Source: Cetorhinus maximus (lineage: Eukaryota). Taken from it: a stretch of DNA of 64,000 bases. The notes under the pieces are model-generated. The model searched no databases and was not told the origin of the DNA. It was given only the letters and a program-made list of their open reading frames with translations. The position numbers and the translations under genes were made by a program. Of the stretch, positions 1 through 64,000 are shown in pieces. The stretch is taken from positions 22,258,001 through 22,322,000 of the forward strand of contig NC_135901.1 in the NCBI RefSeq assembly GCF_964194155.1, given 5' to 3'. The number at the start of each line of letters is the position of its first letter. The first letter of the stretch is position 1.

Positions 1-224
1 TTCCAGAGGCTGAGGCTTTGGATCTGGTAATGTGGGTTCAATTCCCACATTCCACCCAAACCTTCTGCAGACATTTTTAGCAACAAATTTCCAAATAGTA
101 TTTATGCAAAAACACAGTGACCTGAATCAGACGGGAAATGTTTGCCTTCTTTGTGTGGAATGGCCACCTTGTCAGCTCTATGATTCGATCATATCGTGTT
201 TATTATGAATCATTATCCTGTTAT

Positions 225-345
225 AGAATCACATGATCTCATTAAAGTACAGCACAGAAGGAGGCCACTTGGCTCATCGAATCTGCACTGGCTCTTTCAA
301 AGAGCAATCCGGTTAATCCCACTGCTCCACTCTTAACCCATATCC
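225..345 (-). mobile_element. CR1-type LINE 3' end fragment
   Basis: cagcacagaaggaggccacttggctcatcgaatctgcactggctc resembles the 3' ends of other minus-strand CR1 copies in the window (17480, 29050). Confidence 0.55.
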
Positions 346-349
346 CTTG

Positions 350-610
350 ACGAGGATTCAGCCGATCATCTGGCCAGTCAAGACACAAGCTCAGTCACAC
401 TGGGGAGAAACCGTGTTAATGCGGGGACAGTGGAAAGGGTTAATTACTCATTTGAGTTGGAAAGTCATCAGTGCCTGCACACCAGGGAGAGGCTGTTCAC
501 CTGCTCCACGCGTGGGAAGCTCCACTCGGACATCCAGCCTCTAAACACACCAACGAGTTCATACTGGAGAGGGTTTAAATGCTTCGACTGTGACAAGAGC
601 TTTCAAAGCC
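350..610 (+). pseudogene. Decayed C2H2 zinc-finger fragment
   Basis: cacactggggagaaaccg (HTGEKP), a YSFELESHQCLHTRERLFTC finger remnant and FKCFDCDKSF, with stops and frameshifts. Confidence 0.75.
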
Positions 611-932
611 AGTTCCCATTTTATAGTCTCAGTGTAAGTGAGGGCTTCCCAAACTGAGGGTCGTGACCACAATGGGGTGTGTGACAAGATTTTGGGCTTG
701 CGAGCTCCGAGGCAGCAATGACTGTTTCCTGACAGCTGCGAGGCCCCTTTAAATCCTCACAGTTTTTGTTTTGTTAGTGGGTGTGGCCTAATGGACGACA
801 CTCTGAGGCTCAATTGCTGCTGCAAAAAACACTTGTGAAAAGGTCGGTGTGATTGTACTCGAAAGAGTTGCAATCTGTGACTGTTGATAACTCGAAAGAA
901 TTTTTTCATTTATTTCTGGAAAGTCGATTTCT

Positions 933-1340
933 TCAACAATCAGGATCATAATGTATTTAACAATCAGAACACTACAACATTAATAATCAGAATCCTATTG
1001 CATCAAAATGAGGATCCTATTACATCAATGCTCAGGTTCCTATTAAATTAATGATCAGAGTCCAATTACTTTAAGATTCAGGATCTCAACACATTAATAA
1101 TCAGGATATTATTACATTAATATTCTGGTGGCCATTGCATCAACAATCAGGATCTTATTGTATAAATAATCATCCTAATACATTAATAATCAGCATTAAT
1201 TACATTAATTACAGTTCCAATCGCATTAATAATCAGCTGCCTACTGCTTCAATAACCAGAAAATTATTGCACTTATCAGGATGCTATTAATCAGAATTAT
1301 TTCAATTAATAATCAGAGTCGTATGGCATCAATAATCAGG
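933..1340. repeat. Degenerate ~23-bp AT-rich minisatellite (consensus ~AATAATCAGGATCCTATTACATT)
   Basis: Consecutive units such as aataatcagaatcctattgcatc, aatgctcaggttcctattaaatt, aatgatcagagtccaattacttt and aataatcaggatattattacatt; roughly 17-18 copies. Confidence 0.85.
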
Positions 1341-1399
1341 ACACTGCATGTTGCCATGAAAGGAGCGGCTGAGACTGAGCAGCTTTGGTGGACAGTCAA

Positions 1400-1730
1400 T
1401 TTTCTCCAAACTCTTGTCAAGTCCTGCCCTGCTGAGGGTGCCTAATGCTTTCCTGAGATCTACGCTAGTAAGGTAATGAGGTATATCCTGTTCTCTACAC
1501 TTCTCTTATAGCTGGCATCTGGAGAAGATCACGTTCACTGTAGATCTGCCAGCTCTGTGCTTCTGGATACACTCAGTCTGCAAGTAGATGAAATCATTAA
1601 GCATAATCCCAGCAAAGACTTTCCCAGTGATGCTAAGGAGTGAGATGTCCCTGTAGTTTGTTGCAATCTCCTGTCACCTTTGTTTTTCCGAAATGTTTGT
1701 ATCACACATATCCTGTGGAACTGATCCTGA
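1400..1730 (-). mobile_element. RTE-clade LINE RT fragment
   Basis: The reverse strand has a frameshifted RT N-terminal motif (..KG DRR.. NYRDISLLSITGKVFAGI); homologous to 50760-50840. Confidence 0.65.
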
Positions 1731-2070
1731 TTGTCAGCAAAGATTAATTCACACTTTCTAATTGGAGATGTTAATCAGTGGAACCTGTCAGACACTGAAT
1801 TTGCAAAGACCAATTTAGGATTGAAGTAAAAGTTCATAATTTTATTGTAAATGAGTTCCTGTTGAGGGTTCTTGAATTAAGGGGAAAGATCACAGATGGT
1901 GTTTTTAAAAAGGGACACTACAGCCCCGAAAATCAGTGACATTTCCAGAGTATTAAACTCCAGCCAGTTATACGGTTGTTAACATCAACAGAAACAAACC
2001 AGATATTGTCAGACTATCAGTCCTGGATGTGATTAACAGCAGCAATAATAGTAGAATCCAATCCTTGCAG

Positions 2071-3105
2071 TCACTTGTGAACTCGCTGGTGTCTCAGCAG
2101 GCTGCCAGGCTGAGTGAATCTCTTCCCACACACGGAGCAGATGAATGGCTTCTCTCCGGTATGAGTGCGTTCATGTAAATGCAGGCTGCCAGGCTGAGTG
2201 AATCCCTTCCCACACACGGAACAGGTGAACGGTCTCTCCCCAGTGTGTGTGCGTTGGTGAGCAGTGAGGGCGGATGACAGCCTGAAACTCTTCCCACATG
2301 AAGTGCAGCTGAATGGCTTCTCCCCAGTGTGAACTCGCTGGTGTGTAAGCAGGGTGGATGACTGAGTGAATTCTTTCCCACACACAGAGCAGGTGAACGG
2401 CCTCTCCCTGGTGTGAACTCGCTTATGTGAATCGAGGTCGGCTGAACGCCTGAACCTCGTTCCACAACAAGTGCAGTAAAACGGCCTCTCCCCAGTGTGA
2501 ATTCGCTGGTGTGACAGCAGGGTAGATGACCGAGCAAATCCCCTCCCACACACAGAGGTGAATGGCTTCTCCCCAGTGTGAACTCGCTGGTGTTCAACAA
2601 GGGTAGATGAATGCCTGAACCTCTTTCTACAGGAAGTACAGTTGAATGGCTTCTCTTCAGTGTGAATTTGTTGGTGTGACTGAAGACCGGATGAATGAGT
2701 GAATCCCTTCCCACACACAGAGCAGGTGAACAGCCTCTCCCCAGTGTGAAGTTGCTGGTGTGCAGTGAGATGGGATGTCCGCCTGAACCTCTTTCCACAG
2801 CATGTGCAGCTGAACGGCCTCTCTTCAGTGTGAATTCTCTGGTGTAACATGAGGCAGGATGTTCGAGTAAATCCCTTCCCACACACGGAACAAATGAACG
2901 GCTTCTCCCCAGTGTGACTGCGTCGATGCATTTCCAGTTGGTGAGGATAATAGAATCCTTTACCACAGTCCTCACATTTCCACAGTTTCTCCATGGTGCC
3001 GGCCCTAATGTGGCTGCGTCGATGGATTTCCAGAAGGGATGGATAATTGAATCCTTTCCCACAGTCCTCACATTTCCATGGTTTCTCCATGGTTCCCATG
3101 TCCAT
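2071..3105 (-). CDS. Tandem C2H2 zinc-finger protein ZNF-A (12 fingers; finger 7 lacks its first Cys)
   Basis: 344-aa ORF of CxxC..HxxxH repeats with TGEKP/TGERP linkers. The first finger is duplicated (GTMEKPWKCEDC / GTMEKLWKCEDC) and the ORF ends HQRVHK*. Confidence 0.92.
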   Translation of the reverse strand: MDMGTMEKPWKCEDCGKGFNYPSLLEIHRRSHIRAGTMEKLWKCEDCGKGFYYPHQLEMHRRSHTGEKPFICSVCGKGFTRTSCLMLHQRIHTEERPFSCTCCGKRFRRTSHLTAHQQLHTGERLFTCSVCGKGFTHSSGLQSHQQIHTEEKPFNCTSCRKRFRHSSTLVEHQRVHTGEKPFTSVCGRGFARSSTLLSHQRIHTGERPFYCTCCGTRFRRSADLDSHKRVHTRERPFTCSVCGKEFTQSSTLLTHQRVHTGEKPFSCTSCGKSFRLSSALTAHQRTHTGERPFTCSVCGKGFTQPGSLHLHERTHTGEKPFICSVCGKRFTQPGSLLRHQRVHK

Positions 3106-3530
3106 GTGTCTCTCCAGGTTGGATGATTAGGTGAAGCCTCATCCATATACACAACACATGTACAGTTTCTCCCACTGTGAACAATGCGATGCTTTTTCAG
3201 GCTAACTGGTTAAAGCTCTTTCCACATGTTGTGCACTGGAACACACTCACTCAGGTGTGTGTGTGTCTCAGTGTTTTTCCAGTCACACTGATGTTTGAAA
3301 TCTTTTCCCACAGACAGAACAGACAAATATTTCTCCTTCACATTTAAAGGCCAATGATATTCAGGTCCAGATGCATCGAGTGGTTGTCAGATCTTGACGT
3401 GATGTTTGGTTTGAGTTTCCTGTCTGTAAATCCTCCCTTTCTAATGCCCTGGGAAAGGAGTTTACAAATGTCATCGCTGTAAGTCCAGGATAGAAATTCA
3501 GAACTGACAGTTCTAGTTTCTGTGGAACAT
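3106..3530 (-). other. ZNF leader (decayed fingers plus acceptor module) of ZNF-A
   Basis: The reverse complement aligns with 49178-49613 and 51991-52430 (tttcaaacatcagtgtgactggaaa; gaaactagaa.tgtc.gttctgaatttcta). Confidence 0.8.
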
Positions 3531-3884
3531 TTTTTCATTTTTGCTCCACGTCTCACACACTCTGTCTCTTGCCTGCACAGAATCCAGTTAAGTTTCTTTC
3601 TTCCATTCCCAGTTTTCTCTCCCTCTTTACTCTGTCTGGGTTCAGTTCACCATTCCCTGTTTGCAGACTGAGAATAAAATCAATGAGTCAATAATTTTCT
3701 TTCCTGGTCATTGGGACCCTGAAATCCTGCCTACTCAATTGGCCCTCACCAAGATGGCTGCACATGCACCCTGCTGGCTGAACAAGCCCTGCCTTCCTCA
3801 TTCAAATGGGAACCAGCAGCTGGAGTAACCAGGGCTTGTCACCAGGAAGGAAGGCCCACCTCCCTGATTTGCCCAAACTGCCTA

Positions 3885-4980
3885 TTCCTTAGGCAGTCCC
3901 TCGGGTTTGAAGGTGACTTGTTTCCACTCTGATTTGTTGGGTTCTGAGATGGCTGATAAGTTCAATGCTTGATCTTCCATGCCGGTCATCAAGTCCCCAT
4001 CTACTCTCATCCCATTTTCCAGCACTTGGCCCATAGCCTTGTATGCTATGGCATTTCAAGTGTTTATCTCAATACTTCTTAAATGTTGTGAGGTTTCTTG
4101 CCTCTACCACCCTTTCAGGCAGTGAGTTGCAGATGCTCCCTACCCTCTGAGTGAAAATACTTTCCTCAAATCCCCTCTAAACCTTCAGCCCATCACCTTA
4201 AATCTATGCCCCCTGGTTATTGACCCCTCTACTAAGGGGAAAAGTTTCTTCCTATCCGTGCCCCTCATAACTTTGTACACCTCAATCAGGTCCCCCCTCA
4301 GCCTTCTCTGCTCTAAGGAAAACAATCCCTGCCGATCTAATCTCTCTTCATAGCTGAAATGTTCCAGCCCAGGCAATGTCCCAGTGAATCTCCTCTGCAC
4401 TCTCTCCAGTGTAATCACATCATTCTCTAAAGCTTTTCCACTGTCCTCCTGGGAGTCTCCTGCTGTGACTGAGTTCCAAGTAGAACAGTTGCTCTGGGAG
4501 TCTGGTGTCCAGAATACGAACAAATGTCCCACCCAGCAGAGCTGGTCTTGAGTGATCAGCCCCTCCATGCTGGGTGAGATGGCTTGGGAGAGGACGCTGC
4601 TGTTGGACTGCCTTTCTTGCCACTGGATTTGGAGGATCTTGTGAAGGCATCACTGGTGGTACTTCTCCAGTGCTCTGAGGTACATGATGTAGGTTGTCCA
4701 AGTCTCTGAAGCCTGTAGGAGCACAGGGATCACTGCTGCCCAGTAACCCATGACCTGAGTCCCAGGTTTGACATCCTGGTCCTCAGATAGTCTGTTCTTC
4801 ATTTTGCCAAAGGCTGAGCTGGAACACTGGAAGCGATGAGGAATGTTGTCGTCTATGTCTGCCTTCATTGAGTTGAAGCTCCTAAGATACAGAAAATGGT
4901 CCACATTTTCCATGGTTTCATCATTATTCTTAATCAATGGAGCAGGGGGCGCTGGGGGGTGGATGCGGGACTGGGACTGG
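3885..4980 (-). mobile_element. RTE-clade LINE 3' part, interrupted by a CR1 fragment
   Basis: ORF pieces ETMENVDHFLYLRS, AAVIPVLLQASETWTTY and ILDTRLPEQLFYLEL are typical of the RTE ORF C-terminus. Confidence 0.8.
3985..4425 (-). mobile_element. CR1 LINE 3' fragment nested in RTE
   Basis: LERVQRRFTGTLPGLEHFSYEERLDRQGLFSLEQRRLRGDLIEVYK (CR1 ORF2 C-terminus). Confidence 0.9.
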
Positions 4981-4983
4981 TAG

Positions 4984-6066
4984 GTGGTAAAAACCCAAAA
5001 GACAAATAACAGATGGTGTGTGGAAAGTGCACAGGAGATCCAACAACTCGTGGACAGAAACAACATTTGTGGTTTCCTCAGCGCTGTCAAGACAATCTAT
5101 GGCTTAAGCACTAAAGGGCCAACCTCACTGACAGCCAAGCACGGAGGGAGCTCATCAAGGACAGAGAGTCAGCCAGTGCCACTGGTGAGAACATTTTGAA
5201 GAACTCCTCAAACAAGTCTTTGACTTCAAGGTCCTCACCTCCATTCCCCAATACCCTGTTTGGCTCAGTCTTGGTGCTACCACGGTCCAGCATGAAAATG
5301 AAAAAGCCATTTGACAGCTGAAAAACAAGAAGACCTCTGGAGCAGATGGAATCCCTGCCGGAATTCTGAAACACGGTGGAGCTACAATCCTGGCCTGGCG
5401 GCACAACCTCATATCCCTCATCAGCAAAGAGTCCATGTTGGAGAATCTCTGGGACACTGTAATTGTGACAATTTTCAGGAAGGGAGACAAGTCTGATTGC
5501 GGTAATTACAGAGGAGTCTCCCTGCTGCCTGCCACAGGGAAATTCATAACAAGGATTCTCCTCAATCACCTTCTCTTAATGGCCAAAGAGCTCCTTCCAG
5601 AATCACAGTGCGGTTTCCCCCCATCGAAAGGCACCAGAGACGTGATCTTCACTGCACAGAAAACCCAAGAAAATTGCAAGGAACAGCACCAAACACTGTC
5701 CTTAGCCTTTTTTGTCCAACACAAAAGCCTTTTACATTGTCAAACATCACATTTTATCCATATCCTCCTCAAATGTGGCTGTCTTCAGAAATTTGCCACC
5801 ATCCTCTGCCTACTCCATGATGATATGACAGCCATGATCCTCATCAACGGAACCACCACAGACCCTATCTCAGTGAAGACTGGGATCAGACAAGGCTGCG
5901 TCATTGCACCAGCCCCATTCTCCGTTTTCCTCTCTGCATCTCACCTTGAGAAAATTACCCATGGGCATGGAGATAATCAACAGAACAGATGGGAAACCTA
6001 CACCACATTCAAAGCAAAACCAGAATCAGTCCAACCTCAGACATTGAGCTCCAGTGTGTAGGTGAC
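4984..6066 (+). mobile_element. RTE-clade LINE RT 5' part (inverted segment)
   Basis: IFRKGDKSDCGNYRGVSLL, LPESQCGF and VKTGIRQGCVIAP; ends at a degenerate YADD (ELQCVGD). Confidence 0.85.
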
Positions 6067-6342
6067 TGAATTCTACATTAAATCCATCCACTATTCCATA
6101 ACCCTTAATACTCTTGCCTCACAAATGTCCAGCAATCTCAGTTTTTAAATCGTTAACTGACGAAATCTCAACAGAATTCCAGGTTTCCACTATATTTTCT
6201 GTCAAGTGATTTCTGACATTGTTCCTGAACAGCCTAATCTCAGTTACACAAATAAATATCACTGATTTGTACATTTAAATGGTAACAATTATTTTACTTT
6301 TAACTAGTCATACAACACATTTTTAGAAAAACTATAATTTTA

Positions 6343-6505
6343 GTAAAATACGGTGGATGCTGGAAATCTGAAATAAAAACAGAAAGTTCTGGAAATCCTC
6401 AGCAGGTTTGGCAGCTTCTGTGAAGAGAGAGAAACAGATTTAACATTTCCAATCCAATATGATTCTTCTTCAGAACTGAGTATTTCCAGCATTCTGATTT
6501 CATTT
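6343..6505 (-). mobile_element. Penelope-like terminal-repeat fragment with partial inversion and degenerate hammerhead
   Basis: Reverse complement of the 7210-7345 tail; reads agttCTGAAGAagaatcatattggattgGAAATgtt on the minus strand. Confidence 0.7.
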
Positions 6506-6639
6506 TAAACACATAATTGATGTAAACTTTATTGTCCTTACAGGTATCTGGATGTAAATCTGATTTCAGACCTTCCTCTGAACAGTTTTCAAACTGACTC
6601 CAGCTCATTGTCCATTCCTTCACTAAAAACCCGGATGGA

Positions 6640-6746
6640 AAACACTCAGCGCAAGATGGCGGCGGCCGGTTGCCCGGGTAACCCGGGCCTGCCCCTGGGA
6701 GGAAGCCCCGTCCTCACACCCCTGCCTTCACCAAGATGGCCGTTCA
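6640..6746. promoter_or_regulatory. CpG-rich promoter segment with YY1-like motifs
   Basis: caagatggcggcgg (6652) and caagatggcc (6732). Contiguous with 7349 onward once the Penelope insertion is removed. Confidence 0.6.
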
Positions 6747-7348
6747 CTAAGCACTTTACAGCCTTCCTGACTGAATATTGAGTGCAACAATTTTAGATCA
6801 TGAACTCTCTCCTCCATCCCCACCCCCTTTCTGATTTTCCCCCTCCTTTTTGTTTTTTCCAATAATTTATATAGATTTTTCTTTTCCCACCTATTTCCAT
6901 TAATTTTAAATGTATTTCCATCCGTTTTATCTCTCCCATTTAGCCTTTTTCGATTCCTTCATCCCACCCCACCCCCACTAGGGCTATCTGTACCTTGCTT
7001 GTCCTGCTTTCTACCCTTAATTAGCACATTCCTTAGATAATATCACCACCTTCAACACCTCTTTGTTCTTTTGTCTGTAACATCTTTTGGTTATCTCCAC
7101 CTATCACTGGCCCTCTATCCAGCTCTTCTTGTTCCCAACCGCCCCCCCCCCACCCCACCCCACCGGCCATTAAACCAGCTTATATTTCACCCCTTTTCTA
7201 TTTTTCCTTAGTTCTGTTGAAGAGTCATGCGGACTCGAAACGTTAACTGTGCTCCTCTCCGCAGATGCTGCCAGACCTGCTGAGTTTTTCCAGGTATTTT
7301 TGTTTTTGTTTTGGATTTCCAGCATCCGCAGTTTTTTGCTTTTATATT
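6747..7348 (+). mobile_element. 5'-truncated Penelope-like element (end of GIY-YIG ORF, 3' UTR, terminal repeat)
   Basis: Colinear with 42612-43177; flanked by the 11-bp TSD atggccgttca (6736-6746 and 7349-7359). Confidence 0.88.
7210..7248 (+). ncRNA. Minimal type-I hammerhead ribozyme motif (core variant CUGUUGA)
   Basis: agtt-CTGTTGA-a-gagtc-atgcg-gactc-GAAAC-GTT-aact: stem I agtt/aact, stem II gagtc/gactc, palindromic ACGT stem III. Confidence 0.75.
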
Positions 7349-8030
7349 ATGGCCGTTCATGATCCTGGCTCCCTGAACAAGACCCGCCATCCTCTCCCAA
7401 GATGGCGGCCGGCGATCCCGCTCCCAGTGCGCAGGTGCAGTGTGGGTGTGCGCTCTGAGCATGCTCAGTGTCAGTCACGGTGACAGAGTGAGGAGGAGCG
7501 GATGGTTCGGGAGGTGGGAGGAGATTGTGAGCACAGGGTAGGGAGGGAAACTGCGGCTGGACTGGGAACTGGATCAACTTCTGGGGTAGGCCCCAGGCCC
7601 CGTGTTTACCCCGCGATGACAGGCCCGGGGGGAGGGAGCGATGGAGCCGGCGGCTGGATGGGGAGGATTTGGAAACACTTTGTGGATCCGAAAACCCTGA
7701 GGAATAATTGTCAGCTCCTGGTTTGCAGCTGCGGGGCTTCTCCCTCCCGGGAACAGGCCCAGGTTAACGGCCGCCATCCTGGGTCAGCGAGTGGAGGATG
7801 GTTCACATCAGAGGATGGGGGAGGGGGGACAATAAATAAGAGGTTACACTTTGGGCTCAAATCAATGAGGAATCTGATCTGTGGGAAGGAAGGAAACCCT
7901 GGGAGGTGGACGGGGAGGGTTCAGAAACACCCGCTGGAGGCCCCAAACCCCCAATAAGAACCTGCAGGTCCCGCATTTGCAGCTCAGGGTCTTTATGCTT
8001 TATGTGCGGCCATCTTGTTGAAGCAACAGG
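7349..8030 (+). promoter_or_regulatory. CpG island / promoter of ZNF-B (possibly bidirectional with ZNF-A)
   Basis: High CpG density, YY1-like caagatggcggc (7398) and NRF1-like tgcgcagg/gagcatgc motifs. Paralogous to 57530-57880 and lies between the divergent ZNF-A and ZNF-B. Confidence 0.7.
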
Positions 8031-8344
8031 GAGTGGGCGAGGCTTCAGGGTCCCAGGGACCAGGAGAGAAAGTGTTTCATTCATTGATTTTGTTCTCACT
8101 CTGCACACAAAGGCTTGAGAATTGAACCCGGTCAGAGCAAAGGAGAGGGAGGAAGTAAATGGGAGTGTAGGAAAGGAATGGTGGAGATGGTGCGATGGGT
8201 TTGGATTTCAGCACAGGGAGGAGCGAGAGCTTGTGCGACAGGGATTCACAGCTCTGGAGGAACAAGAGAGGTAAATTATGTTTGAGAGAAACTAGAATTG
8301 TCCGTTTTGAATTCCTGTTCTGTTCTTACAGGGATGGGGAAGAT

Positions 8345-8660
8345 TTTGTGGCGCATTGTGTAGTTTCCCTGCCTCTGAGCTGAAGCTCCGGGTTCCACTT
8401 CAGGACTTAATGGCCACGGACGATGTGTTCATACAGTGTATTCCAAACAGGTTGGTTATGAACCTGTAAATCATTCCAAAACGCCCATGACAGGCACTAA
8501 GAGTGGGAGAGTCCCCTGGTCAGCTGTGCTTGATGTGTGATAGTACCCTCTGGTGACAGGCTAGCAAACTGTTCCAGGACAAACTAGTTGTGGAAACAGA
8601 TGTAAGCACATGATTTGTCTACATCATATGCCACTAGGCACAGGAAGAGAAAAGAAAAAT
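8345..8660 (+). mobile_element. Putative tRNA-derived SINE inserted in the ZNF acceptor module
   Basis: A-box-like tggcgcattgtg, B-box-like ggttccacttc and an A-rich tail gaagagaaaagaaaaa. Absent from paralogous modules (49180-49250). Confidence 0.45.
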
Positions 8661-9058
8661 ACCTATGGTGATGACTTTAGTGAACTTCTTTCACAGCCGC
8701 TTTGAAGTGAAGGATTGCAGAAGTGAAATTCAGATCAAACCTCATACCAAGTTTTGGTTGAGTCAGTCCATTCATCAGGACCTCAATATCATCCGCCTTT
8801 GAATGTGGAAGAAGAAATGTTTCTCTGTTCTGTCTGAGGGAAAAGATTTCAAACATCAGTGTGACTGGAACAGCACCAAGACACACACACCCAAGAGAGA
8901 GTGTTCCAGTGAACTGACTGTGGGAAGAGCTTTAACCAGTTACACAGCCTGAGGAAAACATCACAGTATTCACAGCAGGGAGAAGCTGTGCACATGTTCT
9001 GTGTAGGTGAGGCTTCAAGCGATTGTCCAACCTATAGGAACACAAACGCACCCACACA

Positions 9059-9625
9059 ATGGAGAAGCTGTGGAAATGTGAGGATTGTGGGAAAGGATTC
9101 AGTTACCCATCCCTGCTAGAAAACCATCAACGCAGTCACACTGGGGAGAGGCCGTTCACCTGCTCCGAGTGTGGAAAGGGATTCACTCAGTCATCCAACC
9201 TATCATTACATCAGCGAGTTCATAGCGGGGAGAGGCCGTTCACCTGCTCTAAGTGTGGGAAGGGATTCACGGTTTTGCCCACCCTGCTGAGACACCTGCG
9301 AACCCACACTGAGGAGAAGCCATTCAGCTGCACTTTCTGTGGAAAGAGGTTCAGGCAGTCTTCTAACCTCGTTTTACATCATCAAGTTCACACTGGGGAG
9401 AGACCGTTCATCTGCTCCTCGTGTAGGAAAGGATTCAATCAGTCATCCAATCTCACTGCACACCAGCGAGTTCACACTGGGGAGAGACCGTTCACTTGCT
9501 CGCTGTGTGGGAAGGGATTTGCAAAGTCTTTCAACCTGCTGACCCACCAACGTACTCACACTGAGAAGAGACCATTCAACTCTCTGTGTGTGGGAAGGGA
9601 TTCACTCAGGCACGATGCCTCCTGA
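9059..9625 (+). CDS. C2H2 zinc-finger protein ZNF-B (6 intact fingers; 7th frameshifted)
   Basis: 188-aa ORF starting MEKLWKCEDC. A frameshift near 9580 moves it into the alternative frame; the ancestral HK* stop is still visible at 9640-9648. Confidence 0.8.
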   Translation: MEKLWKCEDCGKGFSYPSLLENHQRSHTGERPFTCSECGKGFTQSSNLSLHQRVHSGERPFTCSKCGKGFTVLPTLLRHLRTHTEEKPFSCTFCGKRFRQSSNLVLHHQVHTGERPFICSSCRKGFNQSSNLTAHQRVHTGERPFTCSLCGKGFAKSFNLLTHQRTHTEKRPFNSLCVGRDSLRHDAS

Positions 9626-11861
9626 GACATCAGCAAGTTCATAAGTGACTGCAGGGATCGGATTCTGCTGTTATTCCTGCTGTTAGTCGTGTTTAGTATT
9701 GATAGTCTGACAATATTTTGTTTCTTTATGCTGATGTTAACAGCCCAATAACTGGGTGGAGTTTAATATTCTGGAGATGTCACTGACTTTTGAGGCTGCA
9801 GTGTCCCTTTTTAAAAGCGCCATCTGTGATCTTTCTCCTTAGTTCAAGAACTCTCAAGAGGAACCCACTTACAATAAAATTATGAACTTCTTTTTGAATC
9901 TTAAATTGATCTTTGGTGCAAAATCTACCATTCAGTATCTCAAAGATACAACTGCAGGTGTCAAAATATTTTTTTCTTCAAAGGCTCTTGAGATTTTCTT
10001 GAGGGCTATTCTTTGATTTTGGAGAACTACGAGTTTGGGTTTCAGGGGCTCCTTTTTCATTCTCACTATTAGGTGCTACAGTCACACAGTAACATTATCT
10101 TGTGTATTTACATTGATCTTTTTGGGGGGGTCCCCTCTTTCAATAGATAACAGCACAAATACCCCACAGTGTATGTATTAAATCTTTTAACTTGGAATCT
10201 ATAAATAAGATGTTTTTGTTAATTTATTTTAAATTAATCTCCCATACTTCATTTCCTTCATGAAAATTCCAACTATTTGATACAAAGTAACTTATTGGGA
10301 ATGAACAGCCCCTGGACAGTGGGAAAGGAGGAGGTGAAAGTGCAGATGTTGAATTTCCTACACTTACATGCGAAGATGCCTTGGGAAGTTTATAAGTTCT
10401 GTATTTCTAAAAACAAACATATTATAGAAAGGATTTGCCTCGTGTGCGTTCTCACTACATGACTAACTGACATTGTTTTCACTGTCTGTGGATAAGGTGA
10501 AGTTGCTGCCGAATGTCTGTCTGAGGTCCTTTTCTCTTTGGAAAACTGGTTTGAAAAAGTAACACTTGGCAGGGTTTATATCAAATCCCCTGACAGTTAT
10601 AGTCACCTATCATCAAATAAAGACACTTTCTAATATTCTATGTCAAGTGAACCTCTTTCTGGATAAAAACAGGACCTGCTGCAATCACCAAAGTAGATTT
10701 AACACATTCCACTTTGCTGAAATTAAGTTAACCAGATACTTTTAATCCTTGGTTTCGGGTTTTACTCATTTTATTGGATACTGTTCAAATCATAAAGCGC
10801 TTATATATTTGGTAAATAAACGCAGAATGTTTTTTTAGATCAGATGGTGGAGCAGGAAAAAATTCTTGTCTTTCTGATCTTCATTGTGTGCGTAATTACA
10901 TTCAAAATTCATCAGTAACATCACTATACCAGCTGAGATCAGCTCAGAATGGGGGTTCTGTATGTTGTCTGTGAGCATTAACCAGCACATAACTGTTTAA
11001 GAATGTAAACCTTGACAAATATATCTCAGCTTCTAATTTGGCATATGTGATTAGCCAGTGAGTTCACAATACCTGGTTACTCAAATACCTGTACTGTACA
11101 CTTGTGGCTGTTTTAACCCACCTCCTGAGTTATATAAAAATAATCGAGGCTCACTTGGCAGAATGGAGAGAGCTCTGTGCTTCTCTGCAGGTTGATTCAA
11201 TCTTTATGAGGCTCACACTGCTCTGAAACCTTCTAGTTCTGTCCCAGGGAGACACAGCTCCTGCACACATCACTGACTCAGGCAGCACGCTTGCAAGCTT
11301 CCTACCTAAAAATGGGTGGCAAAGCTGCTCCTCCAATCACAGATTCTGTCTGGAGAAGCAGCAAAATCACGAGAGACAGAATCTGTGATTGGAGGAGCTG
11401 ATCCTCACAGGTCCTGTCTCCCTCATACGGGGGTAATTTTTCTTCCAGTGGCTGCTTCCATGATAGAATTGTCACAGGCATCTTGGGGGTGAATTCGTCC
11501 CCTGTGTATTTTGAACCTAGGTTCTGAAATACTGTCACACTGATTTTAAGGCTTCCTGGAGTAATACACAGATCCAGATCTTGCCACCTAACACCAATCC
11601 ATATCCTCATCTGAATTCACATTTTCATGTGATTGTCCAATACAGACATTTATCATTTAATTCCTTTAAACGTGGTCCAGCACACATAAACAACAAGAGA
11701 TTGTCTTTGAAATCAGTTGTTCCTTTATCATGTGTTTTTCTGAATGATGACAGTATTAACCTTTTCTTGAACCTATCCTAACCCTTCTGCCAGTTCATTT
11801 ATTAAAACCAGGGATTCTCTTTGTTCTAATAGTGACATTCCCTGTCCGCCCAGTTATTCAC

Positions 11862-12467
11862 AGTATCTTTACAGTGCATAAGGAGACCATTCAGCCCATT
11901 GAGTCTGTACTGGCTCTCCGAAAAGAGCATTCCACCTCGTCCCTCTCCCCTGCCTTATCCCTGTAACTTTGCACATCATCTCTTTTCAGGTAGCAATCCA
12001 ATTCCCTTTTGAATACCTCAATCATCCTGCCTCCACCACCCTTTCAGGTTCCAGACTCCAACCACTCTCTGGGGGAAAAAAAAATCCTCACATTACTTTT
12101 AATCCTTTTGCTAATTATTTTGAAAGTGTGCCCTCTAGTTCTTGATGTTCTCTTGAGTGGGAACAGTTTCATTATTTATCCTGTCCATACCCCTCAGGAT
12201 TTTGATTACCTCTATCAAGTCTCCTCTCAGCCTCCTTTTCTCCAATGAAAACAGTCCCAATCTATCCTCATAGCTACAGTTCTTCATCCTGGCAAGCATT
12301 CTTGTGTATTCTCCTCTGTACTCTCTCCAATACCTTCACATCCGCCCTCAAGTATGGTGCCCAGAACTGGACGCATACTCCAAATGAAGCTTAAATAGTG
12401 TCTCATACAAGTTCAGCATGACCTGCTTACTATTGTACTCAATGCCCCTATTAATAAAGCCTAAGAT
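11862..12467 (-). mobile_element. CR1 3' fragment (host of Tx1-1; continues at 16526-16650)
   Basis: CR1 3'-end and ORF2 C-terminal motifs; the sequence resumes across the TSD cctaagat. Confidence 0.8.
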
Positions 12468-12698
12468 TTTTTTTTTTGTAAAAATATACTTTATTCATAA
12501 AAATCTTCAATCACATTCAAAACCATTTCAAAAACAACATTACAAGGGTACAATCCAGGTTAAACTTTTACATAATGTATCACCAGGTGCATCAGTACAA
12601 ACAATATTACAGTCATTTACAGCCTTTCATTTTGATCTGTACATCCCGAGGGGCTCTAAACAGTTCCCAGTCTCTCGGTGCGCTGTGGTAGAAAGGTC

Positions 12699-15600
12699 TT
12701 AGACAGCGACCCTTCCCCATTGCGCCTTTGCGGCAGCTGCCCCAAGCTTTAGTGCGTCCCTCAGCACGTAGTCCTGGACTTTGGATTGTGCCAGTCCGCA
12801 ACAATCGGTCGGGGACAAATCTTTGTGCTGGAAGACCAACAAGTTTCGGGCAGACCAAAGCGCGTCTTTCACCGAGTTGATGATCCTCCAGCTGCAGTTG
12901 ATGTTTGTCTCGGTGTGTGTCCCTGGGAACAGCCCGTAGAGCACAGAGTCCTGTGTCACAGAACTGCTCGGGATGAACCTCGACAGCAACCACTGCATCT
13001 CTCTCCAGACTTTCTTTGCAAAGGCACAATCCACAAGGAGGTGAACAACGGTCTCTTCCCCACCACAGCCACCTCGAGGGCATCGTGCAGAGGGGGTGAG
13101 ACTCCTGGCGTGTAGGAAGGATCTGACGGGGAGGGCCTTTCTCACCACCAGCCAAGCTACGTCTTGGTGCTTGTTGGAAAGTTCTGGCGATGAGGCATTC
13201 TGCCAAATGACTTTGACAGTCTGCTCGGGGAACCATCCCACAGGGTCCACCCTCTCCTTATCCCTCAGAGCCTCTAGGACGTTACGTGCTGACCACTGCC
13301 TGATGGACTTGTGGTCAAAGGTGTTTTTCTGCATAAATTTTTCCACCAGGGACAGGTGGTACGGCGCGGTCCAACTACTTGGAGCGTTCCGCGGCAGCGT
13401 GGCCAGACCCATCCTTCGCAACACCGGGGACAGGTAGAACCTCAGCACGTAGTGACACTTGGTGTTTGCGTACTGAGGGTCTACGCACCGCTTGATGCAG
13501 CCGCACACAAAGGTGGCCATCAGTATGAGGGCGATGTTGGGCACGTTTTTTCCCCCTTTATCTAGAGGCTTGTACATCGCGTCCCTGCGGACACGATCCA
13601 TTTTCGACCTCCAGATAAAGCGGAAGATGGCTCGAGTGATCGCCATCGCGCAGGAGTGTGGAATGGGCCAGACCTGCGCCACGTACAGCAACAGCGAGAG
13701 TACCTCACACCTGATGACCAGGTTCTTACCCGCAATGGAGAGGGAGCGTCGCTCCCACATGCCCAGTTTCCTTTTCACCATAGCCACTCGCTCCTTCCAG
13801 TTTCTAACGCATGCCCCGGTCCCTCCGAACCATATCCCCAGCACCTTCAGGCCGTCAGCCCTGACAGTGAAGGGGACAAAGGATCGGTCAGCCCAGTTCC
13901 CAAAGAACATGGCCTCGCTCTTCCCACGGTTTACCTTGGCTCCCGAGGCCAGTTCGAACTGGTCGCAGACGTGCATCAGTCTGCGCACCGACAGCGGATC
14001 CGAGCAGAAGACGGCGACGTCGTCCATGTACAGGGAGGCTTTTACCTGAGTGCCTCCACTGCCTGGGATCGTCACTCCTCTTATGCCCGGATCCTTCCTG
14101 ATGGACTCGGCAAAGGGTTCTATGCAGCACACAAAAAGGACAGGCGAGAGAGGGCAGCCCTGCCTGACTCCAGATTTAATCGGAAAGCTATCTGTTTCCC
14201 ACCCATTGATTGAGACTGCGCTACTGATGTTAGTGTAGAGCAGTTGGATCCAATTTCGAATTCCCTCCCCAAAGCCCATTTTGGAGAGCACATCCCCCAT
14301 GTAGGTGTGCGATATTCTGTCAAAGGCCTTCTCCTGATCCAAGCTGATGAGGCAGGTATCCACACCCCTGTCCTGTACATAGGCAATCGTATCCCTGAGC
14401 AGCGCCAGGCTGTCAGAGATCTTCCTGCCTGGCACAGAGCAGGTCTGGTCAGGGTGAATCACCAATTCCAGAGCGGATTTGACCCGGTTGGCGATGACCT
14501 TGGACAGAATCTTATAGTCCATATTCAACAGTGAAATGGGTCGCCAATTTCTAATTTCCTCCCTTTCCCCCTTGTGCTTGTAGATGAGGGTGATGATGCC
14601 TTTCCTCATGGATTCTGACATGCTGCCGGCCAGGAGCATACTCTCGTACACTTCTAGCAGGTCTGGGCCGATCAAGTCCCACAGAGCCGAATACAACTCC
14701 GCCGGCAGGCCGTCGCTTCCGGGGGTTTTACTCTTCTCGAAGGACTCGAGGGCCTTAGTCAGTTCGTCAGGAGTTAGCGGTTTGTCTAGGCTCTCCCGCG
14801 TACTGTGGTCTAGGACCTCCGTGATAGAGGACAGGAAGGACTGGGAGGCCGTGCTGTCCGTGGGCTTCACGTCATACAGTCCGGCATAAAAGGATTTGCT
14901 GATCCTCAGAATGTCGGACCGTGATGACTTTACTGAGCCGTCTTCTTCCTTCAGGCTGCTGATCACAGAGCGCTCTCTGTGTACCTTTTGGAAGAAGAAA
15001 CGTGAGCACGTCTCATCCTGCTCCACGGAGCGGACTCTGGAACGGAAGATGATCTTGGAGGCCTCCGAGGCAAAGTGCGAGGCTTGCTGGCCCTTCACCT
15101 CTTGGAGCTCCTCCTTGACATCGACCCCCATCGACCGCAGCCGGAGCAGATTCTGCATCTTTTCCTGGAGTCGGGACATTTCCCTCTGTTCCTTTCTAGC
15201 TTTCTGGGTGCCTTTGAGGATGAAAAACCTCTTGATGCTTCCCTTGATCACTTCCCACCAGTGTGTCAGGGACTCAAAGAGGGGTTTCACGGTTCTCCAA
15301 CCTTTGTAATCCCTCTTGAGCTCCTCAATGTTCTCTGGGGTCAGCAGTTGCACATTTAGCTTCCATGCCCCCCTGCCCACCCTCAGGTCTTCCTCCAAGT
15401 GGCAGTCCGCCAGTAGGAGGCAGTGGTCAGAGAAGAACACCGGCTTGACGTCGGTGGATCTGACTGTGAATGCACGGGACACAAACAGGAAGTCTATCCT
15501 GGAACGAATGGACCCGTCTGGCCGCGACCAGGTGTATCTACGCTGCGCTCCGTCTGCAGGGTTGCTGAAGACGTCGTGCAGCTTGGCATCCTTAACTGTT

Positions 15601-16106
15601 TCCATCAGGGATCTGGACGTAGCGTCCAATCTGCTTCCGGCCCTGCCGGATCGTCCAGCCGCATCGATGATGCAGTTGAAGTCCCCGCCCAGAATGACCG
15701 GCCTGGAGGTCGCCAGCAGCAGTGGGAGCTGCTGAAAAACCTCCAGCCGCTCAGCCCCTTGTGCCGGGCCGTACACGTTAATTAACCGGAGTGGAGCGTT
15801 CTTGTACATTACGTCTGCTACCAGGAGTCGCCCGCCCACCACCTCCTTGACCTCGGAGACGGTGAAGTTGCCTCCCCGCAGCAGAATACCCAGGCCGGAG
15901 GAACGAGAGTCGTTTCCGCCCGACCAGATCGATGGCCCGTGGGACCACCATCGTGACCATTGCCTGTAGGAGCTGAGGTGCGGTATCGCACACTCCTGCA
16001 GAAACAACAGGTCAGCTTTGACCTTGGCTAGGTAGTCCAAGGTCGCAACACATCGCGTAGTAGATTTAATGCTACGCACATTTATGGATACAATCTTTAA
16101 ACCCAT
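12699..16106 (-). CDS. Tx1 ORF2: APE endonuclease, reverse transcriptase and C-terminal CCHC knuckle (intact, 1135 aa)
   Basis: Endonuclease motifs SINVRS, LQE, GGDFN, SRID, FSDH; RT motifs PGSDG, WRPISLLN, DQEKAFD, GVRQGCPLSP, YMDD; C-terminal CPRGGCGGEETVVHLLVDC. Confidence 0.95.
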   Translation of the reverse strand: MGLKIVSINVRSIKSTTRCVATLDYLAKVKADLLFLQECAIPHLSSYRQWSRWWSHGPSIWSGGNDSRSSGLGILLRGGNFTVSEVKEVVGGRLLVADVMYKNAPLRLINVYGPAQGAERLEVFQQLPLLLATSRPVILGGDFNCIIDAAGRSGRAGSRLDATSRSLMETVKDAKLHDVFSNPADGAQRRYTWSRPDGSIRSRIDFLFVSRAFTVRSTDVKPVFFSDHCLLLADCHLEEDLRVGRGAWKLNVQLLTPENIEELKRDYKGWRTVKPLFESLTHWWEVIKGSIKRFFILKGTQKARKEQREMSRLQEKMQNLLRLRSMGVDVKEELQEVKGQQASHFASEASKIIFRSRVRSVEQDETCSRFFFQKVHRERSVISSLKEEDGSVKSSRSDILRISKSFYAGLYDVKPTDSTASQSFLSSITEVLDHSTRESLDKPLTPDELTKALESFEKSKTPGSDGLPAELYSALWDLIGPDLLEVYESMLLAGSMSESMRKGIITLIYKHKGEREEIRNWRPISLLNMDYKILSKVIANRVKSALELVIHPDQTCSVPGRKISDSLALLRDTIAYVQDRGVDTCLISLDQEKAFDRISHTYMGDVLSKMGFGEGIRNWIQLLYTNISSAVSINGWETDSFPIKSGVRQGCPLSPVLFVCCIEPFAESIRKDPGIRGVTIPGSGGTQVKASLYMDDVAVFCSDPLSVRRLMHVCDQFELASGAKVNRGKSEAMFFGNWADRSFVPFTVRADGLKVLGIWFGGTGACVRNWKERVAMVKRKLGMWERRSLSIAGKNLVIRCEVLSLLLYVAQVWPIPHSCAMAITRAIFRFIWRSKMDRVRRDAMYKPLDKGGKNVPNIALILMATFVCGCIKRCVDPQYANTKCHYVLRFYLSPVLRRMGLATLPRNAPSSWTAPYHLSLVEKFMQKNTFDHKSIRQWSARNVLEALRDKERVDPVGWFPEQTVKVIWQNASSPELSNKHQDVAWLVVRKALPVRSFLHARSLTPSARCPRGGCGGEETVVHLLVDCAFAKKVWREMQWLLSRFIPSSSVTQDSVLYGLFPGTHTETNINCSWRIINSVKDALWSARNLLVFQHKDLSPTDCCGLAQSKVQDYVLRDALKLGAAAAKAQWGRVAV

Positions 16107-16116
16107 ATTAAAGCAT

Positions 16117-16525
16117 TTATTCTCCTACCAAACCCACTGTCTCTGAGAGTCCCAGACCTTTAGTCTGCTCCTTCATACCCGTAGTGAGCTCAAATTCCTT
16201 CACTTTGGATGGGCTGAGGTAGATCTCCTTGGCCGTGTTCTGCTCCAGTGGCATCTGGAGGTTCACGTAGTGAGCGGATTTTGAGATGACCTTTGCTGGA
16301 GAAGCTTCTCCAAAACTCACCCCCTCTGGGGGGTTGCTGTTCCCGGCTTCCTGGAGCTGGGGTGCGATGATTGCCTCACTGCTCCCAGATTCCAGGGGCT
16401 GTGGTGCACTGGCCTCCTCAGGTTGCAGGCAAAGTTGGGGTGCGTTGGTCTCCTTGTTGTCTCCAATTTTCTGGAGCTCGGGTGTCTCGTCCTCCAACGC
16501 CCTGGAGCTTTGCCGCCTCTTCTGT
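16117..16525 (-). pseudogene. Tx1 ORF1 C-terminal remnant
   Basis: Low-complexity open frame stopping about 10 nt upstream of the ORF2 ATG. The listed N-terminus (16526-16593) is flanking CR1 sequence. Confidence 0.7.
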
Positions 16526-16654
16526 CCTAAGATACTAAATGCTTTATTAACTGCTCTCTCAACATGCCCTCTCACCATCAATGACGTGTACACCGAGGTC
16601 CCTGTGTTTCTGCACCACCATTAGAGGCTCTCCCTTTATTTTATACAGATAAAG

Positions 16655-17260
16655 TCGGTCAATTGTTTGTGCATTGTTTCATCATGTTTCCACATTTCAG
16701 TGACAAATGTTGAAATGTTTACTCCACACCCACAGGGTTTCATCTGTTTAAAGCCACAAACAGAAAGATCCAGTTTTGTCCTGGAGTTTGAGGCAAATCA
16801 GCTTTCAAAATGATGCAGAGTTTCAGCCAATGAGGGAGATCCGGGCTCAGCCCCGCCCCCCCATTCACTCCAATTGGTTGGAGGGCCAGCTGCTCCCGCT
16901 CGGTCCTCCAACCGCGCCCCCTATTCCTATTGGTCCGGAGCCGCCGTCAATCATTTCCCAAAAATTAATCTGGAGCATGCGCACTGCGGGTAATGGCGAT
17001 GGGAAAACGGTTGTTTGTCTCAGCTTCAGGCGGTAAGAGAATTTGCGGAGTAGAGGGAGAAACGGAGCCGGTGGGTGGACAGGGCGGGTTCGTAAATACA
17101 CGATGCGGCTCTGAACTCAGAATAAGAAGCTAGTGATGCGGAGTTAGTATCTGTGGGACGGAGGCTGCGGGATTGCGTCTCCAGCGATAGGCCCGATTAA
17201 CGGCCGTTATCTTTACCGGGTCAATTTGGAGCAGGGCGCATGCGCGGTCATATCTGTCCC
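16655..17260 (+). promoter_or_regulatory. ZNF promoter module, copy 1 (CCAAT boxes, GC box, NRF1-like motifs)
   Basis: ccaat 16827, ccccgcccc 16851, attgg, gagcatgcgcac ~16973 and gcgcatgcgc ~17235. Paralogous to 48480-48900 and, reversed, to 37410-37655. Confidence 0.75.
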
Positions 17261-17440
17261 TGTCAGCAGGAGGAGAGAATATTGTGAATTTCTATCCGGG
17301 ACTGACAGGGATGGGTTTTGGAAACGCCTTTTACAGGGGGTTAGAAGGGGAGGATATACACACAGCAAACTAAAACCAAACATCACATTAAGATCTGACT
17401 TGAGTCACTCCATTCATCAGCCTTTGAGTTTAAGTATTGA
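17255..17440 (+). other. ZNF acceptor/leader module, truncated before any finger
   Basis: gaatttctatccgggactgacag...ccttttacag|ggggttagaaggggagg...aaaccaaacatcacattaagatctgac, followed by a CR1 insertion. Confidence 0.7.
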
Positions 17441-17479
17441 GTTCCAGGTCATTAACACTCACTTTGTGAAATTTCGTCC

Positions 17480-20150
17480 TCATAGAATCACACAGTGCAG
17501 AAGAGGCCCTTTGACCCATCGAGTCTGCACTGACACGTGAGAAACACCTGACCTACCTACCTACCTAATCCCATTTACCAGCACTTGGCCCATAGCCTTG
17601 AATATTACGACGTGCCAAGTGCTCATCCAGTTACTTTTTAAAGGATGTGAGGCAACCCGCCTCCACCACCCTCCCAGGCATCACATTCCAGACCTTCACC
17701 ACCCTCTGGGTAAAACTGTTTTTCCTCACATCCCCCCTAAACCTCCTGCCCCTCTCCTTGAACTTATGCCCCCTTGTGACTGACCCTTCAACTAAGGGGA
17801 ACAGCTGCTCCCTATCCATCCTGTCCATGCCCCTCATAATCTTGTACACCTCGATCAGGTCGCCCCTCAGTCTTCACTGCTCCAACAAAAACAACCCAAG
17901 TCTTTCCAACCTCTCTTCATAACTGAAATGTTTCATCCCAGGCAACATCCTGGTGAATCTCCTCTGCAACCCCTCCAGTGCAATCACATCCTTCCTATAA
18001 TGTGGCGTCCAGAACTGCACACAGTACTCCAGCTGTGGCCTCACTAAGGTTCTATACAACTCCAACATGACCTCCTTACTTTTGTAATCTATGCCTCAAT
18101 TGATAAAGGCAAGTGTCCCATATGCCTTTTTCACCACCCCACTATCATGCCCCTCTGCCTTCAGAGATGTATGGGCACACATGCCGATGTCCCTTTGTTC
18201 CTCAGAATTTCCTAGTGTCATGCCGTTCATTGAATACTTCCTTGTCAAATTACTCCTTCCAAAGTGTATAACCTCACACTTTTCAGGGTTAAATTCCATC
18301 TGCCCATTTGACCATCCCATCTATATCTTCCTGTAGCCCAAGACACTCAACGTCACTGTTAACCACCCGGCCAATCTTTGTGTCATTCGCAACCTTACTA
18401 ATTCTATCCCCCCCACATAGTCAACTATGTCGTTTTATATAAATAACAAATAATAGGGGACCAAGCACAGATCCCTGTGGTACGCCACTGGACACTGTCT
18501 TCCAGTCACTAAAGTATCCTTCTGTCATTACCCTCTGCCTCCTACAACTAAGCCAATTTTGAATCCACTTTATCAAATTGCCCTGTATCCCATGTGCATT
18601 TGCCTTCTTTATTAGTCTCCCATGTGGGACCTTGTCAAAGGCTTTGCTGAAATCCATATAAACTACATCAACTGCACTACCCTCATCTACACACCTGGTC
18701 ACCTCCTCAAAAAATTCAATCAAATTTGTTAGGCATGACCTCCCTCTGACAAAGCTATGTTGACTATCCCTGATCAAACCTTGCTTCTCCACGTGGAGAT
18801 AGATACTCTCCTTCAGAACATTCTCGAATAGTTTCCCTACCACTGACGTGAGACTTACTAGCCTGTAGTTCCCTGGCTTATCTCTATAACCCTTCTTAAA
18901 TAGCGGAACCACATTAGCTGTTCTCCAGTCCTCTGGCACCTCCCCCGTGGCCAGAGAGGAATTAAAAATTTGGGTCAGAGTCCCTGCCATCTCCTCCCTT
19001 GCCTCCCTCAGCAGTCTGGCACACATCATCTGGACCTGGATATTTATCCACTTTTAAGCCTGCCAACACCTCCAATACCTTGTCACTCCCTATATCAATT
19101 TGCTTAAGAACCTCGCAGTCTCCCCGAGTTCCATACCTTCATCCTCATTCTCTTGGGTGAAGATGGATGTGAAGCATTCATTCAACACTCTAGTGATGTT
19201 CTCTGGCTCCACTCATAGATTGCCCCCTTGGTCCCTTATGGGGCCTGCTCTTTCCCTGGTAATCCTCTTCCCATTGATATACTAATAGAATATCTTGGGA
19301 TTTTCCCTACTTTTACCAGCCAGAGCTTTCTCATATCCCCTCTTTGCTCTCCTAATTGCTTTCTTAAGCTCCATCCTGCACTTTCTGTACTACACTCATG
19401 CCTCTGCTGATTTGCTTCCCTTGTACCTGCTAAAAGCCTCTCTTTTCCTTCTCATCATAGCCTGAATATCTCTGGTTATCCATGGTTCTCTGGGCTTGTT
19501 ACTCCTTCCTATTACCCTAGAGGGAACATGTTGAACCTCTACCCTCCCCATTTCCTTTTTGAACACCCCCCACTGCTCCTCTGTAGATTTCCGCACAAGT
19601 AACTGTTCCCAGTCTACCTTGGCCAGATCCTGCCTTATTTTACGAAAATCCACTCTCCCCCAATCCAAAACATTTTTTTTGCAACTTGTGGATTTCTTTG
19701 TCCATAACAAACTTAAACTGTTGTGGTCACTATCGCTAAAATGCTCGCCCACCACCACCTCAGCCACCTGTCTGGCTTCATTCCCCAGAATTAGGTCCAG
19801 CAATGCACCGTCACTTGTTGGACCCTCTACATATTGACCTAAAAAATTCTCCTGTACACATTTCAAGAAATCCACTCCATCCAAGCCCTTAACACTATAT
19901 CTATCCCAATTAATGTTGGGAAAGTTGAAATCACCTAATATATTTACCCTATTGTTATTGTTTTTCCACACCTCCACAAATTGTGCATATTTGCACCTCA
20001 ATTTCCCGCTGACTATCTGGGGGTCTATAATAAACACCTAACAATGTGGCTGCCCCTTTTTTATTCCTAAGCTCTACCCACAAAGCTTCGTTCGATGCCC
20101 TCTCCAAGATATCATCTCTCCTTACTGCAGTAACTGACTCCTTAACACAT
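17480..20150 (-). mobile_element. CR1 LINE, most of ORF2, disrupted
   Basis: GDFNFPNINW (endonuclease), WRTANVVPLFKKG, YMDFSKAFDKVPH and GVPQGSVLGP; ATTCTRTG-type tail at 17481. Confidence 0.95.
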
Positions 20151-20504
20151 CCCCCCTGTTGATCTTACCGATAATCTTAAATCTGTGTCTGTGATACTTT
20201 TATTTCTGCCCTCCCCAATCACCTATCTGTCATTGTTTAACTTCCTTTGTCTCTAATAATGGGTGTATATTAGCTTTGTATAGTATTGCACTGTTATTTC
20301 TGTCGACTGTGTCTAAATGAGGTTTCCACGGCCACCCATCCCCTGACCATGTGCTGCTGACTTACCGGCTTTATCTTCCCACAGTATCTTTCATAATCAG
20401 GAATTGTTTTTCCTGCACTATAGTCCATTCCTCTTCCACTTCTGAGCTTATTTTAAACATCAAATTCTGCACTGTTTTTATTCCCCGTAATTCATTCTGC
20501 ACAC

Positions 20505-20620
20505 CCTGAAATGTTGACTCTTTTTCTCTCTCTACAGATAGTGACTGAGCTGCTGAGAATTTCCAGCATTTTCTCTTTATCTTTCAGATTTCCAGCAGCC
20601 GCAGTCTGTTGCTATTATTT
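20505..20620 (+). mobile_element. Penelope-like terminal-repeat fragment
   Basis: gaaatgttgactc...ctgctgagaatttccagcatt...cagatttccagcagccgcag; a paralog lies at 28247-28360. Confidence 0.65.
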
Positions 20621-21034
20621 TATTGCAGGCATTGCTCACAAAACCGAATCTGGGAACACAGTCGGGCCAGGTCAGAGACGATTTGTTGCAGGGTGGGCGT
20701 TGATGGCTGAAGTCCATCCTTGGCCTCCAGTGTAGGTCCTGTTTCATTGAATCGTAGAATCATGGAATCGTTACGATACAGACGGAGGTTATTTAAGGCT
20801 GTCCCGCCAGTGCTGGCTCTTTGCAAGAGCAAATCAGCTAGTCCCACTCTCCTGCCCTTTCACTAACAAGACCAGCAACAGATATTACCCATCCCCAGTT
20901 ACCTGTGGAGAGGATGATGTTTGATCTTCTTGAACCGCTGCAGTCCGTGTGGTGAAGATGCTCCCACAATGCTGTTAGGTAAGGAGTCACAGGGTCTTCA
21001 CCCAGTGATGATGAAGGAACAGCTGTTTATGTCC

Positions 21035-22640
21035 AAATCAACAACAATGTGTATTTATATAGCACCTTTCATGTAATAGAACATACCAATGTGTGTTCAC
21101 AGGAGTGTTATACAGCAACATTTCACACTAAACCTACATAATGAGATGTTAGGGCAGGTGACCAATAGTTTGGTCAAACGTAGTTTTTAAGGAGTATCTT
21201 AAAAGAGGAAAGTGAGGTGGAGAGACAGAGAGGTTCATGGAGGAAATTCCACAGCTTTTGGCTTTGGCAGCTGAAGGCTTGACCACCAAAGGTGGAACAA
21301 TTCACAGAATCACACGGCCCATCGAGTCTGCACCGACACGTGAGAAACACCTGACCTACCTACCTAATCCCATTTACCAGCACTTGGCCCATAGCCTTGA
21401 ATGTTATGACTTGCCAAGTGCTCATCAAGGTACTTTTTAAAGGATGTGAGGCAACCCGCCTCCACCACCCTCCCAGGCAGCGCATTCCAGACCGTCTGGG
21501 TAAACAAATTTTTCCTCACATCCTTCCTAAACCTCCTGCCCCTCACCTTGAACTTATGTCCCCTCGTGACTGACCCTTCAACTAAGGAGAACAGCTGCTC
21601 CCTATCCACCCTGTCCATACCCCTCATAATCTTGTACACCTCGAGCAGGTCGCCCCTCAGTCTTCTCTGCTCCAACAAAAACAACCCAAGTCTATCCAAC
21701 CTCTCTTCAAAACTGAAATGTTTCATCCCAGGCAACATCCTGGTGAATCTCCTCTGCACCCCCTCCAGTGCAATCACATCCTTCCTATAATGTGGCGACC
21801 AGAACTGCACTTAGTACTCCAGCTGTGGCCTCACCATGTTGATCTCCCTACTTTTGTAATCTATGCCTCGATTGATAAAGGCAAGTGTCCCATATGCCAT
21901 TTTCACCACCCCACTAACATGCCCCTCCGCCTTCAGAGATCTATGGACACACACACCAAGGTCCCTTTGTTCCTCAGAACTTCCTAGTATCATGTCGTTC
22001 GATGAAAACTTCCTTGTCAAATTCTCCTTCCAAAGTGTATCACCTCACACTTTTCAGGGTTAAATTAAAATCGGGAATGTTCAGGATGTCAGAATTAGTG
22101 GAGTGCAGATATCTCAGAGGGTTGTGAGGCTGGAGGAGATTACAGAGATAGGGAGGGGCCATGGAGAAATAAGGATATAAGGATAAGAATTAAGAAAATA
22201 AGGATGAGAATTTTAAAACTTAGGTTCTTCTTAATCAGGAGCCTTTGTAGGTCAGCGAGTACTGGGGTGATGGGGGTACAAGATTTGGTGTCATGTTTAC
22301 AGGGAGGCTGAATGTGGGAGGACGGCTGGGAGTGTTAAGTGGAGAGGTGACAAAAGTACGGATGAGAGTTTCAGCAAAAGATGAGCAGGGACTCGGGCAG
22401 AGTCGGGCGATGTTACTGAGATGGGAATGGGCGGCCTTGGTGATGATGCATATATGTGGTTTGAAGCTAATTTTTGGGTGAAATATGACCCAGTGGTTGT
22501 GAACAGGCTGGTTTGGCCTCAGACAGTTACCAGGGAGAGGGATGGAGTCAGTGGCCGGGAAGTGGAATTTGTAGCGGGGACTGAAGACAATGGCTTTGGT
22601 CTTCCCAATACTTAAATAGAGAAAATTTCTGTTCATCTAG
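21035..22640 (-). mobile_element. L2 LINE 3' fragment, interrupted by CR1
   Basis: MNRNFLYLSIGKTKAIVFSP and HLSNIARLCP..AETLIRTFVTS (L2 ORF2 C-terminus). Confidence 0.8.
21303..22045 (-). mobile_element. CR1 3' fragment (young subfamily)
   Basis: QFWSPHYRKDVIALEGVQRRFTRMLPG; very similar to the copies at 17480 and 38050. Confidence 0.92.
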
Positions 22641-22859
22641 TGCTGGATGTCAGACAAGTCAGGACGGTGTGTGACTTGGAGGAGAACATGGAGGTGATGG
22701 TGTTCACATACACCTGCTATCTTGGCCCTTCTAGGTGGTAGAGGTTCAGGGTTTTGGAGCTTCTGTCAAAATTCTGGTTGAGTTGTAATCCCTCTTTTTC
22801 AACCCTTGCCTCTCCCACCTAACCCTTCTCTCTCTTGTTATGTTCTCCAATCTAGACCA

Positions 22860-22965
22860 GTGTCTTGTGTATGTCCAGACTGGGTGGCAGATTCCCTTCC
22901 CTGAAGGACATTAGTGAACCAGTTGGGTTTTTATGACAATCCAGCAGTTTTCATTGTCACTTTTT
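22860..22965 (-). mobile_element. SINE fragment, possibly Deu-domain (SacSINE/AmnSINE-like)
   Basis: ttcccttccctgaaggacattagtgaaccagttgggtttttatgacaatc; copies at 30050-30150 and 41495-41650. The family label is from memory and tentative. Confidence 0.45.
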
Positions 22966-23184
22966 CCTAGTGCCGGCCCCACAAATTACCAGATTCATTC
23001 AGCTCAATTTCACAAACTGCCCTTGTGTTTTTGTGGGTTCTCTCTCACTCCCTTTTCTCTGTTTTCAGTCAATTTCACAGGGTATTAGGAGGGGAGGATT
23101 TGCAGTCGGGAAACTGAAACCAAACATCAGAATCTGACAGAGTTGCCCAGCTTATTGTAACCTGAATATCATTGGAATTTGAAC

Positions 23185-24306
23185 ATGGTCGGAGAAAGCA
23201 CCGTTCACAGTGGAGAGAAACCGTACACGTGTTCTGTGTGTGGACGAGGCTTCAGTCAGTCATCTGGCCTGTCAAACCATAAATGCAGTCAGAATGGGGA
23301 GAAACCATGGAAATGCAGGGACTGTGGGAAGGGATTTAATTACCCATCAGAGCTTGAAAATCATCAGCGAGTTCACACTGGGGAGAGGCCATTCACCTGC
23401 TCTGAGTGTGGGAAGGGATTCACTTGTTCATCCACGCTGCTGAAACACCGACGAGTTCACACTGACGAGAGACCTTTCAAATGTCCAAACTGTGGGAAGT
23501 GCGTTAAAAGTTCCCAGGAACTGACAGCCCATCAACGTGTCCACACTGACGAGAGACCGTTCAGGTGCTCTCACTGTGGGTCTGGGTTCAAGACATTATC
23601 TGTCCTCAATGTACACCAGCGAATTCACACAGGAGAGTGGCCATTCAGCTGCTCTGAGTGTGGGAAGAGATTTGCTCACTCATGCCATCTGCTGACACAC
23701 CAGCGAGTTCACACTGGGGAGAGACCTTTTAAATGCCCAGACTGTGGGAAATGCTTTAAAAGTTCCGTGGACCTGATGCTCCATCAACGTGTTCACACTG
23801 ATGAGAAACCGTTCAGGTGCACTCACTGTGGAACTGGGTTCAGACACTCATCTCAACTAACTGTACACCAGCGCATTCACACTGGGGAGAGACCTTTCAC
23901 CTGCTCCGACTGTGGGAAGGGGTTCACTCAGAAATCCAACTTGCTGACACACCAGCGCACTCACACTGGGGAGAGACCGTTCATCTGCTCCGACTGTGGG
24001 AAGGGATTCACTCAGTCATCCACCCTGTTGGCACACCAGCGAGTTCACACTGGGGAGAGGCCGTTCACCCACTCCGAGTGCGCAAAGGGATTCACTCAGT
24101 CGTCTGCCCTGTTGACACAGCAGCGTGTTCACACTGGGGAGAGACCATTTACCTGCTCCGACTGTGGGAAGGGATTCACTCAGTCATCCAATCTGCTGAT
24201 GCACCAGCGAGTTCACACTGGGGAGAGACCGTTCACCTGCTCCAAGTGTGGGAAGGGATTCACTACCTCATCCAACCTGCTGAGACACCAGCGAGTTCAC
24301 AAGTAA
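23185..24306 (+). CDS. C2H2 zinc-finger protein ZNF-C (13 fingers, 2 degenerate)
   Basis: First ATG at 23185 within the 375-aa frame; TGERP/TDERP linkers; ends HQRVHK*; candidate acceptor ttcacag at ~23080. Confidence 0.92.
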
Positions 24307-24751
24307 CTACAGTGATTGGATTTTTCTGTGATTCACATCCAGGACTGAACTATGTCATTTGGTCTGTTTCTGCTGATGTTAAACTCCATGCCAATTATAG
24401 GGGTTAGTATTCTGGATAAAGTCAAATAAATCAGCCTTATGTTAAACATACAGTGTGTCGAGTCTTTGTAACATCTCCAACACAAGTTAGACCCTTTTCA
24501 AGTGCTCTCCCTCTCTCCTATCTCCCCTCTTGTCCTCTCAGAGCTCATCCTATCAATGAGACCTGCCTTCTACTGCCTTGACCCTATTCTCACGAAACTG
24601 CTGACCATCCATTTTCTTCATGTTAGCTGATATTGTTAATGGTTCTCTTTCTCTTCTCTGTCCCACTCACCTTAAAATCCACCACCATCACCCTCCTGAG
24701 AAGAAACAAACCTTTACCCCACCATCTTTGCAAACTACCGTCCCATCTCCC

Positions 24752-26755
24752 AAGGGGAGGGCCCACCATCCGTGGTTAACCAAAAAGGTTAAATACAGTG
24801 TCAAACTTAAAGAAAAAATATGTAATCACACAAAGATGTGCGGCAGGTCAGAAGATTGGAAAAATATAAGAACAGCAAAGGACGATCAAAAGATTAATAA
24901 GGAGGGAAAAATTAGAGTATGAGAGAAAGCTAGCTCGTAATATAAAGACAAATAGTAAGAATTTCTGTAGATATTTAAAAAGGAAAAGAGTGACTGTTAG
25001 TCCTATAGAAAGTGCATCTGGGGAATTGATAATGGAAAGTAGGGAGATGGCAGATGAATTAAACAGGTATTTTGCTTCAATCTTCAGTATAGAGGGCACA
25101 AGTAACATCCTGGAAATAGTTGTAAATCAGGAAATTGAAGGGAGGGAGGAACTCAGGAAAATTACAATCACCGGGGAAATGGTATTAAGCAAATTGTTGG
25201 GGCTGCGGGCTGAGAAATACCCAGGTCTGGATGGACTTCACCCTTGAAAGAAGTGGCTAGTGAGATCGTAGGTTTTAATTTTCCAAAATTCCCTAGATTC
25301 AGGGAGGTTCCATTGGACTGGAAAATAGCAAATGGTATTCAAAAAGGGAGGGAGACAGAAAGCAGGAAACTACAGGCCAGTTGGGGTAATATCTGTCATA
25401 GGGAAAGCATAAAAAGCTATTATTAAAGATATTATAGCAGGGCACTTAGAAAAATTCAAGGCAATCAGGCAGAGTCAGCATGATTTTGTAAATGGGAGAT
25501 CATGTTTAACCAATTTATTGGAGTTCGTTGAATGGGCCACATCTGCTGTCAATAAAGGGGAACTGCTGGATGTATTGTATTTAGATTTCCAGAAGGTATT
25601 TGATATGTGCCATATCAAAGGTTATTGCAGAAAATAAAAGCTGATGGTGTAGGGGGTAACATATTGGCAAGGATAGAAGATTGGCTAGCCAACAGGAAGC
25701 AGAGAGTTGGCATAAATGGGTCTTTTTCTGTTTGGCAGGATGTGATGAGTGGTGTGCCACAGGGATCAGTGCTGGGGCCTCAACTTTTTACAGTTTACGT
25801 AAATGACTTGGATGAAGGAATGGTGGCTAAATTTGCTGACGACAAATATAGGTAGGAAAGTAAATTGTGAAGAAGTTGTAAGGAGACTACATGTCATAGA
25901 TAGGTTAAGTGAGTGGGCAAAGATCTGGCAAATGGAATATAATGTCAGCAAATGTGAAATTGTTCATTTTGGCAGGAAGAATAAAACAAGCTTAGCTAAA
26001 TGGTGAGAGATTGCAGAGCTCTGAGATTCAGAGGGATCTGGGTGTCTTAGTGCATGAACCACAAAAGGCTAATATGCAGGTACAGCAGGTAATAAGGAAA
26101 GCTAATAGAATGTTATCATTTATTGTGAGGGGAATTAAGTACAAAAATAGGGAGGTTATGCTTCAGTTGTACACAGCATTAGTAAGACCACATCTGGAAT
26201 ATTATGTACAGTTCTGGTCTCCTTATTTAAAGAAAGATGTAAATGCATTAGAAGCAGTTCAAAGAAGCTTTACTAGACAAATACATGGAATGGGTGGGTT
26301 GTCTCATGAGGAAAGGTTTAACAGGTTAGGCTTGTATCCACTGGAATTTAGAAGAGTAAGAGGCGACTTAATTGAAATCTTTTAAGATCCTGAGGGATCT
26401 TGACAGGGTGGATGTGGAGAGGATATTTGCTCTTGTGGGAGAATCTAGAATGAGGGGTCACTGTTTAAAAATAAGGGGTCGCTCATTTAAGACAGAGATG
26501 GGGAGAATTTTTTTCTCAGAGTGTGGTGAGTCTTTGGAACCCTTCCTCAAAAGGTGGTGGAAGCAGAGTCTTTGAATATTTTTAAGGCAGAGCTAGATAG
26601 ATTCTTGATAAACAAGGGGGTGAAAGGTTACTGGGAGTTGGTAGGAATGTGGGGTTGAGGTTACATTCAGATCAGCCATGATCTTATTGAGTGGCGGAAC
26701 AGGCTCGAGGGGCCGAGTGGCCTACTCCTGCTTCTAATTCATATGTTCATATGTA
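24752..26755 (+). mobile_element. CR1 LINE ORF2, disrupted (second subfamily)
   Basis: GVPQGSVLGPQLF, KFADD and LVRPHLEYYVQFWSPYL; tail ttcatatgttcatatg. Confidence 0.92.
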
Positions 26756-26974
26756 GGACCTGGATTTGATCAGCATTTAAGTGTAAGCATTAAGTTCCAG
26801 GTTATTACCACTTGTTGCAAAAAATTTCTTCCTCGCATCCTCCCTGTAGATCTTGTGGAAAATTTGAAATCTGTGTCCCACAATCCTTTTACAGTCAAAT
26901 AATGGGAACAGCTGTCCTTTGCCTACCTTACCTAAATCTATTATAAACTTGTACACCTCTGTCAAATCTTCCTT

Positions 26975-27462
26975 TCACAGAATCACAGTGCAGAAGAGGC
27001 CCTTCGGCCCATTGAGTCTGCACCAACACGTGAGAAACACCTGACCTACCTACCTAATCCCATTTACCAGCACTTGGCCCATAGCCTTGAATGTTATGAC
27101 GTGCCAAGTGCTCATCCAGGTACTTTTTAAAGGATGTGAGGCAACCCGCCTCCACCACCCTCCCAAGCAGCGCATTCCAGGCTGTCACTCTGGGTAAACA
27201 AGTTTTTCCTCACATCCCCCCTAAACCTCCTGCCCCTCACCTTGAACTTATGACCCCTTGTGACTGACCCTTCAACTAAGGGGAACAGCTGCTCCCTATC
27301 CACCCTCTCCATGTCCCTCATAATCTTGTACACCTCGATCAAGTCGCCCCTCAGTCTTCTCTGCTCCAACGAAAACGACCCAAGTCTATCTAACCTCTCT
27401 TCATAACTTAAATGTTTCATCCCAGGCAACATCCTGGTGAATCTCCTCTGCATCCCCTCCAA
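26975..27462 (-). mobile_element. CR1 3' fragment nested in an older CR1 fragment (26780-27600)
   Basis: QRRFTRMLPGMKHLSYEERLDRLG; cacagaatcacag tail. Confidence 0.88.
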
Positions 27463-27746
27463 TGCTTTGCTTCAAGGAGAGCAACCTCAGTTTTACCTGC
27501 CTAACAATGTGACTATAAACCATCATCCCAGAACCATTCTGGTAAATCTCCTCTGCACCCTCTCAAGGACCCTCACATCCTTCATAATGTGTGGTGATCA
27601 CTGGTTTGCACAGACCCAGATGTTCTGTGTTTGTGTCTGATGTCATCACACATCAACAATTACACGGTGACATCACCCCCACTCCCCGGGTATTTCCTCA
27701 ACTGGGAGATTTTTCTCTGACTCCAGTACTTTTGATATCTTTTCAG

Positions 27747-27800
27747 CTGCAGGGTCCAGCAGGAGATTTTAATATTGAAAAGAGTAAAATTGTTTCAGAG
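27747..27800 (+). other. Candidate 54-nt internal exon upstream of ZNF-D
   Basis: ctgac branch point, pyrimidine tract, cag| acceptor and gag|gtgagt donor; paralog at 63924-63977. Confidence 0.6.
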
Positions 27801-29046
27801 GTGAGTATTTTGACTGTTCATCTGCAATTTAAATCTTTTAGTGCTCTGCTCTGTTGTCTGTGAGAGGTTCCATGGCTCTGGGGCTGGTGTGGCTCCTTTG
27901 TAGTGGATCTGAATCCATGTCCATCCATTGTTCCATTTCAGCTCTGCCTTATCTCCCTGATCACCTCTCTGCCATGGTCTAACTTCCTCTGTCTCAAATA
28001 ATGGGTGTGTTTTAGACGTGTTTAGCATTTTACTGTTACTTCTGCCAAACATGTCGAAATGAGGTTCCCACCGCTGTCCATCCCCTGACCATGTGCTGTT
28101 AGTTTACCAGATTTATCTTCCCAGAGTATCTTTCAGAGTCAGGAATTGTTTTTCCTGCATTATAGTCCATTTCTCTTCTGCTTCTGAGCTTATATTTTCC
28201 ATCAAGCTCTGCACCATTTTTATTCCCTGTAATTCATTCTGTACACACTGAAATGTTAACTCTGTTTGTTTCTCCGCAGTTACTGCCTGATCTGCTGAAT
28301 ATTTCCAGTATTTGCTCTTTTTGTTTCAGATTTCCAGCAGCTGCAGTATTTTGCTATTATTTTGTTGCAGACGTCGCTCACAGAACTGAGTCTAGAATCA
28401 CCAACAGACTAATTCAAAGCTGGTTTGTTGCAGGGGAGGCATTGGTTGTAGAAGTTAGTTCCCTAGCCTTCAGTGTAGCTCCTTTTTCATCGAGTCATTG
28501 AATCACTGATTAGTTACAATACAGACAGAGGTCATTCAGCCCATCCTGCCTATGCTGGATCTCTGCAAGAGCCAATCAGCTAATCCCATCCCCTTCCCTT
28601 TCACGAACAAGACCAGCAGCAGATATTACCCATCCCCAGTTACCTGTGGAGAAGATGATGTTTGACCTTTTTAAACCGCTGCAGTCCATCTGGTGTAGAT
28701 GCTCTCACAATGATGTTAAATAAGGAGTTACAGGATTTTTACCAAGTAATGATGAAATGTTCAAAATCAACAACAGCAATTTGTATTTGTAAAACACCTT
28801 TCATGTATTTGACCTTTCCAAGGTGCTGCACAGAAGTTTTATGAATCAGGAGCCTTGTAGGTCAGTGAGCACAGGGGTGATGGGTAAACAAGACTTGGTC
28901 TGAGTTGGTACACGGGCAGCAGAGCTTTGGATGACCTCACGATCACAGGGAGGTTGAATGTGGGAGGCAGCAGATGAGCTGAGACTGGGGTGGAGTTAGG
29001 CAATGTTACTGAGGTGGAAGCATACAGTAATAGTGATGTTGCAGAT

Positions 29047-29635
29047 ATAGAACCATAGAAAAGTTACGGCACAGAAGGAGGCCATTCAGCCCATCTTGTC
29101 TATGCCAGCCCGAGGACACCCAGGTGCCCTTTCTAATCCCACCTTCCTGCACCCGGCCCATAGCCCTGCAGCTTACAGCAATTTAGGTGCTGTTCCAGGT
29201 ACTTTTTAAAGGAGTTTAAAGTTTCTGCTTCTACCACCAACTTGGGCAGTGAATTCCAGACACCCACTACCCTCTGTGTAAAAAAGTTCTTCCTCATGTC
29301 CCCCCTACACCTTCTGCCACTTATCTTGAATCTCTGTCCCCTGGTTCTAGACTTCTCCACCAAGGGAAACAATTTTATCCTGTCCACTCTATCTATTCCC
29401 CTCATAATTTTGTACACCTCCATCAAGTCACCTCTCAGCCTTCTTTGTTCTAAGGAAAATAACCCCAACCTATCCAATCTCTCCTCGTAGCTACACTTTT
29501 CTAACCCTGGCAACATTCTTGTCAACCTCCTCTGCACTTTCTCCAGAGCTATTACGTCCTTCCTGTAATGTGGTGACCAGAACTGCACACAATACTCCAG
29601 TTGTGGCCTCACCAGTGTTTTATACAATTCCATAC
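29047..29635 (-). mobile_element. CR1 3' fragment inserted in L2
   Basis: MELYKTLVRPQLEYCVQFWSPHYRKD; same subfamily as 40296-41040. Confidence 0.92.
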
Positions 29636-30368
29636 GTGGTTGGAAGCTCAATTTGGGGTGAAATATTTCTCCATTGTTGCGAATAGTCTGGTTCATCCTC
29701 AGTTTTCGGCGAGAGGGATGGAGTTGATGGTTAGGAAGTGGAATTTGTAGCGGGGACTGAAGACAATGGATTTGGTCTTCCCAGTATTTAAATGGAGGAA
29801 ATTTCTGTTGATCCAGTTCTGGATGTCAGAGAAGTCAGGATGGTGTGTGACTTGGAGGGGAAACTTGGAGATGGTGGTGTTCACATAGACCTGCTATCCT
29901 TGTCCCTCTGGATGATGGAGGTTGAGGGTTTGGGAGGTTTTGTGAAAGTTCTGGTTGATTTGTAGATATGTAAAATCCTTCTTCTTCACCCCTTGCCTCT
30001 CCCACCCCACAGCTTCTCTCTCTTGCTCTCTTCTCCTATCGAGGCTGGAGTCTTGTGTTGACCAGTTTGGGTGGCAGGTTCCCTTCTCTGAAGGACATTA
30101 ATGAACCAGTTGGGTTTTTATGACAATCCAGCAGTTTTCATGGTCACTTTTTCCTAGTGCCAGCCCCACAAGTTACCAGATTCACAATCTGCCTTTGTGT
30201 TTTTGTGGGTTCTGTTTCTTATTCTGTTTTAAATCAATTTCACAGGGCATTAAAGGAGAGGATTTGCAGTCGGGAAGCTGAGGCCGAACATCACATCAAA
30301 ATCTGACAGAGTCGCCTAATTTATCATAACCTGAATACCATCGGATTTTGAACATAGAAGGAGAAAGC

Positions 30369-31895
30369 ATGATTCACAGTGGGGAGAAACCGTATACGTG
30401 TTCTGTGTGTGGACGAGGCTTCAGCCAATCATCTGACTTGTCAGAACATAAATGCAGTCACAACAGGGAGAAACTGTGGAAATGCAGAGACTGTGGGAAG
30501 GGATTTAATTACCCATCTGAGCTGGAAAGTCATCAGCGAGTTCACACTGGGGAGAGGCCGTTCACCTGCTCTGAGTGTGGGAAGGGATTCACTTGTTCAT
30601 CCCACCTGCTGCAACATCGACAAGTTCACACTGACGAGAGACCTTTCAAATGTCCAGACTGTGGGAAGTGCTTTAAAAGTTCCTGGAAACTGACTGGCCA
30701 TCAACGTGTTCACACTGACGAGAGACCATTCAGGTGCTCTCACTGTGGGACTGGGTTCAAGACATTATCTGACCTCACTGTACACCAGCGAATTCACACT
30801 GGGGACAAACCATTCACCTGCTCTGAGTGTGGGAAGAGATTCACTCAGTCATCCCACCTGCTGGCACACCAGCGAGTTCACACTGACAAGAGACCTTTTA
30901 AATGCCCAGACTGTGGGAAGTGCTATAAAAGTTCCTGGGATCTGATGTTTCATCAACGTGTTCACACTGACGAGAGACCGTTCAGGTGCTCTCACTGTGG
31001 GACTGGGTTCAGGCGATCAACTGATCTGATTGTCCACCAGCGAATTCACACTGGAGAGAGACCATTCACATGCTGTGAGTGTGGGAAGAGATTCACTCGG
31101 TCATCCACTCTGCTGGAACACCTGCGAGTTCACACTGGGGAGAGGCTGTTTCTCTGCTCCGACTGTGGGAAGGAATTCACTTGTTCATCCAACCTGCTGA
31201 CACACAAGCGCACTCACACAGGGGAGAGGCCATTCACCTGCTCCGACTGTGGGAAGGGGTTCATTCAGTCATCTCACCTCCTGACACACCAGCAAATTCA
31301 CACTGGGGAGAGGCCGTTCACCTGTTCTGAGTGTGGAAAGGGATTCACTCGGTCATCCACCCTGCAGGAACACCAGCGAGTTCACACTGGGGAGAGGCCA
31401 CTCACCCGCTGTGACTGTGAGAAGGGATTCACTTGTTCATCCAACCTGCTGACACACAAGCGCACTCACACTGGAGAGAGGCCATTCACCTGCGCTGACT
31501 GTGGGAAGGGGTTCGCTCGGTCATCCAACCTGCTGACACACCAGCGAGTTCACACTGGTGAGAGACCATTCACATGCTCCGAGTGTGGGAAGGGATTCAC
31601 TCGGTCATCCATCCTTCTGGAACACCAGCGAGTTCACACTGGGGAGAGGCCGTTCACCTGCTCCAACTGTGGGAAGGGATTCACTCGGTCATCCCACCTA
31701 CTGACACACAAGCGCACTCACACTGGGGAGAGGCCATTCACCTGTGCTGAATATGGGAAGGGGTTCAGTCAGACATCCACCCTGCTGATACACCAGCGAA
31801 CTCACACTGGGGAGAGGCCATTCACCTGTTCTGAGTGTGGGAAGGGATTCACGCAGTCATCCAACCTGCTGGTACACCAGCGAATTCACAAGTAA
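30369..31895 (+). CDS. C2H2 zinc-finger protein ZNF-D (18 fingers, 2 degenerate)
   Basis: First ATG at 30369 within the 515-aa frame; paralog of ZNF-C; ends HQRIHK*. Confidence 0.93.
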
Positions 31896-33266
31896 CTATA
31901 GTGATTGGATTTTTCTGTTAATCATATTTGGGATGAGCCATTGTTCATTGGGGTCTGTTTTTGCTGATGTTAGTAAACTCTAGCCCAGTTATTGTAGCTA
32001 ATACTATGGATAAAAGCCAAATAAAAGAGCTTTGTGTTCAACACACAGTCTGTTGAATCTTTTTCATAAACTAACATGAGTTTGTTCCTTTTGAAGTGCT
32101 CTCCCTTTCCCTAGTATCATCCACACTCACCTCCAACAACAAGTGTGAGGAACTCGTGGAGCTTCTTCATCACTAAGATTGAGACAAGCTGATCAACTGC
32201 CTCTGCTGTTTCACTCCCACTAGCTCAATGGGACAAACTGTCCGTAAAGTTCCCCCTTGTCTAAGCCCTGAATTTGCATCTTTCTCCAGCCTCTCTCCTA
32301 TCTTCTATCTCCTTCAGTGCTCATTTTGTCCATGAGACCTGCCTTCTGCTCCCTTGACCCTATTCTCGCTAAACTGTTAGCCATCCATCCTCCCCATGTT
32401 AGTTGATATTGTTAACAGTTCTCTCTTTTTTGATACTGTCCGTCTCACCTTTAAATTCATTGTCATCATCCATCCTAAAAAAAACTCTCTAACCCACCGT
32501 TTTTGCAAACTACCACCCCATCTCCAACCTCCCTTTTCTCTCCAAAGTCCTTGTACGTGGTGTTCCCCAAGGATCTAGCCTTGGTTCCTCCTATTCCTCA
32601 TCTACAGGCTGCCACTAGGTGACATCATCCAAAAGCACCGTGTTAGTTTTCACATGGACACTGACAATGCCCAGCTCTACCTCCCCACCATCCCTCTCCA
32701 TTCCTCCACTGTTACTAAATTATCAAACTGCTTATCCAACATCCAGTACTGGATAAGCAGAAATTTCCCCCAATTAATAATTGGGAAGACCAAAGCCCAA
32801 TTTGAACCCAAGATGACATTCTGACCACATATCTAACCATCACGACATACCAGCTATTTCAATCTCCATAACATTGCCTGTCTCCACCCCAGCTCATCTG
32901 CTGCTGAAACATTCATCCATGCCCATGTTACCTTTAGACTTGACGATTCCAATGCATTTCTGACCAGCCTCTCATGGAAATGTGAGATCATCCAAAACTC
33001 TGCTGCCCATGTGCTTTCTCACACCAAGTCTTGTTCACCCATCACTCACTGACCTACACTGGCTCCTGGTCAAGCGATGCCTCAATTTTAAAATTTACAT
33101 TCTTGTTTTCAAATCCGCCCATGACCTCAAACCTCCCTATCTCCATAATCTCCAGTTTCACACTCTCTGATATATCTGCGCTCCCCTCATTCTATCTTCT
33201 TAGAGCATCCCTGATTTTAATTACCCCACCATTGGTGGCAGGGCCTAGGCATGAAGCTCTGAAATT

Positions 33267-33985
33267 TATTTATTTTTTTGAAAAATACACTTTATTCATA
33301 AAACACCTGAAAGAACATGACGAAACATTTCTAGTTGGCCATCACAAAAAGTGCAATCAGATTCAACTTTTACACATGGATCAAGAGGCACATCAATACA
33401 ATCAATGAATATTACAGTCATTTCATTATGGTCATTACAGACAGACAAGCGCAATGGTATTGGAGTTATCGACATCATGTTGCACTCTGAGGTACAATTA
33501 TAATACATTTAGGATTTACTACATATATTCATTGTGAGCCATACAGCCCAAGGGGTCCATAGAATTCCCAGAATCTCAGTGCACTATGGCAGAAAGGTCT
33601 TAGACAGTGACCTTTCCCCATTGAGCCTTTGCGGTGGCTGCCCCAAGCTTTAGTGCGTCCCTCAGCATGTGGTCCTAGACCTTGGAATGTGCCAGTCTGC
33701 AACATTCAGCTGGGGACAACTCTTTGCACTGGAAGACCAACAAGTTTCAGGCAGACCAAAGAGCGTCTTTCACCAAGTTGATGATCCTCCAGCTGCAGTT
33801 GATGTTTGTCTCGCTGTGTGTCACTGGGAATAGCCCATAGAGCAGAGTCCTGTGTCACAGCATTGCTCGGGATGAATTTGGACAAAAGCCACTGTATCTC
33901 TCTCCAGACCTTCTTTCCAAACGCACATTCCAGAAGGAGGTGAATAACAGTCTCTTCCCCACCACAGGCACTCGAGGGTAACGTG
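33267..33985 (-). mobile_element. Tx1 3' fragment (ORF2 end, 3' UTR, poly-A)
   Basis: 33580-33985 aligns with 12680-13085; TSD atgaagctctgaa at 33251 and 33986. Confidence 0.9.
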
Positions 33986-33998
33986 ATGAAGCTCTGAA

Positions 33999-34120
33999 TT
34001 TTTTTTTCGAAAAATATACTTTATTCATAAAATATCTGAAAGAACATTACAAAACATTTCTAAATCGCCATCACAAAAAGTGCAATCATATTCAACTTTT
34101 ACACGTGGATCACGAGGTGG
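33999..34120 (-). mobile_element. Very short Tx1 3' end
   Basis: Poly-T followed by aaaaatatactttattcataaaa, as in the other Tx1 ends; bounded by atgaagctctgaa at 33986 and 34121. Confidence 0.85.
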
Positions 34121-34454
34121 ATGAAGCTCTGAAATTCCCTCCCTAAACCTCTCGGCCACTCTCCTGATTAAAGATGCTTGTTGCAATGTGCCTCTCGAAT
34201 CCAGCTTTTGGCCATCGACCTTAATATCGCCCTGAGTGACTCGGTGTCTAATTCTGCTTTATGAAACTCCTCTGAAGCACCTTGCAAAGTTTTATTACAA
34301 CAAACATGTTCTATAAATACAAGTTACTACTGTTTCATGACAATCAGTTTGCACAAGGTAAGATTCCAACAACAGCGATTAGATGAATAACCAATTAGTC
34401 AAGTTTTTTTGGTGCTTTTAGTTAAAGCACAAATGTTGGTCCCACTGCACCAGG

Positions 34455-35220
34455 AGAAGGAAGAATGAGGAGAGGCTGTATAAACTAAATGGAAACTTTT
34501 TTAAACAGAATGCAGGAACAGAGTGACATGGGAGTGTAAGTGAACAAATCCTAGAACACGACAGGAAAAGTTGATCAAACTGTTTGACAAAAGCTAATGG
34601 GGACCTTGGATTTATCAATAGAGGCATGGAGTAAAAAAGCAAGTCAGTTATCCAGTATCTTTATAAACCTGGGGTTAATCCTAAATTGAAATATTGTGTT
34701 CAATTCTGAGTCCCACACTTTAGGAAAGATGTCAAAACCTTAGAGAGGATGTAAGGATATTTACCGGAATGGTTAATAGGGATGAGGGGTTTCCGTTACG
34801 TGGAGAGATTGGAGAAGCTGGGATTGTTCTCTTTAGAGCAGAGAGGTTAGGGAGTGATTTCATAGCAATGTTGATACTTTTAGGAGTTTTCTGCTGCTTA
34901 GGGAGAAATTGTTTCCATTGGCAGGATGGTCAGTGACCACAGAACACAGGTTCAAAATAATTGGCAAAAGTCCAAAATGAAGATGAGGGGAGAGTATTTT
35001 AATCAGAGAGTTATCATGATCAGGAACACACTGTTTGAATGACTGGTAGAAGCAGATCCAATAGTAACGATAAAAAATGATTTGGACTTTTACTTAATAA
35101 GGAAAGATTTGGAGGGCTATCGGAAAAGAGCAGGGGAGTGGGACAGATTGGTAACATTCTCAGAGACAATACAGGCACAATGGGCTGAATGGCCGCCATC
35201 CGTGCTCTGTGGTTCTATCA
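34455..35220 (+). mobile_element. Old CR1 3' fragment
   Basis: Degraded LKYCVQF*VPHFRKD and ERLEKLGLFSLEQR; 3' end atgggctgaatggcc. Confidence 0.75.
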
Positions 35221-35314
35221 TATTGTCTTTACTATGAATCATTATATTATTATAGATCATAGAAGCCTGAATAGGACAGCAGAGAAAGAGGCTCCCACCA
35301 TTGGCCTCTCACCT

Positions 35315-37395
35315 GACCTACCACTGTGCTAAATGGGATAGATTTCGAACAGATCTAATAACTCAAGACTGGGCATCCATGAGGCACTGTGGGCCATCTG
35401 CAGCAGCAGAATTGTACTCGAAAACAATCTGTAACCTCATGGTCCGGCATATCCCTCGCTCTACCATTACCACCAAGTCAGGGGATCAACTCTGGTTGAA
35501 TGAAGAGTGCAGGAGGGCATGTAAGGAGCAGCACAGGCATACCTAAAAATGAGGTGTCAACCTGGTGAAGCTGCAACACAGGACTACTTGCGTGTCCAAC
35601 AGCTTAAGCAGCAAGTGATAGGCGGAGATAAGAGATGCCACAACCAATGGATCAGATTTATGCTCTGCAGTCCTGTCACATCCAGTCATGAATGGTGGTG
35701 GATAATTAAACAACTCACCGGAGGAGGAGGTCCCACAAACATCCCTATTCTCAATGATGGAGGAGCCCAGCACATCAGTGCAAAAGATAATGTTGAAGTG
35801 TTCACAACAGTCTTCAGTCAGAAGTGCCGAGTGGATGATTCATCTTGGCCTCCTCCAGAGGTCCCAGCCTCACAGATGCCAGTCTTCACCCAATTTGATT
35901 CACTCCACGTGATATCAAGGAATGGCAGAAGGCAATGGATACGGCAAAGGCTATGGGCCCTGACAATATTCCGGAAAGAGTACTGAAGACTTGTGCTCCA
36001 GAACTTCCAGTGCCCCTACCCAAGCTGTTCCAGTCCAGCTACAACACTGGCATCTACATGGCAATGTGGAAAACTGGGCAGGTATGTCCTGTATACAAAA
36101 AGCAGGACAAATCCAACTTGGCCAATTACCACCCCATCAGTCATTCACAATCATTAGTAAAGTGACGGAATGGGCATCAACAGTGCTATCGAGCAGTGGT
36201 TGCTTAGCAATAACCTGCTCAATGACACTCGGTTTGTGTTTCGCCAGGGTCACTCAACTTCTGACTTCATTACAGCCTTGGTTCAAACATGGACAAAAGA
36301 GCTGAACTCCAGAGGTGAGATGAGAGTGACTGCCCTTGACATCCAGGCAGCATTTGACTGAGTGTGGCATCAAGGCTGGAAGCTGGAATTAAAGGGAATC
36401 AGGGGGAAAACTCTCCCTGGTTGGAGTCATACCTAACACAAAGGAAGGTGGATGTGCTTGTTGGAAGTCAATTATCTCACTCCCAGGACATCACTGTAGG
36501 AGCTCCTCAGAGTAGTGTCCTTGGCCCAACCATCTTCAGCTGCTTCATCAATGACCTTCCTTCCATCATAAGGTTAGAAGTGGGGATGTTTGCTGATGAT
36601 TGCACAATGTTCAGCACCATTCGCGGTTCCTAATTACTGAAGCAGTCCATGTCCAAATGCAGCAAGACCTGGACAACATCCAGGCTTGGGCTGACAAGTG
36701 GCAAGTAACATGTCCAGCACACAAGTCTCAGGCAATGACTATCTCCAACAAGAGGGAATTTAACCATTGCCCCTTGACACTCAGTGGAATTACCATCGCT
36801 GAATCCCCCATTATCAACAGCCTGGGGGTTACCATTGACCAGAAACTGAACTGGATTAGCCATATAAATACTGTGGCTACAAGACCAGGTCAGAGGTTAG
36901 GAATTCTGTGGCGAGTAACTCACCTCATGACTCCCCAAAACCTGTCCACAATCTGCAAGGCACAAGTCAGGAGTGTGATGGAATACTCTCCACAAGCAGC
37001 GCCAACAACACTCAAGAAGCTTGACACCATCCAGGACAAAGCAGCCAGCTTGATTGGCACCACTTCCACAAACATTCACTCCCTCCACCACCGATGAACA
37101 TTGGCAGCAGTCAGTACCATCTACAAGATGCACTGCGGAAATTCACCAAGGCTCCTTGGACAGCACCTTACAAACGCACGACTACTCACCATCCTGACTT
37201 GGAAATATATCATCATTCCTTCACTGTCGCTGGGTCAAAATCCTGGAACTCTCTCCCAAACAGCACTGTGGGTGTACCTACACCACAGGGATTGCAGCTG
37301 TTCAAGAAGGCAGCTCATCACCACCTTCTCAAGGGCAGTTAGGGATGGGCAATAGTTGTTAGTCCAGCCAGTGACGTCCTGCATCCTGCAAGTGA
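35315..37395 (+). mobile_element. Non-LTR retrotransposon ORF2 remnant (separate family; clade not resolved)
   Basis: KAMGPDNIP, PVYKKQDKSNLANYHPIS, ALDIQAAFD, GAPQSSVLGP and MFADD; many frameshifts. Its 3' end recurs in reverse at 37950-38035. Confidence 0.85.
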
Positions 37396-37404
37396 GTAAA
37401 GGAA

Positions 37405-37655
37405 ATGCTCCGAGCCAATAGGAAGAGGGGGCAGGGCTGGAGTACCGATTGGCTGCCCCGTGGTCCTCCAGCCAATCGGAGTAAATGAGGGGGCGGGGCT
37501 GAGCCCAGATTTGCGTCATTGGCTGGGACTCTGCATCATTTTGAAAGCTGATTTGTCTCAAACTCCAGGAGAGAACTGGACCTTCCTGTTTGTGGCTTTG
37601 TACAGATGAAACCCTGTGGGTGTGGAGCAAACATTTCAACATTTGTTAGTGAAAT
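37405..37655 (-). promoter_or_regulatory. Orphan ZNF promoter module, copy 3 (reverse orientation)
   Basis: Reverse complement of 16690-16940 (ccaat, ggggcgggg, attgg); its downstream part is replaced by a LINE. Confidence 0.65.
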
Positions 37656-38049
37656 GGATTGATTCGGGACAGACAGCAGGGATAATATGAGGTAATAACA
37701 CAGTGTAGTGAGAAAGGAAATTCAATGGCAGGATTGAGGAGCTGGGACTTGTAACTGAAGATTTGAGAACTGAAATAATCTGGAGTAAGAAAGGAGAAAT
37801 TACAAGAAACTGAATAATCAGCAACAGGACATCAATTGGTCTCTTATCAAAGAGAAATCAACAATTCATTCCAACTAATCAATAATCTCCAACTGTCAGG
37901 GTGAACATGGTTCATTCCTGAATGTGATTTCTCTCTTTATTCTTCAATGGAATATGGGCATCCTGACAAGGCCAGCATTTGTTGCCCATCCCTAATTAAC
38001 CTTGAGAAGGTGCTGGTGAGCCACCTTCTTGAATATAGCTGAGTGACTT

Positions 38050-41000
38050 CACAGAATCACAGAATCATACAGTGCAGAAGAAGCCTTTTGGCCTATCAAG
38101 TCTGCACCGACACATGAAAAACACCTGACCTACCTAACTGATCCCATTTACCAGTGCTTGGCCCATAGCATTGAATGTTATGACGTGCCAAGTGCTCATC
38201 CAGGTACTTTTTAAAGGATGTGAGGCAACCTGCCTCCACCACCCTCCCAGGCAGCGCATTCCAGACCGTCACCACCCTCTGGGTAAAAAAGTTTTTCCTC
38301 ACATCCCCTGCTAAACCTCCTGCCCCTCACCTTGAACTTATGTCGCCTTGTGACTGACCCTTCAACTAGGAGAAAAGCTGCTCCCTATGCACCCTGTCCA
38401 TGCCCCTCATAATCTTGTACACCTCGAGCAGGTCGCCCCTCAGTCTCCTCTGCTCCAACAAAAACAACCCAAGTCTATCCAACCTCTCTTCATAACTTAA
38501 ATGTTTCATCCCAGACACCATCCTGATGAATCTCCTCTGCATCCCCTCCAGTGCAATCACACCCTTCCTATAATTTGGCGACCAGAACTGCACACAGCAC
38601 TCCAGCTGTGGCCTCACCAAGGTTCTATACAACTCCAACATGACGTCCCTACTTTTTTAATCTATGCCTTGGTTAATAAAGGCAAGTGTCCCATATGCCT
38701 TTTTCACCACCCCACTAACATGCCCCTCTGCCTTCAGAGATCTATGGACACACACACCAAGGTCCCTTTGTTCCTCAGAACTTCCTAGTGTCATGCCATT
38801 CATTGAATACTTCCTTGTCAATTTACTCCTCACACTTTTCAGGGTTAAATTCCATCTGCCACTTATCAGCCCATTTGACCATCCCGTCTATATCTTCCCG
38901 TAGCCCAAGACACTCAACCTCACTGTTAACCACCTGGCCAATCTTTGTGTCATCTGCAACCTTACTAATTCTACCTCCCACATAGTCATCTATGTCATTT
39001 ACATAAATGACAAATAATAGGGGACCCAGGACAGATCCCTGTAGTACGCCTCTGGATACTGGATTCCAGTCACTAAAGCATCTTTCTGTCATCACCCTCT
39101 GCCTCCTACAACTAAGCCAATTTTGAATCCACCTTATCAAATTACCCTGTATCCCATGTGCATTTGCCTTCTTTATAAGTCTCCCATGTGGGACCTTGTC
39201 AAAGGCTTTGCTGAAATCCATATAAACTACATCAACTGCACTACCCTCATCTACACACCTGGTCACCTCCTCAAAAAATTCAATCAAATTTGTTAGGCAT
39301 GACCTCCCTCTGACAAAGCCATGCTGACTATCTCTGATCAAACTTTGCCTCTCCAAGTGGAGATAGATTCTCCCCTTCAGAATTTTCTCCAATGGTTTCC
39401 CTATCACTGACGTGAGACTCACTGGCCTGTAATTCCCTGACATATCTCTGCAACCCTTCTTAAATAGCGGAACCACATTAGCTGTTCTCCTGTCCTCTGG
39501 CATCTCCCCCATGGCCAGAGAGGAATTAAAAATTCGGGTCAGAACCCCTGCGATCTCCCCCCTTGCCTCCCTCAGCAGCCTGGGACACAAATCATCCAGA
39601 CCTGGAGATTTATCCACTTTTAAACCTGCCAACACCTCCAATACCTTGTCACTCCCTATATCAAGTTGCTCAAGAACCTCGCAGTCTCTCTCCCCGAGTT
39701 TGATACCTTCATCCTCATTCTCTTGGGTGAAGACAGATGTGAAACATTCATTCAACACTCTAGCGATGTCATCTGGCTCCACCCATAGATTTACCCCTTG
39801 GTCCCTTATGGGGCCTACTCTTTCCCTGGTTATCCTCTTCCCATTGATATACTTATAGAATATCTTGGGATTTCCCCCACTTTTACCAGCCAGCGCTTTC
39901 TCATATCCCCTCTTTGCTATCCTAATTGCTTTCTTAAGCTCCACCCTGCACATTCTGTACTCCACTAATGCCTCCGCTGATTTACTTCCCTTGTACCTGC
40001 TAAAAGCCTCTCTTTTCCTTCTCATCATAGCCTGAATATCTCTGGTTATACATGGTTCTCTAGGCTTGTTACTCCTTCTTATCACCCTAGAGGGAACATG
40101 TTGAGTCTGTACCCTCCCCATTTCCTGTTTGAATGCCCCCCACTGCTCCTCTGTAGATTTCCCCACAAGTAACTGTTCCCAGTCTACCTTGGCCAGATCC
40201 TGCCTTATTTTACTAAAATCCACTCTCCCCCAATCCAAAACATTTTTTTGTAACTTGTCTATTTCTTTGTCCATAACAAACTTAAACTGTATCATGGGAA
40301 TCTACTATGAGGGGTAGACGAAGTGAGAGATCTTGGCGTACAAGTACACATGTCCCTGAAGGCAGCAGTACAAATAGACAAGGTTGTAAAGAAGGCATAT
40401 TGAATGCTCTCCTTCATTGGCAGAGTTATAAAATATAAAAGTAAGGATATTATGTTGGAATTGTATAAAACACTGGTGAGGCCACAACTGGAGTATTGTG
40501 TGCAGTTCTGGTCACCACATTACAGGAAGGACTTAATAGCTCTGGAGAGAGTGTAGAGGAGGTTTACAAGAATGTTGCCAGGGTTAGAAAAGTTTGGCTA
40601 CGAGGAGAGATTGGATAGGTTGGGGTTATTTTCCTTCGAACAAAGAAGGCTGAGAGATGACTTGATCGAGGTGCACAAAATTATGAGGGGAATAGATAGA
40701 GTGGACAGGATAAAATTGTTTCCCTTGGAGGAGAGTTCTAGAACCAGGGGACATAGATTCAAAATAAGTGGCACAAGGTGTAGTGGGGATATGAGGAAGA
40801 ACTTTTTATGCAGAGGGTAGTGGGTGTCTGGAATTCACTACCCAAGCTGATGGTAGAGGCAGAAACTCTAAACTCTTTTAAAAAGTACCAGGATCTGCAC
40901 CTTAAGTGCTGTTAGCTGCAGGACTATGGGCCGAGTGCAGGAAGGTGGGATTAGAAAGGGCACCTGGGTGTCCTCAGGCTGGCATGGACAAGATGGGCCG

Positions 41001-41485
41001 AATGGCCTCCTTCTGTGCCGTCCTTTTCTATGGTTCTATGTTGTGGTTGCTATCACTAAAATGCTCCCCCACCAACACCTCAGCCACCTGTCTGGCTTCA
41101 TTTTCCAGAATTAGGTCCAGCACTGCGCCATCCCTTGCTGGACCCTCTACATATTGACCTAACTACACATTTCAAAAAATCCACTCCATCCAAGCCCTTA
41201 ACACTATATCTATCCCAATTAATGTTGGGAAAGTTGAAATCACCTAATATAATTACCCGATTGTTATTGTTTTTACACACCTCCGCAAATTGTACACATA
41301 TTTGCTCCTCAATTTCCCACTTACTATCTGGGGGTCTATAATAAACACCTAACAATGTGGCTGCCCCTTTTTTATTCCTAAGCTCTACCCACAAAGCTTC
41401 ATTTGATGCCTCCTCCAAGATATCATCTCTCCTTACTGAAGTAACTGACTCCTTAACTAATAATGCAACGCCTCCTCCTCTTCTT
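38050..41485 (-). mobile_element. CR1 LINE ORF2, interrupted by an opposite-strand CR1
   Basis: 490-aa RT ORF at 38823-40295 and endonuclease ORF at 41098-41418 (GVYYRPP, GDFNFP); near-identical to 17480-20150. Confidence 0.95.
40296..41040 (+). mobile_element. CR1 3' fragment nested in CR1
   Basis: LPGLEKFGYEERLDRLG and tail ttctatggttctatg. The host sequence aaactgt|tgtgg is uninterrupted at ~19715. Confidence 0.9.
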
Positions 41486-41685
41486 CACCCAATTTAAAGG
41501 GCAGTTAAGAGTGAACCACATTGCTCTGGGTCTGGAGTCACGTGTAGGCCAAACTGGGTATGGATAGCATATTTCCTTCCCTGAAGGACATTAGTGAATC
41601 AGGTGGGGTTTAGAACGATTTTTGATAGTTGTCATGGTCACCATTGCTTAGTCTAGATTTATATTCTAGATATATCAATTCAGAA

Positions 41686-41780
41686 CTGAGGAAGAAGTCA
41701 TATTGGACTCGAAACATTAAATCTGTTTCTCTCTCCACAGATGCTGCCAGACCTACTGAGTTTTTTCAGCATTTTCTGTA
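41686..41780 (+). mobile_element. Penelope terminal-repeat fragment starting at a hammerhead core (CUGAGGA..GAAAC)
   Basis: CTGAGGAagaagtcatattggactcGAAACatt followed by cagatgctgccagacct. Confidence 0.65.
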
Positions 41781-41789
41781 GATGAGGCT

Positions 41790-42310
41790 GGATGCACAAG
41801 TGAATCCTTTCCAATGTATGGAGCAGATGAACTGCATCTCCCTGGTGGAAAGGACGTTTCCTCTTGTAGATGAGTCCAGAACTAGGGAGCACTGTTTTAA
41901 AATTAGGGGTCACCCATTTAAAACGGAGATGAGGCAAAAAAAATTTCTCCCAGAGGGTCGTGAGTCGATGGAACTCTCTTCCTGAAAAGATGGTGGAAGC
42001 AGAGTTTTTGAATATTTTTAAGGCAGAGGTGGATAGATTCTTGGGAAGCAAGGGAGTGATAGATTATTGGGAGTAGGCAGGATGCAGATTTCAGGCTACA
42101 ATCAGATCAGCCATGATCTTATTGAATGGCAGAGCAGGCTCGATAAGCTGAATGGCCTATCCTGCTCCTTGTTCGTATGTTTGTTCATATGCCTCATAAG
42201 GCAGTGGAGGCAGGGTCACTGAGTACTTTTAAGCCTGAGGTAGATATATGCTTGTTAGGCAAGGGAATCAATAGTTATTGGGGGTCGATGGGAATGTGGA
42301 ACTTGAAACA
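41790..42310 (+). mobile_element. CR1 3' fragments
   Basis: FPLVDESRTREHCFKIRGHPFKTEMR; 3' end as at 26560-26755. Confidence 0.8.
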
Positions 42311-42339
42311 CCGTCCAAGGGCCTAAACACTCCTCTCAA

Positions 42340-42669
42340 GTGAAGCAGCACTTCACTTGCACTTCCCTCAATTTAGTCTACTGCATTCGCTGCTCCCAAT
42401 GCGGTTTCCTCTACATTGAAGAGACCAAATGCAGACTGGGTGACCGCTTTGCGGAACACCTTCGGTCTGTCTGCAAGCATGACCCAGACCTCCCTGTCGC
42501 TTGCCATTTCAACACTCCACCCTGCTCTCGTGCCCACATGTCCATCCTTGGCCTGCTGCAATGTTCCAGTGAAGCTCAACGCAAACTGGAGGAACAGCAC
42601 CTCATCTTCCGACTAGGCACTTTACAGCCTTCCGGACTGAATATTGAGTTCAACAACTTCAGATCATGA
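42340..42669 (+). pseudogene. Penelope GIY-YIG endonuclease domain (5'-truncated ORF)
   Basis: FTCTSLNLVYCIRCSQCGFLYIEET..RLGDRFAEH..VACHFN..RKLEEQHLIFRLGTLQPSGLN. Confidence 0.88.
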
Positions 42670-43040
42670 ACTCTCTCCTCCATCCCCACCCCCTTTCCAA
42701 TTCCCCTTTTTCCAATAATTTATATATATTTTTCTTTTCCCACCTATTTCCATTATTTTTAAATGTATTTCCATCCATTGTTTTATCTCTACCTTTTAGC
42801 CTATTTCGATCCCTTCCCCCACCCCCACTAGGGCTATCTGTACCTTGCTCATCCTGCTTTCTACCCTTCATGTCACCATTAGCACATATCTTAGCTAATA
42901 TCACCACCTTCAACACCTCTTTGTCCTTTGTCTATGACATCTTTTGGCCATCTCCACCTATCACTGGCCCTCTATTCAGCTCTACCAGTCCCACCCCACC
43001 TCAAATCAGCTTATATTTCACCTCTTTTCTATTTTTCCTT

Positions 43041-43079
43041 AGTTCTAATGAAGAGTCATTCGGACTCGAAACGTTAACT
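43041..43079 (+). ncRNA. Minimal type-I hammerhead ribozyme motif (core variant CUAAUGA)
   Basis: agtt-CTAATGA-a-gagtc-attcg-gactc-GAAAC-GTT-aact. Confidence 0.75.
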
Positions 43080-43554
43080 GTATCCCTCTCCGCAGATGCT
43101 GTCAGACCTGCTGAGTTTTTCCAGGTATTTTTGTTCTTGTTTTGGATTTCCAGCATCTGCAGTTTTTTGCTTTTACCTAGGTGCATCGGTTGTTCTGTTT
43201 CTGGACTCAGTGTTCTCTGTAATTCTGTGTCATCTCCTCCCAACTCCTGATCAGTATATTCCACATCCACCTTGTACTGCACATGCTCAGAGTACAACCC
43301 GGTGCTGAGTAATCACACTGGGCTCCTGTAGTCATTGATGGGGCACATTCTGGCCACTTGAGAAATAGTGCATTATATCACCATCACGGAAAACCAATTG
43401 GTTAACAGAATTTTTTGTCAACAAATTGAGATTGGATCAAATGGCCTGTTTCTGTAATGAAATCCTACAGGGTAGAGGTGGATTAATACTCAGGTCTATG
43501 CAGTTGCGGCCCAAGAGGTGAATTACTACTCAGGCTATGAAACTCCCCACCATA

Positions 43555-44145
43555 AACCCAGCACCAACTCCATCCCCCTCCTTGCCATACTGTGAGGCTG
43601 GACCAGACAAATTGCAACCTTCGCCTCCTATTTGAACCTGAGCTGAGTATCATGCTACCAACAACATATCCTCTCTATCACTAAGATCACCTGCTTCCAG
43701 CTCTGTCATATCAATTGTCTCCATCCCACCTGAGCCAATTTGCTGCTGAAATCTTCATCCATGCCTTTGTTACCTCCAGTTTCGGCTATTCCAATGCTCT
43801 CTTGATTAGTCTCCCATCTTCCACCCTCCATAAACTTATGCTCATCCAAAACTCTTCTGGGTGGACTGCAGTTTAGTGGGAATGAGCAGAAAGTGTGTCT
43901 CATGGACAAGTTGAGCTCATGAAAGTATAAAGGGAAGTAGGAGAGAAACTAAAGAAAGATGCTTGTTCAGAGCTAGGGCTGGTCAGATCTGGAGAAGCAG
44001 TTTGGCCCAGTGGACGAGTGAAAAGGAGGAAAGCGGCAGAGGCAGCTGATCAGATGGTCTCAATCTTGGAACAAGGAAGTGAATCAGCTCCTTGCATTTG
44101 TCATTGGAGGTGAGGATGGAGGAGACAGGGGAGAGGGAAAGCACT
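43555..44145. mobile_element. L2 fragments (plus-strand 43555-43860, minus-strand 43860-44145)
   Basis: Similar to 32840-33000 (tgctgctgaaa...catccatgcc...gttacct) and to the reverse of 32140-32300. Confidence 0.6.
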
Positions 44146-44552
44146 TCAAAAGGAACTAACTTGCATTGGAGATATTAAAATGACTCATCATTCCATCTGT
44201 TTAACACAAAATGTATTTATATGGCTTTTATCCAGAATATTGACACATATAACTGAGAGTTTCTTAACTTTAGCAGAAACAGATCCGAATACTATATTTG
44301 CTATGAGATGAGGGATGGAGAGATTTCAGGAAGACCAATACAACATGAAGATTGATCGTGGTAGTTTACATTACTGGAAGTAAGCTTCTTAACAAGTGAC
44401 CCCTCTTGCTTTACTTTATTCAACATGTATATGAATATGAAACCAGTTATATGGTTATTAACAACAGCAGCAACAACCCCAACTGTAAACTTAACTCAGC
44501 CCTCAGTTCAGAGGATTAGCAGCAGAAATAAGAACAGAATCCAGGGCTTGCA

Positions 44553-44825
44553 GTCACTTGTGAATTCATTGATAATCTATCATCTCAGCAGGGTAGATGA
44601 TAGATTAAATGGCTTCCCACATACGGATCATGTAAAAGGCTTCTCCCGAGTGTGAGTGCGCTGGTGCCTCAGCAGTTCCCTTTTGTATTTAAAGCTCTTG
44701 TCATAGTCAGGACATTTAAATGTTCTCTTATCAGTGTGAACAAGCTGGAGTGAAATGAGGGTGCTTGACCGAATGAATCCCATCCCACACTAGGAGCAGA
44801 TGAATGGCCTCTCCCCAGTGTGAAC
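44553..44825 (-). pseudogene. Decayed ZNF 3' end (about 3 fingers) with conserved HK* trailer
   Basis: The reverse strand has [12 protein letters not shown] and HQRTHTREKPF; gcagtcacttgtgaa and the trailer match ZNF-A 2040-2080. Confidence 0.75.
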
Positions 44826-45044
44826 AGGTGAAGCAAAGTAGAAGGTCAGGACAGATGGGAGCCAAGGATAAATTTGACAAGACGTCATGGACACAAGACA
44901 GTGTGAGTGTTAATGGTTATGTTTGAGTTTTGGTGAACACCTTGTCAAACACCAGGAGGGTAATGGAAAACAGTGAAGGTGAACATGGTGAAAGAGCCAA
45001 AAGGAAATCCTGTCAGCGAGAAGACCTTCTCTGTAACCTGTCTT

Positions 45045-48000
45045 TTTTTTTGCAAAAATATACTTTATTCACAAAATATCTTCAACAACATTTCAAACCA
45101 TTTCAAAATCACCAACACAAAAATACAATCAGGTTCAACTTTTACAACGTGTATCACGAAATCCATTGATACAAAAAATGAATATTACAATAATTTGCAG
45201 ACATTCATTTTGAGCTGTACAGCCCGAGGGGGTTTAGACAGTTCCCAACCCCTCGGTGCACTGTGGCAGAAAGGTCTTAGGCAGCGACCCTTCCCCATTG
45301 CGCCTTTGCGGCGGCTGCCCCAAGCTTTAGTGCGTCCCTCAGCATGTAGTCCTGGACTTTGGAATGTGCCAGTCTGCAACACTCGGTCGGGGACAACTCT
45401 TTGCGCTGGAAGACCAACAAGTTTCGGGCAGACCAAAGAGCGTCTTTCACCGAGTTGATGATCCTCCAGCTGCAGTTGATGTTTGTCTCGGTGTGTGTCC
45501 CTGGGAACAGCCCATAGAGCACAGAGTCCTGTGTCACAGAACTACTCAGGATGAACCTCGACAGAAACCACTGCATCTCTCTCCAGACCTTCTTTGCAAA
45601 GGCACAATCCACCAGGAGGTGAACAACGGTCTCTTCCCCACCACAGCCACTTCGAGGGCAACGTGCAGAGGGGTTGAGACTCTTGGCATGTAGGAAGGAT
45701 CTGACAGGGAGGGCCTTTCTCACCACCAGCCAAGCTATGTCTTGGTGCTTGTTGGAAAGTTCTGGTGATGAGGCATTCTGCCAAATGACTTTGACAGTCT
45801 GCTCGGGGAACCATCCCACAGGATCCACCCTCTCCTTTTCCCACAGGACCTCTAAGACGTTACGTGCCAACCACTGCCTGATGGACTTGTGGTCAAAGGT
45901 GTTTCTCTGCATAAATTTTTCCATGAGGGACAGGTGGTAAGGCACGGTCCAACTACTTGGAGCATTCCGCAGCAGTGTGGCCAGACACATCCTTCGCAAC
46001 ACCGGGGACAGGTAGAACCTCAGCACATAGTGACACTTGGTGTTTGCATACTGAGGGTCTACACACCGCTTGATGCAGCCGCACACAAAAGTGGCCATCA
46101 GTATGAGGGTGATGTTGGGCACGTTTTTTCCCCCTTTATCTAGAGGCTTGTACATCGTGTCCCTGCGGACATGATCCATTTTCGACCTCCAGATAAAGCG
46201 GAAGATGGCTCGGGCGATCGCCACCCCGCAGGACTGTGGAATGGGCCAGACCTGCGCCACGTACAGCAACAGTGAGAGTGCCTCACACCTGATGACCAGG
46301 TTCTTACCCGCAATGGAGAGGGAGCGTCGCTCCCACATTCCCAGTTTCCTCTTCACCATAGACACTCGCTCCTTCCAGTTTCTAATGTATGCTCTGGTCC
46401 CTCCGAACCATATCCCCAGCACCTTCAGGCCGTCAGTCCTGACAGTGAAGGGGACAAAGGATCGGTCAGCCCAGTTCCCAAAGAACATGGCCTCGCTCTT
46501 CCCACGATTTACCTTGACTCCCAAGGCCAGTTCAAACTGGTCGCAGATGTGGATCAGTCTGCGCACCAACAGCGGATCCGAGCAGAAGACGGCGACATCA
46601 TCCATGTACAGGGAGGCTTTGACCTGAGTGCCTCCACTGCCTGGGATTGTCACTCCTCTTATGCCCGGATCATCCCTGATGGACTCAGCAAAGGGTTCTA
46701 TGCAACACACAAAAAGAACAGGCGAGAGAGGACAGCCCTGCCTGACTCCAGATTTAATAGGAAAGCTATCTGATTCCCACCCATTGATTGAGACTGCGCT
46801 ACTGATGTTAGTGTAGAGCAGTTGGATCCAATTGTGAATTCCCTCCCCAAACCCCATTTTGGAGAGCACATCCCCCATGTAGGTGTGCGATATTCTGTCA
46901 AAGGCCTTCTCCTGATCCAGGCTGAAGAGGCAGGTATCCACACCCCTGTCCTGCACATAGGCAATCGTATCCCTGAGCAGCGTGAGGCTGTCAGAGATCT
47001 TCCTGCCTGGCACAGTGCAGGTCTGGTCAGGGTGGATCACCAATTCCAGAGCGGATTTGACCCGATTGGCGATGACCTTGGACAGAATCTTATAGTCCAC
47101 ATTCAACAGTGAAATGGGTCGCCAATTTCTAATTTCCTCCCTTTCCCCCTTGTGCTTGTAGATGAGGGTGATGATGCCTTTCCTCATGGATTTTGACATA
47201 CTGCCGGCCAGGAGCATACTCTCGTACACTTCTAGCAGGTCTGGGCTGATCCAGTCCCACAGAGCCGAATACAACTCCGCCGGCAAGCCGTCGCTTCCGG
47301 GAGTTTTACTCTTCTCGAAGGACTCAAGGGCCTTAGTCAGTTCATCAGGAGTTAGCGGTTTGTCCAGGCTCTCCCGTGTACTGTCGTCTAAGACCTCCGT
47401 GATAGAGGACAGGAAGGACTGGGAGGCCGTGCTGTCCGTGGGCTTCACGTCATACAATCTGGCATAAAAGGATTTGCTGATCCTCAAAATGTCGGACCGT
47501 GATGACTTTACTGAGCCATCTTCTTCCTTCAGGCTGCTGATCACAGAGCTCTCTCTGTGTACCTTTTGGAAGAAGAAACGTGAGCACGTCTCATCCTGCT
47601 CCACGGAGCGGACTCTGGAACGGAAGATGATCTTGGAGGCCTCCGAGGCAAAGAGCGAGGCTTGCTGGCTCTTCACCTCTTGGAGTTCCTCCTTGACATC
47701 GACCCCCATCGACTGCAGCCGGAGCAGATTCTGCATGTTTTTCTGGAGTTGGGACATTTCCCTCTGTTCCTTTCTAGCTTTCTGGGTGCCTTTGAGGATG
47801 AAAAACCTCTTGATGTTTCCCTTGATCGCTTCCCACCAGCGTGTCAGAGACTCAAAGAGGGGTTTCATGGTTCTCCAACCTTTGTAATCCCTCTTGAGCT
47901 CCTCAATGTTCTCTGGGGTCGGCAGTTGCACGTTTAACTTCCATGCCTCCCTGCCCACCCTCTGGTCTTCCTCTAAGTGACAGTCAGCCAGTAGGAGGCA

Positions 48001-48364
48001 GTGGTCAGAGAAGAACACCGGCTTGACGTCGGTGGATCTGACTGCGAACGCACGGGACACAAACAGGAAGTCTATCCTGGAACGGATGGACCCGTCTGGT
48101 CGCGACCAGGTGTATCTACGCTGCGCTCCGTCTGCAGGGTTGCTGAAGACGTCGTGCAGCTTGGCATCCTTAACTGTTTCCATCAGGGATCTGGACGTAG
48201 CGTCCAATCTGCTGTCGGCCCTGCTGGATCGTCCAGCCGCATTAATGATGCAGTTGAAGTCACCGCCCAGAATGACCGGCCTGGAGGTCGCCAGCAGCAG
48301 TGGGAGCTGCTGAAAAACCTCCAGCCGCTCGGCCCCTTGTGACAGGGCGTACACGTTAACGACT
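45045..48364 (-). mobile_element. Tx1-clade element, 5'-truncated within the endonuclease
   Basis: Poly(A) at ~45043-45051; 18-bp TSD ttctctgtaacctgtctt at 45027-45044 and 48365-48382; close relative of Tx1-1. Confidence 0.93.
45277..48360 (-). pseudogene. Tx1 ORF2, open but missing about 108 N-terminal residues
   Basis: Aligns to Tx1-1 ORF2 from NVY onward with no stops; YMDD intact. The listed N-terminus (48361-48441) is flanking DNA. Confidence 0.88.
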
Positions 48365-48479
48365 TTCTCTGTAACCTGTCTTAACTCCTCTGTCGGCTCA
48401 TTTATTGAAACCAGGGACTCTCCTTGATCTAATGATGACATTCCCTGTCTGCCCAGTTATCACTTTAAGTCAACCCTTG

Positions 48480-48975
48480 TATTGTTTGTGCATTGTTTCA
48501 TCATGTTCCCACTTTTCACTAACAAATGTTGAAATGTTTGCTCAACTTTATCATCTGTTTAAAGCTCCAAACAGAAAGGTCCAGTTTTCTCCTGGAGTTT
48601 GAGACAAATCAGCTTTGAAAATTATGCAGAGTTTCAGCCAATGAAGGAGATCCGGGCTCAGCCCCGCCCCTCATTCACTCCGATTGGTTGAAGAACCAGC
48701 CTCTCGATTCTATCCTCCAGCCGCGCCCCCTTTTTCTATTGGTCCGGAGCTGCTGTCAAACAGGCGAGCACGGCGAGCTGGAGCATGCGCAGTATGACTG
48801 TTGAGGCTGGACACCATTGCGCAGGCGCAGCGTCGAAGAGTCTGGAGCATGCGCAATGCGATTGATGGCCTTGCGGGAAGAGGCGCCTGTTTGTCCCGGA
48901 GAAGTGGAGTCAGAGCGAGGCGGTGGGTGGGAGGATTTGGAAACACTTTGTGGAGGCCCCAAACCCCCAATAAGA
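48480..48975 (+). promoter_or_regulatory. ZNF promoter module, copy 2 (ZNF-E promoter)
   Basis: ccaat 48638, gccccgcccc 48661, two attgg boxes and NRF1-like gagcatgcgca (48781, 48845) and tgcgcaggcgca (48818). Confidence 0.78.
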
Positions 48976-49177
48976 CTCATTGATTTTATTGTCAGTCTGC
49001 AGACAGGAGCTGGAGAACTGAACCCAGGCAGAGGGGAGGGAGGGAGAAAACTGGGAGTGGAGGAAAGAAATGGTGGAGATGGTGAGATGGGTTTGGATTT
49101 CAGCCCAGGGAGGAGGGAGAGTGTGTGGGATGGGGATTTACAGCTTTGGGGGAACAAGAGAGGAATAAGTGTTCCAT

Positions 49178-49613
49178 AGAAACTAGAATTGTCTGTTCTG
49201 AATTTCTAGGCTGTGCTGACAGTTAAGAGTTTTGTAAACTCCTTTTGCAGGATGTTAGAAGGGGAAGATTTACAGAGGGAAGCTCAAATCAAACTTCACA
49301 TCCAGATTTAAAACCGTCACTCGATTCATCAGGACCTGAATATCATCAGCAATTGAACGTGGAAGGAGAAATACTTGTCTGTTTTGTCTGTGGGAAAAGA
49401 TTTCAAACATCAGTGTGACTGGAAAAGCACTGAGACACACACACCCGTGTGAGAGTGTTCCAGTGAACTAACTGTGGAAAGAGCTTTAACCAGTTATACA
49501 ACCTGAAAAAACATCACACCATTCACAGCGGGGTGAGACCGTACACGTGTTCTGTGTGTGGACAAGGCTTTAACCGATTATCCAACCTGGAGAGACATAA
49601 GGACTCCGGCACC
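49178..49613 (+). other. Acceptor module plus leader with three decayed fingers
   Basis: ccttttgcag| followed by CFVCGKRFQTSV*LEKH*DTH, FQ*TNCGKSFNQLYNLKKHHTIH and YTCSVCGQGFNRLSNLERHKDS. Confidence 0.8.
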
Positions 49614-50540
49614 ATGGACAAACCATGGAAATGTGAGGATTGTGGTAAAGGATTCAATTATCCATCTCAGCTGGAAATCCATCGACGCATTCACACTGGG
49701 GAGAAGCCGTTCACCTGTTCCGTGTGTGGGAAGGGATTCACTCAGACAACCAAACTCATGTCACACCAGCGAATTCACACTGAGGAGAGGCCATTCACCT
49801 GCCCTGTATGTGGGAAGGGATTTACTCAGACATCCTGTCTTATGTTGCACCAGCGAATTCACACTGAGGAGAGGCCGTTCAGCTGCACTTACTGTGAAAA
49901 GAGGTTCAGGTCTTCATCTGACCTCAATATACACCAGCGACTTCACACTGGTCAGAAGCCATTCACTTGCCCTGTGTGTGGGAAGGGATTCACTCATTCA
50001 TCCGGCCTTAGGTCACACCAGCGAGTTCACTCTGAGGAGAAGCCATTCAACTGTACTTCCTGTAGAAAGAGTTTCAGGCATTCATCTGCACTTGCTGAAC
50101 ACCAGCGAGTTCACACTGGGGAGAGGCCGTTCACCTGTTCTGTGTGTGGGCAGAGATTTACTCAGTCATCCAGTCTGCTGAGACACCAGCGAGTTCACAC
50201 TGGGGAGAAGCCGTTTAGCTGCACTTCTTGTGGAAAGAGTTTCAGGCAGTCATCCACCCTCATTGCACACCAGCGAGTTCACACTGGGGAGAAACCGTTC
50301 ATCTGCTCTGTATGTGGGAAGAGATTCACTGTATCATCCGCCCTCGAGTCACACCAGCAAATTCACACTGAGGAGAAGCCATTCAGCTGCACGGACTGTG
50401 GAAAGAGGTTCAGGTGTTCATCTGCTCTCCTGGCACATCAGAGAGTTCACACTGGAGAGAGACCATTCAACTGCTCCGTGTGTGGGAAGAGATTCACTCG
50501 GTCCTTCAACCTAGTGACACATGAGCGAGTTCATAAGTGA
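49614..50540 (+). CDS. C2H2 zinc-finger protein ZNF-E (11 fingers)
   Basis: Kozak accATGg at 49614 (MDKPWKCEDC), in frame with the listed ORF; paralog of ZNF-A; ends HERVHK*. Confidence 0.92.
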   Translation: MDKPWKCEDCGKGFNYPSQLEIHRRIHTGEKPFTCSVCGKGFTQTTKLMSHQRIHTEERPFTCPVCGKGFTQTSCLMLHQRIHTEERPFSCTYCEKRFRSSSDLNIHQRLHTGQKPFTCPVCGKGFTHSSGLRSHQRVHSEEKPFNCTSCRKSFRHSSALAEHQRVHTGERPFTCSVCGQRFTQSSSLLRHQRVHTGEKPFSCTSCGKSFRQSSTLIAHQRVHTGEKPFICSVCGKRFTVSSALESHQQIHTEEKPFSCTDCGKRFRCSSALLAHQRVHTGERPFNCSVCGKRFTRSFNLVTHERVHK

Positions 50541-50745
50541 CTGCAGGGGTTGGATTCTGCTGTTATCGCTGCTGTTAATCATGTTCAGGATTAATAGTCT
50601 GACAATGTCAAGTTTGTTTCTGCTGATGTTAACAACCCCTATAACTGGATGGAGCTTAATATTCTGGAGATGTCACTGATACTCGGGGCTGCAGTGTCCC
50701 TTTTTAAAAACACCATCTGTGATCATTCCCCTTAATTCATGAACT

Positions 50746-51625
50746 CTGCTGGAAGGTCGGATGCGTTCCACAGGACGTGCATGACACAAAAATAATCACA
50801 ATTTACAAAAACAAAGGGGACAAAGGAGATTGCAGCAAAAACTTTGTCCACCAAAGTCCCTCTGTCTCATCCACTCCTTTCATGACAACATACCTTGTAC
50901 TGTACAGTTTGGCGGCTCCACTTCTGACAGTTTCAGGGTGTAGAATGGAGTGAAACAGGGCTGTGTCCGAGTCCCCAATTTGTTTGCTATTTTCTTCTCC
51001 ATCTTCCCTGCAGATATGGAAGGAGTTTCCCTGAATACTTGGTCAGACGGCAAACTCCACAATCTGTCCAGACTGAAAGTGAAGACAAAATACAGCCTGT
51101 CTCGATCAGAGACCTCCTCTATGCTGATGATGTCATGCTTGTGACTCACACAGAAACTCAGCTACAAAGACTCATGGACTGTCTCTCCCGTGTCTGTAAC
51201 TTGTTCTCCCTTACTGTAAACATCAAGAAAACTGTGGTTTGGGGACTGGGTGTCCGTCCTTGATCACACTGGAAGTGGCCGGTGAAATCTGTGACTTTGG
51301 GTCCACAACGACAGACAATCTGTTTCTTGATGCAGAACTCGATACATGCATCGGGAAAGTGGCTCCACCTTTGGCCGACTCACATCAAGCTGTCTCTCAG
51401 CATCAAGATGCTGGTTTATGAGGCCTGTGTCCTCAGCACCTTGTTGTCTGTCTGTGAAACATGGACGATTTACAGTGATCAAGAAAGGAAGCTCAACAAC
51501 TTTCACTTTCGCTGTTTGCAGCACATTCTGGGCATCTCAGGGAAAGAATCAGGAACGTGGCTGTCCTCTCAAAGACAAATCTCCCAAGTAGGCTGGCTCT
51601 CATCAAGCAGAGATGACTTCACTGG
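50746..51625 (+). mobile_element. RTE-clade LINE fragment
   Basis: GVKQGCV, IRDLLYADD and VYEACVLSTLLSVCETWT. Confidence 0.8.
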
Positions 51626-51725
51626 CTCTGAAGAAGAGTCATATGGACTTGAAACATTAACGCTGTTTCTCTCTCCACAGATGCTGTCAGACCTGCTGGG
51701 TTTTTCCAGAATTTTCTGTTTCTAC
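51626..51725 (+). mobile_element. Penelope terminal-repeat fragment with hammerhead core CUGAAGA
   Basis: CTGAAGA-a-gagtc-atatg-gactt-GAAAC-att followed by cagatgctgtcagacctgctgg. Confidence 0.7.
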
Positions 51726-52387
51726 CCCATAAGAGGCTTCTGGCCTCTCTTCCATGGTCTTGTCCATGCCTGGGTGGCTCTGGAGACGGAGCATGTGGTG
51801 TCCACTCATACGGCTGATACTTTCCACCACTGGTGGGTACCTCAAGGTACAGAATGTCTCAGAGACACTGAAAACAACATTCTGGTTTAGTTAGGAAGGT
51901 TCTCTTCACTCTTGTTGGGGCTTTGATGCTGATTTTGGGCCCTTTTCATTTAATTGGACAACGTGCTTGAGAGAAGAAAGTATGTTCTATAGAAACTAGA
52001 ATTGTCTGATCTGAATTTCTATCCTGGACTGATAGTGATAACTTTTGTCAACTGTATTTACAGGATATTAGAAGGAGATGACTTGAAGATGGAAAACTCA
52101 AACCAAACATCTCATCACAATCTGACAGAGTCACTCAATTCATCAGGACCTGAATATCATCAGTCTTTGAATGTCGAAGGAAAAATGTTTGTTCTGATTG
52201 TGGGAAAAGATTTCAAGCGTCAGTGTGGCTGGAAAAGCACCGAGACACACACACCCGAGTGAGAGTGTTCCAGTGCACTGACTGTGGATAGAGCTTTAAC
52301 CAGTTACACAGCCTGAAATAACGTCACAAGATTCACAGCGTGGAGAGACTGTACATGTGTTCTGTCTGTGGATGTGGCTTCAACTGA

Positions 52388-53014
52388 TCGTCCAACCTGG
52401 AGAGATACAAGGACACTGAGACCACAAAGAAACCGTGGAAATGTGGGGACTGTGGGAAGGGATTCACTTGCCCATCCCAGCTGGAAGCTCATCGACGCAC
52501 TCACACTGGGGAGAGACCGTACACCTGCTCCGCGTGTGGGAAAGGATTCACTCTGATGTCCAGCCTTCAGTTACACCAGCGAGTTCACACTGACGAGAGG
52601 CCTTTTAAATGCTCTGACTGTGGGAAAGGCTTTAAAATCTCACCGGACCTAATTAAACACCAGCTTGTTCACACTGACGAGAGACCATTCAGTTGTTCTC
52701 AATGTGAGAAGAGATTCAGACAATCGCCTCACCTCATTCAACACCAGCGAGTTCACACCGGGGAGAGGCCGTACACCTGCTCCATGTGTGGGAAGGGATT
52801 CACTTCATCATCCAACCTGGTGACACATCAGCGGGTTCACACAGGGGAGAAGATATTCACCTGCTCTGTGTGTGGGAAGGGGTTTTCTCAGTCATCAAAC
52901 CTGCTGACACACCAGCAAGTTCACACTGGGGAGAGGCCGTTCACCTGCTCTGTGTGTGGGAGGAGATTTGCTCGATCGTCTCACTTGCTGACACACCAGC
53001 GAGTTCACAAGTGA
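52388..53014 (+). pseudogene. ZNF-F: 7-finger open frame that has lost the family start codon
   Basis: accacaaagaaaccgtgg replaces accatggagaaaccatgg; the first ATG (52556) falls inside finger 2; ends HK*; leader at 51991-52387. Confidence 0.7.
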
Positions 53015-53139
53015 CTGCAGAGGTTGGATTCTGCTGTTAATCACATCCTTTGTTTCTGTTGCTGTTAGTAATGCTTATATCTGGGCTGGAGTTTACTATT
53101 CTGGATATCTGTCAAATAAATGAGTTTAGATGAAAGCAG

Positions 53140-56100
53140 ACAGCGCTGTTGTAAGAACCTAAGAGAAGGGAAGAGAAGCGTGAGAGGTGTGTCTCCAGTT
53201 GCAGCTCCTGGAAGCCCGGGCTTTGGAGCTGGAGCGGCAGCTGGGGACACTGTGGAGCATCTGCGAGGCGGAGAGTATCATAGAGAGGTGGTCACACCGT
53301 AGGCTAAGAGTCCACAGGCAGGAAGGGAATGGGTGACCACCAGGCAGAGCAAGAGGACTAGGCACGCAGTGCAGGAATCTCCTGTGGCTATTGCCTTGTA
53401 AAACAGATATACCACTTTGGATACTGTTGAAGGGAATGGCCTCTCAGGGGAAAGCAGCAACAGCCAAATTCGTTGCACCGTGGTTGGCTCTGCTGCACTG
53501 GTGAAGAGTAAAAAGTGTGGGAATGCAATAATTAATTCAATTGGAAGGGGAATAAATCGACATTTCTGTGGCCGCAAACGAGACTTCAGTATGGTATGTT
53601 GCCTCCCTGGTGCTAGGGTCAAGGATGTCTCAGAGCGGCTGGAGGACATTCTGAAGGGGGAGGGTGAACAGCCAGTGGTCCTGGTACACATTGGTACACA
53701 CGACATAGGCAAAAAAAGGGATGAAGTCCCAAAAGCAGAATATAGGGAGTTAGGAAATAAGTTGAAAAGTAGGATCTCAAAGGTAGTGATTTCAGGATTA
53801 CTACCAGTGCCACTTGCTAGTCAGAGTAGAAATAGCAGGATATGTCGGATGAATACGTGGCCGAAGAGATGGTGTGAAGGGGAGGGTTTCAGATTCCTGG
53901 GACATTGGGACCCAGTTTTGGGGGAGGTGGGCCCAGTACAAACTGGACGGGTTACACCTGGGCAGGACCGGGACTGATGTCCTAGGAGGAACATTTGCTA
54001 GAGTGGTTGGGGAGGGTTTAAACTAAAATGGCAGAGGGATGGGAACCTATGTAAGAAGTCAGAGGAAGGGGAATCAAGGACAAGAACAAAAGACAGAAAG
54101 GGGAATAAGAAAAGTGATAGGCAGAGAAATCAAGGGCAAGAATCAAACCAGGCCCTCAGTGAACATTAGTGGGAACAGGGCAAGTAATGTTAAAAAGACA
54201 AGCCTTAAGGCTTTATGCCTTATTGCGAGGAGCATTCACAATAAAGTGGATGAATTAACTGCGCAAATAGATGTAAACAGGTATGATATAGCCGGGATTA
54301 CGGAGGCATAGCTGCAGGTTGACCAGGGATGGGAACTGAACATCCGGGGGGAATTCAGTATTTCGGAAGGAAAACAAAAAGGAAAAGGCGGAGTTGCATT
54401 GCTGGTTAAAGAGGAAATTAGCTCAATGGTGAGGAAAGATATGAGCTCCGATGATGTGGAATCTGTATGGGTAGAGCTGAGAAACACTAAGGGGCAAAAA
54501 ACGCTAGAAGACGTTGTATATAGACCCCCAAGCTGTAGTGGTGATATTGGGAATGGCATTAAACAGGAAATTAGAGACGCATGCAATAAGGGAACATCTG
54601 TAATTATGGGTGACTTTAACATGCATATAGATTGGGCAAATCAAATCAGTAACGATACCGTAGGGGAGGAATTCCTGGAGTGTGGACGGGATGTTTTTCT
54701 GGATCAATACTTTGAGGAACCAGCTGGAGAACAGGCCATCCTAGATTGGGTATTATGTAATGAGAAAGGAATAATTGGCAATCTAGTTGTGCGAGGCCCC
54801 TTGGGGATGAGCGACCATAATATGAATTAATTCTTCATCAAGATGGAGAGTGACGTAGTTGATTCTGAGACTAGGGCCCTGAATCTTAATAAGGGAAACT
54901 ATGATGGTATGAGGCGTGAGTTGGCTATGATGGATTGGGAAACATTACTTCAAGGATGAGGGTTGATAGGCAATGGCAAACATTCAAAAGAGTGCATGGG
55001 TGAACTGCAGCAATTGTTTATTCCTGTCTGGTGCAAAAATAAAATAGGAACGGTGGCCAAACCATGGCTTACAAGGAAAATTAGAGATAGTATGAGATCC
55101 AAGGAAGAGGCATACCATTTGGCCAGAAAACGTAACAGGCCTGAGGATTGGGAGCAGTTTAGAATTCAGCAAAAGAGGACCTGGCGATTGTTTAAGAAGG
55201 GGAATGTAGGGTACAAGAGTAAGCTTGCCGGGAACATAAAAACTGACTGTAAAAGTTTCTGTAGGTATGTGAAGAGAAAAAGATTGGTGAAGACAAATTT
55301 AGGTCCCTTACAGTCAGAAACAGGAGAATTTATAATGGGGAACAAAGAAATGGCTGACCAACTAAATACATTCTTTGGTTCTGTCTTCACAAAGGAGGAC
55401 ACAAATAACATACCAGAAATGTTGGAGAACACAGGGTTTAGTGAGAGGGTGGAACTGAAAGAAATCAATATTATTAGGGAAATTGTGTTGGGGAAATTGA
55501 TGAGATTGAAGGCAGATAAATCCCCAGGGCCTGATAATCTACATTCCAGAGTACTAAAGGAAGTGGCCCTGGAAATAGTGAATGCATTGGTGGTCATCTT
55601 CCGAAATTCTATAGACTCTGGAACAGTTCCTACAGATTGGAGGGTAGCTAATGTAACCCCACTACTTAAAAAGGGAGGTAGAGAGAAAACAGGGAATTGT
55701 AGACCAGTCAGCCTGACATTGGTACTTGGGAAAATTTTAGAGTCCATTATAGAAGATTTAATAGCTGAGCACTTGGAAAACAGTAGCAGAATTGGACAGA
55801 GTCAGCATGGATTTATGAAAAGGAAATCATGCTTGACAAATCCACTGGAATTTTTCGAGGATGTAACGAGTCGAGTTGATGAGGGGGAGCCAATGGATGT
55901 GGTTTATTTGGACTTTCAGAAGGCTTTCGACAAAGTCCCACATAGATTGGCGTGTAAAATTAAAGCGCATGGGATTGGGAGTAGTGCATTGAGATGGATA
56001 GAAAACTGGTTGGCAGACAGGAAACAAAGAGCAGGAATAAACGGGTCTTTTTCCGAATGGCAGGCAGTGACTAGTGGGGTACCGCAGGGATCGGTGCTGG

Positions 56101-57093
56101 GACCCCAGTTATTCACAATATATATTAATGATTTAGATGAGGGAACTAAATGTAATGGATCCAAATTCGCAGATGACAAAAAGCTGGGTGGGAGGTTGAG
56201 CTGTGAGGAGGATGCAGAGATGCTTCAGTGTGATTTGGACAAGCTGAGTGAGTGGGCAAATGCATGGCAGATGCAGTATAATGTGGATAAATGTGAGGTT
56301 ATCCATTGTGGTAACAAAAACAGGAAGGCAGATGATTATCTGAATGGCTATAAATTGAGAGAGGGGAATGCGCAACGAGGCCTGGGTGTTCTCGTACACC
56401 AGTCGCTGAAGGTAAGCATGCAGGTGCAGCAGGCAGTAAAGAAGGAAAATGGTATGTTGGCCTTCATAGCCAGAGGATTCGAGTACAGGAACAGGGATGT
56501 CTTCCTGCAATTGTACAGGACCTTGGTGAGACCACACCTGGAATATTGTGTGCAGTTTTGGTCTCCTTATCTGAGGAAGGATGTACTTACTATGGAGGGA
56601 GCGCAGCGAAAGTTTACCCGACTGATTCCTGGGATGGCGGGACTGACATATGAGGAGAGATTGAGTCAGTTAGGATTACATTCGCTGGAGTTCAGAAGAA
56701 TGAGAGGGGATCTCATAGAAATCTATAAAATTCTAACAGGACTAGACAGGGTAGACGCAGGAAGGATGTTTCCGGTGGTGGGGGCGTCCAGAACCAGGGT
56801 TCACAGTCTGAGGATATGGGGTAGACCATTTAGGACTGAGATGAGGAGAAATTTCTTCACCCAGAGAGTGGTGAGACTGTGGAATTTGTTACCACAGAAA
56901 GTAGTTGAGGCCAAAACATTGTATGTTTTCAAGAAGGAGTCAGATATAGTTCTTGGGGTGAAAGGGATCAAGGATAGGGGAGAAAGTGGGAGCAGGCTAT
57001 TGAGCTGGATGATCAGCCATGATCATAATGAATGGCAGAGCAGGCTCGAAGGGCCCAATGGCCTACTCCTGCTCCTAGTCTCTTTGTTTCTAT
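53140..57093 (+). mobile_element. Near full-length CR1 LINE (ORF1 SGNH esterase plus ORF2)
   Basis: ORF1 VCCLPGARVKDV..VLVHIGTHDI..VVISGLLP; endonuclease VYRPP and MGDFN; RT ORF 54963-57095 with KFADD. Several stops. Confidence 0.95.
53417..53977 (+). pseudogene. CR1 ORF1 SGNH/GDSL-esterase remnant
   Basis: Degenerate block I (IINSI), block II (PGA) and block III (HIGTHD). Confidence 0.8.
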
Positions 57094-57095
57094 AA
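54963..57095 (+). pseudogene. CR1 ORF2 RT region (710-aa open stretch)
   Basis: KSPGPD, RPVSLT, YLDFQKAFDKVPH, GVPQGSVLGP and KFADD. Confidence 0.88.
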
Positions 57096-57477
57096 GGGCT
57101 AGGAGCGGGATTAGACTGAATGACCTGTCACGCCTGCTCCGCCATTCAAAACGATCATGGCTGATTTCAGCCTCAATTCCACTTTCCTGCCTGTTCCCCA
57201 TGATCCTCAATTCCTTGAGAGAGCAAAATTCTGTCTTAGTCTAAATCTCAGTCTTCAACATCTTCAACGATGGAAACTGAAAATGAAACTTTATAGGACT
57301 GAAGGAGGCCATATGGCCCATCATGTCTGTGCCAGCCCAATCCCACTATCCAGTTCTTCGTCTGTAACCTTGTAGGTTACAGAATGTCAAGTTCGTGACT
57401 TTATTGATTGGTGCTATGGTCAGTCTCCACCTCATTCCCAAAAAATAATCACAACCTGAATTGTGAATCACAATGGT

Positions 57478-57885
57478 GGGGCTTTTACCCAGCATTCCCC
57501 GAGGTAGAGAATGTCCCCTATCCACACAACAGGAGACCAGTGCACAGGCTCAGTGCCCCCCAGTGTTTGGAGTATGCACAGTGTCAGTCATGACCACGGA
57601 GAGCCACTTGTTTGTCGCTCCTGCAACTGGTAGAGGGAGCGATGGAGCCGGCAGCTGGACGGGGAGGATTTGGAAACACTGTGGATCCGCAAACCCTGAG
57701 GAATAATTATCAGCTCCTGGTTTGCAGCTGCGGGGCTTCTCCCTCCAGGGAACAGGCCCAGGTTAACGGCCGCCATCCTGGGTCAGCGAGTGGAGGATGG
57801 TTCACATCAGAGGATGGGGGAGGGGGGACAATAAATAAGAGGTTACACTTTGGGCTCAAATCAATGAGGACTCTGATCTCTCTTT
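57478..57885 (+). promoter_or_regulatory. ZNF promoter module paralogous to 7420-7880, with a ZNF143/Staf-like site
   Basis: ttacccagcattccccgag at ~57485; near-identical to 7635-7875. Confidence 0.65.
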
Positions 57886-58779
57886 GGGAAACTGTTAACA
57901 AATAGCTCCATGTAAAATGAGCTCAGGGTTACATTGGGCAGGAAGAGAAGCAGAAACCAAAATGGGACAAGAGACTGAGTTTAAATTAGTTAGGGAGAGA
58001 AAGAAGGAAGTAGGAAGGAAACCCTGGGAGGATTGGAGAAACCACTTTCATGATTGCTCATTAAATCTCCACACAGTAAGTTCTGGACACAAGGTTAACA
58101 TCTGATATTCTGTATGGTCGGTCAGGATGATTCAGATTAATAGGTAATTGGTTTGGTTTGATAGATAATTCGTTTATGGAAAAGTCATCACGTACTGAAT
58201 TGTGATGATGATACAAATAAAACAAGTAATCATCATTCATGACGTAGTTATAGGAATATTAAAATAAAGTGAAAATATTAATCAGTTAAAGGATTGCACA
58301 ATTATGATCATTTCAGCATAAAGTCATTACAATATGTTACAAAATGCAGGACTCCTTAATTTATAGAATAGAAATGAAAGGTCTACTGCACTCTGCATTT
58401 TCTATTGAAGTCCTTTGATCATATGTTGTCAACTTGAGTTCATTAAACTCTCAATCATTTACATCCTATTTATGAGTTTTATACAGTGGGCGATCGGGCT
58501 GTCTTGTAGTGTATTTGTTCCAGAGCTTATTTGCAGATGTTCTCTTTTCTCCTGAACTCTATTATACATTTACTTCCGTGTGGTTGGGCAGTGCCTTTGA
58601 GAGGTGGGATTCTGGAGTTTTCTGCTGAAGTCTAGACAGAGTTTTTCCCACATTTCAGCAAGGGAACACACATTTGATTGTGTAATGTTTTGTCATGAGT
58701 CATGAATGAAGTGAATTATTGAACGTTTTGCTATCTCTGTAAGATTTGTTGAAAGAATTATTTATCCAACACTTTATTT

Positions 58780-60363
58780 GGATTTTAGCCAAGGGAGGAG
58801 AGAGTGTGTGGATGGGGATTTACAGCTTTGGGAGAACGAGAGGAAAAATGTTCCAAAGGAACTAGGATTGTCTGTTTTGAATTTCTGTCCTGGACTGTCA
58901 GTGATGTTTATTGTAATCTCCTTTTACAGGACTTTAGAAGGGGAAGATTTGCAGATCGGTAACTCAAACCAAAAATCACATCAAGATCTGACAGAATGAC
59001 TCAGTTCATCAAGACCTGAACATCATCGGCTTTTGAATGTGGAAGGAGAAATGTTTGTCTGTTCTGACTGCAGGGAAAGATTTCAAACAACTGGGAAAAG
59101 CACCGAGACACACACACACCCGAGTGAGAGTATTCCAGTGCACTGATTGTGGAATGAGCTTTAACCAGTTGCACAGCCTAAAAACAAACAGAACCATTCG
59201 CCGTGTGGAGAAACCATACACGTGTTGTGTGTGTGAATGAGGCTTCAACTGATTGTCCAACCTGGAAAGACTTAAGGACACAGACACCGTGGAGAAACCA
59301 TGGAAATGTGAGGACTGTGGGAAGGGATTCAATTACCCATCGCAGCTGGATATTCATCGACGCAGTCACACCGGGGAGAGGCCGTTCACCTGCTCGGTGT
59401 GTGGGGAGGGATTCACATTATCATCCAGCTTACATATACACCAGAGGACTCACACCGGGGAGAAGCTGTTAACCTGCTCCGTGTGTGGGGAGAGATTCAA
59501 TTTTCTGTCCCAGCTGCTGAGACACCAGCTAGTTCACATTGATGTGAGAGGCTGTTTAACTGCTCTGATTGTGAGAAGAGCTTTAAAAGACGAGAGGACC
59601 TGGTCATGCACCAGTTTGTTCACACTGAGAGACAGTTCAGTTGTTCTCACTGTGGGAAAGTGTTTAGACAATCACTGAACCTCATAAAACACCAACATGT
59701 TCACACCAGAGAGAGGGCACTCACCTGCCTCGTGTGTGGGAAGGGATTCACTTGACTATCTCACCTCAGCTCACACCAACTTGTTCACACTGATAACAGA
59801 CCTTTCCAATGTTCTGAATGTGAGAAGAGCTTTAAAACTGCAGGTGATCTGCTGAGACACCAGCGAGTTCACACTGCTCCATCTGCCAGAAGGGATTTAT
59901 TTGTTTGACCAACCTCAAGCTGCACCAGCGAGTTCACTCTGATAGGAAACCTTTCCAATGTTCTGACTGTGAGAAGAGCTTTAAAACTACAAGGGATCTA
60001 CTGATGCACCAGTGCATTCACACAGGGGAGAGGCCATTCACCTGCTCCATATGTGGGAAGGGATTCACCTGTTCATCCCACCTACTGACACACCAGCAGG
60101 TTCACACTTGAGAGAGGTTGTTCACCTGCTCCATATGTGGGAAGGGATTCACACGTCTAGCTCACCTCAATTCACATCAACTTGTTCACACTGATTACAG
60201 ACTTTTCAAATGTTCAAAATGTGAGAAGACTTTTAAAACCACAGGTGTTCTGCTGAGACACCAGTGAGTTCGCACTGTGGAGAGGCCATTCACCTGCTCC
60301 GTGTGTAGGAAGGGGTTCACTCATTCATCCCACTTAATGAGACACTAAGGGGTTCACAATTGA
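58780..60363 (+). pseudogene. ZNF-G pseudogene (leader plus a dozen or more disrupted fingers)
   Basis: GTG replaces the family ATG (accgtggagaaaccatgg); multiple frameshifts and stops; ends cacaattga plus the conserved trailer. Confidence 0.85.
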
Positions 60364-61784
60364 ACAAAGGGGTTGGATTTTGCTGTTATCACTGCTGTTA
60401 ATCACATACAGGACAACCAGGTTCATTCTGACAGTTGGGCTGATGTTAATAACCATGTAACTGGGCTGAAGTTTGATTCATTTGACAGATCTCAAGATAT
60501 TCATGTTGTTTGAAACATGGAGTGTTGTGTCCTTAATTTCTCTAAGATAAGAGGAGAATAATTGATGTCCTGTTACTGACTGCTGCTTTTTTGGGTCTTG
60601 TTTCCTTTCTAACTCAAGATTATTTCAGTTCTCATACCTTCGGTTACTGTCATGGACAACTCCCAGCTCCCCATACCTTCTAGAATGTCTCTCCTGGTCT
60701 TGGGATCCTGGGAAGGTATGTGTAGCACTCCCGGGATCAATAAACACAAAACCCAGCCTTTTAATCACTCTCAACTACTGGATTTAGTGTGGGTCCCCCA
60801 CAGCAAAAGTCAAATAAATCAGTTTTGTGTTAAACACACAGTGTGTTTATTATTTAAAATATATGTAACACAAGTTAGTTCCTTTTGAAGTGCTCTCCCT
60901 CTACCCCATCCCCACCTCAATAAGATTAAGGTTCGGGAGTCATGGATTAAACAAAAAAAGTGTTCAAGTTCCTCAGTGATTTTAAAGTTGTTTATTAATT
61001 ATTAAGTAGTTTATTAAGAAGAACCAGATTAAATATCATAAACTAAATGGATATAAAATTACACCTGACCTGTGACAGGTGAGAGTGGTTTTGACAGCAG
61101 TCTCTTGTTCGATGTTTGCAGCTGCTTTCTCTTTTGTTCTGTCTTCTCGAGCTGACTGAGGGGTTAGGAAGTTAGGAATGTTTCTGCCGATGAGGACTGT
61201 CCCCTTTCCCGCTGAGCACCCGTTAAAATACTTTATTTCTAGGGTCTGGTAGTTTACCCCATGTCAATCACTTGTTTGATTCCCCATCTGGTCAATGACC
61301 AGAGGCGAGGTAGCCATGGTGTCACCCCCTCCCCTCCACCCTTGTCCATCACTTTGCTTCAAGATCATCTTGCAGCTTATCTTGTTAACTCCTGCCAGAC
61401 ACTTGTCTAGATTCTTCTTGGCTGTTATCTGTTTGTCCCTGGCTATGGCTGCTAAGAACTGTTTTTTCAAAGTGAGAGAGAGAGACAGCAGAGTCAAAGT
61501 AACAACCTTGTGTCAGACAGTCTTATGCAATACCTGCTGATTCTATAATAATTCTGTAATGTTCTTAAAGATATATCTCTTACAGCACTCCCCTTTGAGA
61601 AGGAAATATCCTCACAACTGTTTCTGACTAACCTAATAATTTCTACACTAGAGCTTGTTTCCCTAATTTCTCGATTACATACCATAGATAACATACTAAA
61701 GCTACTGGAATTATCAGAATCATCGTGACAAAATATTAATTTGAATCACCCTAATTCAACTATACAGAAGAACAGACATTAACC

Positions 61785-62235
61785 TTGTGTCCAGAACTTT
61801 CTGTGTAGAGATTTAACGAGCAACCGTGAAGGTGGTTTCTCCAAACCTCCCAGGGTTTCCTTCCTTCCTTCTCTCCCTCGCTAAGTTGAAGTCAGTCTCT
61901 TGTCCCGTTTTAGTTTCTGATTCTCTTCCTGCCCAATGTAACCCTGAGCTCATGTTTTACAAGGACCAAATATTTTGATAGCTTCCCGAACAGATCAGAG
62001 CCCTCCTGAAACAAAAACAAAAATTGCTGGAAAAACTCCCAGCATCTGTGGAGAGAAAGACAGAGTTAACGTTTCAAGTCCGTATGACTTCTTCAGAGTC
62101 TTTCCACAGATGCTGTTAGACCTGCTGGGTTTTTCCAGCAATTTTTGTTTTTGTTTCAGATTTCCAGCATCCGCAGTATTTTGCTTTTTATCGGAGCCCT
62201 GCTCATTGATTTGATCCCAAAGCGTAACCTGTTAA
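61785..62235 (-). repeat. Inverted paralog of 57835-58105, interrupted by a Penelope hairpin
   Basis: cctcccagggtttccttcc and cttcctgcccaatgtaaccctgagctca are reverse complements of 57918-58030. Confidence 0.8.
62005..62193. mobile_element. Palindromic Penelope terminal-repeat insertion containing a hammerhead core
   Basis: Arms ~62007-62052 and ~62103-62158 are reverse complements; minus-strand CTGAAGAagtcatacggacttGAAACGTTaact; TSD gagccct at 61998-62004 and 62194-62200. Confidence 0.8.
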
Positions 62236-62289
62236 ATTAATTCATCTCAGTTGGGTAGCAGAAAATAACGTATTGCCTGTTTGGAGTTT

Positions 62290-62710
62290 CAATGGCGCTG
62301 CTGTTACCCAGCAATCCTCGCGAATGTGAATATGCCCTATTCACTCGACAGGACCCCAGTGCGCAGGTACAGTGCTGGGCTGTATCTGGAGCGTGCGCGG
62401 TGTCACTTTGCTCAGAGGCCTGCGAGTGCGGGAGACGCTTTTATTCAGAGGGTGAGAGTCGGTGGGGGGGGGAGGGAAGAATGGAGCCGGGAGTGCAGGG
62501 AGGCCTCATGTAAACACTAGGTGTAGGCCGAAATCCTGGATTAGAACCTCTATGTTCCGCGTTTGCAGCTCTGGCACTTTTCCCCGGAACACGCCCCAGT
62601 TAACGGCCACCATGTTGGGGCAAGGGGCGGCGGGGCGCATGCGCAGTGGGTCTCACTGATTCGGAGCGGGGACAATGGCCCATGACGTCACTGAGGAACC
62701 TCCTCTGGTT
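62290..62710 (+). promoter_or_regulatory. CpG island promoter (ZNF143-like, NRF1, GC box, CRE)
   Basis: ttacccagcaatcctcgcg ~62304, gcgcatgcgcag ~62635 and tgacgtca ~62683; direct paralog of 57480-57790. Confidence 0.68.
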
Positions 62711-62724
62711 TGGGGGGAGCTGTG

Positions 62725-62860
62725 AACATGAGAATCAGGAGCAGGAGTCGGCCATTCGGCCCCTCAAGCCTGCCCCACCATTCAATAAGATCATGGCTGA
62801 TCTGCCCCAGGCCTCAACTCCTCTTTGGTGCCAACTCTTCTTAGCCCTCAACTCCCAACT
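62725..62860 (-). mobile_element. CR1 3' end fragment
   Basis: ggagcaggagtcggccattcggcccctcaagcctg..cattcaataagatcatggctgatctg is the reverse of the 26665-26735 type end. Confidence 0.75.
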
Positions 62861-63479
62861 GGGGGCTACTTTGGGCACAATGTCAGATTTTACTGGTTTG
62901 GAGACTGGGTCTTGCCTGGTGTTTTCTCACAGTGTATGCATTTGCTTAACATACCTTTCAAAACTTAGGGGAAAATGTCCCAATAACTGTTTGATAAGCA
63001 TCTCTGCTCCTGGCTGCGCCGATCCTGCCATTCATAATGACTTAATGGAGTCAGACAGTACAACTGCGCATGCACAGCATTGGGAGCAAACACAGCCGGC
63101 AAAGGGCAGGAGGATGCATGCACGGCCGCCATCTTTAGAAGCGATGTGCAGCAGAGGGTATGCGCAGTCATCACTGTCCCTTGCAGCAGGAGGAGGAAAT
63201 GTTGTGTCTCCTGTCAATCCAAGATGTCCACCAATACTCATCTGCACATGCGCACTGCTCCAGATATCCAATGACTTCACCGCTGGAGCCTGCAGCCTGG
63301 AACCTGGAGTGGGAGAAGGGAGAAGAATGAGGAGAGGCAATATAGTCTAACACTCACAGCAATGTACAATCCATGCACATTATTCTGACAGAGAGACAAA
63401 TTTTCCAACATGGCTGTAGTAAAAGATCCCACAAGGAAAGTATTTTACTTTCCCACCTGCATGTTCTCCCCTTCAAAAC

Positions 63480-63745
63480 CCCTGTAAAAGGAGTTTCTAA
63501 AATCCATCAGTGTCAGTCCAGGATAGAAATTCACAATATTCTCTCCTCCTGCTAACAGGGAGAACAGCGAAAGTGCCCTGCCGCACATTGCCCCCTATAA
63601 AGATGGCAGTCGCTAATCTGGATCTGCCATCAGAATACAACTGTGCATGTATCACACTGGTAGAAAACACAGCCAGGGGAGAGTGTTGTGAATTCTTATC
63701 CTGGACTGACAGTGATGGATGTTGGAAACTCCTTTTCCTTGGGGT
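63480..63745. repeat. Inverted pair of ZNF acceptor modules
   Basis: aaaaggagtttctaaaatccatcagtgtcagtccaggatagaaattcacaa pairs with ttgtgaattcttatcctggactgacagtgatggatgttggaaactcctttt. Confidence 0.82.
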
Positions 63746-63923
63746 CTGAAGGGGAGGAATTACCAACGACAAGTCAAATTAAGAGAACCAAGAGAATTGT
63801 CTCCTCTGAATCTCGAACCTCGACTGACACTTATGACTTTTGTGATCTCCTTTTACAGGGTGTTAGAAGATTTGAAGACTGCCAGGTTGTTCTCTGACTC
63901 CAGTGCTTCTGATATCTTTCCAG

Positions 63924-63977
63924 CTGCAGGCTCGAGCGGGAGATTTTAAATTTGAAAACAGTGAAATTGTTTCAGAG
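63924..63977 (+). other. Candidate 54-nt internal exon (paralog of 27747-27800)
   Basis: Same branch point and acceptor context and the same gag|gtgagt donor. Confidence 0.6.
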
Positions 63978-64000
63978 GTGAGTGTTATTGAGCATTCTTG

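What the first reader, a model, noticed from the sequence alone, without database searches (positions are those of the whole stretch)
7210..7248. Hammerhead ribozyme motifs in the Penelope terminal repeat (six copies)
Seen: agtt-CTG(T)TGA-a-gagtc-loop-gactc-GAAAC-GTT-aact at 7210, and the same with CT(A)ATGA at 43041. The two different single changes point to an ancestral canonical CUGAUGA. Further cores lie at 41686 (CUGAGGA), 51628 (CUGAAGA), ~62063-62096 (-) and ~6436-6477 (-). Stem I (agtt/aact) and stem II (gagtc/gactc) pair, stem III is a loop-less ACGT palindrome, and there is one extra A after the core. Known: Penelope-like elements carry minimal type-I hammerheads thought to cleave as dimers. 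Inference: this abundant repeat is a self-cleaving RNA family cutting after GUU, and the two copies with all three stems intact each carry a core mutation.
Basis: partly seen in the sequence, partly recalled or inferred. Interest (0 to 1): 0.7.

Follow-up and report, generated by a model that had tools for sequence, protein, structure and literature searches.

The report
Active Penelope lineage lost hammerhead A6
This is a copy of a known type of small self-cutting RNA motif at the end of a jumping gene; the odd core letter is not a one-off mutation but is shared by most copies, and the youngest intact elements carry another non-standard letter there while keeping the rest of the fold, so the ribozyme is likely slowed down rather than lost.

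Summary
The motif at 7210-7248 is real: a minimal type-I hammerhead in the terminal repeat (pLTR) of a 5'-truncated Neptune-type Penelope-like element (6747-7348, 11-bp target duplication). That system is published (Cervera & De la Pena 2014). G5A at 43045 is private, but CUGUUGA at 7214 is a subfamily trait: 21,213 exact U6 matches genome-wide against 5,176 with CUGAUGA. Copies with the longest end branches have A6, middle ones U6. The youngest intact elements (924-aa frame, 0.26% apart) have C6 in 51 of 52 hammerheads and A6 in none. The other 12 core positions did not change, and all five stem changes keep pairing, one pair compensatory. Short copies start at the 5' edge of the hammerhead (21 of 32), not at the cut site (2 of 32). 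Best reading: a likely slowed or conditional ribozyme whose fold is still selected; cleavage is untested. This copy is solitary and probably inert. The scan noted an A6U Penelope lineage before, in another genome.

The parts
6747..7348 (+). 5'-truncated Penelope-like (Neptune-type) element, U6 subfamily: last codons of the endonuclease frame, 3' UTR, pLTR
   Evidence: 92% to the 3' end of full-length L032; 3,066 first-look candidates genome-wide; bounded by the target duplication
6736..6746 (+). Target-site duplication, left copy (11 bp)
7349..7359 (+). Target-site duplication, right copy (11 bp)
7209..7249 (+). Minimal type-I hammerhead with U at core position 6 (7217); predicted cut between 7244 and 7245
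   Evidence: stem I pair probabilities 0.75-0.98, stem II 0.99-1.0
7206..7215 (+). Place where short copies of the family begin (-8..+1 of C3); likely the 5' end of the element's RNA
   Evidence: 21 of 32 short copies; the RNA start is inferred
7265..7345 (+). Rest of the pLTR; its ATG opens a short upstream frame that stops after about 30 codons in L036 and L037, ahead of the long frame
42309..43179 (+). Second 5'-truncated copy, A6 subfamily, with the endonuclease C-terminus (42310-42663) and a hammerhead at 43040-43080 carrying a private G5A
41686..41779 (+). Short decayed pLTR, A6 core (CTGAGGA), stem I and 16.2 broken
51626..51724 (+). Short decayed pLTR, A6 core (CTGAAGA), 16.2 decayed, stem I weak
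62006..62098 (-). Short decayed pLTR, A6 core, stem II deletion; head to head with an inverted core-less partner at 62099-62188 (+)
6342..6480 (-). Short decayed pLTR, A6 core, 11.1, 15.2 and stem I broken

Best explanation
The motif is the minimal hammerhead of a Penelope-like retrotransposon's terminal repeat, in a lineage whose core position 6 reads A, U or C in different subfamilies and likely changed in that order, while the rest of the fold stayed intact, so it likely works as a slowed or conditional ribozyme. Shown: identity of the element, subfamily-wide U6 and C6, intact young C6 elements with a hammerhead at both ends about 3.29 kb apart, pairing-preserving stem changes. Inferred: the RNA starts at the 5' edge of stem I; most template RNA is copied uncut (reverse transcription starts about 100 nt 3' of the downstream hammerhead and reads through it); cutting after GUH would need two hammerheads pairing through ACGU (tandem transcript) and probably the element's protein, as for PAc; loss of A6 would lower that rate without abolishing it. 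The copy at 7214 is solitary and about 3% diverged and is likely inert.
For: Element: RVT_1 and GIY-YIG in one 924-aa frame with DKG, YIDD and a CX4CX2C linker. Position 6: exact 33-nt matches U6U7 21,213, A6U7 5,176, C/G6U7 4,003, N7 not U 7,953 (control 0 each). Sample chosen on a 30-mer downstream of the hammerhead: N6 = U 33, C 23, A 17, G 3, gap 3 of 79 (90 fetched, 11 dropped because they begin inside or after the core); U4, A9, A13, A14, U16.1 79 of 79; N17 U 51, C 28, never A or G. Tree without hammerhead columns is a ladder old A6 - A6 - U6 - C6 with shrinking end branches. Intact young elements: 56 of the 60 best protein matches have no stop, median 0.26% apart, 51 of 52 hammerheads C6, none A6 (neighbouring loci overlap, so a few are counted twice). 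From old A6 or 7214-type to youngest: 23-29% difference outside the hammerhead, 0 of 12 other core positions changed, 5 of 20 stem positions changed and all keep pairing (rough P 0.007), including U-A to C-G at 10.4/11.4. Natural A6C hammerheads are slow in Mg2+ but not dead (PMC3088659, PMC7151607). PAc hammerhead cuts only with the element's protein (PMC11167929).
Against: No cleavage data for any variant. In a mutational scan, single changes in the CUGA turn gave low activity (PMC9901934), and minimal PLE hammerheads are already weak with A6, so U6/C6 forms may be dead. Only 2 of 90 copies begin near the cut site, and 58 of 90 read through the hammerhead: no genomic footprint of cutting. 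Core conservation alone is weak (P about 0.03-0.07). The root rests on branch lengths; the A6 versus U6/C6 split has support 81/80 only, and 3 of 23 copies of the 43045-type clade have U6, so conversion or recombination occurs. PAc hammerhead mutants insert normally in vitro.
Confidence: 0.55

Rival explanations
1. The U6 and C6 forms no longer cut at all; the fold is kept for a non-catalytic job such as binding the element's protein, protecting the RNA 5' end or controlling translation.
For: Copy ends show no pile at the cut site; hammerhead mutants do not affect PAc insertion in vitro and no RNA ends were found at its cut site; Naiad PLEs spread without canonical hammerheads; CUGA single mutants are low.
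Against: Catalytic G8, G12, the C3-G8 pair, two CpGs and N17 = U/C are kept in every subfamily, more than a plain hairpin should need; position 6 is the one core place with a known active natural variant.
Confidence: 0.25
2. Position 6 is neutral in this context: in the dimer, or with the element's protein bound, U6 and C6 cut about as well as A6.
For: Three of four letters at position 6 occur in amplified subfamilies; everything else is conserved; protein assistance is known for PAc.
Against: A6C lowered the rate in 0.3 mM Mg2+ from 0.30 to 3.6e-6 per min in another hammerhead (PMC7151607 Table 1); older families kept A6.
Confidence: 0.15
3. The sequence is conserved at DNA level (internal promoter or endonuclease site) and the pairing pattern is a leftover.
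For: Short copies begin at an initiator-like YCAGTT/TTAGTT (initiator consensus recalled); D. virilis Penelope has an internal promoter (PMC2377424).
Against: Stem letters change at about the background rate (5 of 20) yet always keep pairing, which points to RNA structure, not DNA sequence.
Confidence: 0.05

Closest known systems
Minimal hammerheads (min-HHR) in pLTRs of metazoan Penelope-like elements (Cervera & De la Pena 2014, PMC4209133; Lunse et al., RNA Biol 14:1499, not readable here)
   Same: Type I, no loop III, palindromic 15.2-16.2, extra nucleotide between 9 and 10.1, G10.1-C11.1, 4-5 bp stem I, one in each pLTR, thousands of solitary copies
   Different: A6 is replaced by U, then C, in the dominant and the youngest subfamilies; the text I read reports only the U3-A8 core variant
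A6C hammerhead of phage Bcep176 (Perreault 2011, PMC3088659; PMC7151607)
   Same: Same core change as in the youngest elements here; slow in Mg2+, better in Mn2+
   Different: A single phage ribozyme with full stems, not a loop-less dimer-type motif in thousands of retrotransposon copies; A6U was not covered in the passages read
PAc Poseidon element of Anolis (PMC11167929)
   Same: PLE with a pLTR hammerhead near the ORF start, tandem copies, internal start of reverse transcription
   Different: Poseidon clade; there the ORF starts inside stem II, here the long frame starts well downstream; no A6 change is mentioned in the passages read
Neptune clade of EN+ PLEs (PMC8557442)
   Same: RT, CX2-5CxxC linker, C-terminal GIY-YIG with CCHH-type residues, partial tandems and inverted 5'-truncated partners
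   Different: Clade placed by motifs only; no tree with named Neptune or Nematis references was built

Membership tests
EN+ Penelope-like element | Single ORF with RT and C-terminal GIY-YIG endonuclease | tested here: met
   L331 924 aa: RVT_1 E 8e-7, GIY-YIG E 4.5e-4, both just under Pfam's curated cut-offs; DKG, YIDD motifs
EN+ Penelope-like element | pLTRs from tandem or partial tandem copies; inverted 5'-truncated partners | tested here: met
   Hammerheads at both ends about 3.29 kb apart; tandem neighbours; inverted partners
Neptune clade | CX2-5CxxC linker between RT and EN | tested here: met
   CX4CX2C in P0001 and P0003; Nematis shares such a linker
Neptune clade | RT phylogeny with named Neptune elements | not tested
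   no named reference proteins were fetched
Minimal type-I hammerhead of PLEs | Stems I and II with G10.1-C11.1, extra nucleotide after A9 | tested here: met
Minimal type-I hammerhead of PLEs | Palindromic 15.1-16.1 without loop III, cut after NUH | tested here: met
   ACGT; N17 U or C in 79 of 79
Minimal type-I hammerhead of PLEs | Canonical core CUGANGA...GAAA | tested here: not met
   U6 at 7217; A6 in 17 of 79 sampled copies and 0 of 52 hammerheads beside intact young ORFs. Filed as a variant, not a plain member
Minimal type-I hammerhead of PLEs | Self-cleavage as a dimer | not testable with these tools
   only assembled contigs were offered, no raw RNA reads
Non-LTR retrozyme | Short non-coding tandem units each with a type-I hammerhead | tested here: not met
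   window copies are dispersed truncated pieces of a coding element

The most novel reading that the evidence does not exclude
An active vertebrate retrotransposon lineage has carried a hammerhead without A6 through tens of thousands of insertions and turned it into a switch: off as free RNA in Mg2+, so the template survives copying, and on only with the element's protein, a tandem partner or Mn2+. The A6, U6 and C6 subfamilies would be a natural allelic series for asking what PLE hammerheads are for.
Probability: 0.3. Interest if true: 0.7.

Novelty: new variant of a known kind. Interest (0 to 1): 0.47.

Why it matters
The job of the hammerhead in Penelope-like elements is still open (PMC8557442 says so; PMC11167929 finds it dispensable in vitro). 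Here a supposedly invariant core base was lost in a lineage that kept transposing and is likely still active, while the fold stayed under selection. That gives natural A6, U6 and C6 alleles, with an intact element, to test whether cutting helps, hurts or is irrelevant. It also means that searches requiring CUGANGA miss most hammerheads of this family. The copy at 7214 itself is an ordinary truncated insertion.

Tried and rejected
1) Rfam scan: no hammerhead hit, uninformative. 2) Idea that U6 blocks the ribozyme through an extra helix (U4.G16.2, G5-C15.2, U6-A15.1, U7-A14): it forms (P 0.91 in 20 U6U7 haplotypes), but A6U7 haplotypes hide ACGU as much by another helix (unpaired 0.34 against 0.33), so it explains nothing specific. 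3) Shifted core register (UUGAAGA) rejected by inspection: it breaks stem II. 4) ATG at 7265 as ORF start: rejected, the frame stops after about 30 codons in L036 and L037. 5) RNA evidence for the cut, or for transcription of this copy: only contigs; none bridges the element to its unique flanks; no conclusion. 6) Cofold of two copies: the minimum-energy dimer (-28.9 kcal/mol) is a mispaired rod; my hand-written one-junction structure was mis-paired at stem I, so its energy is not used. 7) Splice-acceptor reading of the pyrimidine tract + AG before stem I and before 7265: not testable, no joint supports it. 8) The pattern had a 6-nt loop II and so counted only a minor form (141). 9) Lunse et al. 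could not be read; ORF 62604-63350 was left out of the Pfam scan.

Full report
1. Observation. At 7214 the motif has stem I 7209-7213/7245-7249, core 7214-7220 with U at position 6 (7217), an extra A (7221), stem II 7222-7226/7232-7236, GAAA, a loop-less ACGT and N17 at 7244. A descriptor with one core mismatch finds 7214 and 43045 only, and nothing in 100 of 100 simulated windows. Both stems fold with probabilities of 0.75-1.0. The four short copies keep A6 but are decayed elsewhere. Rfam gives no hammerhead hit.

2. The element. The window is C24:22258001-22322000 of a 4.0-Gb genome, a C2H2 zinc-finger cluster full of LINE pieces. That the host is a cartilaginous fish is recalled from the look of the repeat and echoed by earlier scan notes; I did not test it. 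The hammerhead lies in a 602-bp insertion (6747-7348) with an 11-bp target duplication that matches the 3' end of full-length copies at 92%. [quoted passage not shown] Hammerheads sit at both ends about 3.29 kb apart.

3. Position 6 is a lineage trait. Of 37 aligned copies related to 7214, 34 have U6. Relatives of 43045 mostly have A6, and its four duplicated paralogs on the same contig have CTGATGA, so G5A there is private. Exact genome-wide matches in one 33-nt frame: U6U7 21,213, A6U7 5,176, C6 or G6 with U7 4,003 (first 100 rows read by eye: 88 C, 12 G), N7 not U 7,953 (first 100 by eye: 50 A6, 43 C6, 6 U6, 1 G6); reversed-pattern controls 0. That is roughly a quarter A6; exact matching undercounts old, decayed A6 families. 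With the core left free, the first 100 of 41,530 matches read U 69, C 15, A 12, G 2 and 2 junctions at position 6; other core places show single changes, apart from CpG decay at G12 (11 rows) (by eye). A sample chosen on a 30-mer downstream of the hammerhead (89,257 matches, first 90 fetched) gives U 33, C 23, A 17, G 3, gap 3 among the 79 that span the core. In contigs of four coded organisms, A was a minor letter at 7217 (4-16% of depth), with the caveat that the reference carried U and 14 rows were not shown.

4. Order and age. Trees built without the hammerhead give a ladder: old A6 (4.7-5.6% from consensus), 43045-type A6, several U6 groups (about 3%), then C6. The root is taken from branch lengths, not an outgroup; the A6 split has support 81/80, and some copies are mosaic. 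A protein search scored 60 of 70,490 candidates; 56 of 60 have no stop inside. The 28 of 29 fetched loci with a long frame differ by a median 0.26%, seven pairs not at all, which points to very recent or ongoing activity. Their 52 hammerheads are 51 C6, 1 U6 and no A6, 41 of them one haplotype (some loci overlap). Other Penelope families of this genome were not surveyed and may keep A6.

5. The fold is still selected. Outside the hammerhead the youngest elements differ by 23% from the 7214 type and 29% from old A6 copies. Inside, the 12 other core positions, with two CpGs, are unchanged (P about 0.03-0.07 by itself), N17 is U or C in 79 of 79, and 5 of 20 stem positions changed, all keeping a pair: U.G to C-G (2.5), U-A to U.G (1.1), A-U to G.U (10.2), U-A to C-G (10.4/11.4) (rough P 0.007). 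Stems thus change at about the background rate but only in pair-keeping ways, which points to RNA structure rather than a DNA motif. These are a few events on one lineage, not independent samples.

6. No footprint of cutting. Of 90 copies, 58 run through the hammerhead into the 3' UTR. Of the 32 short ones, 21 start at -8..+1 of C3, 9 inside the motif and 2 near the cut site at +31 (ends are good to a few bases). I read this as the RNA starting at the 5' edge of stem I and being copied mostly uncut. A circular template, cut and re-ligated, would also read through and is not excluded. Only contigs were offered, so RNA ends could not be seen.

7. Mechanism. Most likely (0.55) a slowed or conditional ribozyme: it would need a second copy pairing through ACGU, which tandem elements supply, and probably the element's protein; loss of A6 would lower the rate. 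Natural A6C hammerheads cut slowly in Mg2+ and better in Mn2+; PAc's hammerhead cuts only with protein and is dispensable for insertion in vitro. Rivals: dead but structurally needed (0.25), fully active (0.15), DNA-level constraint (0.05). The 7214 copy is about 3% diverged, 34 kb from the next same-strand core, and no contig ties it to a transcript; it is likely inert.

8. Literature. Seen: PMC4209133 parts 1-2 of 4 and two of its three supplements by term search, file 1 not searched; passages of PMC11167929, PMC8557442, PMC7151607 (with Table 1), PMC3088659, PMC9901934, PMC2377424, PMC6765202, PMC6155905; part 1 of 5 and passages of bioRxiv 10.64898/2026.07.22.740005. Lunse et al. was known only through a review's citation; it or unseen supplements may list position-6 variants. 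Searches for hammerhead + A6U, + A6C, + CUGUUGA/CUGCUGA, + shark + Penelope and Penelope-like + Neptune + ribozyme showed no paper on a position-6 variant in a Penelope element; the library lacks most subscription journals.

9. Earlier scan notes (read after the calls above up to 68) report an A6U lineage, a U4C lineage and U3-A8 lineages in other shark-like genomes, with similar readings of copy ends. They are unchecked and are not used as support; they suggest that core drift in such elements is recurrent. The step to C6 in the youngest intact elements and the pair-keeping stem changes were found here.

10. Verdict. Observation confirmed; interpretation partly supported; a new variant of a known kind; interest 0.47.

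Noticed in passing
window 6600-7960: The insertion sits in a G+C-rich stretch with CAAGATGGCGG motifs (6655, 7397; YY1-like, recalled) between a zinc-finger exon on - (2071-3126) and one on + (about 8665-9676), likely a shared promoter region; RNA-type contigs cover 7557-7959 but none bridges the insertion.
   Followed up: partly
window 41686-43179; L046, L047, L049, L052: The pair of copies at 41686 and 43045 was duplicated with the zinc-finger cluster at least five times on contig C24, which dates G5A to after the duplication.
   Followed up: yes
window 12469-15781 and 45043-48359: Two 94%-identical LINE ORF2 copies with long open frames (1141 and 1059 aa; APE endonuclease, RT, zf-RVT), in - strand.
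   Followed up: no
window 53402-57095: A LINE with a GDSL/SGNH-esterase-like ORF1 piece (Lipase_GDSL_2, E 5e-7) ahead of endonuclease and RT pieces.
   Followed up: no
window 44927-45024 (-): 98-bp piece of the same Penelope family's ORF N-terminus, next to the LINE at 45043.
   Followed up: no
L231/L232, L281/L282, L290/L291; window 62096-62099: Head-to-head inverted pLTR pairs often join at the stem I 5' arm, a recurrent junction that may reflect fold-back priming or endonuclease preference.
   Followed up: partly
window 7193-7211 and 7250-7264: Pyrimidine tracts ending in AG lie just before stem I and before the ATG at 7265; the first AG is kept in all subfamilies (it is also part of stem I), the second is lost in C6 elements. 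In D. virilis an intron ends at helix I.
   Followed up: partly
L267, L285, L286: Three of 79 sampled U6 copies share G16.2 to C, which breaks the ACGU palindrome; possibly a small subfamily that cannot dimerise.
   Followed up: no
G000 C24:58896846-58906116; C8:137523059-137528518: Full head-to-tail tandems (period about 3.29 kb) and inverted triplets of intact young elements.
   Followed up: no
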